Positions 1-64,000 of a stretch of DNA of 64,000 nt are shown in pieces. Below the pieces are notes generated by a model. It was not told the origin of the DNA and did not search any database. It saw only the letters and a program-made list of their open reading frames with translations. Each line of letters begins with the position of its first letter. The stretch's first letter is position 1. This DNA comes from Bacteroidales bacterium (GTDB lineage: Bacteria; Bacteroidota; Bacteroidia; Bacteroidales; WCHB1-69): the NCBI GenBank assembly GCA_017525505.1, contig JAFXSR010000046.1, positions 1,520-65,519 of the forward strand. Reading direction: 5' to 3'. Made by a program: the position numbers and the translations under genes.

Positions 1-48
1 TATTTTCCAAACAACCGATAACAACATATATATCCTTACATTTGTCCC

Positions 49-330
49 ATGAACCCACCCCTCACATACCGCTCAAAATTCACCAGTCCCGATATCGGGG
101 GATATCGGTACTTTTTCAATGGACAAGAGGCTGATAATGAGGTGTTTGAAGAAGTGGCTAATTTTGGCTACGAATTCAGACAGTACGACAACCGATTGGG
201 CTGCTGGTGGAGCGTGGCCCCTATCAACTTTTCAATATATCAGCCAGAATCGATACAGATTCGATCTTTCCGATATGTTCGTTATGGTGCTTGTAATAAC
301 GCAACATGCCTTGTAACAATTCATTCCTGA
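49..330 (+). pseudogene. Orphan RHS/YD-repeat-associated core-box fragment
   Basis: The translation contains GGYRYFFNGQEADNEV...FGYEFRQYDNRLGCWWSVAP. This matches the conserved RHS core box (YRYxFNGxExDNE ... YDxRLGRWxSxDP). There is no YD-repeat body upstream and no toxin-sized tail, and the ORF end overlaps the convergent recO. Confidence 0.4.
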
Positions 331-940
331 CAGATTTCGGGGCGGCATGCGGCAGGGTGTCATTCATCATGGCAAACAATACGGCACTTGCCGTCGGCGA
401 CAAATTCTGCTCCTCATCCACCCAATTGCCGACAAAAGCCGATTGCGTGATGGAAAAGACAGGATGCGACTGGTCGTAGTTAGGAACCGGATAAAAACCC
501 AGAATCTGCGACATCCGCAGCATGAAATCTATATGCGTGTCAGGGCGGACCGTCGCCGCCACATCCAACTGCCGCATTCTTTCTTCAATAAAGGCAAACA
601 GCTGCTGGTCAGCCCCATAGTCATACAGCAGGCGGTACAGCAACTCGCCGTAAAACATCAAGAGGGAACTTTTAACAATATCAAAAGGAATATCCACATA
701 TTGATGATAGCACGTTGCCTCTTTGAGATACATCAACTGGTTGAGTTTACGGTCATCGAACTGCAGCTCCAGCATTGAGAGGGGGGCAAACAGAGGCAGC
801 AGATGTTTGTTTTTGGCAGAAAAAGCATTTTTAATGATAAAGGTCTGGGTGCCATACCGCTCCGTAAACACTTTTACCACAATACCCGAATCGGCATATT
901 TGGTTTTATGCAGCACAATTGCCTTGGAGGTGACAAACAT
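224..940 (-). CDS. recO: DNA repair protein RecO
   Basis: 238 aa. The N-terminal OB-fold-type sequence MFVTSKAIVLHKTKYADSGIVVKVFTERYGTQTFIIKNA and the overall length are typical of Bacteroidota RecO. Confidence 0.8.
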   Translation of the reverse strand: MFVTSKAIVLHKTKYADSGIVVKVFTERYGTQTFIIKNAFSAKNKHLLPLFAPLSMLELQFDDRKLNQLMYLKEATCYHQYVDIPFDIVKSSLLMFYGELLYRLLYDYGADQQLFAFIEERMRQLDVAATVRPDTHIDFMLRMSQILGFYPVPNYDQSHPVFSITQSAFVGNWVDEEQNLSPTASAVLFAMMNDTLPHAAPKSVRNELLQGMLRYYKHHNEHIGKIESVSILADILKS

Positions 941-958
941 GAGCCGGAATCATTTTAA

Positions 959-3286
959 TTAGTTGACAAACAAAATTCTGGCCACATTTTTTTCCTTGCC
1001 ACTCTTGCTGGAGGAAAAAACGAAATATACCCCTGTGGCTGGACGCCGTCCTTTGAAATCCTTACCATTCCACACCAGCTCGCCCCCATTGGCATAGCCT
1101 TGCCAGATCAGATTTCCGGCGGCATCCACAATCTTGCAGAAGGAATTCTCCATCAGGCCGCTTACCGCGATCACGCCGGAATATCCACTGTGTACTGGAT
1201 TGGGAAAAACCTTCACATCTATGTACCACTCTTCTTCACCTTCGGTGGCCGTGCCCCGATAAGAGCAGATGCCCTTGTCGGTGCTGAAAAACACCTCGCC
1301 CGTAGTGCCGTCAATGGCAATATCATAGATCACATTCGACAACAAAGAAGAGTTTTCGGCTGTAAGGTGCATCAACTCCTCCGTTCCGTTCTCGCTGATG
1401 AGAAACGCACCGGCCCTGGTGGTACCCATCCATTTGCGGTTGGCACCGTCAACAGCGATGCACGAGACCTCCTCAAGTTCCAGCAGCACCGCCGCATAAC
1501 CTCCTTGCTCCAAAATGATATTTCTGGGCAGCGAGTTGCCACCAAACACTCTGCTGGGGTCATAAATCACCTTTACCCCTTTGTTGGTGCCAATCCACAT
1601 ACGTCCGTTCTTGTCTTCCGTGATGCATTTCACCTCCGACGACTCCACTTCCGCCGCGGCATTCATATCAACCAGCCACAGTCTGTCATCCGTTTGATTT
1701 TCAATAGTTTTATTATCATCATACACATACAACGACTGTGTGCTGCTACGAGGAAAAGTAACCCATTTATAGCCTCTTGAATCGACATATACATGCTGGG
1801 CAACGGTACCGATATCCCCCCTCAGACTATTGAAGGTCACCCAGGTGTTGTCAGTTTTCAGCACATGCAGAACAAAAGGAGCTCCGGAATTGGCCACCCA
1901 CAGGTTGCCGTATGCGTCATAACACAGACCCGACACCCTGGCCACCTCGTCGCCGGTCATCCCACGCAAAGGGCTGTTGCTCTGGTCGTAGAAAGTCACC
2001 ACATGCCCGTTAACGCATTTGTACAAGCCGTTGCCCCATGAAGACACAAAACACTCCTCGGGTTTGTCGGGGTTGACAACCACTTTGACCAAATCATGGG
2101 CATCGCCGTAACGCAGGAATTCATAAGAATTGTAAGTCCACTGTTCTTTCTGGAAAAAGCTGCATGCCGGCGCAAAATAGGCAGGTGCCCACAAATTTCG
2201 CCCCCCTGCCGTGGAGGCCAACACCCCACCCTCGCAGGAAAGGCTGTATGCTTTGTCGGAATGGGGACCGTCGGATGTCAGCAAAGAGACCTGCCCCGAC
2301 ACCCTGTTCCATCGCCACAAACCATTCTCATCGTCTGCCACCCACACATCATCCCCCTCGGCAGCAGCATGTTGCAAACTCGGGAAAACCCCTCCTTCAT
2401 AAAAATATTTGAAATCGTAATAATCATTCTCATACACCACCACATTCTGCCAATCCACCATCATAAAAGCGTCCTCACTGACCACAAAAGAGCGGACATC
2501 CTGGGCATCAAAACCTGCGTCATAGCGCCAAACGCCGTTCTCCAGCACATAAACAGAATCCGTCACGACAAGCTGCCCGCTGCCGTCATGCTCATCTGAA
2601 TTGCGATTGACAAACACCTTCTGCTGACATGCGGCAATATGGTTGTATTCCCGAAGCCCCAAGGCTAACTCACGCTGCCAAGCCCCAAGATCGGCCAACG
2701 CAAAACTCTGCTTGTCAATGCTATAAACTCCAATATCCGTAGCCAAATAGAAACGATCTGCAGCAATGGCCATGTCGTAAACAACATGATCTCCAAGACT
2801 GTTGACATACCACGTGTCACGAATCAGATAAGTGGACAAATCCACCACTACCACGCCAAAGCTGTAAACCAAATAGCATAGTCCGTCTTCAAAACATATC
2901 CGTTGTACCGATTTCGAGCCCGAAAGCTGTTTGTTTTTCACATCCGGCACATTGCTCAGACGGTCATCCACTATGAAATCCAAATTCCCATTGGCATAAG
3001 CAATCACCAAATTACGCGTGACCTTGTCGTAAGCGATTTTAGCAATATCCACATCCGACAAGCCGTTGCTTTTGGACCATTTATACATGTCCGATTCTTT
3101 TATATCATTCTTATTCTCAGCAAAATACAGAATCCCGCTTTTTCCCGCCGCATACACTTCATCGCCTACCGCCACCGAATAGAAGCGATTGTATGCCAGA
3201 TGATTGCGGAAGCTGCCAATGGACGTCTGCGCCGACAGCATCACCGCCATGAATGATATACTGAGTACTGACAATAATTTTTTCAT
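959..3286 (-). CDS. Double beta-propeller protein with T9SS C-terminal sorting domain (PorZ-like)
   Basis: 775 aa with a signal peptide (MKKLLSVLSISFMAVMLSAQ). It has repeated W/Y/G-rich blade motifs of the two-component-regulator propeller type. The C-terminal sorting domain reads VKVFPNPV...GVYFVFSSS...ILFVN. Size and architecture match P. gingivalis PorZ. Confidence 0.6.
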   Translation of the reverse strand: MKKLLSVLSISFMAVMLSAQTSIGSFRNHLAYNRFYSVAVGDEVYAAGKSGILYFAENKNDIKESDMYKWSKSNGLSDVDIAKIAYDKVTRNLVIAYANGNLDFIVDDRLSNVPDVKNKQLSGSKSVQRICFEDGLCYLVYSFGVVVVDLSTYLIRDTWYVNSLGDHVVYDMAIAADRFYLATDIGVYSIDKQSFALADLGAWQRELALGLREYNHIAACQQKVFVNRNSDEHDGSGQLVVTDSVYVLENGVWRYDAGFDAQDVRSFVVSEDAFMMVDWQNVVVYENDYYDFKYFYEGGVFPSLQHAAAEGDDVWVADDENGLWRWNRVSGQVSLLTSDGPHSDKAYSLSCEGGVLASTAGGRNLWAPAYFAPACSFFQKEQWTYNSYEFLRYGDAHDLVKVVVNPDKPEECFVSSWGNGLYKCVNGHVVTFYDQSNSPLRGMTGDEVARVSGLCYDAYGNLWVANSGAPFVLHVLKTDNTWVTFNSLRGDIGTVAQHVYVDSRGYKWVTFPRSSTQSLYVYDDNKTIENQTDDRLWLVDMNAAAEVESSEVKCITEDKNGRMWIGTNKGVKVIYDPSRVFGGNSLPRNIILEQGGYAAVLLELEEVSCIAVDGANRKWMGTTRAGAFLISENGTEELMHLTAENSSLLSNVIYDIAIDGTTGEVFFSTDKGICSYRGTATEGEEEWYIDVKVFPNPVHSGYSGVIAVSGLMENSFCKIVDAAGNLIWQGYANGGELVWNGKDFKGRRPATGVYFVFSSSKSGKEKNVARILFVN

Positions 3287-3298
3287 GAATCGGCCTCC

Positions 3299-4537
3299 TT
3301 ATTTTTTATCCACCACAATATTTTTCATATAACGGATGGGAATATATGAGGTTATAATACTGATTATCAAAATAGTGAACAAAACCATCACAAAATCCAG
3401 CCATTCCAGTTGCACTGGATAATAATTGATGAGATAGCCGCTGCTGCCGTCACCCAAGCCCACAATGTGGAACTTCATCTGCAGAAAACAAACCAGCAGG
3501 CCAATAAGTAAGCCAGCCAAGCCACCCAACAGAGAGATAAAGCCACCCTGCACCAGGAAAATCTTACGTACCAACGACTTGCGGGCACCCATGGCATAAA
3601 GCACCGACAGGTCATCCTTCTTCTCGATGATGAGCATGGACAACGTTCCAATCATATTGAAACCGGCCACCACCAAGATAAAGGCCAGAATGACAAAGAC
3701 CATCAACTTCTCGGACTTCATAGTCTTGTATAAGGATTCCTCCTGCTGATATTTGTCTTTCAGAATATAATTTCCATCTAAAACCTTTTCAATGGAAGCC
3801 CTGATTTTGGCATAGTCCTTCGGATTCTTCAGTTTAAGCTCGATGGAAGTCACTTCGTTCTCATAATTCATAATGGAACGCGCAAAATCCAGTGGCACAA
3901 ACACATATTTCTCATCATATTCGGTATAGGAAGCGAAAACGCCCGCCGGAATGACATAGTCGATATTGAATGCCCGTGCCGGGTCTGAAAGGTTCTTGAG
4001 CAAACGCTTGGGGTAATACACCTTCAGTTGTTCGGGACTGTGCATATTCAGTTGGATATTGCCGGCAGCTATCGCCCCCATCACCGCAGCGGGGCCTTCA
4101 CTGTATAGCAGTGTGGCATTGCCGTCAATCAGCAAGCTGTCGATGCCGGTACTGTGCAGATAATCAGGAGATACCCCCTTGACAGACACAAGCAGCTGTT
4201 TCTCGTTGTAGGTCATCAGAGTCATGTCTGAAACCACCTCAAACACTTCTTGCACACTCTCGAGTTTTTGCAGCTCAGCCATCGGAAAGCTGTCTGTGGC
4301 GAAGACTTTTCCTTCCTTCGGAAGAATCTGATAGTCAGGGTTGAATGAATTAAAGCTGCTGCGCACCAAGCCCTCCATGCCGTTGAACACCGACAACACG
4401 ATAATCAAAGCGGCCGAGCTGACCATGATACCGATCATGGAGATAATGGAAATCACATTGATGGCATGGTGTTTCTTTTTGGAAAACAGATACCTCAATC
4501 CGATAAAGCGGGCCGTTTGAAATGAATTGCTTTTCAA
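3299..4537 (-). CDS. FtsX-like ABC transporter permease (LolC/LolE family)
   Basis: 412 aa. It has an N-terminal TM helix, a large periplasmic loop and three C-terminal TM helices. The start FIGLRYLFSKKKHHAINVISIISMIGI is typical of the LolE/FtsX family. Confidence 0.8.
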   Translation of the reverse strand: MKSNSFQTARFIGLRYLFSKKKHHAINVISIISMIGIMVSSAALIIVLSVFNGMEGLVRSSFNSFNPDYQILPKEGKVFATDSFPMAELQKLESVQEVFEVVSDMTLMTYNEKQLLVSVKGVSPDYLHSTGIDSLLIDGNATLLYSEGPAAVMGAIAAGNIQLNMHSPEQLKVYYPKRLLKNLSDPARAFNIDYVIPAGVFASYTEYDEKYVFVPLDFARSIMNYENEVTSIELKLKNPKDYAKIRASIEKVLDGNYILKDKYQQEESLYKTMKSEKLMVFVILAFILVVAGFNMIGTLSMLIIEKKDDLSVLYAMGARKSLVRKIFLVQGGFISLLGGLAGLLIGLLVCFLQMKFHIVGLGDGSSGYLINYYPVQLEWLDFVMVLFTILIISIITSYIPIRYMKNIVVDKK

Positions 4538-4539
4538 GG

Positions 4540-4875
4540 CTACTGTTTCAGCAAGTTTTCAATATTTTCAATATAATCCAGAGAGTCGTCGATAAAGAAA
4601 TCCAGCTGCGGGATGATGCGAAGCTGGTTTTTCACCTTTTGTCCGAGGCGATAACGAATTTCCTTGATGTTGGACTTCACCGCCTTAAGCACTTTTTCGT
4701 TGTCTTCAGCATTAAAAATGGAAATATAGCTGCGGGCCAGTGACAAGTCCTTGGTAACGGAGGTTTTGGTGACGGTAATCATGCAGTCATACACTGGAAT
4801 GCCGTCAGCCAAAAAGATTTCCGCCAGTTCTTTTTGGATTAGTTTAGCTATTTTCTGTTGTCTTGTTGAGTCCAT
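4540..4875 (-). CDS. rbfA: Ribosome-binding factor A
   Basis: 111 aa. The sequence RQQKIAKLIQKELAEIF...ITVTKTSVTKDLSLARSYISIF is characteristic of RbfA. Confidence 0.85.
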   Translation of the reverse strand: MDSTRQQKIAKLIQKELAEIFLADGIPVYDCMITVTKTSVTKDLSLARSYISIFNAEDNEKVLKAVKSNIKEIRYRLGQKVKNQLRIIPQLDFFIDDSLDYIENIENLLKQ

Positions 4876-4900
4876 AGTTTTATTATTGCATTTAAAAATG

Positions 4901-4908
4901 CAAAGATA
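4901..4908 (-). promoter_or_regulatory. Bacteroidota -7 promoter box (TATCTTTG) upstream of rbfA
   Basis: The reverse complement of caaagata is TATCTTTG, matching the TAnnTTTG consensus. It lies about 26 nt upstream of the rbfA ATG. Confidence 0.5.
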
Positions 4909-4917
4909 CAGTTTTTT

Positions 4918-4941
4918 GTTGAATTGTTGAATTGTTGATGT
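4918..4941. repeat. Short tandem word array (gttgaatt, period 8)
   Basis: The units are gttgaatt/gttgaatt/gttgatgt. The reverse-complement word aattcaac is arrayed at 28545-28574. Confidence 0.7.
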
Positions 4942-4973
4942 GTTTAATATATTTTTTCAACAATGCAAAAAAA

Positions 4974-5379
4974 GTACCGAAGGTACGATATCTCAATAAC
5001 CCCGCACGTCAGTATGGGGTCTGGGAGAGGGAGTAACATCAACTCTCGATCTGCACACATCGACAGAGCATGATGAGGCCCGTAGGGCCGAAAAGAATAC
5101 AGACAGGGGTGTAACCCCTGATACAGACAGGGGCGCAGCCCCTGGTAGAAAGGACCACATATATCATCGCGGCACGTGTTGTGTTTGCCATGATGATGTG
5201 TTATGCTTGCCGCGAAAGTGAGGGGTGATGTTACAGTGCCTCAGGATCTTGACAGAGTGAGACACCTTGGTTTTGAGTCTGACGATGTGTCGCCTCTTCG
5301 AGGCTCAGAGACATGTGTGGGCATCCTCTCACCCCACACTAACGTGCGGGGTTACTGAAATGGTGCCTCTTCGAGGCAC
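4974..5379 (+). mobile_element. MITE-like hairpin-module element, copy A
   Basis: The left end gtaccgaaggtac...tcaataaccccgcacgtcagtatggggt and the right end accccacactaacgtgcggggttactga...gtgcctcttcgaggcac are inverted repeats of each other. The element is collinear with copy B except for an extra hairpin-rich insert at about 5025-5165. Confidence 0.7.
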
Positions 5380-5409
5380 AGGCTTAGTCTTCACAAACCA
5401 ATGAAATCT

Positions 5410-5778
5410 TCAGCTGCGACTGGATTGTATATGTTTGAAATACCGTATCCTCACCGTGGTATCCTCAATGTCAATAACACCGGATGATCTGCCATCTTTG
5501 GAATTGAATTCAAGCAAACAACAATTGGGGCTCATACTCAGACGGTTGATAGGTCTCGACTTTTGCAGAGGATCAATACACTCAAAATGCTGTCCGAGAT
5601 CCGTCACCATGGTCAGACTATCGCCATCCAAACGTGCGATATAGGTAGTTTGCGGTGTATTTACCACCACATAAACATGGTCATCCACGCAAAAAGCCCC
5701 CTCAAAAATTGTATCACCATGGCGAATACCATCGATATAATAATAGTTATAAGATGAACTGGCTCTATATGATGTCAC
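5410..5778 (-). CDS. Hypothetical protein
   Basis: 122-aa ORF in the AT-rich block, co-directional with the three upstream genes. No recognisable motif. Confidence 0.35.
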   Translation of the reverse strand: MTSYRASSSYNYYYIDGIRHGDTIFEGAFCVDDHVYVVVNTPQTTYIARLDGDSLTMVTDLGQHFECIDPLQKSRPINRLSMSPNCCLLEFNSKDGRSSGVIDIEDTTVRIRYFKHIQSSRS

Positions 5779-5854
5779 ATCATTTACAATTTGAGCTTCG
5801 TCGATATAATCTTCTGCAAAATACCCATCATTTTCACCGCAAAAACGACAACCA

Positions 5855-6436
5855 TCAAAAAGAAGTATTGGCCTCCCATGTCAGTTGTTTTTCAACAAAC
5901 AACAATCCACATCCTACTTTTACTTGATATCGATCATCTTCGTAGGCAATATCAGAAACGTTTTGAACTCGTTGCCATGTCCAGTTTGTCTCATTCAAGA
6001 AATATCCAGGTTGTATATCCGGCCATAAGTCACTGTTGTATTTATCTAAAGATTTCACATAGAGCAAGTTGTCTCTGACGAACATGTCATAAGTGATGGT
6101 AAAGGTTCGATTAAAATCTTCAGGAAGCGCCATGTTTTTGACGGGGCCATCCATTTCTGGCACAGCCACAACAATAGCATTGTCCCAGTCAAAATCGTAA
6201 TAACAATAATCCCCAAATTTAAGGAAATAATAACCATGGTATTTGACAGCACGCTCAAGTCGCCAAAACTTATTCTGGAAATGCGTGTCTTTGTCAGAAT
6301 TGAAATATACATTTATGGTATCGGTGCTGACCGTGAATTGTTGTGCCCGCAAATTGGGCACCATGCCACACAGTATCATCACCAGTGCAAGCGCTATGAA
6401 TATTCTGTTTTTCATCATGGCAAATAAAGTTATCAC
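5855..6436 (-). CDS. Hypothetical secreted protein
   Basis: Signal-peptide-like N-terminus (MMKNRIFIALALVMILCGMVPNLRAQ). There is a 4-nt ATGA overlap with the upstream gene. The true start may be the internal MMKN. Confidence 0.5.
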   Translation of the reverse strand: MITLFAMMKNRIFIALALVMILCGMVPNLRAQQFTVSTDTINVYFNSDKDTHFQNKFWRLERAVKYHGYYFLKFGDYCYYDFDWDNAIVVAVPEMDGPVKNMALPEDFNRTFTITYDMFVRDNLLYVKSLDKYNSDLWPDIQPGYFLNETNWTWQRVQNVSDIAYEDDRYQVKVGCGLLFVEKQLTWEANTSF

Positions 6437-7785
6437 TCTGTTACGAATTTAAAAGGAATGTTGAAATACACTCGTTTAACCGTGCAATATTCCGAATGCC
6501 ATATAAATTTCGGCATCAGCTTAACAACTCTTATAGCTTCAGCGTCTAATTCTGGGGTTAACGATTTTAGTATTTTTGGTTCTGAGATACTGCCGTCAAC
6601 TTCCACGACGAATTCTACCAACACTGTTCCATCTGCCTCCCGAGATCCTTCAGGCCTGTGGACATTTTCTTTAAGAAAGGCCGATAATGAGTCCATTCCA
6701 CCTGGATACTCGGGTACACAATCGGGCTTGTCAAAATATGACGTATTGCTACTGCCCGTAGGTTGTAGGTCTTTGTCATTTACCCATTCCCCGTTAATAA
6801 CCCAATAATACTGTCCTGGTGGCAGTTGTGCGGCTTGTAAAATCACATCGCGGCGCCAATACTGCTCAGGTATCGTGATTTCCCTAACAATGTGATCATT
6901 GTATGTTTTCACCTCGCAAAAAGGATTAACGCATTGGTTATCGATAACCACAGTCGGATATTCCTCAAGGTCATTCATCAGGAAAATTTCCCGTGACCAA
7001 GCCGCAAGGCTGTCCGAGTACATTACATCGTAAGTATCACCATCTGAATTACCGTCTGGAATTTTAAGTCTAATACAATCTTCGCATGTAAGTATACAAA
7101 ACCATTGCGAATTGTTTTCCTGTACGTTCCAATGACCTGCTTTAAAATATCTTTCAGGAAACTCTTTCTTGAACTCTTGCGTCAAAGCTTTACAAACCTT
7201 CATTTGTCGATTTAAAACTGCTGTGTCATGATGTTGCACAGCATAACACAGACTGTCGGCCATGCGTACTAAACGCATTGTGCGACCTTCTCTGGGCACC
7301 CAAACGGAGGCAAGAGTTCTACCATAGTTGAAGTAGTATCTTGTGCCGTCAAGGCCTTGGGGTTTGAGCTCGAGATGAGTGGCTGTCAAAGTAGCACATC
7401 TGAATAGTGTTGATAGTTTTTTACATGTCTCTTCTGAAACTGGCAGCGTCATTGTTTTCACAGACACAAGCTTCAATGGATCTGGTTTATGAAAATAGTT
7501 ATAATCATAAAGTGCATTCCAAATGCTTTTATTTGATTGGTTTAATACCAATTGATTGTTCTCAATAATCAGAGCTTTTTCCGGACGAAAATAGAATGTT
7601 TTATTTGAGGCTTCCCATGTGGCACTCCCTTCATATTCCACTCCTGAGATCAACAAACGGAATAGTTTTTCATCACCATTTACTTCACTACTATATATTC
7701 CGTATGATTCAGGCTTGAGGAAATCCTGTGCCCGGCCACATAAAACGGTGGTCAGCAAGAGTAGTATCAGGGTAATTTTGCGCAT
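6433..7785 (-). CDS. Secreted protein with C-terminal TonB-C (energy transducer) domain
   Basis: Start set at MRKITLILLLLTTVLCGRAQ (signal peptide), 20 nt downstream of a TATTTTTG box. The C-terminal PEYPGGMDSLSAFLKENVHRP...GTVLVEFVVEVDGSISEPKILKSLTPELDAEAIRVVKLMP is a TonB C-terminal domain. Confidence 0.65.
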   Translation of the reverse strand: MRKITLILLLLTTVLCGRAQDFLKPESYGIYSSEVNGDEKLFRLLISGVEYEGSATWEASNKTFYFRPEKALIIENNQLVLNQSNKSIWNALYDYNYFHKPDPLKLVSVKTMTLPVSEETCKKLSTLFRCATLTATHLELKPQGLDGTRYYFNYGRTLASVWVPREGRTMRLVRMADSLCYAVQHHDTAVLNRQMKVCKALTQEFKKEFPERYFKAGHWNVQENNSQWFCILTCEDCIRLKIPDGNSDGDTYDVMYSDSLAAWSREIFLMNDLEEYPTVVIDNQCVNPFCEVKTYNDHIVREITIPEQYWRRDVILQAAQLPPGQYYWVINGEWVNDKDLQPTGSSNTSYFDKPDCVPEYPGGMDSLSAFLKENVHRPEGSREADGTVLVEFVVEVDGSISEPKILKSLTPELDAEAIRVVKLMPKFIWHSEYCTVKRVYFNIPFKFVTE

Positions 7786-7804
7786 AATGATTGTGTTTGC
7801 GTTG

Positions 7805-7812
7805 CAAAAATA
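7805..7812 (-). promoter_or_regulatory. Bacteroidota -7 promoter box (TATTTTTG)
   Basis: The reverse complement of caaaaata is TATTTTTG. It lies 20 nt upstream of the ATG at 7785. Confidence 0.5.
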
Positions 7813-7844
7813 TATAAATTTCACGAACCGTCAGGTTTCTGGCC

Positions 7845-8432
7845 TCATATTCCGCCGAAATCGCTTTCAATCATTAACCACCTCTTTTCAGCTTCCGAAT
7901 AGACAAATTTGCAGGAAATCCAATCGCTAACAGCAAGAAGCCAGCCTCTTTTTTTTATTTCATCTCCCCAACTCAGGTAAGATGACCTAATGACAATTTC
8001 AAGCGTGTCGTGATGAAATTCAACAAACGGGCATTCTGCAACATTAAACCTTTTTCTAGACTTTATTTTTTTTGTCAAAATCCATTTTCGCGGATTACTT
8101 CCATCGTATGAATAAATAGTCGTAATGCCATTATTCTCACATTTGATAACTAAAGGTTTATATTTAGAGTATTCTTCCAGCTTCAACAGCATCATATTTG
8201 AATAGCCTGAGCCATTCCCGAAGAGAAGGTAAACGGAGGTGTCATATAGATAACCTCTGTTCACATCATTAATACGAAAATGGAATTTACCCATTGTGTC
8301 TATTAGGGCATCAAGCGTTTCGGCCGCTATCATATCTAAGGATTGTTTGCCCTGCATGGTGGATGAATCTTGCGCACTTGCAGGAAATATCAGTAAAAAA
8401 GACAAAACAAAAATTGCGACAAACTGCTTCAT
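7845..8432 (-). CDS. Hypothetical secreted protein
   Basis: 195 aa with signal peptide MKQFVAIFVLSFLLIFPASAQ. No recognisable domain. Confidence 0.5.
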   Translation of the reverse strand: MKQFVAIFVLSFLLIFPASAQDSSTMQGKQSLDMIAAETLDALIDTMGKFHFRINDVNRGYLYDTSVYLLFGNGSGYSNMMLLKLEEYSKYKPLVIKCENNGITTIYSYDGSNPRKWILTKKIKSRKRFNVAECPFVEFHHDTLEIVIRSSYLSWGDEIKKRGWLLAVSDWISCKFVYSEAEKRWLMIESDFGGI

Positions 8433-8554
8433 ATTATACTTTTGGGGGCAAAGTTACACAAATTTCTCGAATTGCAGGCAGACGGATAAATTTTTGCAAA
8501 GATGCGATGAAACGCGTCCGTTGATGCATAAATTGACAGTATTGTTAACACAAG

Positions 8555-8863
8555 CTACCCTTTATTCATTTTGGAAGGGATAATCCTATCCACAATTACA
8601 ATCTCATTATCAAGATGATACACATATATCCAACGACGATTGTGAGACACCATACGCCGTGCATTAGGATGAATCGCTAGCAAAGTCTGAGATGTGGTGC
8701 GCGACATGCAACTACCATAGACCGAAAGAGATTTAATCCCATTCCTCATGGCATTAGCATAACGCACAGCTCCTTCCTCTGGCAAAATCTCTTTCAGGAA
8801 AACTCTCAACTCATTCATATCGAAAAGTGCCCCATGGCTAATTCTCACCTCATAGATTTGCAT
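8555..8863 (-). CDS. RelE/ParE-family type II toxin (apparently orphan)
   Basis: 102 aa. The pattern YEVRISHGALFDMNELRVFLKEIL...AVRYANAMRNGIKSLSVYG...WIYVYHLDNEIVIVDRIIPSKM fits the ParE/RelE plasmid-stabilisation fold signature. Confidence 0.6.
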   Translation of the reverse strand: MQIYEVRISHGALFDMNELRVFLKEILPEEGAVRYANAMRNGIKSLSVYGSCMSRTTSQTLLAIHPNARRMVSHNRRWIYVYHLDNEIVIVDRIIPSKMNKG

Positions 8864-8979
8864 AATCTTCGTGAACCAATGAGATTAATTCATCAAAATA
8901 GTCATCTACAGACATAGTATCCTCAATGATTTTGTCTTTGCTGGAAGAATCGTCTCCCTAGACATGAGGATGTCTTGGA

Positions 8980-9264
8980 GTACCGAAGGTACGACATCTC
9001 AATAACCCCGCACGTCAGTGTGGGGTATGGAATGCACAATCTAATCTAATCGCGGCATGTACTATGCATGCCCTGATGATATGTTGTGCATGCCGCGAAA
9101 GGGAGGAATGATGTTACAGGGCTTACAGGATCTTGACAGACTGTGACACCTTGGTTTTGTGTCTGATGATGTGTCGCCTCTTCGAGGCTCATAGACATGT
9201 GTGAGCATCCTTTTGCCCCACACTTACGTGCGGGGTTACTGATGTGTCGCCTCTTCGAGGCTCA
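8980..9264 (+). mobile_element. MITE-like hairpin-module element, copy B
   Basis: It has the same ends and internal order as copy A: gtaccgaaggtac, aaccccgcacgtcagtgtggggt, ...cgcgaaag..gatgttacag..ggatcttgacag..gacaccttggttttg.., gcctcttcgaggc, ccccacacttacgtgcggggttactga, gcctcttcgaggc. Confidence 0.7.
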
Positions 9265-9283
9265 GGTACAATCTTCGTGAATA

Positions 9284-11563
9284 TCACTTCCTGTAACGTT
9301 CCTCCAGTTCAGTACGGTATTTGGCGGCGATATTGCGGGCAAGCTCTACCCCATCGCCTTGGGGCTCGGCACTGAAATTGCCGAGACGCTGGCGCCACCA
9401 TTGGCCTTCATATTTACAGATGCGTTCGTGATAGGCTTTTTCGTCAAAGGGCACACCGGCCTCAATAGCGGCATTTACATCCTTGAAGAACTCCTTCCAA
9501 CGATAGGCGTAATAGGTCTCGGTTAGACCAGCCCATGCACGGCTGGCATATTCGTTCAGCAAAGCGTCTTCCTCTCCCCAGGTGGTAATCAAGTTGCGGG
9601 CATTGCTCTCAAAGTAGTCCTTGTCTTCTTCTGTTGTGCCAATTGCCCTTGCATCACGGATCCAACGGCCTACAAGAAAGGCACTTTCGGTGGCTAACAA
9701 GGGGTCAACATCATCCAAAATGGAAGTCATGGTTTGCTCAATCTGATGATGTTTTTCATAATCCTCTTTGCGATAAGCTTTTACATAATCCGAATACAAA
9801 TCGCTGAAATAGTTTCCTAGCAACTGGCGAGTGATATTGACAATGTCGAAACGACGGGTACGACTATACACTGTAGGCATCTGCGTCCCTACAGACGCAT
9901 CGCCTAACAAATGATCGAGGACATCCAACAGGTCTATATTGTTGTATCTGTATGTTGGAGCAATATAATACTGATGATATTCCGGAATATCGCCCATAGT
10001 GGGACGCTGGTTGATGCGGACCGTCTGTCCCGGCGAGGACACCTTGTTATATACGCTGTCTGCCAACAGTTTCCATGCGGCACGCATCTCCGCATCCACC
10101 TTGCCGGCACGCTGGTCGGCGAGGCACTCCACCCATGCGGGCACATCTTTGGTCAACGGATTGTCCCACGCCTTCTCGAAAACATACTCATACATGATGG
10201 GATTGCAGTCGAAGCCCTCCAAAGTAGAGCCGATACCTATAAAATTGTCGCCACCCTTTTCAAAAGCCCGCTCAATACGCACATTCACGGTATCAAGATT
10301 GCCAGCCAGCATCGAGTTGCCTCCGAAATTGCCCAGATAGCACCAAATATACGGTACACCGTAGTAGGCATTGGTACGTTCCCATACCGGCTGACGCTCG
10401 CAATAGTAGTCAAGCAACAGATGACGCTCCTTCGGGAAGGAGGTGATATAAGCCTCGATGCGGTTGTCCACCTCCCAGTACTGGCGCTCGTTCCAGAACA
10501 GCCAAGTCATTTCCAGCCAACGGGCGTCGGGGTCGGCAGCCACCAGCGACTCATACACCTGACGGCTCACACGGCCCAAGTATTCAGGTTCCCAGCTGGG
10601 CGGTATCATCTCGTTGAAGATGTCTATGCCATAAACATGGTCCGTTCCGAACATTTCTATCTCTTTGGTAATGAATCTTTTCTGAATATCAGCATACAAC
10701 TCGCATTCCGGGTCAAGGAACTTGCACCAGCAGGTGCTGTCAAAGCCTGCCCAGTCGCCCAAAGATGCCAAAGGCGCATCAGGATAAATGCGGGTGATGC
10801 ATGGTGGCACATGTCCCGCAAAGCCTGGGAGCACCGGTTTCATATTGAGCTCACGTTCGCGGGCCACAATTCGCTTCTGCAGTTCCTTCTGGTTTTCGAG
10901 CCAAGAAACGGGCAGCGGACCACCCCAGCGGTCGATATTCTGCATACGGTGCCACGGCAGATGTGCCGGTCCAGTAAAATAGCTGCGGATTTCATCGTCG
11001 GTCAGTCCCAGTTCGCTCCACACCTCGTACCAAACCGCCTCCTGTCCTGTAATAGCCAGCGGCAAATTGATGCCGTTAAGGGCCATCCAGTCGATAAAAT
11101 GCTCCCACTGCTCCCAGTTCCACCAAGGCATTGTGTAGCCGAAGGTACAGTAATTCAGGAAGAAACGCTCAGGCACACGAGCCGACAGACTTACTTTCCC
11201 GGGCACCTTGGGCATCGTGGCGGGCAACTCCAGCGGTTCTTCTTTGAACCACGAATACTGTGCGAGGCAATAGTATTTCAGGTAATGGTTCAGGCCCACC
11301 GCCATGCTGTTGGCATTGTTGCCACGGATAATGAGCTTATTGCCTTTGCTTTCCAGTTCGAAGCGGTCTTCGCAAGCTGTAGCACCATCCGCAAAGAGCG
11401 CAGAATCGGTTTCAAGTCGTTCAAGGACAATATTTTTCGAATACTCCGGCACCACACGGTTTACCAGTCCGCGCATCGCAACGCACTCAGGGTCGGTTTC
11501 GGTCTTGGTGCAGGCCACACAGAGGACAATGCACAGGATGAGAATGAGATGTTTTTTTTTCAT
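9284..11563 (-). CDS. Alpha-N-acetylglucosaminidase (GH89, NAGLU family), lipoprotein
   Basis: 759 aa with a lipoprotein signal (LCIVLCVAC). Motifs such as YFTGPAHLPWHRMQNIDRWGGPLP and the three-domain length are typical of GH89. Confidence 0.8.
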   Translation of the reverse strand: MKKKHLILILCIVLCVACTKTETDPECVAMRGLVNRVVPEYSKNIVLERLETDSALFADGATACEDRFELESKGNKLIIRGNNANSMAVGLNHYLKYYCLAQYSWFKEEPLELPATMPKVPGKVSLSARVPERFFLNYCTFGYTMPWWNWEQWEHFIDWMALNGINLPLAITGQEAVWYEVWSELGLTDDEIRSYFTGPAHLPWHRMQNIDRWGGPLPVSWLENQKELQKRIVARERELNMKPVLPGFAGHVPPCITRIYPDAPLASLGDWAGFDSTCWCKFLDPECELYADIQKRFITKEIEMFGTDHVYGIDIFNEMIPPSWEPEYLGRVSRQVYESLVAADPDARWLEMTWLFWNERQYWEVDNRIEAYITSFPKERHLLLDYYCERQPVWERTNAYYGVPYIWCYLGNFGGNSMLAGNLDTVNVRIERAFEKGGDNFIGIGSTLEGFDCNPIMYEYVFEKAWDNPLTKDVPAWVECLADQRAGKVDAEMRAAWKLLADSVYNKVSSPGQTVRINQRPTMGDIPEYHQYYIAPTYRYNNIDLLDVLDHLLGDASVGTQMPTVYSRTRRFDIVNITRQLLGNYFSDLYSDYVKAYRKEDYEKHHQIEQTMTSILDDVDPLLATESAFLVGRWIRDARAIGTTEEDKDYFESNARNLITTWGEEDALLNEYASRAWAGLTETYYAYRWKEFFKDVNAAIEAGVPFDEKAYHERICKYEGQWWRQRLGNFSAEPQGDGVELARNIAAKYRTELEERYRK

Positions 11564-11605
11564 AAAAGGGTGATTTATTGATTATTATTTATTTGTCTAT
11601 TATTA

Positions 11606-11757
11606 GTGTCGCCTCTTCGAGGCTTAAAGGAAGTTGGGGCTTTTTCCACCCCAGACTCACGTCTGGGGTTATTGAGATAATGCCTCTTCGAGGCATGGGG
11701 ACCAAAACAAGGTTCCTTTTACCCCATACTCATATCAGAAATTCCTCTTCGAGTCAC
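11606..11757 (+). mobile_element. MITE-like hairpin-module element, partial copy C (right-end modules only)
   Basis: The sequence is gtgtcgcctcttcgaggc ... accccagactcacgtctggggttattgaga-taatgcctcttcgaggcat, followed by a degenerate second unit accccatactcat...cctcttcgagtcac. It matches the right end of copies A and B. Confidence 0.6.
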
Positions 11758-11808
11758 AAGGGTATATAATTTGCATTCTATCCTTCTTCATATTCACTTT
11801 CTATCTAA

Positions 11809-13110
11809 TCACAACTCATCTTCAACAACATTCAATCCCTGCAACAATGCTTTCAACACCTCGGCATGGCGGCCAGGCACGATAACATGATGATTGCCAA
11901 TAGGATTGGTCAGGAAATAGGCGGTTTGCGAGGGCTCTGCCAAGCGCACCACCAACTGTGTGCGACAAAGGTCGGGTTGGGACTGATTCCGGATCAATCC
12001 GCCCTCGGTGATGAAGCATCGGGACAAGTCGCCAGCCACTTTGCATATCGTGACAGGTCCTTCAGGCACATAGCCGCGGATGCCCACCCCGATACCCGAC
12101 TCGAAATGTGTGTCCAGTTCGTAACGTTGCACCATATCGAAAGGAATGGTACAATGAGCGAACAGAATTTCACCCGTTTCGGGGTTGATGGAAGCGGGAT
12201 TGGCCTGGAAGCACGAGACGCCGCACAAAGCACGCACCACCATCATGGTCAGCATGGTGGGCACATCGCCTTCGCAACCCGCCACAATGTCCTCAGAATT
12301 CAACTTGGCCAAAGCCCAGCAGCCCGTATTATGCACGGAATCCAGCAAATCGAAACAACGCAAGGTAAAGCCTTGAAGCTGATAATTTTCAATTAAAGAT
12401 TTCAATGCCAAATAAATACGGTATGCATCCGGCAATGAATTGGCCACAGCGGCCGAACCACAAAGCCCTTTCGAGAATACAGAAGCAACTGTATTACAAC
12501 AACATTCACCCAGACCAGCTATTTTAAGACTAGCAAACAAACTCTTCACCTCTACCGTTGACATCTGCGGAATTCCCGCTAAAGTCTCCAGCAATTCGCT
12601 CATCGGAATATCCACAAACTCCACACCTAAGTTCTGACGCACCTTGGCAGCATCTTTCACGCTCGCAATCAGCCAATCGGACGGTTCACCAATCACACCG
12701 AGACGGCACTGGCGCAAATAGTTCGAGGCATCCCCTACTCTTTGCAACATCCTGATTTTGGCAGAAACGTATGCGGCTTTGCCATGCAGAATTTCTCCCT
12801 GCATGCCCTGCTGCCTCAGATACGACAGAATCTCCAACGAAGCAGCCAAGGAATTGCTCTTGTCGGAAGCCAAAAGATAAAACGGCTTGGCGGACTGTGC
12901 CTCCAGCTGTGGCAAAAGGCGTTTGAAAAGGCCTTCGGTGCCACCCGTCCGCACAAATATCAAATCCAGATCATGGCTGCCGTAGTCGGCAAAATCATTG
13001 TCTTTCAGTTCGTACGTCAAATCCAGTGATGATAAAAACTCCTGGGTTAGAGCCGTTATTGCCTGCGGGTCATGCAGTGCGGAAGTTATAGGGTAAATGG
13101 CGATGGACAT
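11809..13110 (-). CDS. L-fucose/L-arabinose isomerase-superfamily protein
   Basis: 433 aa. The central motif IVAGCEGDVPTMLTMMVVRAL...FQANPASINPETGEILFAHCTIP resembles the sugar isomerase (FucI/AraA-like) catalytic region. The specific substrate is unknown. Confidence 0.5.
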   Translation of the reverse strand: MSIAIYPITSALHDPQAITALTQEFLSSLDLTYELKDNDFADYGSHDLDLIFVRTGGTEGLFKRLLPQLEAQSAKPFYLLASDKSNSLAASLEILSYLRQQGMQGEILHGKAAYVSAKIRMLQRVGDASNYLRQCRLGVIGEPSDWLIASVKDAAKVRQNLGVEFVDIPMSELLETLAGIPQMSTVEVKSLFASLKIAGLGECCCNTVASVFSKGLCGSAAVANSLPDAYRIYLALKSLIENYQLQGFTLRCFDLLDSVHNTGCWALAKLNSEDIVAGCEGDVPTMLTMMVVRALCGVSCFQANPASINPETGEILFAHCTIPFDMVQRYELDTHFESGIGVGIRGYVPEGPVTICKVAGDLSRCFITEGGLIRNQSQPDLCRTQLVVRLAEPSQTAYFLTNPIGNHHVIVPGRHAEVLKALLQGLNVVEDEL

Positions 13111-13114
13111 TTTT

Positions 13115-13262
13115 AGTATAAAGTATAAAGTATAAAGTTTATAGTTGACAGTTGATAATTGATAGTTGACAATTGATAATTGGTTTAGGAGGTTTAGAAA
13201 GGTTACACGGTTAGGAGGTTATTAAGTTTATGGATTATGAATTTTGAATTCTGAATTAAATT
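13115..13262. repeat. Drifting tandem word array filling a whole intergenic spacer
   Basis: The units are gtataaa x3, gtttata, gttgaca, gttgata, attgata, gttgaca, attgata, then ggtttag/gaggttt-type words, then ttatgga/ttatgaa/ttttgaa/ttctgaa. The period is mostly 7. Confidence 0.8.
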
Positions 13263-13273
13263 ACAGCAGCCTT

Positions 13274-13786
13274 TCAACGATTCGCCCCGCCATAATATTG
13301 GGCATCCGCTTCACTGAAGCAACAGATAATGATTTGACCTTGGTAGCCGTCACGGATATGAGCCGAAAGTGTTTGCAGAGCAATGCGTGCCGCCTTGTCT
13401 TTCGGAAAACCATATACGCCGGTACTGATGCACGAGAACGCGATGCTTTCCAAATGATTCTCCTCCGCCAGCTTCATGGCATTATCGTAACATCTGGCCA
13501 GCAAACTCTCCTCGCCCTGCTGTCCGCCGTACCACACGGGCCCCACAGCATGAATCACTTTCTTGCACGGAAGTCTGTAAGCATCGGTCATCTTGCACTG
13601 TCCCGTCTCGCAGCCACCAAGTGTTGCACACTCCTTAACCAGCTCCGGTCCCGCTGCACGATGGATGGCGCCATCAACGCCCCCACCGCCAAGCAACGAT
13701 CGGTTGGCTGCATTGACGATGGCATCTACTTTCAACGTGGTGATATCTGCCACCACAACTTTTATTTTGTCGCTGTATTTTTCCAT
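13274..13786 (-). CDS. ymdB: Macro-domain protein (O-acetyl-ADP-ribose deacetylase, YmdB-like)
   Basis: IKVVVADITTLKVDAIVNAANRSLLGGGGVDGAIHRAAGPEL and FSCISTGVYGFP match the macrodomain signature. Start set at MEKYSDK; an upstream ATG at 13819 is possible. Confidence 0.85.
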   Translation of the reverse strand: MEKYSDKIKVVVADITTLKVDAIVNAANRSLLGGGGVDGAIHRAAGPELVKECATLGGCETGQCKMTDAYRLPCKKVIHAVGPVWYGGQQGEESLLARCYDNAMKLAEENHLESIAFSCISTGVYGFPKDKAARIALQTLSAHIRDGYQGQIIICCFSEADAQYYGGANR

Positions 13787-13850
13787 AATATGATTTTTTT
13801 TGATTATACTATTTTGCAACTAACTTATAATAAAGATTATAACATTAACA

Positions 13851-14480
13851 TTAAACATTGTATTCCGCCATATCCTCCGCTGCCATCGGCAGTTCCTCCT
13901 CCACATGGATATAGCTTTTATCTTTCGGATTGAAGGTTGCGAGGTAATAATCATGAAGCTGAACCTCAACACGCAACATCGTCTGTTCCAACTGTTTGGG
14001 TTTCAACTGGCACTCCCAAAGCACAATCACCTGCCAGCCATTCTCCCGCAGAATCCGGTAATTTTCCTGATCCCGCTCCTGATTCCTCTGAATCTTTCGA
14101 ATCCAAAAATCAGTATTGCTTTGCGGAATCCTGCAACACTCAGAATTCTCAACCTTCTTTCTATCAACCTTATACGGAATTCCCTTCTCTCCCACCTTTC
14201 CAACCGCTACTCCAGAATCCGAATTCTCAACTGTCAATTGTAAACTGTCAACTGTCAACTGAACCCCGTGTCCATGCCAAAAGCACCCGTTCACAAAGAT
14301 GGCGGTGCGATACTTCCGCATCACGATATCCGGCTTCCCCGGCACCCCTTTTACACACAAGCGGTAGCGATAGCCATGTTGCCACAGCCACTGCCGCACC
14401 TTGATTTCAGGCTTGGTATTCCGGCTGCGGATATGCGACATGCAGCGGTGGCGTTGTATCGGGGTCATGATGTCAGTCAT
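13851..14480 (-). CDS. vsr: Very-short-patch repair endonuclease with an in-frame repeat-derived insertion
   Basis: SRNTKPEIKVRQWLWQHGYRYRL...GKPDIVMRKYRTAIFVNGCFWHGH ... PQSNTDFWIRKIQRNQERD...GWQVIVLWECQL is the Vsr signature. About 36-39 extra residues interrupt the CFWHGHxC segment. Confidence 0.8.
   Translation of the reverse strand: MTDIMTPIQRHRCMSHIRSRNTKPEIKVRQWLWQHGYRYRLCVKGVPGKPDIVMRKYRTAIFVNGCFWHGHGVQLTVDSLQLTVENSDSGVAVGKVGEKGIPYKVDRKKVENSECCRIPQSNTDFWIRKIQRNQERDQENYRILRENGWQVIVLWECQLKPKQLEQTMLRVEVQLHDYYLATFNPKDKSYIHVEEELPMAAEDMAEYNV
14143..14262. repeat. Repeat-vocabulary insertion inside vsr
   Basis: An 11-bp direct repeat gaattctcaac (14143-14153 and 14221-14231) bounds a 78-bp block. 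It is followed by heptamers caactgt/caattgt/aaactgt/caactgt/caactga. Confidence 0.75.
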
Positions 14481-14481
14481 A
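14441..14481. repeat. 41-bp direct repeat, copy 1 (authentic vsr 5' end)
   Basis: tgcagcggtggcgttgtatcggggtcatgatgtcagtcata. It is identical to 15833-15873 at 40 of 41 positions. Confidence 0.9.
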
Positions 14482-14884
14482 AGTACTGTTTGTCAAAAAC
14501 GATTTTTTTTAGCTTTTCGATCACGTCCAAATCTGCTGGCAGCCACTGCACGCTGTCGAGCTCATTAGGGGCGAGCCAACGGGCGGCCTCATGTTCGAGG
14601 AGGGTGAGCGAGCCGCTTTCTACGGTGCAGAGGAAGCAGTGCATGGTGAGGTGAAATTTGGGGTAATCCCATTCCACAGTATGTAACAGGCTCTCTATGC
14701 GGACACAGGTCTCCAGTTCCTCCCAGATTTCACGCTGAAGAGCTTCTTCTGGAGTTTCTCCTGGTTCAATCTTGCCTCCGGGAAACTCCCACCAGTCCTT
14801 CCAATCGCCAGCCCCCCGCTGGGTGGCGAAAATGCGACCTTCTGCATCATGTATAATCGCCGCTACAACCTCAATCTGTTTCAT
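14477..14884 (-). CDS. mutT: Nudix hydrolase (MutT / 8-oxo-dGTP or CTP pyrophosphohydrolase type)
   Basis: 135 aa. The Nudix box reads GGKIEPGETPEEALQREIWEELE. The stop overlaps the vsr ATG (ATGA). Confidence 0.8.
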   Translation of the reverse strand: MKQIEVVAAIIHDAEGRIFATQRGAGDWKDWWEFPGGKIEPGETPEEALQREIWEELETCVRIESLLHTVEWDYPKFHLTMHCFLCTVESGSLTLLEHEAARWLAPNELDSVQWLPADLDVIEKLKKIVFDKQYL

Positions 14885-14901
14885 AAATGTAAATATAAGA
14901 G

Positions 14902-15720
14902 TTATTTGTGAGTTATAACCATATCATACAAAATGGAATCCAGCAATTCATTTGTAGCATGGTTGTGTTCAGGGCGGAAACTGTTAACGCAATCATTATA
15001 ATATTCGCTCATACCGCGAGCATACTCCACCAAAGAATTATCAACAACCATCATATCGCACTCTCTCTCCCCCTTCTTCATCAATATCAATTCATTGATT
15101 TTATCTACCAAAGCCTTATCCTTGACAGTGGCATCAACAAGCTGCGTAAAGAGCACTGGTGGCAATGACTTGTGGTTTTCAATCCATTTACATGCCAAAA
15201 TACCTCGAAGATAGTATAGAAAACGCTTTGCCGGGTAGCCTTCTTGTTGGAGAAAACGTTCATTGTGCTTGTTATACATGTGATTGTAGTGATACATGGT
15301 CTTCACAGGGTCGAAGAATTGCCGCTCCACTTCGCGGATACGTCTGACAAAAGTCTCATCGGAAAGATACACCTTAGGAGAATTGAACCATTCAAGCAAC
15401 GATGGATTACTGCGTTTAAGCAAAGAAAGTGCCTTACGGAGTTCCCATCCGGCAAGGTCCACATCATCAGGATACATGTATTCAATGACATCACGCTGTT
15501 CCTCCACCTTAAAATACCATTGGGGTTTGTGAACATAGATAAAACGCACGTCCCAGTCGCTGTTTTTCGACTCGAATCCCCAAGCACGACTGCCGGACTC
15601 AACGGCAAGCAAGATTTTTACATCATATTCTCGCTCCACATCACGCAAGTGAGCCTGGATGAGCACTTTCTCCATCTTTTCGATTAAATTCTGAGAGCTT
15701 AAATCTTCGTTCATATTCAT
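14902..15720 (-). CDS. Pol-beta-superfamily nucleotidyltransferase (RlaP / PF10127-like)
   Basis: Start set at ATG MNMNEDL; the track ORF begins at an upstream TTG. LLAVESGSRAWGFESKNSDWDVRFIYV...DLAGWELRKALSLLKRSNPSLLEWFNSP matches the predicted-nucleotidyltransferase family. Confidence 0.7.
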   Translation of the reverse strand: MNMNEDLSSQNLIEKMEKVLIQAHLRDVEREYDVKILLAVESGSRAWGFESKNSDWDVRFIYVHKPQWYFKVEEQRDVIEYMYPDDVDLAGWELRKALSLLKRSNPSLLEWFNSPKVYLSDETFVRRIREVERQFFDPVKTMYHYNHMYNKHNERFLQQEGYPAKRFLYYLRGILACKWIENHKSLPPVLFTQLVDATVKDKALVDKINELILMKKGERECDMMVVDNSLVEYARGMSEYYNDCVNSFRPEHNHATNELLDSILYDMVITHK

Positions 15721-15832
15721 CGTTATTTTGATTTTCAAAAAGTCATTTTTATATTTTTTTCCACTGCATTTTCTGCTACCCAAGGTCTTTTCCCCCTGAT
15801 CTACATAGAGATTGAGATCAACCTTGCAATAA

Positions 15833-15873
15833 TGCAGCGGTGGCGTTGTATCGGGGTCATAATGTCAGTCATA
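15833..15873. repeat. 41-bp direct repeat, copy 2 (stranded vsr 5' fragment)
   Basis: tgcagcggtggcgttgtatcggggtcataatgtcagtcata. It encodes MTDIMTPIQRHRC on the minus strand, then diverges to a stop after 23 codons. Confidence 0.9.
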
Positions 15874-15876
15874 GCA

Positions 15877-16548
15877 TTACCAGATATAAGGAATGACTTT
15901 GTATTTCACCCTTTGTTTGTACTCGCGGTAGCCCTTAAGGCCTTGCTCCAGAACGGCTTCTTCATTACGTATCCGCTTAGCAATAAGCGGAATATAGAGC
16001 AGCATGACCAGGAAAGAGATGGGCGAAGCCAGTACCAACGGCATCATCAGGAAAAGTATGTTCGTGGACATATACATCGGGTGGCGGACGATGCCGTAAA
16101 GTCCTGTGTCAATGACCTTCTGGTTTTCCTGCACCTCGACAGTTCGCGAGAGGTAAGTATTTTCGCGCAGCACCTCCGCATACAGGATATAGCCGAACAG
16201 GAAGAATGTGGCAGCAAGCCACACGACCCAAACGGGCAGCACCAGCCACTGGAAACGCCAGTTCAATCCAGCCACCACAAAGGCTACGACAAACACCACA
16301 GCACTCAGCGCCACGACAGCCTTCTGTTCTCGCTCATCCTCTCTAGCATTCAAGCGTTTACGAAGCAATTCCGGATTCTTCACCATCAATATCAATCCTG
16401 CAACGAACATCGGTACAAACAAAACGCCCATCATCAGCCACCCCTGCCAATAATGGAACGAACCAGCGGGCAAGAAGATGAGCAATCCGAGAATAACAAC
16501 CCCCGAAAGGAACTTCATCAAAGCCTGGAAAAAGAGTTTGGTATCCAT
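15877..16548 (-). CDS. Isoprenylcysteine carboxyl / phospholipid methyltransferase-family membrane protein
   Basis: 223 aa and multi-TM. The C-terminal motif GLYGIVRHPMYMSTNILFLMMPLVLAS...EEAVLE is typical of the ICMT/PEMT family. Confidence 0.7.
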   Translation of the reverse strand: MDTKLFFQALMKFLSGVVILGLLIFLPAGSFHYWQGWLMMGVLFVPMFVAGLILMVKNPELLRKRLNAREDEREQKAVVALSAVVFVVAFVVAGLNWRFQWLVLPVWVVWLAATFFLFGYILYAEVLRENTYLSRTVEVQENQKVIDTGLYGIVRHPMYMSTNILFLMMPLVLASPISFLVMLLYIPLIAKRIRNEEAVLEQGLKGYREYKQRVKYKVIPYIW

Positions 16549-16563
16549 AGTGTGTTGATTTTA

Positions 16564-16716
16564 TCAGTTCTTGTTGAGGATGACGAGTGCGGCAATGACG
16601 CCCGGCACCCATCCAGCCAAAGTGAGCAGAAATACGATAAGTACTGACCCGCAGCCCTTGTCGATGACTGCCAGCGGCGGGAAAAAGATGGCTAATAAGA
16701 CACGAAGAAGAGACAT
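16564..16716 (-). CDS. YqaE/Pmp3-family small membrane protein (below the ORF-track cut-off)
   Basis: Hand translation gives MSLLRVLLAIFFPPLAVIDKGCGSVLIVFLLTLAGWVPGVIAALVILNKN (50 aa). PPLAV...LLT(L)LGW(I/V)PG(V)IHA-type motifs define the UPF0057/Pmp3 family. Confidence 0.7.
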   Translation of the reverse strand: MSLLRVLLAIFFPPLAVIDKGCGSVLIVFLLTLAGWVPGVIAALVILNKN

Positions 16717-16721
16717 GAAGA

Positions 16722-16973
16722 CTATTTTTTTAGGGTTTCTAATGCCCGGCAGAGCTGGTCGGGGCAGGAGGTGGCTTTATCGCCACAACGGATGCCATTC
16801 AGTATGCCAATGACATCGTCAATCTTTCGGCCTGTCACCAAACGACTGATTCCTTGCAGGTTACCATGGCAACCGCCATAAAAAACAACTTGCTGAATAA
16901 CATCATTCTCATCGACCGTCACATCGATGAACTGCGAGCAGGTTCCTTGGGTTTTGTAGAGGGTGTGTTTCAT
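16722..16973 (-). CDS. TSCPD-domain protein (TIGR03905-like)
   Basis: 83 aa. The sequence reads GTCSQFIDVTVDENDVIQQVVFYGGCHGNLQGISRLVTGRKIDDVIGILNGIRCGDKATSCPDQL, with the eponymous TSCPD motif. Confidence 0.75.
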   Translation of the reverse strand: MKHTLYKTQGTCSQFIDVTVDENDVIQQVVFYGGCHGNLQGISRLVTGRKIDDVIGILNGIRCGDKATSCPDQLCRALETLKK

Positions 16974-17929
16974 ATTTGTTCATTTTTTAGTTTTTCCACC
17001 AATTCATCGCTGATGTTATTGCCTAATTGCTGGCAAACATCCTGACTCCAGCGTTGGGCCATCTTAATAAATTGACAGTTTATAGTTGACAGTTGACAGT
17101 TATTTTTGGCGAACGTTGAATCTTCCGTTTTCAATTTACCATTTTCAATGGCAAGCTTCGCATAGATATAGCCTGCGTTGAAGTTGTCACCAGCCCCTAC
17201 CGTACTGACAGTTTCTATCGGCTGCACAGGATAAGTCTCGCAGCTCTCAGGCGTATAGACCCGTATCTGGCGCGCTCCGTCAGTCAGTATCAGCGTCTGG
17301 CAATAGCGGCTCACCCGCTCATAAATGGCATCGCCGTCGTGCAAGCCGAGAAGGTACCCAAAGTCCTCCATAGAACCACGAACCACATCAGCCAGCCGCA
17401 TGTTCTCTTCAATATTGGGCATCACGTCGGGCAGGTCGGCGATATGGTTTTTACGGAAGTTGACGTCGTAATAAAGCCAGGCACCCGCCTCGTGTGCCTT
17501 ACGAAGCAAGCCACCCACCACGGAGCGTATCACAGGGTTGATAGCGAAGAACGACCCGAACAGCACCACATCATTTTTGCTAAAAGTCGGCAGAGGGCCA
17601 TCGAGCGATACTGACGCATGGTCCTTGTAAAAGACATATTGCGCATCGTTATGCTCGTTGAGGAAAGCCAACGTGATGTGTGACTTGACATTTTCGTGGC
17701 GGCAGACGTATTCCGACGACACTCCATTCTCCTGCAGGTAATTGCAAATCAGATCTCCCACGTGGTCGCCACCTACATCTGTCACCATGACACAGTTCAT
17801 GCCTGCCCGTCCCAGCGAGACGATGCTGTTGAACGTCGAGCCCCCCGGCACAGCCTTCAGCGGCTGATCGTCCTTAAAGAGGATGTCCAATACAGTTTCT
17901 CCGATACCGATGATGCGATTTTTAGTCAT
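16970..17929 (-). CDS. PfkB-family carbohydrate kinase (fructokinase)
   Basis: IIGIGETVLDILFKDDQPLKAVPGGSTFNSIVSLGRAG...LAFLNEHNDAQYVFYKD...VSTVGAGDNFNAGYIY closely follows Bacteroides fructokinase. The C-terminal region contains a heptamer tract (NNCQLSTINCQFI). Confidence 0.8.
   Translation of the reverse strand: MTKNRIIGIGETVLDILFKDDQPLKAVPGGSTFNSIVSLGRAGMNCVMVTDVGGDHVGDLICNYLQENGVSSEYVCRHENVKSHITLAFLNEHNDAQYVFYKDHASVSLDGPLPTFSKNDVVLFGSFFAINPVIRSVVGGLLRKAHEAGAWLYYDVNFRKNHIADLPDVMPNIEENMRLADVVRGSMEDFGYLLGLHDGDAIYERVSRYCQTLILTDGARQIRVYTPESCETYPVQPIETVSTVGAGDNFNAGYIYAKLAIENGKLKTEDSTFAKNNCQLSTINCQFIKMAQRWSQDVCQQLGNNISDELVEKLKNEQI
17068..17104. repeat. Heptamer tract inside the fructokinase CDS
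   Basis: The units are attgaca/gtttata/gttgaca/gttgaca/gttattt. The same GTTGACA vocabulary occurs at 13144 and 14232. Confidence 0.75.
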
Positions 17930-17956
17930 TTTTTAACCGACACTTTTACAGTATGT

Positions 17957-19153
17957 TTATTTCCCCTTGCTTAAAAATCTGCAAAACTCCACCAAACTGC
18001 GCTGAATGACACCGCCCACCTGTAGTTGTTCTTTATAGAGAGCCACCATCGTGGGTGACATGCTACGATTCAGTGCATAGCGAACCACCTCCATATCAGC
18101 ATCTTTGCAAAGAATAATACCGATGCTCGGGTTCTCGTTCGAGCGACGTTCTTCCTGATCCAATGCCTCCAGATAAAACTCCAGCTGCCCCAAATCCTTG
18201 GGTTGGAACTCATCGGTCTTCAACTCGATGGCCACCATACATTGCAATAGTCTGTGATAGAACAGCAAATCAACCTTGAACGTCTTGCTGCCCACAGTAA
18301 TGCGATGCTCTTCATCGATAAACAGAAAGTCTTTGCCCATCTCCATGATGAAGTCTTTCATGTGGGCAATAATTTCCCTCCGCAGTTTCGATTCTTTGTA
18401 CTTCACTGGCAGGCCAAACATCTCCAGATAGACAGTATCTTTGAACAATACGCCACTTTGCGGATATTCGCGTTTCATCATTTCCGACTGCACATCCTTG
18501 CTGCCAAGCAGAGAAGTCATGGTATTAGTCTTAATTGCCCTTACAAGCTCCTTGTTCTCCAACTGCTCTTTTCCAGCATAAAGCATATAAAACAGGCGTT
18601 CCGAATCGGTTTTGCATCTGTTCATAATAATCTGATGGTTTGTCCAACCTGTGGAGAACAGCACCCTAGGAATTTGTGCCATTTCGAATGGCACAATTAC
18701 ATCGTTTCCTATTTGTGCCATTTCGAATGGCACAATTGTCCTCTTCTCATCAGGTAGCTCTCGCTGATCAGATTTTGACGGATAGTGTTGCATGCCATAA
18801 TGATTAACCATCTCGTTGAAACTCTTCGATGAATAGGTTTCATAGAACTGCACCATCTTATAGATTGTACGATAACTCCATCCCTTAGACTTGGGACTCC
18901 TAGTGTGAATATACTCTGCCAGCATACGCACAACGCCGTCACCCCAAATGGCTTTTTTCAATCTGTCGGAAACGTATGCACCCACTTCCCAAAGCATGCG
19001 GAGCGATTCGTTATGCACGGCATACATCGCCCGTTTCTTGTGGACGAAGATAATGCCGCATATTGTATCGAACTCCTTCTTGTATGCCAAAGGATTATTG
19101 CCCGTCTCAACAACTGTTGGCATATTGCCACTATCTATTTTTTTCTTTGCCAT
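17957..19153 (-). CDS. DUF1016 / YhcG-family PD-(D/E)XK nuclease-domain protein
   Basis: Start set at MAKKKIDSG, 37 nt downstream of a TATCTTTG box. The C-terminal VDLLFYHRLLQCMVAIELKTDEFQPKDLGQLEFYLEAL is the PDDEXK core of the YhcG family. Confidence 0.7.
   Translation of the reverse strand: MAKKKIDSGNMPTVVETGNNPLAYKKEFDTICGIIFVHKKRAMYAVHNESLRMLWEVGAYVSDRLKKAIWGDGVVRMLAEYIHTRSPKSKGWSYRTIYKMVQFYETYSSKSFNEMVNHYGMQHYPSKSDQRELPDEKRTIVPFEMAQIGNDVIVPFEMAQIPRVLFSTGWTNHQIIMNRCKTDSERLFYMLYAGKEQLENKELVRAIKTNTMTSLLGSKDVQSEMMKREYPQSGVLFKDTVYLEMFGLPVKYKESKLRREIIAHMKDFIMEMGKDFLFIDEEHRITVGSKTFKVDLLFYHRLLQCMVAIELKTDEFQPKDLGQLEFYLEALDQEERRSNENPSIGIILCKDADMEVVRYALNRSMSPTMVALYKEQLQVGGVIQRSLVEFCRFLSKGK
18672..18749. 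repeat. 39-bp tandem duplication carrying a 10-bp-stem hairpin, inside the DUF1016 gene
   Basis: atttgtgccatttcgaatggcacaatt occurs twice, 39 bp (13 codons) apart, giving IVPFEMAQI twice. Each copy contains ttgtgccatt-tcg-aatggcacaa. Confidence 0.85.
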
Positions 19154-19189
19154 ATTTCTATATCTTTTTGTTTCCTCAAAAATATTTTG

Positions 19190-19197
19190 CAAAGATA
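19190..19197 (-). promoter_or_regulatory. Bacteroidota -7 promoter box (TATCTTTG) for the DUF1016 operon
   Basis: The reverse complement of caaagata lies 37 nt upstream of the ATG at 19153. Confidence 0.5.
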
Positions 19198-19293
19198 CAA
19201 AGAAAAACAAGAACACCCATGAATCCTGTGAATTATGTTTGGAGAATAATAGCGTAATAAAGTGTGTATAGAAACGCATTATGTTTTTTTTAG

Positions 19294-19301
19294 TATTTTT
19301 G
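19294..19301 (+). promoter_or_regulatory. Bacteroidota -7 promoter box (TATTTTTG) for the acidic-protein gene
   Basis: tatttttg lies 60 nt upstream of the ATG at 19361. Confidence 0.45.
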
Positions 19302-19360
19302 CAAAGTAATCATCTCTGTGTGGATAAACAGGTGATAATAAAATAATAAATGCAAGCCCT

Positions 19361-19741
19361 ATGACACGTGATCAATTAAGAAAAATCATTAATGAGTACA
19401 AAAGACGTGCCGCTGATGGACATAGGTGTGGAATTGATTTATATGAAAGAAACAGACTTATTAAGGTAGTGCATGAATTAGAAGATAATTTTGACTTCTA
19501 CTTGGACTTTGAAGAAGACCCTGAGGAACTTGATTGTTTTTTAGATATTTATATAGAAAAGGAGAAACCCCGATACAGGTGGGGACATCTGTCAAATCCA
19601 CCAGAAGAAGATTTAGATTTTGACGATGAAATAGACCTTTGGGATTGGGATTCTATAGAAGAAGAGAAAGAATATTATATTGATGATGAGGGGAATGAGT
19701 ATAATAAGGAGGATGAGGATTCAGAAGACGAAGACCTTTAG
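19361..19741 (+). CDS. Highly acidic hypothetical protein
   Basis: 126 aa. The C-terminal two thirds are dominated by D/E (…EEDLDFDDEIDLWDWDSIEEEKEYYIDDEGNEYNKEDEDSEDEDL). It has its own promoter box and is AT-rich. Confidence 0.5.
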   Translation: MTRDQLRKIINEYKRRAADGHRCGIDLYERNRLIKVVHELEDNFDFYLDFEEDPEELDCFLDIYIEKEKPRYRWGHLSNPPEEDLDFDDEIDLWDWDSIEEEKEYYIDDEGNEYNKEDEDSEDEDL

Positions 19742-19943
19742 ACATCATACATAATTCCATTCTCCGCTGCTATCGGCATGTATTCCTCAACATGGATGTA
19801 AGTTGCCGAGCGGTGATAAAAAGTCTTCAGCTAATAGTCCAATAGTTGGATCTCCTCCTGGCGCATCGTACACTTCATCTCTGCCGATTTCAGCTGACAC
19901 ATCCAAAGCACAATTGCCAATAATACACGAAGCAAGGACAATG
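19738..19943 (-). pseudogene. vsr 3' remnant (second, decayed copy)
   Basis: The minus-strand frame reads LAIVLWMCQLKSAEMKCTMRQEEIQLLDY*LKTFYHRSATYIHVEEYMPIAAENGIMYDV*. It aligns with the C-terminus of the intact Vsr (VIVLWECQLKPKQLEQTMLRVEVQLHDYYLATFNPKDKSYIHVEEELPMAAEDMAEYNV*). There is an in-frame TAG at 19831-19833 and no 5' half. Confidence 0.65.
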
Positions 19944-20193
19944 CTATTTAAGTTTTTCCAACGCGCGACAAAGCTGGTCAGGACAGGATGTATCCATGCT
20001 GCCGCAGCGAATACCGTTGAGTTTTTTTGATGACGTAATCTATTTTCTGTCCAACGACCAGTCTACAGATGCCTTGAAGGTTTCCGTCGCATCCGCCCAT
20101 ATAGAAAACCTGCTGTACAATGCCATCGTCATCGACGGTCACATCAATGAACTGCGAGCAGGTGGGCTGGGGTTTGGAGGGGGTGTGGGGCAT
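19944..20193 (-). pseudogene. TSCPD-domain paralogue with a frameshift in a homopolymer
   Basis: The N-terminal 50 codons parallel 16722-16973 (TCSQFIDVTVDDDGIVQQVFYMGGCDGNLQGICRLVVGQKIDYVIKK). After the A7 run (T7 on the plus strand, 20022-20028) the conserved LNGIRCGSMDTSCPDQLCRALEKLK* continues in another frame. Confidence 0.6.
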
Positions 20194-20233
20194 AGGGGCA
20201 TAGGTCAGGGTGTGTTTACACTGATCAACAATA

Positions 20234-21340
20234 TTATCGTAATCTAATTTGTAGGTTTAATTTAAACATCAAATCTCCATTTAGATCTTTATAAACCATT
20301 GCATATTTATGCCTTGTGGTACTGGCACGTTCGAGATACGCATTTGTAAACAAATAATCTTCAAATCTATTGCGGTCATAAAAATGATAACAAACAATAT
20401 CGCCGTCATTCTTCACAACAAGATAACCTCCATTTGCATCATATCGGCCTGTCCATAGTGTGGCAGGCATCATTCCAAGCGCAGCTGAGGTAAGAAGATG
20501 CTTGGCTTTGTATGTGTAAATCTCAAGTAGGTTGTTGCCTCTAAATCTCAAAGGATTTGTTTCTGACATTGTCTCAATTAATTGGGGAAAGGCTGAAATT
20601 CCTTCATCTAATTGAACTATTAGCATTGATGCAACCAAATGCGCCATGTCTCCATCCAACATTCGTATATTACGTTCAAAAACATCATTGTCAATATGAC
20701 TGTACTGGAGTCTACCACCTTTCCTCAATATGGCGTTGTATCTTTCAATAACCTTATTGCGAGACGGATTGATTTCATTAATGCTCTCAATTTCTTCATT
20801 GGTAAGATTCACACCAACTATTTTAAAGGTGAAATTTGTTGCTTCACTTGCATTTAACAATGTAGAGTTTCCGCCAAGTTGGGATTTTATACTAAAACCC
20901 ATTTCAGAGTTGAGACGAGTACGTTTATCATGCAGAACTATTCTTATATCAGTTTTATCGGAGGATCTTGCCTTGAGTGAATAACAATAAATGGAGTGCA
21001 TAAACTCTTCAATTAATGGCACAGAAAAAGCCCCGTCGTTTTCTTTTATCTTTTTCAACAGCATTTCTGATTGACTCAAAAACACATCGGCGGGAGTCCT
21101 TAAAAGTTCCTCTCCGCTTGCTTTGAAAATAACAATCTCGCTGCCTATTGGCGAATATTTGTATTTTTCTTCTCTTTCCTGTCGAATAATGGAAACAATA
21201 GGGTAAACTAAATCCAATATCCTATTTAGATTTTGGTCACCTGCATAGACTTCTCCTTCTCCTAATAGCTTCAATAAAGTGTATATCTCACTCCATTCTC
21301 CTTTATTTCCTGTTATTGCCATATTGTTTTGGTTTATCAA
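20234..21340 (-). CDS. Type II restriction endonuclease, HpaII family
   Basis: The N-terminal TGNKGEWSEIYTLLKLLGEGEVYAGD is the signature I associate with the RE_HpaII family. It overlaps the 3' end of the upstream C5-MTase gene and is AT-rich. The start may be 21322 (MAITGNK). Confidence 0.7.
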   Translation of the reverse strand: MINQNNMAITGNKGEWSEIYTLLKLLGEGEVYAGDQNLNRILDLVYPIVSIIRQEREEKYKYSPIGSEIVIFKASGEELLRTPADVFLSQSEMLLKKIKENDGAFSVPLIEEFMHSIYCYSLKARSSDKTDIRIVLHDKRTRLNSEMGFSIKSQLGGNSTLLNASEATNFTFKIVGVNLTNEEIESINEINPSRNKVIERYNAILRKGGRLQYSHIDNDVFERNIRMLDGDMAHLVASMLIVQLDEGISAFPQLIETMSETNPLRFRGNNLLEIYTYKAKHLLTSAALGMMPATLWTGRYDANGGYLVVKNDGDIVCYHFYDRNRFEDYLFTNAYLERASTTRHKYAMVYKDLNGDLMFKLNLQIRLR

Positions 21341-22544
21341 GTTTTATTCTTTTAATGATTTGTTCAGCTGTAGCCTGAATAGCAGGAACAGCAACAGAAT
21401 TACCAAATTGCTTGTATGCAGAAGCATCAGCAACGGGTATTATAAACGAGTCAGGGAACCCTTGCAGCCTTGCCCATTCTCTCGGTGTCATTCTCCGCCA
21501 GCCATCGTGGTTGATTTCCCCTTTTATGTTAGTCACGGGTGTAAAATTAGTCAAACGATTGTCTATCACTATGTTGCGCTCACGCCCCATCCCTCCAACA
21601 ACAATAGCATTTGCTACTCCGTCATCTGAGATAATCTCATAACCGAATCCGTTGCCCTTGCTTTCGTGACGCTTTTTGTGCTCGATTAATGTTTGCTGGT
21701 ATTGAGTTGAAAGATAATACTTAGGAGAGACCTCTCTGTCTTCCCTTATATCAATGAATCGTTTGGTTTTATCTGTAGGTTCAGGATATTTAAAACTCCT
21801 TACCTTCATATCTTTACGGAAACCAACAATATAAATTCTTTCTCTATGTTGTGGAACTCCAAAGTTCATAGCATTGACAATCTCAGGATCGGGTACATAA
21901 TAATCCAAATCGTTTCGTAGCACATTCAGGATTGTGTCAAGGGTTTTTCCTTTATCATGAATCATCAAACCTTTTACGTTTTCTAAAAAGAATGCTTTGG
22001 GACGTTTTCTGCGCAATATTTCTGCCACATCGAAGAATAACGTACCTCGGGTCTCTTCAAAACCACGGCGTTTACCAGCAAGAGAGAAAGCTTGGCAAGG
22101 GAATCCTGCACACAGTATGTCAAAACCATCTGGGATATATTGTTTTGTGGATTCTTTGGTTATATCTCCAAAAGGTACTTCTCCGTAATTGGCTAAATAT
22201 GTTTTTTGAGCTTGTGCATCCCATTCCGAAGAATAAATACATTTTCCTCCCAGATTTTGCATAGCAATACGAAATCCTCCTATACCAGCAAATAAATCAA
22301 TAAATGTGAATTTAGGATTTTCTGGAGCTCGAAATGGTACAGAAAGCAACTCTGGAAATAGGTTATATTGAATGTCAGGCTCTGCTACAACATTCCGTTG
22401 CTCTTTATAATTATCATTATTTAGCAAAAACAAAGCATCTTTCTCAAAAGAAAGAGCATATTTACTATGTTTATTTTGAAGATAATGCGTAACTATTGCA
22501 GAATCATCATTCAGTGAAATATTAAATTTATTTCGCATGATCAA
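21303..22544 (-). CDS. DNA (cytosine-5)-methyltransferase
   Basis: The motifs are: I FIDLFAGIGGF, IV GFPCQAFS, VI ENVKGL, VIII QHRERIYIVGF, and IX-X REWARLQGFPDSF...GNSVAVP. Confidence 0.9.
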   Translation of the reverse strand: MIMRNKFNISLNDDSAIVTHYLQNKHSKYALSFEKDALFLLNNDNYKEQRNVVAEPDIQYNLFPELLSVPFRAPENPKFTFIDLFAGIGGFRIAMQNLGGKCIYSSEWDAQAQKTYLANYGEVPFGDITKESTKQYIPDGFDILCAGFPCQAFSLAGKRRGFEETRGTLFFDVAEILRRKRPKAFFLENVKGLMIHDKGKTLDTILNVLRNDLDYYVPDPEIVNAMNFGVPQHRERIYIVGFRKDMKVRSFKYPEPTDKTKRFIDIREDREVSPKYYLSTQYQQTLIEHKKRHESKGNGFGYEIISDDGVANAIVVGGMGRERNIVIDNRLTNFTPVTNIKGEINHDGWRRMTPREWARLQGFPDSFIIPVADASAYKQFGNSVAVPAIQATAEQIIKRIKLDKPKQYGNNRK

Positions 22545-22561
22545 AAAAATCTAATTTTTAA

Positions 22562-22858
22562 TTATTCATACCTTACAACACTTTCCATCAACGCATTAAT
22601 AGCATTAGAGCACTCGGGAGATATTTTCATTTCGGGAATAAAAATCTTTTCAATCGGGTAATCCAAGTGCTTGCAGATTAAATCGATTTGCTTAAGGGTG
22701 TATTTGTGGGAATAGCGAGGGTTTTCTATATTGCCAACCTGTCCTCGAGAAATATTCAGCATTTCACTCAACCTTGCTTGACTAATATTCCTCTCTTCAC
22801 GTAATTTCTTTATTCTTTGTATTATCGCATCTTGATAATCAACAGATTCTGTTTTCAT
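22562..22858 (-). CDS. XRE-family HTH protein, probable R-M controller (C protein)
   Basis: 98 aa. The HTH reads IKKLREERNISQARLSEMLNISRGQVGNIE. It lies immediately upstream of, and co-directional with, the MTase/REase genes. Confidence 0.7.
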   Translation of the reverse strand: MKTESVDYQDAIIQRIKKLREERNISQARLSEMLNISRGQVGNIENPRYSHKYTLKQIDLICKHLDYPIEKIFIPEMKISPECSNAINALMESVVRYE

Positions 22859-22866
22859 CTTTTATT

Positions 22867-22912
22867 CTCATTTTGAGTACAAAAATACACATGATTACGT
22901 TCTCAAAATGAG
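22867..22912 (-). promoter_or_regulatory. Candidate controller operator (inverted repeat) plus -7 box upstream of the HTH gene
   Basis: ctcattttgag (22867-22877) and ctcaaaatgag (22902-22912) are reverse complements separated by 24 bp. A TATTTTTG box lies between them on the minus strand. Confidence 0.4.
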
Positions 22913-23053
22913 TGTGTTTTAATAAATGAGAGCAATGAAAACAAATACAAAATAATCTCGTCTAGACACTTCTAACGAGAAAAAAAGAAGTAATTAAGAT
23001 AATACTATCCCTTGTATTGGGCTTTGTAAATCATAAGAGGTATTACCATACAA

Positions 23054-23590
23054 CTACACAAAAAGCTCCTTCACCCCCTCCTCTACCCTCTTATATTCTT
23101 CCAGCAGATTGTATATTCCGTCCTCGCTGAGGACACCGTGCTTGAGGTCGGAAGGGAGAAGGCCCGCTTCGTCGGCTTCAAAGTCAGTGCGCCAGGCGAG
23201 AGAGGTATAGTAGGCTTCGAGGGTGGAGAAGGAAGAGGTAAGGTCTTTATAGTCGAAAAAGACCATAAGGTCAGGGTTAATGCTTGACTTGTTTTCTAAG
23301 GCTTGGCGAAGCTGACGGACCGCCGCTTCGCATTGAGAGAAGAGGGTTTCCATCTGGGCGATGCGCACTATTTGTTCGGCTAATTCTACCCGATCCGCTT
23401 GTCCTAACTTCAACATCTGCTCAGATTCTATAGCCTGCTTATACTTTGCCGTCCACCTGGGTTTCGCAGCTTGCATGGGCTTCGCCGTCTGTCTGGATTT
23501 CACGGTTCTCGCAAGTTTCGCTATCTGCTTAGACTTCAATGTCCGCACGGGCTGTATGGATCGTTTGTTCTTCTTGGCTTTCATAATCAT
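23054..23590 (-). CDS. DUF4298-like protein with basic repetitive N-terminus
   Basis: The C-terminal LEAYYTSLAWRTDFEADEAGLLPSDLKHGVLSEDGIYNLLEEY resembles the DUF4298 family. The N-terminus has K/A/Q-rich repeats. Confidence 0.45.
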   Translation of the reverse strand: MIMKAKKNKRSIQPVRTLKSKQIAKLARTVKSRQTAKPMQAAKPRWTAKYKQAIESEQMLKLGQADRVELAEQIVRIAQMETLFSQCEAAVRQLRQALENKSSINPDLMVFFDYKDLTSSFSTLEAYYTSLAWRTDFEADEAGLLPSDLKHGVLSEDGIYNLLEEYKRVEEGVKELFV

Positions 23591-24843
23591 TTTCTTCGGC
23601 TTAAGAGGCGCCCTATTCTGTTTTTGCCATTCAGCTCCGCCACCGCCAAAATGCCAAAAGCGATGGCTATGGTGACTTTCAACGCCACAAAGCCCGTCTG
23701 CATAGCAGCGGAAGCTTGCTCAGAGACAAGGTTATAGGTGGTCCAGAAGATACCCGCACCCGGCACCAAGGGAAAGATGCCGCAGATGAGGAATACCGTG
23801 ACGGGACATTTGCGCACCATGGACTGTGACAAAGCTGTGAAAGCGACCAAAGCCGTAGCAAAAAACACCACTCCCACTATCGACAAGGTCGTATAGCGCA
23901 CCAACAGCAGATATAGCAGCCAGCCCATCATACCGCAAAAACCACAGTCCGCATAGTACCTGCGGGGCACACCGAAAAGCACCGCAAAGGCCATGGTGCC
24001 CACAAAAGCCGCCACCAACTGCACCAACAGTCCTGCTGTTTCGGGCGCAGCGGTCAAAGGTTCCAACGGCTGCATCCGTCCAGTTATCGCCGCATCAAAA
24101 ATGAAGGCAAAAGCCACCCCCAACGCAATGCAAAAGAAAACCAGCAAGGCATCCAACAGTCGTGTGACACCCGCAATGTAGTCCTCGTTGGCCAAGTCGC
24201 GAATACCGTTGGTGAACGGCACTCCGGGAATCAAGGGAATGATGGCACCGATGATCATGTTGTTCAGATGGGCACCCATGCCCATTTTATACATCACCCC
24301 GCAAAGCACTGTGGCCAGAAACGCACCAGTGAGATTACCTGTAATGCGAGACAAGTGAGGATAAGCGACAAACAGCATGTAAACCCACAACAGCAAACCT
24401 GCCACCAAGGCGACCAGGCAGTCCATAAAGCCACCGCCAAAAACGATGCAGAAACCCGCACTGCCCAAAGCTGATGCCACAATCTGCTCCACAGCAGGCT
24501 TCGGACGCATGGCGCGGATTTCCTTCAGCCTTTGTTCCAAATGCTCCATATCGCACTTTCCCTCCGCTACCTCGCGTGACAACTGGTTCACTGCCACCAC
24601 TTTATCAAGACTTGTGCCTTTGATGGGGATGAACTTGGAGCGGGCATAATTCTTGCCAGTGGCCATGATGCCGTTGCTAAGCACGAAGAAGCTTTCGTCC
24701 TCCACACCGAAATGGCCTGCAATGCGCTGCATGGTTTCCTCCACTCGCGAGATTTCAGCCCCGTTCTCCAGAAGAATTGAGCCGGCCTCGTAAGCCAAAT
24801 CCATTGCTTTGCTGCTATCGTCCATTAAATTATCACACATCAA
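23587..24843 (-). CDS. Threonine/serine exporter family protein (ThrE; fused YjjP-YjjB type)
   Basis: 418 aa. The N-terminus reads AMDLAYEAGSILLENGAEISRVEETMQRIAGHFG and is followed by about 10 TM helices. Confidence 0.75.
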   Translation of the reverse strand: MMCDNLMDDSSKAMDLAYEAGSILLENGAEISRVEETMQRIAGHFGVEDESFFVLSNGIMATGKNYARSKFIPIKGTSLDKVVAVNQLSREVAEGKCDMEHLEQRLKEIRAMRPKPAVEQIVASALGSAGFCIVFGGGFMDCLVALVAGLLLWVYMLFVAYPHLSRITGNLTGAFLATVLCGVMYKMGMGAHLNNMIIGAIIPLIPGVPFTNGIRDLANEDYIAGVTRLLDALLVFFCIALGVAFAFIFDAAITGRMQPLEPLTAAPETAGLLVQLVAAFVGTMAFAVLFGVPRRYYADCGFCGMMGWLLYLLLVRYTTLSIVGVVFFATALVAFTALSQSMVRKCPVTVFLICGIFPLVPGAGIFWTTYNLVSEQASAAMQTGFVALKVTIAIAFGILAVAELNGKNRIGRLLSRRK

Positions 24844-25368
24844 TTAATCATTTAAATCACTGAAATTCAAATCCATGTCCATTGACATCATATATTCATA
24901 CAATCGCTCGCAAAAGCGTTCCACCTGCTTTTCTGTCAAGTCCTTGCCAAAACGATATTTTTTCCCATATATTGTGACCAACACGATGGCATCCTCGTCA
25001 ATAGCCCGACCTCGGAGTTCAGCCATTGCTTCCGTAATCTCCTTCATCTTGCTTTTACTGTTATACCTTATCTCCGCAATGTCGGCCAAGGGAATACGCA
25101 AGTCCTTCTGGAACGGAATTTTCTTGACAACATGAATGACTAAGTCTTTGCCGTCTATTCCTAACTGCTCCTCCCCAACAAATTGAAACCGAAACAAAAA
25201 AAAGAAAAACACCGATACAGGAACTGTTAACAACAAATACCACCACAATCCGTGATCTTCAAAGCCCTGATAGACCCATATAATACTCATTGCCGTAAAA
25301 GCCGCGAAAACCAGAAAAAACGACATCGCATTTTTACCGGAAGGCTTACAAACCAAGAGTACTTTCAT
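24844..25368 (-). CDS. Hypothetical membrane protein
   Basis: 174 aa with two N-terminal TM helices and a soluble C-terminal domain. It abuts the thrE-like start. Confidence 0.45.
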   Translation of the reverse strand: MKVLLVCKPSGKNAMSFFLVFAAFTAMSIIWVYQGFEDHGLWWYLLLTVPVSVFFFFLFRFQFVGEEQLGIDGKDLVIHVVKKIPFQKDLRIPLADIAEIRYNSKSKMKEITEAMAELRGRAIDEDAIVLVTIYGKKYRFGKDLTEKQVERFCERLYEYMMSMDMDLNFSDLND

Positions 25369-25379
25369 AACTGCTAAAA

Positions 25380-26546
25380 CTATTTTCTCTTCGCACTCAG
25401 AATCTTTCCGATGTATATGGAGTGGATGCCGGCGGGAAAGTTCTCATAGCGTTTACGGGGAATCTCCTCGAACCCTGCTGGATCGAAGGGATCACGATAG
25501 ATGATTTCGCATTCATACACTTCGGAAGCTTCCAGATAATACGGGGCACCATGCTCGGTATAAGCCACATGCAAACCCAAAGCCTCCTCCTTGTTGCCAT
25601 CCCGTCCGCTGTGAGAGCCCATATAGGCCAAAACATCCTTATGCTCCTCATCAAAGGTCATGACGGTGAAGTATTTGTATTTCTCCATAAACTGATACGT
25701 ATAGCGGGCAGGAGCCACATAAACCGTAATCGTGTTCACATCGCTGCGCCACACATTTCCCAAAGCGCCCCAGCCAATGGTCATAGCGTTGTGATTGTCC
25801 TTGTCGCCCACCGCCAAGAGCAAACCCGAGCCTTTGAACCAGGTGAAGGGATTGCCTTCGAAGTCGTCCGTATAGTCAAACTCGCTGAAAACCACCTGTT
25901 CCACCTGTTTTTCGGGCTCCACCGCCTTGCCATCCACGCTGCCATAGAAATTGTAGGACACATTGGCCGGTTTCCACTTGTCCTTGGGCGTGTTAGTGCC
26001 ATCAGGATAACCAATAACAATCGTATTGAGCGGTATCAGCTTCTTCGGCAGCTGCAACACTTTGGACACCGCCTTCACCCGTTCTTCAGAAGGATAAGTG
26101 CCCGTCCAAACCGCACCCAGGCCCATGGCATTGGCGGCCAAAAGGATGTTTTCAGTAGCTGCGGAGCAGTCCTGCACCCAGAACTCTCGGGCACTGCCTG
26201 ACAAGGCTTTGCTCATGTCGCCGCACACCACAATGGCCAGGGGAGCCTTGGCTGCCATACCGGCATAGGGATTAGCCTTTGCCAGTGCCGCCAGCTGCTG
26301 TTTGTCGGTCACCACCACAAAGTGCCAGGGTTGTTTGTTCACAGCCGAAGGTGCCGCCATGCCCGCCCGAAGGAGCTGCTCTATCTTGGCTTCCTCCACG
26401 GGTTTATCCAGGTAACTGCGCACCGAGACACGGGTCGCGATATTGTCCAAAACGGCTTTTTCCGCATCATTATTTTGGGCTTTTGAACTGCAGGCAGATG
26501 CCAATACCATTGTCAGCACAAAAATAGCCATACCATGTTTTTTCAT
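25380..26546 (-). CDS. Nitroreductase-family domain fused to a flavin-reductase-like domain, with lipoprotein signal
   Basis: Start set at MKKHGMAIFVLTMVLASACSS. The N-terminal half (VSVRSYLDKPVEE...MAAPSAVNKQPWHFVVV...VQDCSAATENILLAANAMGLGAVWTG) is nitroreductase. The C-terminal half (NAMTIGWGALGNVW...YMGSHSGRDGNKEE) is flavin-reductase-like. Confidence 0.7.
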   Translation of the reverse strand: MKKHGMAIFVLTMVLASACSSKAQNNDAEKAVLDNIATRVSVRSYLDKPVEEAKIEQLLRAGMAAPSAVNKQPWHFVVVTDKQQLAALAKANPYAGMAAKAPLAIVVCGDMSKALSGSAREFWVQDCSAATENILLAANAMGLGAVWTGTYPSEERVKAVSKVLQLPKKLIPLNTIVIGYPDGTNTPKDKWKPANVSYNFYGSVDGKAVEPEKQVEQVVFSEFDYTDDFEGNPFTWFKGSGLLLAVGDKDNHNAMTIGWGALGNVWRSDVNTITVYVAPARYTYQFMEKYKYFTVMTFDEEHKDVLAYMGSHSGRDGNKEEALGLHVAYTEHGAPYYLEASEVYECEIIYRDPFDPAGFEEIPRKRYENFPAGIHSIYIGKILSAKRK

Positions 26547-26581
26547 TATTCTCATCATTTTTTATATATAAAATTTATAAA

Positions 26582-28225
26582 TCATTCTTTTACTGAATAT
26601 TGCCAGAAATCTTCTGCAGTAGGATGCAAGACGCTGTCAGACAATGTACACACAGATATTTCCCCATCACCGGCCAAACGCTGTAAATACGGCAGAATAT
26701 ACGGGGCTTCCTCAAACTCCTTGCGATAAATCTCATCTTCCACCAAAATATAGTCATAGTCAAACGTCAGCGCATGTGCAACCAACTCAGGATTAGTCCA
26801 CATCACAGCGTACCCTTCCCTATCCATCATCGTGAAAGGTAGATTCTGCGGATAAGAGAACAAGGTCATAAACTTCAATTCTTTGGAACCATAACCAGCT
26901 TCTTCCAACATCCGATTAGCATGCATGTACCGTATAGCAGTCCGCAGTGTATCTACACCCTGTTTTCTACGCTCATTCTGCATGTGAAACGCTTCGGCCG
27001 TCATCAAGCCGATGAACGACAATATCACTGCCAATGACAATATCTTACTCCATCGTGATGACGGATTGGGAAGCAGGCTTAGCAGTCCCACCAACAACAT
27101 TACGATAGGCAGGAAAAGACTATCCAGAAAATAATAGTCATGGTCCATATACTGCGACAACATGGCAGCGACAAACAGCATTTCCCCGAACATCCATATA
27201 AGCAACAACCACCAGAAAGATAATTTATGATGAGTTTTATTAATATCTTTTTTCTTAAAGAAGACAGCAACCAGAGCGCCTACCGCCACCGCCACATACA
27301 ACCAGTGCTGCATCCGTTGGAAATAGTGAAAACGCCATCGGTCATGAACACTTTGAAATATCTGCAAAGCGTCCTCTTTGCTATGGACAGGCAGCAGACT
27401 GCTCAAAAACAAAGAGCCGTATTGCTGCCGCAGATGCTGGCTCCACAGCCACCAAGCCGCAAACAAGACCGCACCAACAACAAAAGGCAGCCACGAACTG
27501 CGCAGACTAAGCTCTTTCCGAAACACTCGCAATATATGAAAACAAGCCACCGCTATCCACAAAACAGCAAACGAGGTACGGACCATCATTGCAAGGGTTA
27601 GCAGCAAAATGCTGACGAGAAGAGTCCATTTTTGGGCGTCTCGCCAATGAAGCACATAAAACAACAGTCCCCCCATCGACAGCGACAAAGCTAACGCAGT
27701 GGGAAGGAAAGAAGCACTATAGTAAACATACGACGGAGCGGTAGCCGCAACCATCGTGACTAACAGCGACTTAGCCCTTGATCGGATCAACACATAAGCC
27801 ATGAGATACAGAGACCACAAACCCAAAATAGAAAACATCAGTGTCAGTCCACGAAAGACCCATGGTTGATGGCTGCCGGTGACACGCATCAATCCGGCAA
27901 CCAGCCAATGATGCAAAGGCAAATCGCAGGCCGTCACCAAAGACTCCGGCTCCTCAAAACCAAACTGTTGTTTGTTGTAAATGAGCGTTTGCGGATGAAA
28001 AAGATCTCCGCCATTGTGAAGAAATCCCAATGCCAACGAATAGTTATCCGCATGCGCCCACGCATGAATATAGGCCGGTGGCTCGTTCAAATAATGAACA
28101 TTGACAGCCAGCACAATAGCAGTTATTACAAGCAGTGGCAAAAGATGTTGCCTCAACTTGTCCATCATCAATCTCAACGTATGTGTTTTTTCACGCATAT
28201 CCACTGCTTCTTCTTCAAAATGCAA
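26582..28225 (-). CDS. Polytopic membrane glycosyltransferase-like protein (GT39/ArnT-PMT-like)
   Basis: 547 aa with about 10-12 TM helices followed by a soluble C-terminal domain. The family assignment rests on architecture only. Confidence 0.45.
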   Translation of the reverse strand: MHFEEEAVDMREKTHTLRLMMDKLRQHLLPLLVITAIVLAVNVHYLNEPPAYIHAWAHADNYSLALGFLHNGGDLFHPQTLIYNKQQFGFEEPESLVTACDLPLHHWLVAGLMRVTGSHQPWVFRGLTLMFSILGLWSLYLMAYVLIRSRAKSLLVTMVAATAPSYVYYSASFLPTALALSLSMGGLLFYVLHWRDAQKWTLLVSILLLTLAMMVRTSFAVLWIAVACFHILRVFRKELSLRSSWLPFVVGAVLFAAWWLWSQHLRQQYGSLFLSSLLPVHSKEDALQIFQSVHDRWRFHYFQRMQHWLYVAVAVGALVAVFFKKKDINKTHHKLSFWWLLLIWMFGEMLFVAAMLSQYMDHDYYFLDSLFLPIVMLLVGLLSLLPNPSSRWSKILSLAVILSFIGLMTAEAFHMQNERRKQGVDTLRTAIRYMHANRMLEEAGYGSKELKFMTLFSYPQNLPFTMMDREGYAVMWTNPELVAHALTFDYDYILVEDEIYRKEFEEAPYILPYLQRLAGDGEISVCTLSDSVLHPTAEDFWQYSVKE

Positions 28226-28544
28226 AAATACTAAAAAACATTATTTGGAATCCATGTTTGGCATAAAAAGAACCATGATAGATGATGATGAAAGGCCAGA
28301 ATCCATTGTTGATAACTTAATCCACTCATTTAAGGATTCTTAGGTCTATTGTTAATATCTTTCTGAAAAGAGCCAATGTTCTTATTTTTCTTTGTTTTAC
28401 TTTTGCAAGCCGAATTTGAGAGACGGGGAGACATGCACTACGTGCATTCGGGGAGACGGAAAGACGAAAAAACGGTGGAACAATAACCGAATACCCGAAA
28501 GAACGAAAGTGAACGCCTTAACGAGCGTCTTAACACAGGAACAG

Positions 28545-28574
28545 ATCAACAATTCAACAAATCAACGATTCAAC
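28545..28574. repeat. Short tandem word array (caacaatt, period 8) abutting the dnaB ATG
   Basis: The units are caacaatt/caacaaat/caacgatt/caac-ATG. This is the reverse complement of the 4918 array word. Confidence 0.7.
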
Positions 28575-30152
28575 ATGGAGAATAAAACTATTACTTCTAG
28601 GAAAACTGAAAACAGACTGTCATACAATACGATTGAAAATGCTTTGGGCAACACTGGAAAGATTGTGCCTCAGGCTGTTGACATAGAGGAAGCCGTGCTG
28701 GGAGCCATGTTGATTGATGCCAACGCAGTGAGTGTAGTCATCGACTCGCTGACCTCCAACATGTTCTACCGCGAGGCCAACCAGATGATTTACAAAGCGA
28801 TTTTCGACCTTTTTACCAAGTCAGAACCCATTGACCTGCTGACGGTTACCAACAAACTGCGGAAAGAGAAACAACTGGAGTTTGTGGGAGGAGCCTCTTA
28901 TCTGGCATCGCTCACCAACCGTGTGGCCTCTTCCGCCAACATCGAATACCACGCCCGTATCGTCATGGAGAAGTTTGTGTTGCGCGAGCTGATTTCCGTG
29001 TGCAGCAACATCACCCGCGATGCTTACGACGACTCCAAAGACGTACTGGAACTGATGGACAAGGCCGAGACCGACCTGTTCAACATCATCCAGAACAACT
29101 TCAAGCGCGACAGCAAAGAACTGCGCACCGTGGTGCAGAACGCCATCCACGAGCTGCAGGAGATGAACAACAAAAGCAGCGACGAGCTGCAAGTGCGCAC
29201 CGGCATCCGCGCCCTTGACGAGAAAATCGGAGGATGGCAACGCTCCGACCTGATTATCATGGCCGCCCGTCCCGGTATGGGTAAAACCTCTTTCGTGCTG
29301 TCCATCGCCCGCAACGCCGCCCTGGACTTCAACAAGAAAGTGGCTTTCTTCTCCTTGGAAATGTCCGCCACCCAGCTGGTTCACAGACTATTCGCTATCG
29401 AGTCGGGTATCTCTGCCGAAAAAATCGCCAAAGGCAAACTCAACGAAACCGAATGGATACGCCTGATGGAAAAAATCAACGTGCTTTTCAGCTCCAATCT
29501 GATCATCGACGACACCCCTGCGCTCTCCATTTTCGACTTGCGCGCCAAATGCCGCCGTCTGAAGGCTCACAACGATATCGACTTGATTATTGTGGACTAC
29601 TTGCAGCTGATGCAGGGCAATGTGGACGGAGCCAAGGGCACTGGCAACCGCGAACAGGAAATCAGCCATATCTCCCGTTCACTCAAAGCTTTGGCCAAAG
29701 ACCTGAACGTGCCTGTCATCGCCTTGTCGCAGTTGAGCCGTGCCGTTGAAACCCGCCCCGGTGTGAAACGTCCTCAGCTGTCCGACCTTCGTGAATCCGG
29801 TTCTATCGAGCAGGATGCCGATATGGTTATGTTTATCTATCGTCCTGAATATTACAAATTTGAGGCATTTGAAGACAATACGCCTTCAGAAGGTTTGGCC
29901 GATATCATGATTGAAAAGAACCGTCACGGCTCGGGCGGCAATGTCCGTATCCGCTTCCAGAGTCAGTACACCAAGTTCACCGATGTGGACGATGTGCCTC
30001 ATTTTGTAGAAAATGGTGGGGAAGGCAGCACTTTTGTCGATCCTGCCGCCGGCATTGCCCCCAGCGCCAGCTTCAGCACCTTCAACGCCAGTTTCAACGA
30101 CGAACCCGACACCAACTTTACCGGCACCGACGACGGAGAAATGCCTTTCTAA
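28575..30152 (+). CDS. dnaB: Replicative DNA helicase DnaB
   Basis: Start set at MENKTITSRK. The N-terminus reads PQAVDIEEAVLGAMLID. Walker A is ARPGMGKTSF; other motifs are IIVDYLQLM, SRSLKALAKDLNVPVIALSQLSR and QDADMVMFIYR. It has a C-terminal extension of about 45 aa. Confidence 0.9.
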   Translation: MENKTITSRKTENRLSYNTIENALGNTGKIVPQAVDIEEAVLGAMLIDANAVSVVIDSLTSNMFYREANQMIYKAIFDLFTKSEPIDLLTVTNKLRKEKQLEFVGGASYLASLTNRVASSANIEYHARIVMEKFVLRELISVCSNITRDAYDDSKDVLELMDKAETDLFNIIQNNFKRDSKELRTVVQNAIHELQEMNNKSSDELQVRTGIRALDEKIGGWQRSDLIIMAARPGMGKTSFVLSIARNAALDFNKKVAFFSLEMSATQLVHRLFAIESGISAEKIAKGKLNETEWIRLMEKINVLFSSNLIIDDTPALSIFDLRAKCRRLKAHNDIDLIIVDYLQLMQGNVDGAKGTGNREQEISHISRSLKALAKDLNVPVIALSQLSRAVETRPGVKRPQLSDLRESGSIEQDADMVMFIYRPEYYKFEAFEDNTPSEGLADIMIEKNRHGSGGNVRIRFQSQYTKFTDVDDVPHFVENGGEGSTFVDPAAGIAPSASFSTFNASFNDEPDTNFTGTDDGEMPF

Positions 30153-30155
30153 GCT

Positions 30156-30698
30156 ATGAAAAAACTATCTATGGAAGAACTCCACCGTGTAAGCCCCGAG
30201 GAGTTCAAAAAAATCAAGAAAATACCGCTGACCGTCGTTTTAGACGACATACGCAGCATGAACAATATCGGCTCCATTTTCCGCACCTGCGACGGCTTAG
30301 CCGTAGAACAGCTATATCTTTGCGGCATCACCGCCTGCCCGCCCAACAAGGAAATCAACAAAACCGCCCTCGGCGCCACCGAAAGCGTGGAATGGCATTA
30401 TTTCGAGGATGTAGTGGAAGCCGTCAAACAACTGCAACATAGTGGCTACAAGGTTTTTATGGTAGAACAAACCGACCAGTCCATCATGCTGCAAGATCTG
30501 AAAATTCCCCAAGGACAGAAAACCGCCATCATCTTGGGAAATGAGGTGTTCGGTGTCAGCGACAAACTGCTGCCCATCGTAGATGGAGCCATCGAAATCC
30601 CCCAGTTCGGTACCAAACACTCCTTCAACGTGACCATCGCCGCGGGAATGGTGATGTGGGAGATCTTTAAACAGGTTTCAGGGGTCAGGGGTCAGTGA
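30156..30698 (+). CDS. TrmH/SpoU-family RNA 2'-O-methyltransferase
   Basis: 180 aa. LTVVLDDIRSMNNIGSIFRTCDG...ILGNEVFGVS...IEIPQFGTKHSFNVTIAAGMV are the SpoU motifs. Confidence 0.8.
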   Translation: MKKLSMEELHRVSPEEFKKIKKIPLTVVLDDIRSMNNIGSIFRTCDGLAVEQLYLCGITACPPNKEINKTALGATESVEWHYFEDVVEAVKQLQHSGYKVFMVEQTDQSIMLQDLKIPQGQKTAIILGNEVFGVSDKLLPIVDGAIEIPQFGTKHSFNVTIAAGMVMWEIFKQVSGVRGQ

Positions 30699-30757
30699 TT
30701 AGGGGTTAGTGATTAGGGGTTAGGTATCAGGGATTAAGGATTCAAAATTCAAAGACT
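30679..30757. repeat. Tandem word array overlapping the trmH stop
   Basis: The units are caggggt x2, then agtgattaggggtt x2 (period 14), aggtatcagggatt, aaggatt and caaaatt. The first units encode the last codons VSGVRGQ*. Confidence 0.8.
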
Positions 30758-30832
30758 CACCTGATGCGAAGCATCACTCACCTCGAGTGCGTAGCACGAG
30801 ACTCACCCGTATTAATTACACATTAAAAAAAC

Positions 30833-30863
30833 TTTCAGCTTTCAGTTTTCAGTTTTCAACTTC
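30833..30863. repeat. Heptamer array (tttcagy) overlapping the thioesterase stop
   Basis: The units are tttcagc/tttcagt/tttcagt/tttcaac. On the minus strand this encodes ...KLKTEN*. It is the reverse complement of the gaaaact arrays at 48629 and 51425. Confidence 0.8.
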
Positions 30864-31255
30864 TCCACGTATTTGTCTTGTAGCGGGATGGACTGGTGCG
30901 TTTGGCGGTCGAAACCGCAAATCACACTGTGACAAGTGGTTTTGAGAATCCCCGTTTTCTCATCCACCAATTGCTGCACCATTTTGAAACTTTTGTGTCC
31001 AATTTCGGTCACTTTGCTGCAACATACAATTTTATCATTAAATTCGATGCCATTATGGAAATCCATATCCACATGCACAAGCACCAGGTCGAAGGTGCTC
31101 CAGTCGATAGGTTCCTGAAAAACATGCTCAAAATAAGCGCTGCGGCCATAATCGAAATAATGGCACTGGATGCCGTTGTTCACATGATTGAACGGATCCA
31201 AATCGCTCATCTTGATTTGGATGGGAACTGAAAATTTGAAATCTATTTTTTCCAT
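30842..31255 (-). CDS. Hotdog-fold acyl-CoA thioesterase (4HBT/YbgC-like)
   Basis: 137 aa. IQIKMSDLDPFNHVNNGIQCHYFDYGRSAYF matches the 4HBT thioesterase motif (D..GHVNN). Confidence 0.7.
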   Translation of the reverse strand: MEKIDFKFSVPIQIKMSDLDPFNHVNNGIQCHYFDYGRSAYFEHVFQEPIDWSTFDLVLVHVDMDFHNGIEFNDKIVCCSKVTEIGHKSFKMVQQLVDEKTGILKTTCHSVICGFDRQTHQSIPLQDKYVEKLKTEN

Positions 31256-31366
31256 TTTGAATTCTGAATTACTATTGTTGCGATATTTTTTTAATTTAGA
31301 AATTTAATCTATTGACATACAATAAGATATAATTATTCTTTAATTTTTTGATTTGAAATAATAGTT

Positions 31367-31524
31367 GGATATTGCAAACTAATCCGTTTCGCAGCGGGTT
31401 TATACAGTCCTTCGGTGCACATTACATTCGCGCTGCGAAGAGATATACCACATTTTCCATACCCCACACTGCGGCCTACGGCCTGATGTGGGTTACTGAG
31501 AGACTGTCTCTTCGAGACATATAC
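31367..31524 (-). mobile_element. MITE-like hairpin-module element, copy D (subfamily 2, inverted relative to E)
   Basis: The reverse complement aligns along its whole length with 39436-39596. It contains ccccacactgcggcctacggcctgatgtgggttactga (a TIR-type hairpin with a nested ggcc..ggcc hairpin) and gtctcttcgagac. Confidence 0.7.
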
Positions 31525-31600
31525 CTACAAGGCAGTCTGCTACTCTTCACTGCAAGATACCTGCTCAGGTCATGGCCTCGGAGAGGTCACCTCTCTGTAT

Positions 31601-31690
31601 CCCCTAATCACCATATCCTAATCACTCCTGCCTTCCACCTTCCACCTTTTACCTTCTACCTTCCACCTGACCACTGATCCCTTACCACTG
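31601..31690. repeat. Tandem word array downstream of cobB
   Basis: The sequence is cccctaatcac / cctaatcact, then ccttcca x2, ccttttaccttctaccttccacc, then ccactga/cccttaccact. These are reverse-complement vocabulary of the 30700 and 48581 arrays. Confidence 0.75.
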
Positions 31691-31694
31691 GCAT

Positions 31695-32375
31695 CTACAT
31701 CAATTTCGCCCTCAACTGCCTCATCCCTTCAGTGGCTTTTTCTTTGATGAAAATAACCTCACGACGGATGGGCTGCACCTCCTTTGGGTCAATAACATAA
31801 ATCGGAATACCAGCAGGAGCGTAATACAACAATCCCGCTGCCGGGTACACATTGAGTGAAGTACCGATAATAATCAAGATGTCAGCGGTTTGCACATGAG
31901 CGGCAGCATCTTCCAGCAAGGGAACCGATTCACCGAACCAAACAATAAAGGGACGGAGAATCCCGCCATCGGCAGCCTTCTCGCCATATTTGATGTCACG
32001 GTAACCGATATCCTCCACACAGCGCTTGCCACGTTCACTGCATGCCTTGGTCAGTTCGCCATGCAGATGAATGACATGCGAAGAGCCTCCCCTTTCATGC
32101 AGATTATCCACATTCTGCGTCACCACCACCACCTCGTATTGTTGCTCCAGCTCGGCAATGATTTTGTGTGCATCGTTGGGCTGGCAATGCTCCAGCTCAC
32201 GGCGGCGCACATTGTAAAAATCAATCATCAGTTCGGGATTACGGTACCAGCCATCGATGCTGGCCACATCCTCCACATTATAGTTTTCCCAGAGGCCATT
32301 GCTGTCTCTGAAGGTGCTGATGCCGCTTTCCGCGCTCACCCCCGCACCCGACAATACCACTATTTTTTTCATCAT
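31695..32375 (-). CDS. cobB: NAD-dependent protein deacylase (Sir2 family)
   Basis: KIVVLSGAGVSAESGISTFRDSNGLWENY, VVTQNVDNLHERGG and LHGEL are the sirtuin motifs. Confidence 0.85.
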   Translation of the reverse strand: MMKKIVVLSGAGVSAESGISTFRDSNGLWENYNVEDVASIDGWYRNPELMIDFYNVRRRELEHCQPNDAHKIIAELEQQYEVVVVTQNVDNLHERGGSSHVIHLHGELTKACSERGKRCVEDIGYRDIKYGEKAADGGILRPFIVWFGESVPLLEDAAAHVQTADILIIIGTSLNVYPAAGLLYYAPAGIPIYVIDPKEVQPIRREVIFIKEKATEGMRQLRAKLM

Positions 32376-32388
32376 TCAAAATTTTCTG

Positions 32389-32396
32389 CAAAGGTA
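32389..32396 (-). promoter_or_regulatory. Bacteroidota -7 promoter box (TACCTTTG) upstream of cobB
   Basis: The reverse complement of caaaggta lies 14 nt upstream of the ATG at 32375. Confidence 0.4.
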
Positions 32397-32407
32397 CAAA
32401 TATTTTA

Positions 32408-32510
32408 GGATTCAAAGTTCAAAATTCAGAATTCAAAATTCATTGGCACATCATATCCTTGGCTAATTTCACTGGCTAATAAACTAATTTGCTAATTTGC
32501 TAATTATTAC
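32408..32510. repeat. Tandem word arrays in the cobB / EF-G divergent spacer
   Basis: The units are ttcaaag/ttcaaaa/ttcagaa/ttcaaaa/ttcattg, then ggctaatttcac/tggctaataaac/taatttgc/taatttgc/taattatt. Confidence 0.8.
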
Positions 32511-32511
32511 G

Positions 32512-32519
32512 TATCTTTG
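32512..32519 (+). promoter_or_regulatory. Bacteroidota -7 promoter box (TATCTTTG) upstream of the EF-G paralogue
   Basis: tatctttg lies 50 nt upstream of the ATG at 32569. Confidence 0.5.
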
Positions 32520-32568
32520 CAAAATCAAATTAAAATAGTCAACTAATTAATAATCAATAAAATAAATA

Positions 32569-34650
32569 ATGAATTTTCGCATTTCAAAGCTCAGAAACAT
32601 CGGAATTGCCGCTCATATCGATGCCGGCAAGACCACCGTATCCGAACGAATACTTTATTTCACCGGTGTCAACCGCAAGATTGGTGAGACCCATGACGGG
32701 CAGGCTACCATGGACTTCATGAAACAGGAACAGGAACGAGGCATCACCATTGCCTCCGCCGCCATCACCGCCCAGTGGAACGATCACCAGATCAACCTGA
32801 TAGACACTCCCGGGCACGTGGATTTCACCATCGAGGTGGAACGCTCACTGCGTGTCATCGACGGCATGGTGGCCGTGTTCTGCGCTGTCGGCGGTGTGGA
32901 GCCCCAAAGCGAGACCGTATGGAACCAAGCCGACAAATACCGTGTGCCCCGTATTGCTTTCGTCAACAAGATGGACCGCACCGGCGCGGATTTCAACGAG
33001 GTAGTCAACCAGATGAACAATTACCTGGGTGCCAACGCCTTGCCTATCCAATTACCCATCGGTTCCGAAAACACCTTCCAAGGCATGATCGACCTGGTGG
33101 GCATGAAAACCATTACTTTTTCCGAAAAAGAACGCATTGTAAGTGAGATACCCGACGAGCTCAAAGCGCCAGCCATGCAGGCTCGCAACTTCCTCATCGA
33201 GAAGCTGGCCGACTACAACGACAAGGTGGCCGAATGCTACCTTGAGGAGACCGACGTGGACGAGGAGGTGCTGAAACAGGCTATCCGCGAGGCTACCATC
33301 AAGTTGCTGGTGACCCCTGTTTTGTGTGGTGCCGCCTACAAAAACAAAGGCATCCAATTGTTGCTCGACGCCATTGTCGATTACCTGCCCTCTCCCACCG
33401 ACAAGGGAGCAGTCATCGCCCACGACCCCGACGACGAGGAGAAGACCATCCAGCGTCAGCCTTCTCTGAATGAGCCATTTTCAGCCTTGGCTTTCAAACT
33501 CATCAACGACCCCTACGTGGGCCAGCAAACATTCATCCGCATCTTCAGCGGCAAACTGAGCAGTGGCATGAGTCTGTACAATGTCAACAAAGGCAAGAAC
33601 GAGCGTGTGGGCCGCATCTTCCGCATCAAGGCCAAGGAACGCGAGGAAATCAACGAGGCAGGAGCCGGCGAAATCATCGCATTGGTGGGTATGAAATACA
33701 CCCGCACCGGTGACACCCTCTGCAACGAAAACCATCCCGTGTTGCTCGAATCCATCCAGGTGCCGCCTGCCGTCATCGAGATGAAAGTCAACATCGAGGA
33801 CAAGAAAAACCGCGACAAGCTGGGCGAAGCATTGGCCAAGCTGACCAACGAAGACCCCTCTTTCCATTCGCATTTTGACGAAGAAACCGAAGAGACCATC
33901 ATTGCCGGCATGGGCGAATTGCACTTGGAGATTCTGGTGGAGCGTATCCGCGACGAGTTCAAGGTGCCCATCAGCGTGGGTGCGCCTTCCGTATCTTTCC
34001 GCGAAACCATCACCACCGAAACCGAAAGCAACTACAAGCACGCCAAGCAAAGCGGCGGCAAGGGCCAATATGCCCATACTGTCATCCGCTTCGAACCCAA
34101 TCCCGGCAAGGGCTTCGAGTTTGTGGATATGACCAAGGGCGGTGTCATCCCCAAGGAATACATGCCCTCCATCCAGAAAGGCTTGCTGGCCGCCATGGCC
34201 AAAAGTCCCGTGGCCGGCTATCCCGTGGTGGATGTCAAGTGTGTCCTTCTCGATGGCAGCTTCCACCCGGTGGACTCCAGCGACATGGCCTTCCAGCTGT
34301 GCGCCGCCATGTGCTTCAAGCAGGGCTTCAAAAAAGCCAACCCCGTACTGCTTGAACCCATGATGAAAATAGAAGTCAACACCCCCGACGACTACATCGG
34401 CAATGTGACCCGCGACATCAACAAGCGCCGTGGCCGTATCGAAAACATGCGCCGTTTCAGAAAAGGCTCGCAGAAACTCGACGGTTTCATTCCGTTGATG
34501 GAAATGTTCGGCTATGCCACTGCCCTGCGTAATATCACCAGCGGCCGCGCCAACTACTCCATGGAATTCTATCAATACGCCCCCATGCCCGCCGCCAAAC
34601 AAGAGGAAATTATCAAGCAAAGAATCGCCGAAGAGAAGGTCAACAAATAA
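32569..34650 (+). CDS. fusA: Elongation factor G (stand-alone paralogue outside the str operon)
   Basis: 693 aa. The motifs are G1 [10 protein letters not shown]3 DTPGHVDF and NKMD. Domains II-V are present (e.g. [12 protein letters not shown]). Confidence 0.9.
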
Positions 34651-34725
34651 TTGTTCCAAAAAAAACTTAATTTCCCCTTGCTATTCCAAGAATTTAATAT
34701 ACATTTGCAGATTAAAATTAAAGTT

Positions 34726-35262
34726 ATGAAGAAATTTGCATTTGTTATTGTAATATGCTTACTTTCAACGAGTAGCATTTTCTCCCAGAATCTCAAATGG
34801 GAAAATGACGAGGAAAAATCTTACCAAATCCCCGTGGGACTTTGTACATGGGAGGATTTGACGCAAGCGGAATTTAACAGTCTTTTGAAGGAATATTCTT
34901 TAGACGTGGTTTTGAACGCCGATGCGACAGTTAAACTTGCCGAAGTTCTTGAATCACAAGCAAATACAAAGTATGAAATCGACGCATACTTTGGCGCATG
35001 GGATGAAGAGTCACTGAAGCAACTTCCTCATTTCTATGCTTTTGCCATGACCATGGGAGCCAAATATCAACAGTCCATCGAATACAAATTCATCGGCTGC
35101 AACCGTGAGTATAATAATGGTATTAACGACATGGTGCCCCCCACATTGCCCTATTTTGCGATTTATCGCATCGATAATGGGGAACGCGTAGTTATCGGGG
35201 AAATCCTCGAAAAGCCTGAAAGTTCTTTTGAAGAAGATGTTTTGAAAATTATAAAACATTAA
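34726..35262 (+). CDS. Hypothetical secreted protein
   Basis: Start set at MKKFAFVIVICLLSTSSIFSQ (signal peptide); the track ORF begins at an upstream TTG. Confidence 0.45.
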   Translation: MKKFAFVIVICLLSTSSIFSQNLKWENDEEKSYQIPVGLCTWEDLTQAEFNSLLKEYSLDVVLNADATVKLAEVLESQANTKYEIDAYFGAWDEESLKQLPHFYAFAMTMGAKYQQSIEYKFIGCNREYNNGINDMVPPTLPYFAIYRIDNGERVVIGEILEKPESSFEEDVLKIIKH

Positions 35263-35267
35263 ATTAT

Positions 35268-36104
35268 ATGCTCGTAGTCAAAACTATTGAAGAATTAAAA
35301 GACGTGGTCTTCCGCGTTAAAAGCAATGGCAAATCAGTAGGACTTGTTCCCACCATGGGCGCCTTGCATGATGGACATCTGTCGCTGATGAAAAGAGCCA
35401 AACAGGAAAACGAAGTAGTGGTCTGCTCCATTTTTGTCAACCCGGTTCAGTTCAACAACCCCGAAGATTTGGAGAAATACCCCCGCGATGTGGAGGGTGA
35501 CCTGAAAAAAATTGAACCTTACGTGGATGTGGCTTTCACCCCCACCGCAAAAGAGGTCTTCCCCGAACCGCCAAAAGAAGTATATGATTTTGGCCAACTT
35601 GACAAGGTGATGGAAGGCGCTTTCCGCCCCGGACATTTCAATGGGGTGGGCATTATCGTCAAACGTCTCTTCGACTGGACCACCCCCGACAAAGCGTACT
35701 TCGGCGAAAAAGACTTCCAACAGTTGGCAATTATCAAGCGTTTGGTAAAAGATTACGGAATCAAGACCCAGGTCGTTCCCTGCCCTATTGTGCGTGAAGC
35801 CAGCGGCTTGGCTATGAGCTCCCGCAACCAGCGACTCTCAGTGGAAGACCGCATGAAAGCTGCCAACATCTATCGTATTCTCACAGAGTCATTACGACTG
35901 AAAGACGCACCCATCCAGGAAATCAAGGATTTTGTCATCAGTGAAATCAACAAAATTGACGGTTTCAAACTTGACTACTACGAAATCGTGGATGACACAA
36001 CCCTCCAGCCTGTGGAGTTCGCCGACCTGTCAACAGGTATCATCGGCTGCATCGCTGTCTATGTTGGTGAAGTGAGATTAATTGATAATATTCGATACAA
36101 ATAA
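35268..36104 (+). CDS. panC: Pantoate--beta-alanine ligase
   Basis: VGLVPTMGALHDGHLSLM, FVNPVQF, and FGEKDFQQL...MSSRN. Confidence 0.9.
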   Translation: MLVVKTIEELKDVVFRVKSNGKSVGLVPTMGALHDGHLSLMKRAKQENEVVVCSIFVNPVQFNNPEDLEKYPRDVEGDLKKIEPYVDVAFTPTAKEVFPEPPKEVYDFGQLDKVMEGAFRPGHFNGVGIIVKRLFDWTTPDKAYFGEKDFQQLAIIKRLVKDYGIKTQVVPCPIVREASGLAMSSRNQRLSVEDRMKAANIYRILTESLRLKDAPIQEIKDFVISEINKIDGFKLDYYEIVDDTTLQPVEFADLSTGIIGCIAVYVGEVRLIDNIRYK

Positions 36105-36154
36105 TTCATATTCAGTTTATTATAATCGATATTGACTTAAACATCCAGTAGAAA

Positions 36155-36496
36155 ATGCAAATCGAAGTATTGAAATCCAAAATCCATCGGGTGACAGTTA
36201 CTGAAGCGGATTTGAATTATGTGGGTAGCATTACCATTGACGAGGACCTGATGGACGCTGTCAATCTTATTGAAAACGAGAAAGTTCAGGTTTTAGACAT
36301 GAACAATGGCGAGCGTTTTGAAACCTATGTCATCAAGGGTCGGAGAAACTCGGGAGTGATTTGCCTGAACGGTCCCGCCGCCCGCAAGGTACAGGTAGGC
36401 GACATTGTGGTCATCATCTCATACGCCCTCATGGATTTTGAGGAAGCCAAACATTTCAAACCCAGCATTATTTTCCCCGAAAACAATAAAATCTAA
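36155..36496 (+). CDS. panD: Aspartate 1-decarboxylase
   Basis: [35 protein letters not shown] contains the G-S self-processing site motif. Confidence 0.9.
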
Positions 36497-36502
36497 GATA
36501 AC

Positions 36503-37249
36503 ATGTACAAATTGATATTAGTCAGACACGGTCAGAGTGTCTGGAATCAGGAGAACCGTTTCACAGGTTGGACCGATGTGGATTTGAGCGAACGCGGCAT
36601 GAACGAAGCCCGCGAGGCCGGTGCAGAGCTGAAAGCCGGAGGCTTCAACATTCGCTATTGTTACACCTCCATGCTTACCCGCGCCATCAAGACCTTGAAC
36701 ATCATTCTGGACGAGATGGGACTTTTATGGCTTCCCGTAGAGAAAACCTGGAGGTTGAACGAGAAGCACTATGGTTTTCTGCAAGGCATGAACAAGAAAG
36801 AGATGGTGGACAAATACGGCAGCGAACAAGTGCAAATCTGGCGCCGCAGCTTCAGCGTGGCCCCTCCCGCCATCCCGCTCGACGACCCGCGCCACCCCGC
36901 CCACGACATCCGCTACCAAAGTTTCCCCGAAGCCGAAGCTAAGCCGGGTACGGAATCTCTTTTAGACACCACCAAGCGCATCATCCCTCTGTGGGAAAAC
37001 AACATACAGCCCAAGTTGCAGGAATGCAAAGAGGTGCTGATCGCCGCCCACGGCAACAGCCTCAGAGGTCTGCTCAAACATCTGAAACAGATTCCCGATG
37101 AGGAAATCGCCGCCCTGAATATCCCGACCGGCGTTCCACTCGTGTTGGAATTCGACGACAATATGAAATTGGTAAAAGACTATTACCTGATCGACGAGGA
37201 AACCCTTAAGAAAAAAATCGAGGAGGTCGCCAACCAGACCAAAAAATAA
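36503..37249 (+). CDS. gpmA: 2,3-bisphosphoglycerate-dependent phosphoglycerate mutase
   Basis: LILVRHGQSVWNQENRFTGWTDVDLS and AAHGNSLRGL are present. Confidence 0.9.
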   Translation: MYKLILVRHGQSVWNQENRFTGWTDVDLSERGMNEAREAGAELKAGGFNIRYCYTSMLTRAIKTLNIILDEMGLLWLPVEKTWRLNEKHYGFLQGMNKKEMVDKYGSEQVQIWRRSFSVAPPAIPLDDPRHPAHDIRYQSFPEAEAKPGTESLLDTTKRIIPLWENNIQPKLQECKEVLIAAHGNSLRGLLKHLKQIPDEEIAALNIPTGVPLVLEFDDNMKLVKDYYLIDEETLKKKIEEVANQTKK

Positions 37250-37257
37250 GTCCTCGG

Positions 37258-38007
37258 ATGGCCCGTCCAAAAAAGCCGACATATAACTTTAACGATTTCT
37301 TTGGCAACAGAAACCAGTACCATTTGGCTGGAGCGCAAACCAAGGAGTCGTTTTTCGTTTTCCTGTCCACCATGGAGCGATACCTGAAGACGGACGTCCA
37401 CTCCATCGGAGAATTCGAATACAGCGACAAGAATTATGACTGCTGTTATCAACTGGCTTTTGCCCGTCTCAACGAGCCCTGCGACATCACTTTGGTGATT
37501 CTGGAGAACAAAAGCACCCTGTTCAATCAGAAAGGCTACCCCACTTCCAAGAAGGAAAAGAACCTGTCGTTCCATACCCTCTCTTTGTTCGACGAATTCT
37601 GTTACATCCTGAACTCACAGGGCATCTGCCTCCATCAATGGCGACACACCGACATGGACTACCTGCTATTGTATTATGCGCGCAAAGAAAGCAATGTTGG
37701 TGAATTTGAGCAGGCACTCTCGCAAATTCCCGGATGCGCTGTCGTGAACGATCACGACCTGTTTGCGGAAGACCTCACAGACCGCCAGAAAAGTGCGAAA
37801 CGCAAATTCTTTGAGGACATTTTCTGCGATGCCGAAATCCGTATTTTGCGATGGGAGCAGGATCATGTGGCGCAACTGCTGTCCAACAACACGAAAATTC
37901 CTGACAACAACTTGCCGGAAATCTTCAAACTGTACGAAGACATCACCCCCATCTTCACCAGCGAATACCTTCGTTTTGCCGAAATCGACCCCAGCTACGA
38001 AGGGTAA
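37258..38007 (+). CDS. Hypothetical protein
   Basis: 249-aa ORF tightly packed after gpmA. No recognisable motif. Confidence 0.4.
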   Translation: MARPKKPTYNFNDFFGNRNQYHLAGAQTKESFFVFLSTMERYLKTDVHSIGEFEYSDKNYDCCYQLAFARLNEPCDITLVILENKSTLFNQKGYPTSKKEKNLSFHTLSLFDEFCYILNSQGICLHQWRHTDMDYLLLYYARKESNVGEFEQALSQIPGCAVVNDHDLFAEDLTDRQKSAKRKFFEDIFCDAEIRILRWEQDHVAQLLSNNTKIPDNNLPEIFKLYEDITPIFTSEYLRFAEIDPSYEG

Positions 38008-38037
38008 GAAATTTGTGTATTATTCAAGATTTTTATG

Positions 38038-38045
38038 TAATTTTG
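38038..38045 (+). promoter_or_regulatory. Bacteroidota -7 promoter box (TAATTTTG) upstream of the MFS sugar transporter
   Basis: taattttg lies 21 nt upstream of the ATG at 38066. Confidence 0.5.
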
Positions 38046-38065
38046 CATGTTAAAATTTCATAACA

Positions 38066-39319
38066 ATGCAAAATACCAAAAACCTTACCTTCAGCATGTC
38101 GGTGATCGGTGCCCTGTTTTTCGTCTTTGGCTTCGTCACCTGGCTCAACAGCATTTTGATGCCTTATCTGGAACTTACCTGCAACCTGAACAAATTCCAG
38201 GCCTCGTTTGTTCCTTTCGCCTTTTATATCGCCTATTTTGTCATGGCTATACCCTCGTCGCTGGTACTCAAAAAGACCGGTTTCAGCAATGGCATGGCCC
38301 TGGGACTGATCATCATGGCTATTGGCGCGGTATTGTTCATTCCCGCAGCCATGACCCGCACCTACATGATCTTCCTGCTGGCCCTGTTCATCATGGGCAT
38401 AGGCTTGTCGCTGCTACAGACGGCCTCCAACCCCTATGTCACCATTCTTGGCCCCGTTGAGTCAGCCGCCCGTCGCATGAGCATCATGGGCATCTGCAAC
38501 AAGCTGGCTGGCATTATCGGTGTGCTGATTCTGGCTAACACCCTGTTCTCCACCACCGACGGTCTGGTAGAGCAAATCAAGGCAATGGACCTGGCAGACC
38601 CGGGACGTGAAGTGCTGCTGCAGCAGCTGTCCAACAAGGTCATTGTGCCCTATCTCATCATCACTGCCATTCTGATTGCCTTGGTAGTATTTGTCAAGAT
38701 TGCCAAATTACATGAAATACAAGAAGATGAAGAAGGTTCTGACACTGCCGGTACGTCCCGCAATTCCATCTTTGCCTACCCCTATCTGTGGTTAGGTGTT
38801 TTAGCCATTTTCTTTTATGTGGGAGCCGAAGTTATTGCCATCGACTATCTGAAGACATACGGAAACTCAATAGGCTTACCGGAAAATGTCACCAACATGC
38901 TGCCCGCATATGCGCTGGTGGCATTGATTGTGGGTTATCTCTTAGGCATTATCACCGTGCCAAAAATTCTGTCTCAGCGCATGGCCCTGATTATCCAGCT
39001 GTTATTATCCATCGTATTGGTGGTGGTAGCTCTATGCACCAGCGGCATTGTGTCGGTAATCGCCATCATCTGCCTCAGTTTCGCCCATGCCATCATGTGG
39101 CCCGCCATCTGGCCGCTCTCCATCCACGACCTGGGCAAATACACCAAACTCGGTTCCGCCTTCCTGATCATGGCCATCGCCGGCGGTGCCATCCTGCCCT
39201 TGATTTACGGCAAACTCTCCCTCGCTTTCACCCCTCAAATAGCTTATTCACTGCTCTTTGTCAGCTATGCCTACATCCTCTTCTTCGCCACAGTGGGGTG
39301 TAAGATGGGAACTAAGTAG
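38066..39319 (+). CDS. MFS sugar transporter (FucP / glucose-galactose GluP family)
   Basis: 417 aa with 12 TM helices. The N-terminus reads SVIGALFFVFGFVTWLNSILMPYL. LLQTASNPYVTILGP is typical of the FucP/GluP family. Confidence 0.75.
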   Translation: MQNTKNLTFSMSVIGALFFVFGFVTWLNSILMPYLELTCNLNKFQASFVPFAFYIAYFVMAIPSSLVLKKTGFSNGMALGLIIMAIGAVLFIPAAMTRTYMIFLLALFIMGIGLSLLQTASNPYVTILGPVESAARRMSIMGICNKLAGIIGVLILANTLFSTTDGLVEQIKAMDLADPGREVLLQQLSNKVIVPYLIITAILIALVVFVKIAKLHEIQEDEEGSDTAGTSRNSIFAYPYLWLGVLAIFFYVGAEVIAIDYLKTYGNSIGLPENVTNMLPAYALVALIVGYLLGIITVPKILSQRMALIIQLLLSIVLVVVALCTSGIVSVIAIICLSFAHAIMWPAIWPLSIHDLGKYTKLGSAFLIMAIAGGAILPLIYGKLSLAFTPQIAYSLLFVSYAYILFFATVGCKMGTK

Positions 39320-39330
39320 TGCATTGTCAC

Positions 39331-39596
39331 AACCCCATACTCGCTGCGCTTCATATGGGGTTACAAGAGAGGAGGCCTCTTCGAGGCCGTGACCAGAACA
39401 AGTGTCTTGCAGCAAAGTGTATCAGACTGTCTTACGGATATATATATCGAAGAGACATTCTCTCAGCAACCCCACATAAGGCCGTAGGCCGAAGTGTGGG
39501 GTATGGAAAACGCGGTGTACCTCTTCGCAGTACGAATTTAATGTGCACCGAAGAACTGAATAAACCCGCTGCGAAATGGAGTAGTTTGCAATATCC
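39331..39596 (+). mobile_element. MITE-like hairpin-module element, copy E (composite; 39436-39596 is the inverted partner of D)
   Basis: The sequence is aaccccatactcgctgcgcttcatatggggtt + ggcctcttcgaggcc, then tcgaagagac...ctcagcaaccccacataaggccgtaggccgaagtgtggggtatgg...gtagtttgcaatatcc. Confidence 0.7.
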
Positions 39597-39664
39597 CACT
39601 ATCATTTCAAATTCCAAAGACTCCCCTGATGCGAAGCATCTCTCACATGAGCGCAATGGAACTC

Positions 39665-39730
39665 CACTAACCCCTAATCACTAACCCCTAAAAATCAGCA
39701 CATTAGCACATTAACTAATTTGCTAATTAA
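39665..39730. repeat. Tandem word array overlapping the stop of the PPAD-like gene
   Basis: The units are cactaacccctaat x2 (the reverse complement of the 30700 words), gcacatta x2, and ctaatttgctaatt. The last unit supplies the codons ...KIN* on the minus strand. Confidence 0.75.
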
Positions 39731-41414
39731 TCTTCACCACTTTCTTACTCACAACAGTGCCATTATCCATCAGAATCGACAGATAATACACTCCGGCGGG
39801 CCAGTCCTGGCAATTGATAACCGTTGCGCGATGCAAGGGATATTCGTCCACAAACTGTCCCATGGCATTATATACTTTTACCGAAGCCAGATTCTCACCT
39901 CTCAAAGTGAAGCGATCTACTGCAGGGTTGGGATAAAGCAACACAGATGCCTCCAACGACTGGTTTTGAATGGACGTAGGTGCGTTCACCACAAAGCGAT
40001 GTGGGTCGGCAGCCCCGATATAAGGATGCTGCTCTCTCCTACCCGACTGGTCTTTTGCAAAGAGGTAATAATCAACCGTATCCAAGTCCTGCAATCCCGA
40101 AACAGACACCTCGAAAGAGCTACCTCCAACGGAAGTCAGCGCAGTATGCTGCCATGCACCATGATTAATTCTGTAATACGTTAAAACTGAATCCGTCACC
40201 AATGACTGTCCACTCAGAGCCTTGATCTCTGCAGTCAGCGTGGCGGCACCATTTTGCATCTCCTGTGCTCCCAGTAAAGGATAGTGTTTGATATACAGCA
40301 TACCCTTGTCGGCCAACTCGTGCGTGCGGCAATGCAAGGCATCGGTATTTTCCCAGGGTGTGCCACTGACCTGCATCACGGGCACAATGGTATAGCCCGG
40401 CATGGCTTCCTGATAAACGGCAATGGCATCATCGTCCCACTGGGAACCAGCGATAGGCACAAACACATGGTCGTTCAAAATCAGTGAATTGGTATAAGGA
40501 GTGACCAAAGTACCCGTTCCCGGCTCAAAGACCCTAAATACCTGATAGTGGTTACCCCACGGGGTAGTGGCATTGGCGAAAACAGCGGCGGCAGCCTCAT
40601 AGTCGGCATAACGGTAGTCGCTTGTCGGCACCTGGGCTACCAACACCTTGTCCACCCCCAAGAACTTGCCCCAACAGTCAATATGAAAAATATAATCATC
40701 CATAGGATCCTCAATAAACATATAATTATTGATGCCCAGATATTCATGGGCCATTTGACGCAATGAAGCGACAGTTTCAGTAGGATTCTCATCAATGAGC
40801 AGCTGTGTGGAAGCCGCGGTTCCATAGCCGTCTGTCATATAATTTCCTCCGGTGTGCACCATCGGCATCACATAACGGTTCATATTCAAATGCTGCACCA
40901 CATACTCCAAAGAGGCATCGTCATTCGGGCGCTGCGGACGGTTGTAAGTGAAGTCGATAACCGCCACCTGGTCATTGCCATCAATAATGAACCATGGGCC
41001 ATAGTCGCGAGTCCAATAAGAGTCATTGGGAATTAACCAAAACTCCACATTCGACATATTCACGCCATTCTGGGCAAAGGAGGAACTAGCAATATCCTGA
41101 TAATAAGCAGTTCCCACCAACACTTTCACCTGAGTAATCTGCGAAAGCTGAGCCACCAGACTCACCGGGATTCCCAACGGGTAGCGAATCATCACCCCCA
41201 TCATGGGCTGGAACTCCGCCAAAGCGGTAACTGGTCCCGACGGCGCAGCAGTGGCGTTGCGAGCCGCCTTCTCAGGCAAAGTGTGCATCAACAACTGCTC
41301 CTCGGCTGTAAGATGATGCGGAAACGCAGGATGTAGATCGTAAAGTTCTGATTGAGCGAAAACAAAATAGTTAGCTATACAAAGCAAGCCGACAAGTACA
41401 ATATTTTTTTTCAT
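39723..41414 (-). CDS. Porphyromonas-type peptidylarginine/agmatine deiminase-family protein with T9SS sorting domain (PPAD-like)
   Basis: Start set at MKKNIVLVGLLCIANYFVFAQS. The deiminase motifs are YWTRDYGPWF, HTGGNYMTDG, HIDCWGKFL and DALHCRTHE. The C-terminal LLYPNPAVDRFTL...VKVYNAMGQFV...PAGVYYLSILMDNG...KVVKIN is a type A T9SS CTD. Confidence 0.75.
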   Translation of the reverse strand: MKKNIVLVGLLCIANYFVFAQSELYDLHPAFPHHLTAEEQLLMHTLPEKAARNATAAPSGPVTALAEFQPMMGVMIRYPLGIPVSLVAQLSQITQVKVLVGTAYYQDIASSSFAQNGVNMSNVEFWLIPNDSYWTRDYGPWFIIDGNDQVAVIDFTYNRPQRPNDDASLEYVVQHLNMNRYVMPMVHTGGNYMTDGYGTAASTQLLIDENPTETVASLRQMAHEYLGINNYMFIEDPMDDYIFHIDCWGKFLGVDKVLVAQVPTSDYRYADYEAAAAVFANATTPWGNHYQVFRVFEPGTGTLVTPYTNSLILNDHVFVPIAGSQWDDDAIAVYQEAMPGYTIVPVMQVSGTPWENTDALHCRTHELADKGMLYIKHYPLLGAQEMQNGAATLTAEIKALSGQSLVTDSVLTYYRINHGAWQHTALTSVGGSSFEVSVSGLQDLDTVDYYLFAKDQSGRREQHPYIGAADPHRFVVNAPTSIQNQSLEASVLLYPNPAVDRFTLRGENLASVKVYNAMGQFVDEYPLHRATVINCQDWPAGVYYLSILMDNGTVVSKKVVKIN

Positions 41415-41435
41415 TTCTGATGATTTTTCAGGCGG

Positions 41436-41443
41436 CAAAAATA
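41436..41443 (-). promoter_or_regulatory. Bacteroidota -7 promoter box (TATTTTTG) upstream of the PPAD-like gene
   Basis: The reverse complement of caaaaata lies 22 nt upstream of the ATG at 41414. Confidence 0.5.
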
Positions 41444-41454
41444 CGATTTTTTTG

Positions 41455-41462
41455 TATTTTTG
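41455..41462 (+). promoter_or_regulatory. Bacteroidota -7 promoter box (TATTTTTG) upstream of glmM
   Basis: tatttttg lies 37 nt upstream of the ATG at 41499. Confidence 0.5.
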
Positions 41463-41498
41463 CAGAGATTTTTTTCAACACTTATAAACGAAATCTTT

Positions 41499-42890
41499 AT
41501 GTCACTAATCAAATCCATCTCCGGCATCAGAGGCACCATCGGCGGCAAAGCCGGTGACAACCTCACCCCCATTGACATTATCCAATTTACCAGCGCATTT
41601 GTCACCTTTCTGCGCAAAGACGACAGCCAAAAGAAGCTCACGCTGATTGTAGGACGTGACGCACGTATCTCTGGTGACAAAATCAACCAATTGGTTTGCA
41701 GCACTCTGCAATTTATGGGCGTGAATGTCGTGGATTTGGGTCTGTCCACCACCCCTACAGTGGAAATGGCTGTTATTCAGCAACATGCCGATGCCGGCAT
41801 CATCATTACTGCCAGCCATAACCCCATGCAATGGAATGCCTTGAAACTGCTCAATAACAAAGGAGAATTCATTTCAGGAGCAGAAGGAAAAGAATTGCTG
41901 GATATTATTGACAAACAAGATTTTACCTATGCTGACATCAAGAATTTAGGCAGCTATACTTTTTACGACCACGCTATCGAAGACCATGTGGACGCCATCA
42001 TGAAGCTGCCATTGGTGGATGCTAAAGCCATTACCAAGGCCGACCTTTCGGTCATTGTGGACGCTGTGAACTCCACGGGAGGAATCGCCCTGAAACCACT
42101 GCTCGAGAAGTTGGGAGTGCGCAAGGTGAAATTCCTGTATGGCGAGCCCACCGGCATCTTCCCGCACAATCCCGAACCGATTCCAGAGCATCTGCATGAA
42201 ATCTCCAACGAGATGAAACGCCATTCTTACGACGTGGGCTTTGTGGTGGATCCCGATGTGGACCGTCTGGCCATTGTCAAGGACGACGGAGAGATGTTTG
42301 TGGAGGAATACACATTGGTAGCCGTGGCCGACTACATTCTGCAACACGAAAAGGGCAACACTGTCTCCAACTTGTCCTCTACCAGAGCTTTGCGCGATGT
42401 GAGCCGCCAATATGGTGTGGACTACAACGCCTCGGCTGTCGGTGAGGTAAATGTGGTGGCCAAAATGAAAGAGACCAACGCCATTATCGGTGGCGAAGGT
42501 AACGGAGGCGTGATTTATCCCGCCCTGCACTACGGCCGCGACGCCCTCGTCGGCATTGCGCTGTTCCTCAGCTATATGGCCAAAAGCAAGAAAAGCTGCA
42601 CCGAAATCCGCCTGCAATATCCCGCCTACTTCATCTCCAAAAACAAGATTGAATTACAGCCGAACATGAATGTGAAACACATTCTGGACAGCATTGCCGA
42701 AGCTTACAACCAGTACGAGGTAAACCGCATTGATGGCGTGAAGATTGACTTCGATAATGGATGGGTACATCTGAGGACCTCCAACACCGAACCTATCATC
42801 CGTATCTACGCCGAAGCCGGCACCGAAGCCCAAGCCGACCACCTGGCCCAGAAAATCATGATGGATATCCGCGAAGCGATGAAAAAATGA
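41499..42890 (+). CDS. glmM: Phosphoglucosamine mutase
   Basis: Start set at MSLIKSISGIRGTIGG. The active-site loop is TASHNP; the metal loop is FVVDPDVDRL; the sugar loop is GGEGNGG. Confidence 0.85.
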   Translation: MSLIKSISGIRGTIGGKAGDNLTPIDIIQFTSAFVTFLRKDDSQKKLTLIVGRDARISGDKINQLVCSTLQFMGVNVVDLGLSTTPTVEMAVIQQHADAGIIITASHNPMQWNALKLLNNKGEFISGAEGKELLDIIDKQDFTYADIKNLGSYTFYDHAIEDHVDAIMKLPLVDAKAITKADLSVIVDAVNSTGGIALKPLLEKLGVRKVKFLYGEPTGIFPHNPEPIPEHLHEISNEMKRHSYDVGFVVDPDVDRLAIVKDDGEMFVEEYTLVAVADYILQHEKGNTVSNLSSTRALRDVSRQYGVDYNASAVGEVNVVAKMKETNAIIGGEGNGGVIYPALHYGRDALVGIALFLSYMAKSKKSCTEIRLQYPAYFISKNKIELQPNMNVKHILDSIAEAYNQYEVNRIDGVKIDFDNGWVHLRTSNTEPIIRIYAEAGTEAQADHLAQKIMMDIREAMKK

Positions 42891-42914
42891 TTCGTCGTGG
42901 AAAGCGAAAAGTTC

Positions 42915-43712
42915 ATGTCAAAGTCCAATAATCCGTTGAAGAAAATCCTGTTGATATGCACGATTCTGCTGGTGGTCCTCTCCTCTTGCTTCCGTAAGCA
43001 TGACAGGACGCACCACCATATCGAGACCGAAGGCTACACACTAACGGTCAATGGGCAGCGCATATTCAGGGACAGACAACTGGCTACTATACCCAAGGAC
43101 ACCATTCTGACATTCGGTGACACCGTGACTTTGCACGATGATGTAACATCGGTGGCAAATCAGATTGAAGGGCTTTCACAAAACCTACGTAGCTATAGCG
43201 AACCGGGCCACTTCAAAGGCGATTACATACTAGACCTTGAACTCATTCATCATCCAGGTAGCGACCATGCAGCCAATGCCAGCGCTGTACTGGCAAACTT
43301 GCGCGATTGGGGTTACATCGATATTGACACCACCGATTGGCAGAAAATCATCATTGTTCGCAAAGGAACTTGCCTGAAAGATTACACTATAAAAAGCACC
43401 AGCAGTTATGATTATTCACCATACAAGATGTATGTTCCTGACGAACTGGAGTCAGACAGCATTGACAACGTCGCATTAGACCAATGGATGTTTGGATTGA
43501 TGGACTGGCCTCTCAGCCACCCCGATGAGTTGATCCAATTCCTCACCACCCACGGCTACGACACCATAAACGCTGGTTTTTCACATAGACAAATCTACCC
43601 TCATGCCTCCCTAAGTTATAAAAACAGTGAGTTTATCTATTATGGCGGTAGAACTGCAGCAAAATCAAAGAAAACAGCAAGAAAAATCACAAAAGAGATA
43701 CGATCCTTATGA
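42915..43712 (+). CDS. Hypothetical lipoprotein
   Basis: Start set at MSKSNNPLKKILLICTILLVVLSSC (lipobox). No recognisable domain. Confidence 0.45.
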   Translation: MSKSNNPLKKILLICTILLVVLSSCFRKHDRTHHHIETEGYTLTVNGQRIFRDRQLATIPKDTILTFGDTVTLHDDVTSVANQIEGLSQNLRSYSEPGHFKGDYILDLELIHHPGSDHAANASAVLANLRDWGYIDIDTTDWQKIIIVRKGTCLKDYTIKSTSSYDYSPYKMYVPDELESDSIDNVALDQWMFGLMDWPLSHPDELIQFLTTHGYDTINAGFSHRQIYPHASLSYKNSEFIYYGGRTAAKSKKTARKITKEIRSL

Positions 43713-43990
43713 CAGAGCAAAGGCGCACAATGTATATCTGCCCCGTTTGTGGTTACAACAAATTGGAAGAACCGCCGTATGACGAATTCGGACTCCCGTC
43801 GTATGTCATTTGCTCCTGCTGCGGTTTTGAATTTGGATTTGATGACAAGGCCGAAGGTAATTCTTTTTCAGAATACCAGCAACGTTGGATTGATAAAGGA
43901 TTTCCTTTTTTTAACAGCAAAAAGAAACCCTCTAATTGGAATGAGCGTGTAATGAGGCGGCAGTTGGAGAATATTAAGAAGGGAAAATAG
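43709..43990 (+). CDS. Small cysteine-rich zinc-ribbon protein
   Basis: 93 aa with two CxxC pairs (CPVCGY ... CSCCGFEFGFDD). There is a 4-nt overlap with the upstream gene. Confidence 0.5.
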   Translation: MTEQRRTMYICPVCGYNKLEEPPYDEFGLPSYVICSCCGFEFGFDDKAEGNSFSEYQQRWIDKGFPFFNSKKKPSNWNERVMRRQLENIKKGK

Positions 43991-44060
43991 AATGATATTT
44001 TTTTCTATTTTGCACCAATAAAACCCCTCCAATGTGAAGAATCATCAAGATCAAAGTAAT

Positions 44061-44621
44061 ATGTTACGCGAAAAGGTTTTCAAGCGAAAGAACAGCACGA
44101 ATCTTAACAGCCCTTTCATAAAATACGGCTGTGAGATTGTCAAATACCAACCTCAATACTATAAGGATGGTGTTTATACCAAAAACGAATGGACTTCTGT
44201 TAGCGACATCGGGAGAAGCTTTGACGGGGAAGTGTTGACCAAAGAGGAATATCTGAGAGTCGAGTCCGCATACGTTGATACCGTAAAAGAACTTTTGGAA
44301 GTTTCGGGTGTCAAGTTCTTGACGATTGTTGATCCAAGCACTTTTTATTTGCATCGAGAAAAGGCGTTTAACAAAGAGAACAAAGCTATGTATCAGATCG
44401 TTCCCTCTTTGAAAGAGGGGCAACGCATAGCAACTTCCAAGATAGATACGGTTTTGAAAGCTTGTTTGAGGGAATTGTTCTGGTGTGCATTGGTAAACGA
44501 GGCCAAAAAACTGCAAGTGGATGTTGGATATGACTATTACCTTCATTTTCACAGCCGCTTGCCGGAAGAGACCATCAGCAAAATTGCCCGAAGTCACGGG
44601 TTATATTGTAACCCGCGATAA
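44061..44621 (+). CDS. Hypothetical protein
   Basis: Open frame with ATG at MLREK; the track starts at an upstream GTG. No recognisable motif. Confidence 0.4.
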   Translation: MLREKVFKRKNSTNLNSPFIKYGCEIVKYQPQYYKDGVYTKNEWTSVSDIGRSFDGEVLTKEEYLRVESAYVDTVKELLEVSGVKFLTIVDPSTFYLHREKAFNKENKAMYQIVPSLKEGQRIATSKIDTVLKACLRELFWCALVNEAKKLQVDVGYDYYLHFHSRLPEETISKIARSHGLYCNPR

Positions 44622-44696
44622 ACAGTTTGAGAACTGGAAATTGGACTTACTTAAAAATAATTATCGACCTACACATTGATATCAAAACGACTGATT

Positions 44697-45239
44697 ATGA
44701 TTGACCAAATTATTGAATACAACAAGACATTCGTGGCGCAGAAGGGCTACGAGAAGTATATCACCGACAAGTACCCCGACAAGAAGTTAGCGGTGCTGTC
44801 GTGCATGGACACGCGACTGACGGAGCTGCTGCCCGCCGCCCTCGGACTGAAAAATGGCGACGCGAAGATCATCAAAAATGCGGGAGGACTGGTGATCTCC
44901 GCCTTCGACTCCGCCATGCGCAGCTTGATTGTGGCCATCTACGAGTTGGGTGTACAGGAAATTATGGTGGTAGCACACTCACACTGCGGTGCCTGCCACA
45001 TGAGCTACGACCACTTCCACCATGAGATGATTGCCCGCGGCGTGACGGACGAGACCCTCGACACCATACGCAAGTGCGGCATCAAACTTGACCACTGGTT
45101 AGAGGGTTTCAAGGATACCCCAACTTCCGTTCGCAAGACTGTGGAGACCATCCGCACCCACCCGCTCGTCCCGAAGGACATCGTGGTGCGAGGGTTCATC
45201 ATTGACTCGGAGACAGGGGCGTTGGAAGAGATTCAATAA
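44697..45239 (+). CDS. Beta-class carbonic anhydrase
   Basis: Start set at MIDQIIEYNK. The zinc ligand motifs are LSCMDTR and HSHCGA. Confidence 0.8.
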   Translation: MIDQIIEYNKTFVAQKGYEKYITDKYPDKKLAVLSCMDTRLTELLPAALGLKNGDAKIIKNAGGLVISAFDSAMRSLIVAIYELGVQEIMVVAHSHCGACHMSYDHFHHEMIARGVTDETLDTIRKCGIKLDHWLEGFKDTPTSVRKTVETIRTHPLVPKDIVVRGFIIDSETGALEEIQ

Positions 45240-45240
45240 T

Positions 45241-45480
45241 GGTGGCCTGCCCTACATCGAGGTGGTGGAAGAAGCACTCTGTTTTGGATGAATCGACTCA
45301 ACAGTCAAGCGGCTGTCTGACGGAAGGTTGGCGCAACGCCTCTCGCCGCGCCGCAAAGGCAGTCACTGGACGGAACTGAACCGGCAACGCTGCGCCGACC
45401 TGGAACACCGCAGACTGATGACGGAGGCGGGACGGAAAGCGATAGAAGACTCTCTGACTATGGGTTCGGATTGCCTATAA
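45241..45480 (+). pseudogene. YdeI/OmdA-family (DUF1801-associated) gene remnant
   Basis: The frame reads GGLPYIEVVEEALCFG*IDSTVKRLSDGRLAQRLSPRRKGSHWTELNRQRCADLEHRRLMTEAGRKAIEDSL. The family motif EALCFGWIDS is broken by TGG to TGA at 45289-45291, and the N-terminal half is missing. Confidence 0.55.
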
Positions 45481-45560
45481 TCGAACCGTATCATCAAAAC
45501 ACCGCATGAATATCTGCGAAAAATAAAAACGTGGAAATAAAGAACTTTGGAAGAATAAGC

Positions 45561-46004
45561 ATGGCTAGGCTTCCGCTGGCCATAATGGTAGTGGCTTGCA
45601 GCCTGCTGCTGACGGCTTGTCACAGTTACAGCCGGCTGGTGAATGGGAGCAGTGTTAGGGCAGTGGCGGACAGTGTGTGGACCTACAGTCTCAGTCACCC
45701 CGACGGCTTTACGATGAACCTAGCCACGATGACGGAACCCACAGTGGGCGTTGTGGTTGCCTACGCCGCCACACAGGGTTGCCACTCCCGCAAACAACTT
45801 GGCCGTGTGGTGCGGCACGCCATACGTCACGATGGCTATGTGGGCGGCTGGCTCGACACCTCCGACAGTCTTTACCACTTCGACAGTTCCCGCCTTTTCC
45901 CTGAAGACTCCATCGCCGCCGCCATCCGTTTTGGCGTTAAAAACAAACAGCTTGCAGTGTATGTGCTGTCAAAAGGGGCCGAAATCCGATTGAATACTCG
46001 ATAA
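45561..46004 (+). CDS. Hypothetical lipoprotein
   Basis: Start set at MARLPLAIMVVACSLLLTAC (lipobox). Confidence 0.45.
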   Translation: MARLPLAIMVVACSLLLTACHSYSRLVNGSSVRAVADSVWTYSLSHPDGFTMNLATMTEPTVGVVVAYAATQGCHSRKQLGRVVRHAIRHDGYVGGWLDTSDSLYHFDSSRLFPEDSIAAAIRFGVKNKQLAVYVLSKGAEIRLNTR

Positions 46005-46022
46005 ACTTTCAAGTCCCATTTT

Positions 46023-47561
46023 TTAGAACCCCACTTTCACCCCAAAGTGGATTTTTCCTGTCTTGAACGAGATAGGACTATTGTGTTGATGTCCAAGAGC
46101 ATAGCTTAGATAGAACATACCCGCTTTGGTATCGAAAGACAGTCCCAATCCAAAACCAAAGGGAAAATCATGAAAATAATTGTCCGGAATATTGCGCTCG
46201 TACCATGCGGCATTGAAGAAAGCATTGATATAGGAACGCTTGGCAAACAGAAAACGCAACTCCGTCAGAGCAATGGCATACGAGGAACAATAGAGCGCCT
46301 TCTCGTCAAAGCCCTGTAAGGAATTCATGCCGCCGATGCGGTACAATTCATTCATGTAATGATAATTACCGAACATTGTCCCCCCGTTGGCACCTAACAC
46401 CAGCACCCAGCGGCGATGAAGCGGAACAAAGCCCATCAGCTCCCCCCGTAAGCGATAAGAACTCGACCGCATTTCCAGCCCCTCGTAAAACGACTCGTCG
46501 GCCTTGGCATTCCTGACTATTTTGCGTCGCCCCACACTGCCGTCTATCAGAAAAGAAACACCTTTCCGAGGATTATAAATATAATCCAACCTCCTGATAT
46601 TAAATTCGATACCATACATAGACTTGTTATAATCCATCAAACCTGAAGACGGCGACAAAGCCGAAGCCGCCAGAACACGCGAGGTGGTGTAATCAAAATA
46701 AACTTTGGCGTAGCTATTCCCCATAAAAGAGTACTGCAAGCCAATCAAGTAATTCATGTTCAGATAGCTGGTATCTTTTTTGTCCAACAAAAACTGGCCA
46801 TCCACCCCCAGTGGTGTGCGGAACAGGTACGGAAAGTTCAGCGCCACCGTCAGATTCTGCGAATAACGCTCTGTGCTGCGCCATTGCAGGGCAATGCGCT
46901 CCCCTATCTTGAACAAATTCCGCAAATCCAGATTCAGCTCGCCGTTCAGCGACACTTTGCCAGTGCGGTCATCCACGGGCACCAAGCCGATATAGCCATC
47001 AAACTGACTGCATTTCCGTCTGTTAAGATAGAGATATAGATAACATTTGTCGTTGACAAACTCGATGGACGAAGGTGCCGCCTCCGTCACAAAAGGCAAT
47101 TCCGCCAGTTTGGAAGGTATATCCGCCACCACACTCTCCCTGTACCCCTTCTTACGCCGCCATCCTAGATACGGATAGAGATAACTTCTTGATAGTTTGG
47201 CATCTCCGCTCACAATAATGCTGTCGAACACCACATACTCATGCCTATCCACCACCAACTTGGCGGAGGCTTGTCGTTCCTCCATCCCGAGACTGTCCAA
47301 GCGCACCTCCACAAAAGGAAAACCGTTATTTTCGTAATACGAGACAATCTGCTGCGAGAACCTCGGATAGTCTTCCAAATTCAGCAAATCATGACGGCAA
47401 AACGACAAAGTGTTGGATTGGCGCAATAGCTGGTAAGTCGCCGAGTCAATAGACAAAGCCACCGCATAATGCGGTTTTTTCCCTTTATTTTGACCAAATG
47501 CCGAAACAAGGCCAAAGACAAAGATGAGCAGCAAAATTGTAAATCTATTTATTCTCAACAA
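46023..47561 (-). CDS. Omp85-superfamily outer-membrane beta-barrel with POTRA region (ShlB/FhaC/BamA-like)
   Basis: 512 aa. It has a signal sequence, a POTRA-like YYENNGFPFVEVRL, and alternating beta-strand patterns ending in the aromatic C-terminus ...HFGVKVGF. The start codon is TTG. Confidence 0.6.
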   Translation of the reverse strand: MLRINRFTILLLIFVFGLVSAFGQNKGKKPHYAVALSIDSATYQLLRQSNTLSFCRHDLLNLEDYPRFSQQIVSYYENNGFPFVEVRLDSLGMEERQASAKLVVDRHEYVVFDSIIVSGDAKLSRSYLYPYLGWRRKKGYRESVVADIPSKLAELPFVTEAAPSSIEFVNDKCYLYLYLNRRKCSQFDGYIGLVPVDDRTGKVSLNGELNLDLRNLFKIGERIALQWRSTERYSQNLTVALNFPYLFRTPLGVDGQFLLDKKDTSYLNMNYLIGLQYSFMGNSYAKVYFDYTTSRVLAASALSPSSGLMDYNKSMYGIEFNIRRLDYIYNPRKGVSFLIDGSVGRRKIVRNAKADESFYEGLEMRSSSYRLRGELMGFVPLHRRWVLVLGANGGTMFGNYHYMNELYRIGGMNSLQGFDEKALYCSSYAIALTELRFLFAKRSYINAFFNAAWYERNIPDNYFHDFPFGFGLGLSFDTKAGMFYLSYALGHQHNSPISFKTGKIHFGVKVGF

Positions 47562-47617
47562 CTTATTGTTCTTTTTAATTATTGATATAATATAAAACTA
47601 CAAATTACGTTTTTTAT

Positions 47618-47625
47618 TATCTTTG
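47618..47625 (+). promoter_or_regulatory. Bacteroidota -7 promoter box (TATCTTTG)
   Basis: tatctttg lies 23 nt upstream of the ATG at 47648. Confidence 0.5.
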
Positions 47626-47647
47626 CAAAATTAAAAAAAAAGACGAT

Positions 47648-47788
47648 ATGAAGAAGATAATGATTGTAATTGCTATGGTTTTTGCCGGACTTTTGGTATT
47701 CTCAGCATGTGACACACAACACAAATGCGCCGCTTACGGTCACTATACCGAGGTGGTGAATGTGGATGACAACAGCAACCAGCTCTAA
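47648..47788 (+). CDS. Small lipoprotein (46 aa, below the ORF-track cut-off)
   Basis: Hand translation gives MKKIMIVIAMVFAGLLVFSACDTQHKCAAYGHYTEVVNVDDNSNQL. It has a lipobox and a promoter box at the correct distance. Confidence 0.4.
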   Translation: MKKIMIVIAMVFAGLLVFSACDTQHKCAAYGHYTEVVNVDDNSNQL

Positions 47789-47796
47789 GCCCAAGG

Positions 47797-48573
47797 ATGG
47801 TGTCCGGTGAAAAAAAGACAGCTCCCATCGTCAAAGCAAGTCTGCTTGCAGGCGTGCTGATGGTTCTTGTTTTGGTCTCACGGGCACAAGACGTAGCCGA
47901 CTCCACCGAGCATGTGGTCACCGCCAAGGAATGGAATTTCAATCTCGAAATCAACACTTCGGGAGCAGGGCTGTGGTTTCAGTACGGATGGACACCGGAC
48001 TACTACAACAAGCACTTTGTGGAAGTGGGCGGTGTGTACAACCGGCATCCGAAGGCAGTGCGGGTCAAAAGTGCCCTTTACAACGGCAGCACCTCATTCT
48101 GTTACGGGAAACTATGCGACCTCTTTCTGTTGCGGGCAGGCTACGGCTACCAACGCACCATTCACCACAAGCCCTATTGGGGCGGGGTCAGCATCCGCTA
48201 CTCGCTGTCGGCTGGTCTTTCGCTGGGACTGGTGTTCCCCACCTATCTGCGAGTGGTTGATGACTACGGCTTTGTTAAAGTGCAAAGGTATGATCCTGAT
48301 GAGATTGACGCATCAGAAATCATAGGTCATGCTCCATTCTGGACCAACTTGTCCCATATCAGCTATCCACATCCGGGATTTTATGGCAAAACGGGCTTTG
48401 CGTTCGACTTCAGCAAAAAAGACCAAACCATCCACGCACTGGAAATTGGCATTTGCATCGACATGATTTTCCCTTACGTGCAACAGATGGCCTTCAACAA
48501 AGCCAAACCCTTCTACCTCGCTGCCTACCTTTCGTATGACGTGGGCAAAAAGAAGAAGATTTATGAGAGATGA
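47797..48573 (+). CDS. Hypothetical secreted / outer-membrane protein
   Basis: 258 aa with a signal peptide (…VLVLVSRAQD). The sequence is rich in G/Y/aromatic alternating segments suggestive of a small beta-barrel. Confidence 0.45.
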   Translation: MVSGEKKTAPIVKASLLAGVLMVLVLVSRAQDVADSTEHVVTAKEWNFNLEINTSGAGLWFQYGWTPDYYNKHFVEVGGVYNRHPKAVRVKSALYNGSTSFCYGKLCDLFLLRAGYGYQRTIHHKPYWGGVSIRYSLSAGLSLGLVFPTYLRVVDDYGFVKVQRYDPDEIDASEIIGHAPFWTNLSHISYPHPGFYGKTGFAFDFSKKDQTIHALEIGICIDMIFPYVQQMAFNKAKPFYLAAYLSYDVGKKKKIYER

Positions 48574-48580
48574 TGATATT

Positions 48581-48793
48581 AGGTGGAAAGTAGAAAGTGG
48601 GAGGTGGGAGAATTTAAGAATTAAGAACTGAAAACTGAAAACTGAAAACTGAAAGTTCTTTTTAATGTGCCAATTAACAATGTGCTAATGTGCCAATTAA
48701 ACGGAAAACGGAAAGTTGTCAAAAGATATGTGATAAAAAACAAATCAACAAATAAACAAATAAACAAATCAACAATTAAACAAATCAACAACA
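48581..48793. repeat. Longest drifting tandem word array (periods 7 and 8), filling the whole spacer up to the glyA ATG
   Basis: The units are aggtgga/aagtaga/aagtggg/aggtggg/agaattt/aagaatt/aagaact/gaaaact x3/gaaagtt, then ...aatgtgccaattaac..., acggaaa x2, then ...aacaaatc/aacaaata x2/aacaaatc/aacaatta/aacaaatc. Confidence 0.85.
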
Positions 48794-50074
48794 ATGACAA
48801 GAGACACACAAATTTTTGATCTCATTCAGAAAGAAAGAATCCGTCAGACGAACGGTATTGAATTAATCGCTTCAGAAAACTTTGTAAGCGATCAAGTTAT
48901 GGAAGCCATGGGTTCTGTGATGACCAACAAATACGCCGAAGGCTATCCTGGAAAACGTTACTATGGCGGTTGCCAGATTGTGGACCAGAGCGAAACCATC
49001 GCCATTGAGAGAGCCAAAGAGCTCTATGGCGCATGCTGGGCCAACGTACAGCCTCACAGTGGTGCCCAGGCCAACATGGCCGTTTTCTTGGCTTGCCTCA
49101 ACAGTGGCGACACTTTCATGGGCATGGACCTGAACCACGGCGGTCACCTCTCACACGGCAGCCCCGTCAACTTCAGCGGTATCAACTACAAAGTGGTGGG
49201 TTACCAGGTGAAAGAAGAGACTGGCACAGTAGATTACGAAGACATGGAGAAGAAAGCGCTCGAGTTCCGTCCGAAACTGATCATCGGCGGTGGTTCAGCA
49301 TATAGCCGTGACTGGGATTGGGCTAAGATGCGCGAGATTGCCGACAAAATCGGTGCCATCCTGATGGGCGACATCAGCCACCCCAGCGGACTTATCGCCA
49401 AAGGTTACCTGAACAATGCCTTGAAATACTGCCATATCGTCACTACCACCACCCACAAAACCCTCCGTGGACCTCGTGGCGGTCTGATTCTGATGGGCCA
49501 GGATTTCGACAATCCTTGGGGCAAAACCACCCCGAAGGGTGAAATCAAGAAGATGAGTGCCCTGCTCGACAGCGCCGTGTTCCCCGGCACACAGGGTGGT
49601 CCCCTCGAACATGTGATCGCCGCCAAGGCAGTGGCTTTCGGTGAAGCATTGACCGACGACTACGACCGCTACATCCAGCAGGTGATGAAAAACGCCAAGA
49701 CCATGTGCGCCGCCTTCATCGACAAGGGTTACAAGGTTATCAGCAACGGTACCGACAACCACCTGATGCTCATCGACCTCCGCACCAAATTCCCCGAAAT
49801 GACCGGTAAGGAAGCTGAGAACGCATTGGTATCCGCCGACATCACCGTGAACAAGAACATGGTTCCTTTCGATAGCCGTAGCGCATTCAAGACCAGCGGT
49901 TTGCGTGTGGGTACTCCCGCTATCACCACCCGTGGCCTCAAAGAAAACGAAATGGGCGAGATCGTTGAACTGATCGACGACGTATTGAGCCATCTCAACG
50001 ACACCACCGTGGTTGACAAGGTAAGAGCCAAAGTCAACAGCATGATGTCCAACCGTCCTTTGTTCGCTTGGTAA
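48794..50074 (+). CDS. glyA: Serine hydroxymethyltransferase
   Basis: [26 protein letters not shown], and [14 protein letters not shown] (PLP lysine). Confidence 0.92.
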
Positions 50075-50187
50075 TATCTGAAAACACTTGAATCACAGGA
50101 CTTTGCTATTGGAACAATAGGCTGCACAAGCATAAAAAGTCTCGGGCAAAGTCCCGTGATTTCCTAAACTAAAACCAACTGTCAATA

Positions 50188-51423
50188 GTGGAAATCAACA
50201 CACGAGCCATCAAGCAGCGTTTCGGTATCATCGGTTTTGATCCCGAATTGGACCGTGCCATCAGCATAGCGGTACAGGTGGCCCCCACCGACCTGTCGGT
50301 GCTGATTACCGGCGAGAGCGGTGTGGGTAAGGAGAATTTCCCGAAAATCATCCACGAGCATAGTCCCCGCAAACACGGTCCATACATTGCCGTCAACTGC
50401 GGAGCTATCCCAGAAGGCACCATCGACTCGGAGCTTTTCGGCCATGTAAAAGGCGCTTTCACCGGGGCTACCGAGGATCACAAGGGGTATTTCGAGATGG
50501 CCGACGGCGGCACCATTTTCCTAGACGAGGTCGGTGACCTGCCCCTGGCCACACAAGTCCGCCTGCTCAGGGTTCTGGAAACCGGTGAGTTCCTGCGGGT
50601 GGGCTCTGCCAAAGTGCAGAAAACCAATGTCCGCGTGGTGTCTGCCACCAACATCAACCTGGCTAACCACATCGCCAAGGCCAAGTTCAGAGAGGACCTC
50701 TACTACCGACTTAACACCGTGCCTATTACCGTGCCGGCCTTGCGCGAGCGCAAAGGCGATATCTTCCTGCTGTTCACTAAGTTCGCCTCCGATTTCGCCG
50801 AGAAATACCATTTCCCGCAAATCACCCTGACCGAAGGAGCCAAGGAAGCCCTGACCAACTACGGCTGGCCCGGAAATGTGCGCCAGCTGAAGAACGTGAC
50901 CGAGCAGATGTCGCTGATAGAGCAGAAACGCCTGATCGACGAGGTGACCATCGCCAAGTACCTGACCAGCCCTACCCCATCGCAGCTGCCCGCTTTGCTG
51001 CCTTCCGAAAACAGTCATCACGAGCAGTTCGAACGAGAGCTGATTTTCAAGTTCCTGTCGGACATGAAACGCGAAGTGGGCGAACTGCGCGAACTGGTAC
51101 ACCATGTTATCGCCGGCGACCTGAAGCCATCTGAATTACAGCAAGACTATCAGCACATCCACCCTGTCAAGACACCACCGGTCATGTACGACCTGCCAGC
51201 AGACGATACCACCATCTCCATCAGTAAGGAAAACATCGACAAATCAGAGCCTTTCCAAGAGTCTGAAATCATCGAAGACACCCATTATTCTCTGGTGGAC
51301 AACGAGAAAGAAATGATTATCAAGGCTTTGCAAAAACACAACAACAAACGTTCCGCCGCTGCCCAGGAACTGGGCATCTCGGAAAGAACGCTGTACCGAA
51401 AAATCAAGGAGATGGGAATTTGA
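50188..51423 (+). CDS. Sigma-54-dependent Fis-family transcriptional activator (no receiver domain)
   Basis: The AAA+ motifs are VLITGESGVGKE and GGTIFLDEVGDL; also present are GSAKVQKTNVRVVSATN and the C-terminal HTH AAAQELGISERTLYRKIKE. The start is GTG. Confidence 0.85.
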   Translation: MEINTRAIKQRFGIIGFDPELDRAISIAVQVAPTDLSVLITGESGVGKENFPKIIHEHSPRKHGPYIAVNCGAIPEGTIDSELFGHVKGAFTGATEDHKGYFEMADGGTIFLDEVGDLPLATQVRLLRVLETGEFLRVGSAKVQKTNVRVVSATNINLANHIAKAKFREDLYYRLNTVPITVPALRERKGDIFLLFTKFASDFAEKYHFPQITLTEGAKEALTNYGWPGNVRQLKNVTEQMSLIEQKRLIDEVTIAKYLTSPTPSQLPALLPSENSHHEQFERELIFKFLSDMKREVGELRELVHHVIAGDLKPSELQQDYQHIHPVKTPPVMYDLPADDTTISISKENIDKSEPFQESEIIEDTHYSLVDNEKEMIIKALQKHNNKRSAAAQELGISERTLYRKIKEMGI

Positions 51424-51532
51424 AAAAACTGAAAACTGAAAGTTAACAATTAAGGGGGAGATGGTGTGAAGATTATTGGATTATTAGATGATGGATTTAG
51501 GATTAAACATTAAACTCTAAACATTAAACAAA
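51424..51532. repeat. Tandem word array filling the sigma54-activator / lptE spacer
   Basis: The units are aaaaact/gaaaact/gaaagtt, then ...gattattg/gattatta/gatgatg/gatttag/gattaaa/cattaaa/ctctaaa/cattaaa. Confidence 0.8.
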
Positions 51533-51538
51533 TACCTC

Positions 51539-52066
51539 ATGAGTTGCTGTGGAAGGATTCGAAAGTTGACAATCATCATTTTGATGATATCAAGTATAGT
51601 GCTGTCGGGCTGCCGTATGACCGTATCCCTGACGGGCGGCAACATCGACCCGAGAGCCAAAACGGTATTGGTACAGACTTTCAACAACAACTCATCGTTG
51701 GTCAATCCCACACTCAGTCAGGATTTCACCACCGCCCTCAAAAACAGGATCCAGAATCAGACTCCTCTCACCATCATCAACAACGGCAATGGAGACTACA
51801 CGCTGGAAGGGGAAATCACCAATTATACCATCACCCCTATAGCCATTCAAGGCAACGATGCCGCCGCCATGAACCGGCTTACCATCACGGTGCGTGTGCG
51901 GTTCATCAACAGTTTAGACGAGAACCAGAGTTTTGACCAGACATTCTCACGCTATGCCGACTATAACAGCTCTCTTAATTTCACAGCCGTGGAAAACACT
52001 TTGGTCACCGAAATTAACGATGCCCTAACAGAGGACATCTTCAACAAAGCATTTGTCAACTGGTAA
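51539..52066 (+). CDS. lptE: LptE-family lipoprotein
   Basis: It has a lipobox (VLSGC). PRAKTVLVQTFNNNSSLVNPTLSQDFTTALKNRIQNQTPL...NRLTITVRVRF...DIFNKAFVNW follows the Bacteroidota LptE pattern, and the synteny is conserved (sigma54 activator upstream, secG downstream). Confidence 0.65.
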   Translation: MSCCGRIRKLTIIILMISSIVLSGCRMTVSLTGGNIDPRAKTVLVQTFNNNSSLVNPTLSQDFTTALKNRIQNQTPLTIINNGNGDYTLEGEITNYTITPIAIQGNDAAAMNRLTITVRVRFINSLDENQSFDQTFSRYADYNSSLNFTAVENTLVTEINDALTEDIFNKAFVNW

Positions 52067-52068
52067 TT

Positions 52069-52833
52069 ATGGAAAATATCTTTATCGGCAACTATATCGG
52101 CACTGAACTTTCGGCCAACGATCCAGGCAAACTGCTGAGCTACTACCATCAGCAGTACCCCTGTTCGAATGTTCTCTCCATGCTCTATCTCAAGATGCTA
52201 GAAGATGAGCGCCCCAAAGATTACGAGAAAAACAAGTCCGAACTCCTGCTGTCTGTCTATAACCGCAACAAATTCCACCAGTACCGCCTAAGCCTGCTGC
52301 AAAACCCCATTCGTTCCCTCCCGGAAGAGAAAAAAACTGACCCAATCGCTTTCGTCCCACCCCAGCACGTCCAAGAGGCCGCCACAAACGCTGTCAGTGC
52401 CGACACTTCTGTCATCGACGAAGTACGGAAAATCATTGAGAGAAAGCCCGAAGAAACCACAGATGACGACGCAAGCGGCAAAGTGAATTATGACGTGGTA
52501 GTGGCCAAAAACTTCGATGCCCCAACCATCAACCTGGAAGACGACCAGTCCACCGTCATCGACTCATTGATTGCAAAATTCGGAGGCAATCCTTCCACAA
52601 TCAAAAAAGCCGCCCTCATCCACGAACCGCTCGCCAACTACTCGGAAGGCAGCCTGGACGAAGACGAAGAGATTGTAAGTCTAACATTAGCAATGATTTA
52701 CGCAGACCAAGGCTATCCCGGAAAGGCCACCAAGATGCTCCAAAAATTAAGCTTGATTTTTCCGGAAAAAAATAGTATCTTTGCAAGTCATATTGAATTG
52801 ATCAAAAACGGAAAATATAATCAAATAAATTAA
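52069..52833 (+). CDS. Hypothetical protein (conserved lptE-secG spacer gene)
   Basis: 254-aa ORF tightly packed between lptE and secG. No confident motif. Confidence 0.45.
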   Translation: MENIFIGNYIGTELSANDPGKLLSYYHQQYPCSNVLSMLYLKMLEDERPKDYEKNKSELLLSVYNRNKFHQYRLSLLQNPIRSLPEEKKTDPIAFVPPQHVQEAATNAVSADTSVIDEVRKIIERKPEETTDDDASGKVNYDVVVAKNFDAPTINLEDDQSTVIDSLIAKFGGNPSTIKKAALIHEPLANYSEGSLDEDEEIVSLTLAMIYADQGYPGKATKMLQKLSLIFPEKNSIFASHIELIKNGKYNQIN

Positions 52834-52839
52834 AAAGAA

Positions 52840-53130
52840 ATGTTGACATTAGTAGTTGTATTAGTTGTTATCGCCTGTATTATTCTGGCCTTTATCGTAT
52901 TGATTCAGAACTCCAAAGGTGGCGGTCTGGCTTCCAACTTCGCAGGTTCCAACCAGATTATGGGTGTGAGAAAAACCACGGACTTTCTGGAGAAGGCCAC
53001 TTGGGGTCTGGCGGCATTCATCATGGTGCTGTGCTTTGTTTGCGCTTTCCTGGTGAAGAACGAGTTCAAAGCCAACGATCCTTACGCAGGCACTCAGACC
53101 GAGCAGGTGGACGATACCACTGAAGAATAA
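52840..53130 (+). CDS. secG: Preprotein translocase subunit SecG
   Basis: 96 aa with two TM helices. It contains LIQNSKGGGLASNFAG. Confidence 0.8.
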   Translation: MLTLVVVLVVIACIILAFIVLIQNSKGGGLASNFAGSNQIMGVRKTTDFLEKATWGLAAFIMVLCFVCAFLVKNEFKANDPYAGTQTEQVDDTTEE

Positions 53131-53156
53131 CAGCTCAATCAAGGATTTAACTTAGA

Positions 53157-53185
53157 AAGAGGATTTCAACATCCTCTTTTTTTTT
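53157..53185 (+). terminator. Rho-independent terminator after secG
   Basis: The stem is aaagaggat / atcctcttt with loop ttcaac, followed by a T-run. Confidence 0.8.
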
Positions 53186-53190
53186 GAAAA

Positions 53191-54093
53191 ATGAAAGGCA
53201 AAAACTGGTTTTACTATCTCTTGCTGGTGAGCTCCGCCGCACTGTGGGGCAGCTCTTTCATTTTCACCAAACAGCTGCTTGAGCTTGCCGACCCTGTGGT
53301 CATCATCTGTTCGCGCGTGATGATTGCCGGTCCGTTTTTCCTGCTGCTCTGCCTCCTGTTTTTCCGCAAGGACCTGCGCATTGCCCGCAAGGACCTCCCT
53401 ATCCTCTTTGCCTTCAGCTGCTTCGAACCCTTTCTATATTTCATCTTCGAAACTTACAGTCTCACCCGTTGCGATGCGTCCATTGTGTCCATCATTGTGG
53501 CCACCATTCCCATCGCCACGGCATTTCTCTCCATCTTCTACTTCAAAGAAAACTTCACAAAACTGAATCTCTTCGGTGTTTTTGTATCTTTTTCGGGCAT
53601 CTTTCTGATGCTGTTTCCGGCTTTTATGAACGCCTCCGTCAGCGTGACCGGCGTATTGTTGGCCTTTGGTGCCGTCTTATCCTCCGTAGGCTACATGTTT
53701 TTCCTGCGCAAGCTCCCGGAGCACTATAATCCGGTTGTCATCATCACCTATCAAAACCTGATCGGCCTGGCTTTATTCACCCCGCTGATGCTGCTGATCA
53801 CCGACCATTCGACACTGGGCAGCCAGTTGGGAGCCCTTTTCAGTCCCCCGCAATTGTACTATCTTGCCAGCCTCGCCATCCTCTGTTCCGCCTTGGCTTT
53901 CATGTTCTACCTGCAAGGCTTACGGCATTTCGGTGTGGGAAAAGCCAACACCTTCACCAATCTCATCCCCATCGTCACGGCAGTGTTGTCGTTCTTCCTC
54001 TTGCAAGAACAATTCCCCTTATACAAGATTCTGGGCATCATCATCGTCATTGTAGGTATCTTCCTGGTACAAAAGAAAACTTCGAAGCTGTAA
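53191..54093 (+). CDS. DMT-superfamily (EamA) transporter
   Basis: 300 aa with about 10 TM helices and two EamA-like halves. The N-terminus reads SSAALWGSSFIFTK. Confidence 0.75.
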   Translation: MKGKNWFYYLLLVSSAALWGSSFIFTKQLLELADPVVIICSRVMIAGPFFLLLCLLFFRKDLRIARKDLPILFAFSCFEPFLYFIFETYSLTRCDASIVSIIVATIPIATAFLSIFYFKENFTKLNLFGVFVSFSGIFLMLFPAFMNASVSVTGVLLAFGAVLSSVGYMFFLRKLPEHYNPVVIITYQNLIGLALFTPLMLLITDHSTLGSQLGALFSPPQLYYLASLAILCSALAFMFYLQGLRHFGVGKANTFTNLIPIVTAVLSFFLLQEQFPLYKILGIIIVIVGIFLVQKKTSKL

Positions 54094-54171
54094 TCTTCAA
54101 CCATTGATGTAGACGATTACTCTGCGGGTGCTACGCTTTGCCATAAACTTGTTTTGTGGCAAAGATGGCCT

Positions 54172-54642
54172 TTAGTTGTCCCTTTTTCCTCTTACCTTTA
54201 CATCCAAAGGATGTTCTTGAATGAATCTTTGGTATTCTTCTTTTCTCTGAATATCATCAGTGAAACATAAGCCATAAATATCGTCCGTCAAAAAAATATC
54301 ACAATCATATTCAGCTTCATTAAGTATAACGTTGTTGTCTCCTAACCACCCATAATTCCAATCACAGGGCATAATATTATAAGGATCCATGGAATTTAAA
54401 CTGCATAATGATAAATTGAAGCTATTCCCAACAGCAACATTACAGCAATCGTTTTCCACTTTTCTTGTAACTATTTTGAACTTCCTCTCTTTATTATAAG
54501 CATATATTATCATGTAGTCGTTTGTGGAATCTATTCGCTCAATTACAACTTCACATTGAATACTTTTACAACCCTCAGGTATTTGTGCAAAACAACTGCT
54601 AAAAATCGAAAAAAGAAGTATTATACATAATATTTTTTTCAT
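54172..54642 (-). CDS. Hypothetical secreted protein
   Basis: Start set at MKKILCIILLFSIFSSCFAQ. AT-rich. Confidence 0.4.
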   Translation of the reverse strand: MKKILCIILLFSIFSSCFAQIPEGCKSIQCEVVIERIDSTNDYMIIYAYNKERKFKIVTRKVENDCCNVAVGNSFNLSLCSLNSMDPYNIMPCDWNYGWLGDNNVILNEAEYDCDIFLTDDIYGLCFTDDIQRKEEYQRFIQEHPLDVKVRGKRDN

Positions 54643-54921
54643 AATATCACTTTTTTGGGGAAGCTTACAGATATAAATCATTTGATGTCTTAATCTTTCG
54701 AAAAACCACTGATTCATACCAGATTGTTTAACAATGCAAAGATAATATAAATTTTCATTCCTCATTTCATTGATAATATTTATTTGAAAAACAGACCAGA
54801 AAATATATTTTTGAATATTTTGTAATTTATATCCAAATTAATTTGTATATTTGCAGCTGAATTTCAGGTTTTGTTAATAAAATCCGGATGTAAAATTTGA
54901 CTTTGTTAAATTTAAAGCACT

Positions 54922-55860
54922 ATGGGACAGACTAGAAAGACTGAGTATTATCTTGATTTGAGAACGGATTACGGATTCAAGCGTGTATTTGGAGAAAACC
55001 CAGATATATTGAAGAGCCTGCTCAATGAATTCCTCCATGAGGTTATCGGAAGAAAGATTACCGATGTTGTTTATCTACAGACAGAGATGCTTGGATTCTC
55101 GAACAAGGAGAAGAGAATTATCTTTGACCTGTATTGTGAGGACAAGATTATGAACAGGATGATTGTGGAGATGCAACGAGCCGAACAGGAGTATTACGAG
55201 AGCCGGATGTTGTACTATATGGGGAGGAGCATCAGCAAGAGTGTGAAGCGTGGAGACCTGAAGTACCGAATGCAGAAGATTATATCGTTACATTTACTTG
55301 ATTACAAGAGCGTTTGGTTTAATAATTCGGATGAATTGGTGCGGACTATACAACTAAAGGACGATAAAAATAAAATTTTTTCAGAAAAAGTTGCTATAGT
55401 TTTGGTGAATTTATGTAATTTTGCAAGCAGAAAGAGGACGATTGAGCTTCCAAGTCTCCGTCACAAATGGGCGTATTTGCTGAAGAACATGCAGAAAATG
55501 ACCCTGAAAGACGAGGCCAAAGAAACAGATCCAATCTTCAAGAGACTATACGAGGAGAGCAGATTGTCAAACTTAAACGAAGAGGAAATGGAAGAATACA
55601 AGAAAAGCGTATTGGAGTACCAAGATGTGCAAGACGCCATCGAATGTGCTAGCAAAAGGAGTGAGGCAAGGGGCATGGCAAGAGGTGAGGCGCGTGGTGA
55701 AGCAAGAGGAATAAAGGCTGGCATTGCAGAAGGTATAGTTAGAGGAGAAAACAATGCCAAGCGTGCAATAATTGCACAAATGCTCGAAAACGGCCTTTCT
55801 GTTCCTATAATCATCAAATTAACAGGCCTTTCCGAGGACGAGGTTCAGTCGTTAAGTTAA
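54922..55860 (+). CDS. Rpn-family recombination-promoting nuclease / PD-(D/E)XK putative transposase
   Basis: DLRTDYGFKRVFGENPDILKSLLNEFL...IIFDLYCEDKIMNRMIVEMQ is typical of the family. The C-terminus has ARGEARGEARG repeats. A TATATTTG box lies upstream. Confidence 0.7.
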   Translation: MGQTRKTEYYLDLRTDYGFKRVFGENPDILKSLLNEFLHEVIGRKITDVVYLQTEMLGFSNKEKRIIFDLYCEDKIMNRMIVEMQRAEQEYYESRMLYYMGRSISKSVKRGDLKYRMQKIISLHLLDYKSVWFNNSDELVRTIQLKDDKNKIFSEKVAIVLVNLCNFASRKRTIELPSLRHKWAYLLKNMQKMTLKDEAKETDPIFKRLYEESRLSNLNEEEMEEYKKSVLEYQDVQDAIECASKRSEARGMARGEARGEARGIKAGIAEGIVRGENNAKRAIIAQMLENGLSVPIIIKLTGLSEDEVQSLS

Positions 55861-55972
55861 TAACACAGTTTTCTTATAGATTTGGCACTGCGTGCTAATC
55901 AATATGGCAGTCTAATATCAGAAATAAAGAATAAGGCTGCCATAATATGACAGCCCTACAATATTAAAATGT

Positions 55973-56005
55973 AATTTGAATTCTGAATTCTGAATTCTAA
56001 ATTTC
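55973..56005. repeat. Heptamer array (gaattct) in a convergent spacer
   Basis: aatttgaattctgaattctgaattctaaatttc. Confidence 0.8.
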
Positions 56006-56007
56006 TT

Positions 56008-57162
56008 TTAGTTCTTCAGCGCAGCAATTTCCTTGATAGCAGTGATGGCAGCATCGATATCGGCTTCGGTGTTGAAAGCGCCGATGCTCAAACGAACGGT
56101 ACCGTGAATGTCGATGGTGCCGATACCTACGTGTACCTTTGGAGCACATTGCAAACCGGTACGGCAAGCGATATCGTGGTCCACATCCAGCATCGTACCC
56201 ACATCGCCAGCTTCGAAACCATTGATATTGATAGACATCACAGGATTGTGATTTTCCACCGACTCAGCACAATATAAGGTTACGCCAGGCACATCTTTGA
56301 TACCGAGACGCAGTTTCTCCCACAGTCTCATTTCCTGAGCATGAATATTCTCCACACCTTTCTCCATCACCCATTTCACGCCCGCATGCAAACCAGCTAC
56401 GCCCAAAACATTCAGAGTTCCAGCTTCCAAACGATAAGGATATTCATCCAAATGGCCGGGATAAGCGGAACGTACACCAGTGCCTCCGAAGCGGGTATGC
56501 TTGATCTCGATGCCTTCGCGTACGTATGAACCGCCAATACCGGTGGGTCCCATCAGGCATTTGTGACCGGTAAAAGCATAGCAGTCAACACCATAGTTAA
56601 TCATATCCATGGTATTGGCACCAGCGCCCTGGCTACCGTCCACCACAAAAATCAAACCGTGCTTCTTGCAAATCTTACCGATTTCAGCAATGGGCTGCAC
56701 AGTGCCAATCACGTTGGAACACTGGGTGCAAACCACAAATTTGGTATTCGGTTTGATGGCTTTCTCAATATCATCAGGATCCACATAACCATGTTTATCA
56801 AAAGGCACGTAAGTCACCTCGATAATACCTCTCTCCTGCATCACATACAAGGGACGGAGAACAGAGTTATGCTCAAGCATAGTGGTAATCACATGGGCAC
56901 CTTTTTCCACCAGACCTTGTATCAATATGTTTAAAGAATCCGTAGCATTATAACTGAAAGTCAAACGATTGGGATCGTCACCACCATTAAACAACTTCGT
57001 AAGCATTTTACGAGTTTCCTCAACCATTTCGCCTGTTTCAATAGCAGCGTCAAAGCCCGAACGGCCAGGACTGACACCATGGTCGCGGTAAAAGCTGTTC
57101 ATAAAATCATAAACCTCTACAGGCTTTGGGAAAGAAGTTGCGGAATTGTCTAAATATATCAT
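56008..57162 (-). CDS. Class V aminotransferase-fold PLP enzyme (cysteine desulfurase family)
   Basis: IYLDNSATSFPKP and FTGHKCLMGPTGIGGSYV (PLP lysine context). Confidence 0.8.
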   Translation of the reverse strand: MIYLDNSATSFPKPVEVYDFMNSFYRDHGVSPGRSGFDAAIETGEMVEETRKMLTKLFNGGDDPNRLTFSYNATDSLNILIQGLVEKGAHVITTMLEHNSVLRPLYVMQERGIIEVTYVPFDKHGYVDPDDIEKAIKPNTKFVVCTQCSNVIGTVQPIAEIGKICKKHGLIFVVDGSQGAGANTMDMINYGVDCYAFTGHKCLMGPTGIGGSYVREGIEIKHTRFGGTGVRSAYPGHLDEYPYRLEAGTLNVLGVAGLHAGVKWVMEKGVENIHAQEMRLWEKLRLGIKDVPGVTLYCAESVENHNPVMSININGFEAGDVGTMLDVDHDIACRTGLQCAPKVHVGIGTIDIHGTVRLSIGAFNTEADIDAAITAIKEIAALKN

Positions 57163-57281
57163 ATCTTTACACTTTTAAATCGGCGGCAAAGATACAAATT
57201 TTCTGTTAACAAAAGTTAATTCAGTGATTTTTTTTTGTACAGAATCTGCCCTCTCAAACTCAAGCCTGCGAAGGAAAGCGC

Positions 57282-59072
57282 TTAATCCAGCTTCAGCACA
57301 GCGAGGAATGCGGACTGCGGCACCTGAACGTTACCAATTTGGCGCATACGTTTCTTACCCTGCTTCTGCTTCTCCAACAGTTTACGCTTACGTGTGATAT
57401 CACCGCCGTAACACTTGGCGGTCACATCCTTACGCACCGCCTTCACCGTTTCGCGGGCAATAATCTTGGTACCGATAGCCGCCTGGATGGCAATATCGAA
57501 CTGCTGTCTGGGAATCAGTTCCTTTAATTTCTCGCAGATACGGCGACCGAAAGCATAGGCATTGTCGGCATGAATCAGCGATGACAAGGCATCCACGGAA
57601 TCACCATTCAGAAGGATGTCCAGTTTCACCAGCTGTGCGGGTTTGTAATCTGAAATATGATAATCGAAGGAAGCATATCCTTTGGAAATACTCTTCAGTT
57701 TGTCATAAAAATCGAAAATAATCTCACCTAAAGGCAAATAGAAAGACAATTCGATACGGTCAGTTGAAATGTACGTTTGGTTAATCAGCGTGCCGCGCTT
57801 GTCGAGGCAGAGTTTCATTACGGGACCGATAAACTCGGCCTTGGTGATAATCTGCGCCAAAATGAAAGGCTCTTCCACATGGTCGATGGCATTAGAGGCG
57901 GGCATACCTGAAGGATTATGCACCTCCAGCACCTCTCGCTTGGTGGTAATGACTCTGTATGACACATTAGGCACGGTGGCAATCACATCCATGTCGAACT
58001 CTCTATCCAAGCGTTCCTGCACGATTTCCATGTGCAGCAGGCCCAAGAAACCGCAGCGGAAACCGAAGCCCAATGCGGCGGAGGATTCTGGAACAAAAGT
58101 CAAAGAGGCATCGTTCAACTGCAATTTCTCCAGCGAAGAACGCAGCTCCTCATAGTCATCAGCATTAGTGGGATAGATACCGGCAAACAGCATCGGTTTC
58201 ACCTCCTGGAAACCCGCAACCGCCTCTGAACAAGGATTGTTGACATGGGTAATGGTGTCACCTACCCTCACCTCCTTGGAAGTCTTGATACCTGAAATAA
58301 TATAGCCCACATCGCCAGCGGACAGTTCCGCCTTAGGCTCCTGGTTGAGGCGCAACACACCGATTTCGTCAGCATAATACTCCTTACCCGTGGCCATAAA
58401 TTTCACAAAATCGTTGGTCTTAATCGTCCCGTTTTTGATACGGAAATATGCGATAATACCTCTATAGGAGTTGAAAACAGAGTCAAAAATCAATGCTTGC
58501 AGCGGAGCAGCAGGGTCTCCAACGGGAGCGGGAATTTTCTCGATGATAGCGGCGAGAATCTCCTCCACGCCCGCACCGGTCTTGCCGCTGGCCTCGATAA
58601 TGTCAGAGGCGTCGCAGCCAATCAAATCCACTATCTGGTCTTTCACCTCGTCGGGCATAGCGGCCGGCATGTCCATTTTGTTCAGCACCGGAATGATTTC
58701 CAGATCATTCTCAATGGCCAGATAAAGGTTCGAAATCGTCTGAGCCTGAACACCTTGTGTGGCATCAATCAGCAACAAAGCACCCTCGCAGGCGGCAATG
58801 GAACGGGAAACCTCGTACGAGAAGTCCACATGGCCCGGCGTGTCAATCAGGTTCAGCACATATTCCTCTCCTTTGTATTTGTAATTCATCTGAATAGCAT
58901 GGCTCTTGATGGTAATGCCACGCTCACGCTCCAAATCCATATCATCCAGCACCTGATCCTGAAAATCACGCTCGTTCACCGTACCTGTATATTGCAGCAA
59001 ACGGTCGGCTAAAGTACTCTTACCATGGTCGATATGGGCAATAATGCAAAAATTCCTAATATTCTTCATCAT
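57282..59072 (-). CDS. lepA: Translation elongation factor 4
   Basis: [30 protein letters not shown] and NKMD are present. The LepA-specific C-terminal domain reads ...[23 protein letters not shown]. Confidence 0.92.
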
Positions 59073-59093
59073 GACGGCAAAAATACGAAAAAT

Positions 59094-59366
59094 TTACTCT
59101 TCCTCCACACAATCCTTGTACTGTTTTTGCAGGGAAGCTCGCTCACGCTGAATTTTGTACAATTGATTTGCCAAATCCACCGAATCTATCTTCCCCTCCT
59201 CATAACTGTAAATCCAAGCCTCCTCCGACTGGTCATAATAATGCATGATATCGTTGTAATACGAGCATTTCTCCTTCTTGCACGAAATCAGTCCCAGAAA
59301 CATGAACACCACCACGCCAAACGCTACCATTTTACCACTAATACATTTCAATATTTTCATATTCAA
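59094..59366 (-). CDS. Small hypothetical lipoprotein
   Basis: 90 aa with lipobox (FLGLISC). A TATTTTTG box lies upstream. Confidence 0.4.
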   Translation of the reverse strand: MNMKILKCISGKMVAFGVVVFMFLGLISCKKEKCSYYNDIMHYYDQSEEAWIYSYEEGKIDSVDLANQLYKIQRERASLQKQYKDCVEEE

Positions 59367-59534
59367 TGCTTTAACCTTAAAAGGATAAACAAAAAAATTT
59401 TTGCAAAAATACAGATTTTTGTTGATTCTATATACTTTCTATAACGAATTGTTTATGACAAAAATTTTTCTAAATTTGCACTTTAAAGAGTTTTTGTCTC
59501 CAAAAAAACATAACATACTGAAAAGCAGAAATTT

Positions 59535-60794
59535 ATGAAGAAATTTATACTCCTTTCCTTTTGTCTGTTTTCCCTAGTTTCTTTTGTTTTTGCACAAAAT
59601 GTGGTTACCATTGAGCAATGTCAGGAATGGGCTGTAGCACAATCATCCGCCAATGTTCAGAAAGAGTTGAACGATAAATTGCTGAAAGTCAAGTTGAACA
59701 ATGCGGCGTCTCATATTTTCCCAAAACTGGAGATCAACGGTGAGGCCGCCTATCGCTCGGATGTGCCCCAGCTGTATCCTTACGTTGACGGGGCCGACAC
59801 CTTCAACAACCATCAGTATTTTATAGGAATTGATTTCGAGCAGGTGATTTTTGAGGGCGGAAAGCTATATTACGGACGACGCTATGAGAAACTGGCCAAT
59901 GAGGCGGAGATTTACAAGGTGGAGATTGCCATCAACGAAATGAAGGAGCAGGTGATCAAGCTGTACCTGAGTCTGCTGATTCTGGACAAGCACCTACACA
60001 TCCTCAACAATGCCGAGGAGGTGCTGCAAAAACAGCTTGCGCAGCTCAACTCGCTGCAAACCAACGGCATCATTCCCGCCAGTGCGGTATCACAGTTGGA
60101 AGTCGAAATGTTGAAAGTGGGACAGAACAAGGGAGAGCTGCAAGCTAAGAAAGAGTCGCTGATTGCCTCCTTGTCGATTCTCACGGGCAAAGACCTCTCC
60201 AAAGTGGAGTTTGCCGTACCCGATGTACCCTCTGTGGATATCAATTCCGAATCGGCGCGTCTGGAGTACAAAATCTTCGAGAACGGAAAGGAGACCATGG
60301 AATTCCAGCGCAAGCTGCACCTCGCCAACAGTCTTCCGCGCATGTCTTTGTTCGCCACCGGAGGCTACGGCCGTCCCAACAACAACTTTTTCAACCCGAA
60401 TTTCCACTGGTACTATGAAGTGGGAGTACGCGTTAACATTCCGCTTATCGACTGGGCCAAGAGCACTGGCGTGTCCAATGTCATCAATTTGCAGAAGGCC
60501 ATCCTGACCAGTCAGGAAAGCGATTTCGCCAAGGGCAACAACATTGCCATCCAGGAAAAAAGATTTGAAATACAGCGTATTGAGAACATGCTGGTCATCG
60601 ACAAACAGATCACGGAAAAGCAGAAAGAAATCACCGCCGCATTCTCCATACAACTGCTCAACGGTACCATCACGGCCTACGACTATATCAAGCAGCAAAA
60701 CGACGAAACCCAGTCGTTGCTCGACCAGGAGGTCCATTCCATACAATTACTGAAAGCCAAATATGAGCTTTTGGCGCTGACTGGCCGCCTGTAA
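59535..60794 (+). CDS. TolC-family outer-membrane efflux protein
   Basis: 419 aa with a signal peptide and two repeated coiled-coil/beta halves. The N-terminus reads TIEQCQEWAVAQSSANVQ. No RND or MFP partner is present in the window. Confidence 0.75.
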   Translation: MKKFILLSFCLFSLVSFVFAQNVVTIEQCQEWAVAQSSANVQKELNDKLLKVKLNNAASHIFPKLEINGEAAYRSDVPQLYPYVDGADTFNNHQYFIGIDFEQVIFEGGKLYYGRRYEKLANEAEIYKVEIAINEMKEQVIKLYLSLLILDKHLHILNNAEEVLQKQLAQLNSLQTNGIIPASAVSQLEVEMLKVGQNKGELQAKKESLIASLSILTGKDLSKVEFAVPDVPSVDINSESARLEYKIFENGKETMEFQRKLHLANSLPRMSLFATGGYGRPNNNFFNPNFHWYYEVGVRVNIPLIDWAKSTGVSNVINLQKAILTSQESDFAKGNNIAIQEKRFEIQRIENMLVIDKQITEKQKEITAAFSIQLLNGTITAYDYIKQQNDETQSLLDQEVHSIQLLKAKYELLALTGRL

Positions 60795-60804
60795 TCCCAA
60801 AGGG

Positions 60805-61722
60805 CTATTGTCCGTGATAAACCAGCCTGTCGGTCTTCGCAGCGTAACCACACCACACTCCCGTCACATTGTCACCCTTGATATTTGAAATGGTAGGAGC
60901 CGGGTTTGTAAACGGATTCTGGCCCAGCGAAGCGCTGTTGCCGCCAGTGTTCCAGAACTGATAGCTGTCATAGTCAATCAAACCATATTTCACGTAAACG
61001 GTGTCGCCCGGTCGATACGACACACGGAAATACTCTTTTTGCTCCTCTTCTGTCATCAGTGGCATAAAGAAAGCGGAAGGATTGGCTCTGAGGACCTCAT
61101 AATTAAAAGTAAGTCCATTGAAAGTGGCATCATCAAAAGCCACTGGCAACGTGGTCACCCACACTCTGTCACGTATGGTTTTGCAACGGAGCTTTACAAA
61201 AAACTGGTAGAAGTTCGCCTCCTGCGGATCATCGGACAAAAGCACACGGATGGTCTTACGGGTGTTGCCCATCAGGTTCGACTCATTATAAAAACCAATG
61301 GAATCCAAGTCGAAGGTATGCAAAACACGGGTGGAAGCGGTATATTTCTTCCCATGCCACTCTATTTCCAGGTCGTAACGCATGTTTTCCCTACCCGGAA
61401 AACGTCCGACATAAGCATAACGGAACGGTGATTCGTCACACGGGCCAAAGGTCAAGCGCTGCCCTTCTCCATCCTCGGCATACACAATAACCGACGCATC
61501 CATAACCAGCACATTGTCCATAATATAATTATAGTCCATATACTGGAAATACGGCACACTGCGTGACAGCATCACCCTGGGAGGCTGTCCATTCTCGATA
61601 TAGCCTTCCACTACCAATTTCGGCTCATAGTCTGGCAAATCCACTTCTATTTCAGACTGGCAAGCCTGAAACAGCAGTGAAAAAAAGAGGCTAACTCCCA
61701 ATAAGAAATACTTTGCATTCAT
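60805..61722 (-). CDS. DUF4249-family lipoprotein
   Basis: It has a lipobox (LLFQAC), and PKLVVEGYIENGQPPRVMLSRS is typical of DUF4249. It lies directly downstream of a TonB-dependent receptor. Confidence 0.6.
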   Translation of the reverse strand: MNAKYFLLGVSLFFSLLFQACQSEIEVDLPDYEPKLVVEGYIENGQPPRVMLSRSVPYFQYMDYNYIMDNVLVMDASVIVYAEDGEGQRLTFGPCDESPFRYAYVGRFPGRENMRYDLEIEWHGKKYTASTRVLHTFDLDSIGFYNESNLMGNTRKTIRVLLSDDPQEANFYQFFVKLRCKTIRDRVWVTTLPVAFDDATFNGLTFNYEVLRANPSAFFMPLMTEEEQKEYFRVSYRPGDTVYVKYGLIDYDSYQFWNTGGNSASLGQNPFTNPAPTISNIKGDNVTGVWCGYAAKTDRLVYHGQ

Positions 61723-64000
61723 TATTTGATCTTAAAATTCCAGGTTATTGACGGCATGATCGGCACGAGACTCATCTGGTAAGCCTTGGTCTCCATTTCA
61801 AAGACGCGATTCGACAAATCCACATTGGTTTTGGTTTCATAGAAGATGAAGAAAGGATTCTTCCGGTTATACACGTTATATATGGAGAAATTCAGGCTAG
61901 TTTCGAAGTGGCGACGTTTGGCGATAAACCAATCCAAGGAGAAATCCAGACGGTGGTATGGTCCCATGCGGTACTCGTTGCGCTTGCTGTATTCCTGCAC
62001 CATGCTGCCGTTGAATTCGTAAAAGCCCAGCGGAACGGTCATGGCATTGCCCGTGGCATACACCCACACCAACGACACGGTCAGTTTGTTTGGCAAAATC
62101 TCGTACGACAGGTTGATGCTCACATCATGACGACGGTCGTGCTTGGCATAGAAGGGTTCTCCGCCATTCAGCTCATCAAAATGACGTTTGGTAAAGGACA
62201 GGGTATAGCCCACAAAACCGGTGAAGCGGCCCTTGCTTTTCTTGAAGAAAAACTCCACGCCAGTGGAATAACCATCCCCGAAAGTGTACATCTGGTCGGG
62301 ATTGATCATCAGCGAATTGAAAGCCAAGCCGTCCTTATACTCCGCCAGATTATACATCTTCTTGTAGTAACCATCGATATAGGCCTCAAACATGTTCTTG
62401 TGGAAATTCTGGTACAATCCCAGCGACACCTGCACACAAGCTTGCGGCTTCAGCAGGTCTGTAGAAGGCATCCACACATCCACGGGCAGCGAGATGGTGG
62501 ACAAAGGAATCTGGTGGAGATACTGGTAGTTGAGGGTTGCGGAAGCCTTGATAGACGTATATTCCGCCACACGGAAGCACATATTCAAACGGGGCTCTAG
62601 CCTGTTGTATTGGGAGACCCGTTGTCCCGGGCGATACACGACAGAATCGATGACCATATCCCGATTGTCGAGGATATAACGGGTAAAGCTGCCCACATGT
62701 TCAAAATGCGAGTAACGAAGACCGATGTTGACTTTCAACCATTTGGCGATATCCCATTCGTCAGAGGCATAGATTCCCAACTCGTGGGCATACAGCGGAG
62801 TGGTTTTCGGCAAGGAGAGATTGATTTGGGACCCAGCCTCCACATCGTAATCATTCGGTCGCATCACATGATATATGTAATGCACGCCAAAACGCAGGTT
62901 GTGTTTTGGAGACGGAAGGTAAGTCAGTTCGCTCTTCACCGCATATTCCTCCAGTCCCGACTTCAGCTCAAACTTATACACATCCATACTCATCAAGGTG
63001 GAGAAATCATAATGGCTGAACGTAAAGAAAGTGTTCAGGAACAAACGGGGAGAGATGATGTAGTTCCAACGGGCGCTGGCCATGGCATTGGCCCACAGGA
63101 AATTCACCTTTAACATGTCGGAACGTGACTTGAAACCATAGCAATCACGCCCGTAGTAACCTCCAAAATACAAGCGGTGTTTGTCGTTGATCACCACATT
63201 GAACTTGGCGTTCAGGTCATAAAAATAGAATTTCAGGCCCTTCATCTGATGTTTTTTGGGCAGGAAAGGCTGAATCAGCAAATCGACGTATGTACGGCGA
63301 CCGGAGATGATAAAGGAACATTTGTCCTTTTTGATAGGGCCCTGGAGGGTAAATTTGGAAAAAAGAAGACCTATACTGCCGTCGAACTCATACTTTTTCA
63401 TATTGCCCTCTTTCTGCGACACGTCGATAATGGATGACAGACGGCCGCCGTAATATGCGGGAATTCCGGACTTATAGACCTCCACATTCCGGATAGCATC
63501 GGTGTTGAACACCGAGAAAAAGCCGAACAAATGGCTGGCATTATAAATGGTGGCCTCATCGAGCAGCACCAGGTTCTGGTCGGCGGCGCCACCACGAACA
63601 TACAAGCCGCTGTTACCCTCGCTACCGGAAGAGAAGCCCGGCAGCAGCTGCACAGCCTTGAGGATATCGGCCTCGCCCAAAAAAGCGGGCATCTTCTTGA
63701 TGGCCTGTACCTGCAGATCCACCTTGCCCACATCAACGCTGCTGACATTATGGTCGCCCTGTTGTCCGGTCACCACCACTTCTTCTGTCAGGATGGCCGC
63801 AGGGTCAAGGGCGATATTCATGCTTCGGTTGCCTTCCAGCTGAATCATTTCGGAATACTCTTTGTAGCCCATAAAAGACACTTTGAACAGGTAGGCACCC
63901 GGATAGACAGAGACAGAATAAAAACCCGCCTTGTTGCTGACGCAACCTTGCGGGTTAGAAGGGTTGACCGTATCGGTCAGAACAATATACGCACCTGTTA
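61722..64000 (-). CDS. TonB-dependent receptor with CarboxypepD_reg-like N-terminal domain (5' end outside the window)
   Basis: The frame stays open to position 64000 (…GAYIVLTDTVNPSNPQGCVSNKAGFYSVSVYPGAYLFKVSFMGYKEY). It contains plug and barrel motifs and ends with an aromatic residue-rich C-terminus ...SITWNFKIK. Confidence 0.85.
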   Translation of the reverse strand, partial: TGAYIVLTDTVNPSNPQGCVSNKAGFYSVSVYPGAYLFKVSFMGYKEYSEMIQLEGNRSMNIALDPAAILTEEVVVTGQQGDHNVSSVDVGKVDLQVQAIKKMPAFLGEADILKAVQLLPGFSSGSEGNSGLYVRGGAADQNLVLLDEATIYNASHLFGFFSVFNTDAIRNVEVYKSGIPAYYGGRLSSIIDVSQKEGNMKKYEFDGSIGLLFSKFTLQGPIKKDKCSFIISGRRTYVDLLIQPFLPKKHQMKGLKFYFYDLNAKFNVVINDKHRLYFGGYYGRDCYGFKSRSDMLKVNFLWANAMASARWNYIISPRLFLNTFFTFSHYDFSTLMSMDVYKFELKSGLEEYAVKSELTYLPSPKHNLRFGVHYIYHVMRPNDYDVEAGSQINLSLPKTTPLYAHELGIYASDEWDIAKWLKVNIGLRYSHFEHVGSFTRYILDNRDMVIDSVVYRPGQRVSQYNRLEPRLNMCFRVAEYTSIKASATLNYQYLHQIPLSTISLPVDVWMPSTDLLKPQACVQVSLGLYQNFHKNMFEAYIDGYYKKMYNLAEYKDGLAFNSLMINPDQMYTFGDGYSTGVEFFFKKSKGRFTGFVGYTLSFTKRHFDELNGGEPFYAKHDRRHDVSINLSYEILPNKLTVSLVWVYATGNAMTVPLGFYEFNGSMVQEYSKRNEYRMGPYHRLDFSLDWFIAKRRHFETSLNFSIYNVYNRKNPFFIFYETKTNVDLSNRVFEMETKAYQMSLVPIMPSITWNFKIK

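Follow-up and report, generated by a model that had tools for sequence, protein, structure and literature searches.

What builds the spacer in front of glyA in this genome, and why do the same short words recur at unrelated loci around it? The analysis covered a 64,000-nt stretch (the window) of a short-read metagenome assembly (contig k141_13936); its closest relatives among genomes are Bacteroidales MAGs from rumen and gut, and its gene content includes Por_Secre_tail and PorZ. The 220-nt spacer (48574-48793) is composed largely of tandem words, 7 or 8 nt long and in register, and is organized, together with its flanking genes, as follows.

47797..48573, + strand: upstream ORF of 258 aa without a Pfam family, leading directly into the array at its stop (TGA TGA .. 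TAG)
48581..48657, + strand: array of 11 heptamers in a single register, drifting from AGGTGGA to GAAAACT x3 to GAAAGTT
48664..48714, + strand: weakly periodic module, AATGTGCC/AATGTGCT and CAATTAA (48664-48697), then ACGGAAA x2 (48699-48714)
48738..48793, + strand: octamer array of AACAAATM words, G-free and A/C-rich, reaching the glyA ATG
48794..50074, + strand: glyA (SHMT), from the gene calls

The heptamers of the first array read, in order, AGGTGGA, AAGTAGA, AAGTGGG, AGGTGGG, AGAATTT, AAGAATT, AAGAACT, GAAAACT three times and GAAAGTT. Lag-7 identity over 48581-48660 reached 0.71, compared with a shuffle 99th percentile of 0.49, and lag-8 identity over 48738-48793 reached 0.81, compared with 0.70 for the same percentile; in this lag-identity test, the middle block (48661-48737), taken whole, was not significantly periodic. 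The first-pass annotation had read the entire spacer as tandem words; the words lie where it placed them, but its reading does not extend to the middle block. The mean Hamming distance between units grew from 1.8 for neighbors to ~6 for units at least seven apart, and the stepwise drift in register that had been described is therefore real. The AATGTGCT word of the weakly periodic module was found again, reversed, at 39697. A motif scan revealed no TAnnTTTG -7 box in the glyA spacer; the gene is therefore probably part of a longer transcript that originates at the 47618 box.

Tandem tracts in the window were identified by a strict score at all periods from 3 to 15 and compared with local shuffles. 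Strict tracts were found at period 7 (n = 7), period 8 (n = 3) and period 14 (n = 5), with zero at the other periods and ~0 in the shuffles. TRF recovered the glyA-spacer tracts and all 12 of the other loci that had been proposed, in either orientation, with the correction that the locus placed at 14143 really lies at 14187-14261. Apart from the glyA spacer and two loci within coding sequence, the arrays are the following.

4916..4948, − strand: octamer AACAATTC on the reverse strand, immediately upstream of the rbfA TATCTTTG -7 box
13111..13273, − strand: intercistronic spacer from a macro-domain gene to a 433-aa ORF, ~60% periodic at lag 7, with AGTATAA, AGTTGAC/AATTGAT, GGTTTAGGAG and GAATTCT
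28540..28575, + strand: octamers AACAAATC/AACAATTC, running to the dnaB start codon
30678..30745, + strand: TCAGGGG/TTAGGGG/TTAGTGA/TTCAAAA heptamers, rich in G-tracts, overlapping the stop of a SpoU methylase gene
30832..30862, − strand: GAAAACT/GAAAGCT heptamers, overlapping the stop of a 4HBT thioesterase gene
31605..31694, + strand: 13 in-register heptamers (CCCCTAA .. CCTTCCA .. CCACTGA), flanked by a MITE-like element and the stop of a SIR2 gene
32410..32560, no strand assigned: divergent promoter region with ATTCAAA/ATTCAGA heptamers, CTAATTTG octamers and AATAATC heptamers
39664..39713, − strand: CCCCTAA/CCACTAA heptamers and AGCACATT octamers downstream of the stop of a PAD_porph gene; site of a 14-nt strain polymorphism
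51424..51538, + strand: intercistronic spacer from a sigma-54 activator to lptE, with GAAAACT x2-GAAAGTT, GATTATTG and ATTAAAC words
55973..56003, no strand assigned: convergent spacer with AATTCTG heptamers, the last of them 5 nt from the stop of an aminotransferase gene

The word CCTTCCA at 31605..31694 corresponds to AGGTGGA in reverse.

Period-7/8 tracts covered 7.4% of intergenic bases compared with 0.20% of coding bases and, by the gene calls, coding period-7 tracts were limited to vsr, pfkB and gene-end overlaps. The annotation had placed all loci at gene boundaries, and the arrays at 14187-14261 and 17072-17101, within the vsr and pfkB ORFs, contradict this. Its statement that arrays build whole spacers applies to a minority: among the 34 spacers of at least 30 nt, ~9-11 bear arrays and only 3-4 are mostly array-built. 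Spacers of all three orientations (co-directional, convergent and divergent) carried arrays, which lay on either strand and at variable distances from start and stop codons of the window, the leader octamers excepted. In the window, only AACAAWTM octamers abut start codons (glyA and dnaB); GAAAACT arrays are separated from the following ATG by 140 nt and 95 nt, or stand at a 3' end in a convergent spacer.

These loci have a vocabulary in common. A 12-mer was shared, on either strand, by 12 of the 105 locus pairs, compared with 0.27 pairs for shuffled arrays and 0.97 pairs under a column-permutation null that preserves both tandem structure and composition (0/500 permutations reached the observed value). 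Patchwork coverage by 12-mers amounts to ~13% by chance at k = 12 and was rerun at k = 15-17, where exact matches covered 13-83% of array loci compared with 0.6-1.8% of random windows, the partners always being other arrays. The rate of identical words was 3.7% within a genome and 0.9% between genomes (a fourfold difference), with 0.26% at random. GAAAACT (equivalent to AAACTGA) is the commonest word of the window, found at 48626, 51425 and 30832. Longer matches were observed between 30825-30858 and 48629-48662 (34 nt, 94% identity, including non-repeat flank), 13136-13174 and 14222-14260 (39 nt, 85%), 14222-14251 and 17072-17101 (30 nt, 87%), and 30741-30781 and 39606-39646 (41 nt, 90%), and an exact string of at least 17 nt is common to 51424..51538 and 48633-48658. 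Multi-word strings shared together with their flank, and ORF arrays without local ancestry, are evidence for copying between loci, and the earlier argument that independent slippage alone would not be expected to yield a common vocabulary is fair.

The vocabulary also extends to other genomes, with 15 of 54 words common to different species at non-orthologous sites. Within this clade, TTCAAAA arrays were found at 30740 in the window and in the relatives L003, L010, L092 and L098. Over 1.3 Mb of relatives, 71 tracts had period 7, 13 period 8, 7 period 9 and 36 period 11, with ~0-3 at periods 5, 6, 10 and 12. Unit length followed lineage, being 7/8 in ~45-50% GC genomes and 11 in 55-62%-GC relatives; in L019, the period-11 arrays lie in a ~130-nt palindromic element present in two copies. 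AAACTGA is one base from TAACTGA, and both are mixed in the IMG/VR contig L152. In some 67%-GC IMG/VR contigs, AT-rich (GAAAACT)n occupies most intercistronic gaps in sense orientation, and such sense arrays lie directly upstream of ORFs in L141, L122 and L152. Because stops in all frames come with the arrays, the ORF starts that follow them in L141 are in part artefactual, and the claim is therefore restricted to arrays filling intercistronic gaps. (GAAAACT)3 was present in 49 IMG/VR stretches and (AGTTGAC)3 in 15, compared with 8 and 29 for the composition-matched scrambled heptamers (GACAATA)3 and (AAGCATA)3. Since scrambled heptamers are also frequent, the global excess of vocabulary words is modest, and the special feature of IMG/VR is the occurrence of many same-word arrays in one contig.

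The vocabulary further enters two protein-coding genes.

14187..14261, − strand: heptamer array in the vsr ORF; it forms the strict tract within an in-frame insertion of 129 nt (43 aa) that separates CFWHGH from CC(R/K)IP
17072..17101, − strand: AACTGTC tract of the heptamer array in the pfkB ORF, part of a variable segment after the GAGD motif

Among orthologs, the vsr loop measures 30, 51, 108 or 129 nt and the pfkB protein 300, 312, 319, 326 or 333 aa, the differences falling mostly in 21 nt (7 aa) steps. The variable pfkB segment after GAGD is 105 nt here compared with 48 nt in the array-free baseline orthologs of 300 aa. Its insert consists of the vocabulary words AATTGAA/AATGGAA and AACTGTC, 'KLKTE' being translated AAACTGA, and no related sequence was found in the insert-free pfkB orthologs, which read ...AKMLGMDDPTQRIAM... 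In vsr, the units that would otherwise place TGA in frame are mutated (agtttac, aattcgg), and both in-frame arrays are kept as ORFs across many samples. In these two genes, which encode housekeeping enzymes, the same words grow in steps of 21 nt into new protein loops under purifying selection.

Comparison of strains and relatives revealed how the arrays change. Strains at least 99.3% identical showed two indel events in all over ~166 kb of pairwise alignment, one of them a 14-nt (2 x 7) insertion exactly within the 39665 array (L088 and L090). L091, a related contig 85% identical there, carries 7-, 7- and 8-nt insertions inside 30680-30760, and among the four glyA spacer alleles of the L005 type (L005, L093, L095 and L098) each sub-array varies in its number of copies, with interspersed variant units (ATTCACA/ATTCATA). 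Across hundreds of metagenome assemblies, spacer alleles range from array-free to about 240 nt; L094 and L099 have the same gene pair with an array-free 49-nt spacer, and more distant relatives have a canonical TAtATTTG promoter at the glyA spacer site and no arrays there. Alignment of orthologous spacers, which the annotation had suggested, thus displayed both unit-multiple indels and array presence/absence.

Whole alleles are exchanged as well. The glyA gene of L003 is 99.8% identical (3 mismatches/1281 nt), and its spacer aligns only over the last ~45 nt; the sole spacer segment kept in relatives (L003, L004, L005, L092-L098) is the octamer array at 48738..48793. Replacement of ~165 nt at <2% flank divergence goes beyond point mutation and slippage and would need copying or allelic recombination. 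Derivation of the window spacer by inversion of the L003/L004 allele was rejected, with reverse-strand alignment scores at shuffle level; an origin of the L003 allele via a divergent recombination tract found no support, as mismatches are not clustered beside the spacer and glyA has only the three. With many alleles per spacer, this rumen Bacteroidales clade constitutes a well-sampled natural experiment, in which the alleles, their replacement and the coding loops make turnover rate, inter-array copying and effects on expression testable with existing data or simple reporters. The arrays also inflate intergenic distances, create spurious ORF extensions and variable C-termini, and are likely short-read assembly break points as well as useful strain-typing markers.

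Several roles and element classes were tried against the arrays. Neither Rfam 15 (gathering score) nor ARAGORN gave a match in the whole window, and the arrays are therefore not catalogued RNA. A structured RNA or terminator role was rejected, as three array spacers fold more weakly than their shuffles (z = +1.37, +0.24 and +0.94), and a promoter role was rejected for the three co-directional array-filled spacers, which contain no TAnnTTTG box. CRISPR arrays have repeats of ~24-48 nt with unique spacers of similar length between them; the units here are 7-8 nt, contiguous and without spacers, in agreement with the annotation's own dismissal of CRISPR. A MITE/REP-type element was likewise rejected, since the array spacers fold less well than shuffles and no arms were reported around them. 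True MITE-like hairpin elements, distinct from the arrays, are found in the window (31351-31604 / 39357-39612 and 4973-5392 / 8979-9276); arrays are near both MITE-like copies, but on non-equivalent sides, and a consistent link was not found.

We consider it probable that the arrays are hypermutable 7-/8-nt minisatellites, which change by slippage and inter-array copying and are tolerated where selection allows. In-register replication slippage would add or remove whole units, and point mutations in single units, once re-amplified, would leave blocks of identical units beside stepwise variants, which is seen as drift. Ectopic gene conversion or template switching would additionally transfer short stretches from one array to another elsewhere in the genome, and this copying would both maintain the genome-wide vocabulary and seed arrays at new sites. 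We infer slippage as the enzymatic cause, the copying and any leader function. A dispersed low-complexity mobile sequence, one of the annotation's candidates, survives here in the sense of inter-array copying and not as a defined mobile element. Selection would only prune: arrays would stay where they are harmless, i.e. in spacers of every orientation and in protein surface loops; in the latter, an array would survive only as a multiple of 21 nt that brings no stop into frame. Since the arrays persist where harmless and supply no promoter, terminator or RNA structure, most of them would be tolerated filler, not signals. One candidate for co-option is the AACAAWTM array, which may act as a leader; at start codons, this A/C-rich, G-free array would be unstructured, in a host that does not use Shine-Dalgarno sequences. 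Some observations go against this explanation. Slippage alone leaves unexplained the sharp period spectrum and the sharing of words across species (at non-orthologous sites) and phyla, and (GAAAACT)n in the 67%-GC IMG/VR gaps looks selected, not neutral.

The arrays are a new example, in rumen Bacteroidales, of the heptanucleotide SSR class already described. Cyanobacterial examples date back to 1990, and those from other phyla to 2007-2015. The STRR (short tandemly repeated repetitive) heptamers of cyanobacteria reportedly go back to Mazel in 1990; their words are CCCCAGT (STRR1), TTGGTCA (STRR2) and CAACAGT (STRR3), in a heterocystous cyanobacterial host. Here, as in STRR and Nostoc arrays, a limited heptamer set is found in tandem at many dispersed, mostly intergenic loci of one genome and varies among strains. 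STRR differs in that it belongs to another phylum and that octamers are present here and undecamers in relatives; tandem dimers of STRR1-3 were absent from the window and from 100+ related loci. The annotation had recognized no described repeat class and had counted a match to a catalogued family against its reading, and on this point it is superseded by the heptanucleotide simple-sequence repeats described in several groups (PMC4679880, PMC4692102, bioRxiv 10.1101/2022.06.06.494920). A proposed origin of heptamer repeats is polymerase slippage (PMC4679880, PMC4692102).

Among these, TAACTGA arrays occur in Beggiatoaceae, Cyanobacteria and five Bacteroidetes (MacGregor 2015, PMC4679880); in Gramella, Aequorivita and Elizabethkingia, TAACTGA is mixed with other heptamers, and the spacers of close relatives are shorter, with no obvious repeat sets (PMC4679880). 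The resemblance is extensive, as the TAACTGA repeats are 7-nt tandem units, mostly intergenic and at many loci per genome, give stops in three frames, often run across the stop codon of the preceding gene, are occasionally located in ORFs and differ by 7-nt increments among relatives (PMC4679880). However, exact tandem copies of TAACTGA are absent from the window and were seen once in a relative (L058), and the hosts listed in that paper do not include this rumen Bacteroidales clade. In BOGUAY, one favored word is repeated in 2-6 copies, forward and a few nt upstream of the start (PMC4679880), whereas here many words drift within one spacer and only the octamer leader is placed in this manner. 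TTCAAAA and GACYAAT arrays have been described in Nostoc, where heptamer-array deletion had modest reporter effects (bioRxiv 10.1101/2022.06.06.494920), and TTCAAAA arrays are common to Nostoc and this clade. GGGNATC/GGGGAYT arrays were described as G-quadruplex repeats (Rehm 2015, PMC4692102), with a G-tract heptamer in at least four units placed directly after a stop on the sense strand or upstream on the antisense strand. Here, three GGGG tracts and one GGG tract lie in the TCAGGGG/TTAGGGG units at 30678-30732, from the last codons of the SpoU gene; the published words differ from these, and no tandem copies of GGGAATC/GGGGATT were found here.

Long SSRs, as summarized in PMC4679880 from Mrazek, Guo and Shah (2007), are tandem 1-11-nt units longer than expected, with non-multiples of 3 excluded from coding DNA; heptamers are the commonest prokaryotic class at 5-11 nt, with sporadic phylogenetic spread. 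The present arrays conform to this picture, with 5-11-nt units repeated head-to-tail beyond chance (TRF agreeing with the strict tracts), depletion of non-multiple-of-3 units in coding DNA, where the cases are in frame and step by 21 nt, and whole-unit copy-number variation among close relatives (the 14-nt indel, the L091 insertions and the L005-type alleles). In the 2007 survey, loci were handled as independent, and the definition given does not include the common vocabulary, multi-word sharing or 21-nt coding steps found here. Contingency-locus SSRs similarly change copy number by slippage in or next to genes, but their units are usually 1-5 nt and lie at surface or restriction genes with on/off switching, whereas the flanking genes here are housekeeping (glyA, dnaB, lptE and rbfA) and the coding arrays vary by steps of 21 nt alone, which preserve the frame. 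Eukaryotic minisatellites resemble the arrays in their interspersed variants, a turnover far faster than that of the flanks, and slippage with gene conversion; they differ in that the units here are much shorter, in a prokaryotic genome with no meiotic recombination.

The alternative that survives best, though unlikely, is that the words are multivalent mRNA or DNA binding sites for a ribosomal or regulatory protein (such as S1, a Csp-like protein or another heptamer binder), through which neighboring genes would be adjusted in their translation or transcription. Such roles have been argued for Beggiatoaceae TAACTGA (PMC4679880) and for Nostoc heptamers (bioRxiv 10.1101/2022.06.06.494920), and would fit the AACAAWTM words, which stand directly at the glyA and dnaB starts and form the only conserved spacer segment, as well as the sense (GAAAACT)n upstream of viral-database ORFs and a vocabulary conserved among species and partly across phyla. 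The non-leader words, however, are fully exchanged between strains with 99.8% identical glyA, one ortholog is array-free, and, leader octamers aside, the window shows no fixed distance to starts or stops. Arrays also lie on both strands, in convergent spacers, upstream of promoters and in coding loops, where a regulatory site would be senseless. The protein-binding arrays proposed in the first-pass annotation are thus weakened by allele turnover at <2% flank divergence, by the array-free ortholog and by words in protein loops.

Quite unlikely, in our estimate, is a sequence-specific system common to phyla, in which a factor with a 7-nt footprint (8- or 11-nt in some lineages) would recognize or generate WAACTGA, TTCAAAA, ARTTGAC and GGGGTYA, and arrays would spread between loci and genomes, phages included. 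The factor would be a nucleic-acid-binding protein or a replication/repair activity. Consistent with such a system are the sharp 7/8/11 spectrum, the words common to species at non-orthologous sites, the AAACTGA arrays in 67%-GC viral contigs, where this word is compositionally improbable, and the vocabulary words inserted in pfkB and vsr. If it existed, the vocabulary would not arise as a side effect of slippage, arrays would write themselves into tolerant DNA, and spacer length, three-frame stops and 7-residue-periodic loops would be consequences.

We regard as very doubtful a dedicated writing or mobile system, be it an enzyme that adds repeats from a template or a small non-autonomous element that inserts pre-formed heptamer cassettes. 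The recurrence of the same multi-word strings at unrelated loci, some with flank, the vocabulary arrays in pfkB and vsr alongside insert-free or short-insert orthologs, the replacement of an entire spacer at very low flank divergence, the lineage-specific unit length (7/8 vs 11) and the two palindromic elements of L019 around period-11 arrays could all be read in this way. Yet the surroundings of the period-7/8 arrays revealed neither terminal inverted repeats nor target-site duplications nor defined ends, and the window's gene calls contain no array-linked reverse transcriptase, primase-polymerase or transposase. Blocks of perfect copies are multi-centred and not polarized to one growing end, leaving the annotation's templated repeat-adding activity without support, and the polymorphisms observed are indels of one or two units, in line with slippage.

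Finally, there is almost no chance that the arrays are an assembly or sequencing artefact or low complexity arising by chance in AT-rich intergenic DNA, for although tandem repeats can collapse or be mis-joined in a short-read metagenome assembly, the arrays are shorter than the assembler k of 141 and carry internal variants, tracts fall exclusively at periods 7, 8 and 14 and number ~0 in shuffles, the in-frame vsr and pfkB arrays are conserved as ORFs in many samples, and, settling the artefact question that the annotation had raised, arrays identical base for base recur in assemblies made independently, from different samples and with a different pipeline, covering the glyA and lptE spacers (L002), 4916-17101 (L085-L087) and 28540-39713 (L089).

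The sequence analysed (contig ena:ERZ27256870:k141_13936) belongs to an uncultured rumen or gut Bacteroidales bacterium; the GlyA of the window shares 99% identity with that of the yak-rumen MAG RGIG10078 and 97% with that of RUG14804, and Por_Secre_tail and PorZ are among the gene content. Re-reading of the spacer upstream of glyA, which the first-pass annotation had described as short words in tandem, showed that transcription to be exact, and all the other array loci and spacer tracts it listed were also found by TRF. The spacer is organized as follows.

47797-48573: 258-aa hypothetical ORF, upstream neighbour of the spacer
Hypothetical-ORF stop to the glyA ATG at 48794: spacer, 220 nt
48581-48657: eleven heptamers in a single register
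After the eleven-heptamer run: AATGTGCY/CAATTAA block
After that block: ACGGAAA x2
3' end of the spacer, reaching the ATG: seven AACAAATM octamers

The hypothetical ORF itself ends (48571-48587) in TGA TGA TAT TAG, where three of the four codons are in-frame stops.

Strict tracts, defined by a strict periodicity score, occurred in the window only at periods 7 (n=7), 8 (n=3) and 14 (n=5) out of all periods between 3 and 15. Local shuffles gave essentially none, confirming that period-7/8 tracts exceed chance. In the glyA spacer, lag-7 identity was 0.71 over 48581-48660 (shuffle 99th percentile, 0.49) and lag-8 identity was 0.81 over 48738-48793 (0.70 for the shuffle); the periodicity of the middle block was not significant in the same comparison. 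The Hamming distance between units was 1.8 for neighbours and climbed smoothly to ~6 at seven or more units apart, bearing out the proposed stepwise drift in register. Period-7/8 tracts occupied 7.4% of intergenic bases (10.0% of the window by the collection's gene calls) versus 0.20% of coding DNA; arrays were present in ~9-11 of 34 spacers, and three or four spacers are mostly array. The arrays are a real, non-random feature, found on either strand and between co-directional, convergent and divergent genes alike. The window gave zero Rfam family matches and no tRNA, RNA structure was absent from three array spacers (z = +1.37, +0.24 and +0.94 versus shuffles), no -7 promoter box was found within three co-directional array spacers, and the array ends had neither inverted arms nor defined boundaries. 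CRISPR was rejected as an identity for the arrays.

The further claim, that loci share a vocabulary in both orientations, was upheld: 12 of 105 array-locus pairs had a common 12-mer on either strand, the expectation being 0.27 with shuffled arrays and 0.97 when columns were permuted within each array, a null preserving tandem structure and composition (0/500 reached 12). The sharing was not limited to single words: longer strings combining several different units also recurred across loci, some including non-repeat flank.

48626 and 51425, reversed at 30832: GAAAACT
48738 and 28540, reversed at 4916: AACAAWTC
48680, reversed at 39697: AATGTGCT
48581, reversed at 31631: AGGTGGA
13141 and 17072, reversed at 14227: AGTTGAC
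30678, reversed at 39664: TTAGGGG
30825-30858 and 48629-48662: multi-unit match, 34 nt, 94%
13136-13174 and 14222-14260: multi-unit match, 39 nt, 85%
14222-14251 and 17072-17101: multi-unit match, 30 nt, 87%
30741-30781 and 39606-39646: multi-unit match, 41 nt, 90%

Exact 15-17-mers covered 13-83% of each array locus, compared with 0.6-1.8% of random windows, and their partner was always another array.

Comparison with related loci revealed rapid turnover. Two independent assemblies of the same strain (L001 and L002) carried identical glyA-spacer arrays, and an assembly artefact was therefore rejected. In L003 the flanks are 98.2-98.7% identical, glyA has 3 mismatches in 1281 nt and the GlyA protein is identical, and the spacer can be aligned to the window only in its last ~45 nt. 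It consists of other words (ACAGGTT, TTCAAAA, CTTAAAGAC and AACCTCC) and is similar to the spacer of L004, the flanks of which are ~88% identical. Eight further loci came from a metagenome scan that used the 5' end of glyA as its anchor. Among them, L005-type alleles vary in the copy number of each sub-array and have ATTCACA/ATTCATA variants interspersed, L096 has only the 3' half in common with L003, L092 and L097 contain yet other words with the stop codon inside the first unit (gagTGAt cagtgat cagtggt), and L094 and L099 keep both genes around an array-free spacer of 49 nt. Relatives further away differ in the gene upstream and lack arrays at this site; a canonical TAtATTTG box lies ~40 nt upstream of their glyA. 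This allele series, with its array-free members, indicates that the arrays are dispensable. The glyA-spacer arrays are extremely labile, and the A/C-rich leader is the only conserved part of the spacer.

Among strains at least 99.3% identical, ~166 kb of pairwise alignment contained two real indel events. One of them, a 14-nt insertion of 2 units in L088 and L090, falls exactly within the array at 39665. A more divergent contig, L091 (only 85% identical to the window over the stretch), carries 7-, 7- and 8-nt insertions within 30680-30760. The first heptamer unit includes the stop codon in several alleles (L092, L096), and array indels at gene ends consequently alter C-terminal tails; the SpoU protein of the window, for example, has 175 aa and its L091 counterpart 182 aa.

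The placement of arrays at gene boundaries did not hold for two listed loci, which lie inside ORFs.

13851-14480, minus strand: vsr, array inside the ORF
16970-17929, minus strand: pfkB-family kinase, 7-residue-periodic insertion after the GAGD motif

E. coli Vsr aligned to residues 5-73 and 117-163 of the window Vsr, and residues 74-116 (43 aa) form an insertion between CFWHGH and CC(R/K)IP, at what we take to be the zinc-site loop of the E. coli Vsr structure. The 129-nt insertion parses into in-register heptamers, agttgac agttgac agtttac aattgac agttgag ... aggtggg agagaag, and units with a would-be in-frame TGA are mutated, implying that the ORF is under selection. The insertion is hypervariable in length, from about 10 to 43+ aa: in orthologs otherwise 75-95% identical, the loop measures 30, 51, 108 or 129 nt, the shortest reading ggggttc aattcac aattgaa aattcgg ag and the 51-nt loop having three units more. 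At a distance of 6 kb from vsr, 20234-22544 encodes a methylase and restriction enzyme pair of the HpaII type. Most PfkB orthologs have 300 aa and read ...AKMLGMDDPTQRIAM... without periodicity, and a subclade has 310, 312, 317, 319, 326 or 333 aa. Its extra DNA again consists of in-register heptamers (aatggaa aattgaa agttgaa aattcaa ... aattctc/aactgtc), and the PfkB 'KLKTE' is translated AAACTGA. Both inserts draw on the intergenic vocabulary and are without ancestry in the local coding sequence.

The GlyA genome scan comprised 80 loci, and tracts were counted over 1.3 Mb of them. Strict tracts had period 7 (71), 8 (13), 9 (7) or 11 (36) and were almost absent at periods 5, 6, 10 and 12; period 11 predominated in 55-62%-GC relatives, and a block of nine low-GC loci (L040-L044, L047-L050), including the three 'Ca. 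Onthomorpha' MAGs, had no strict tract of any period. Period-7 tracts were roughly half as numerous in the more distant half of all loci as in the closer half. Of 54 period-7 words, 15 were found in at least two genomes at non-orthologous sites. The share of tract pairs with identical words was 3.7% within a genome, 0.9% between genomes and 0.26% for random composition-matched pairs; the vocabulary is therefore part genome-specific and part clade-wide.

High-GC relatives (56-62% GC) have a tandem unit of 11 nt, and there an array and its own reverse complement form a perfect hairpin of ~130 nt.

L019, 712-849 and 7807-7949: 11-nt palindromic arrays
L023, 9797-9864 and 17090-17187: 11-nt palindromic arrays

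The entire L019 palindrome, flanks included, occurs twice, as a dispersed palindromic element built of tandem repeats. (GAAAACT)n is also found in the IMG/VR contigs L141, L122, L113 (67% GC) and L152 (45% GC), each of which has 5-9 arrays, every one sense-oriented and placed in a short inter-ORF gap, the word being AT-rich despite the 67%-GC genome; L113 has it as inverted pairs, and in L152 ACTGAAA alternates with ACTGATA (= TAACTGA).

Contrary to the earlier view that this is not a described repeat class, heptamer arrays have been reported (MacGregor 2015, PMC4679880; Rehm 2015, PMC4692102; bioRxiv 10.1101/2022.06.06.494920). TAACTGA arrays show 7-nt-step indels, three-frame stops, overlap with the upstream stop and occasional ORF-internal copies; three Bacteroidetes have mixed heptamer assemblages, and close relatives of Gramella and Aequorivita have shorter spacers with no obvious repeat sets (PMC4679880). 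GGGNATC/GGGGAYT arrays display 'extensive length and sequence variation' among close relatives (PMC4692102), and in Nostoc arrays of TTCAAAA and of GACYAAT lie close to start codons (bioRxiv 10.1101/2022.06.06.494920). Dimers of TAACTGA, GGGAATC and the cyanobacterial heptamers STRR1-3 (CCCCAGT, TTGGTCA, CAACAGT) were absent from the window. Word-level membership thus fails for all of these, and the arrays belong to the general class of heptamer tandem arrays. The main window word, AAACTGA, is one base away from TAACTGA, and the two alternate in L152. Features new with respect to the compared literature are the host clade, the quantification of vocabulary within and between genomes, the spectrum of periods 7/8/11, a set of alleles that runs from array-free to complete replacement, and two enzyme loops growing by 21-nt steps. 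The arrays are recognisable to a specialist, and the clade is unusually good material for testing slippage, copying and function.

What is established is change in whole units, in ORFs by 21-nt steps that keep the frame, a fast turnover of alleles and the dispensability of the arrays, together with a statistically supported vocabulary that includes multi-word sharing. The explanation we consider probable is a composite one. Replication slippage, already proposed for the general heptamer-SSR excess in prokaryotes (PMC4679880; PMC4692102), would drive unit gain and loss. Ectopic conversion or template switching would copy sequence from one array to another; this is suggested because ~165 nt could not be rewritten by point mutation at <2% divergence and because vocabulary words sit in ORFs without related pre-existing sequence. 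Selection would be mainly a filter, and the AACAAWTM leader may have been co-opted as an unstructured, G-free translation leader. That these are mainly functional binding arrays seems unlikely to us, and a dedicated writing or mobile system is quite improbable.

A second, different spacer-filling repeat family consists of MITE-like dispersed elements of ~250 nt with hairpin modules (CCCCACAC..GTGGGGTTACTGA; GCCTCTTCGAGGC), with at least five copies or fragments in 64 kb and zero Rfam matches at gathering score.

31351-31604 and 39357-39612: MITE-like elements, inverted pair, 84-89%
4973-5392, 8979-9276 and 11647-11695: MITE-like elements

A small hairpin module, GACTCMCCTGATGCGAAGCATC, with adjoining TTCAAAW heptamers is shared by 30741-30796 and 39606-39646 (90%) and is tandemly duplicated at 30755-30796 with period 21. 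A 42-nt direct repeat (98% identical) links 14440-14481 to 15832-15873, the latter being a stray second copy of the 5' end of vsr, located between ICMT and RlaP; the gene order in a relative, L103, is ICMT-vsr-NUDIX, and the RlaP/NUDIX block of the window therefore appears rearranged. The small TSCPD-domain gene is present as two diverged, inverted paralogs (69%) at a distance of 3 kb (16688-16967 and 19913-20187). One strain, L087, has lost 5 nt at the equivalent of window 18275, which breaks its DUF1016/YhcG nuclease gene into ORFs of 334 aa and 93 aa.
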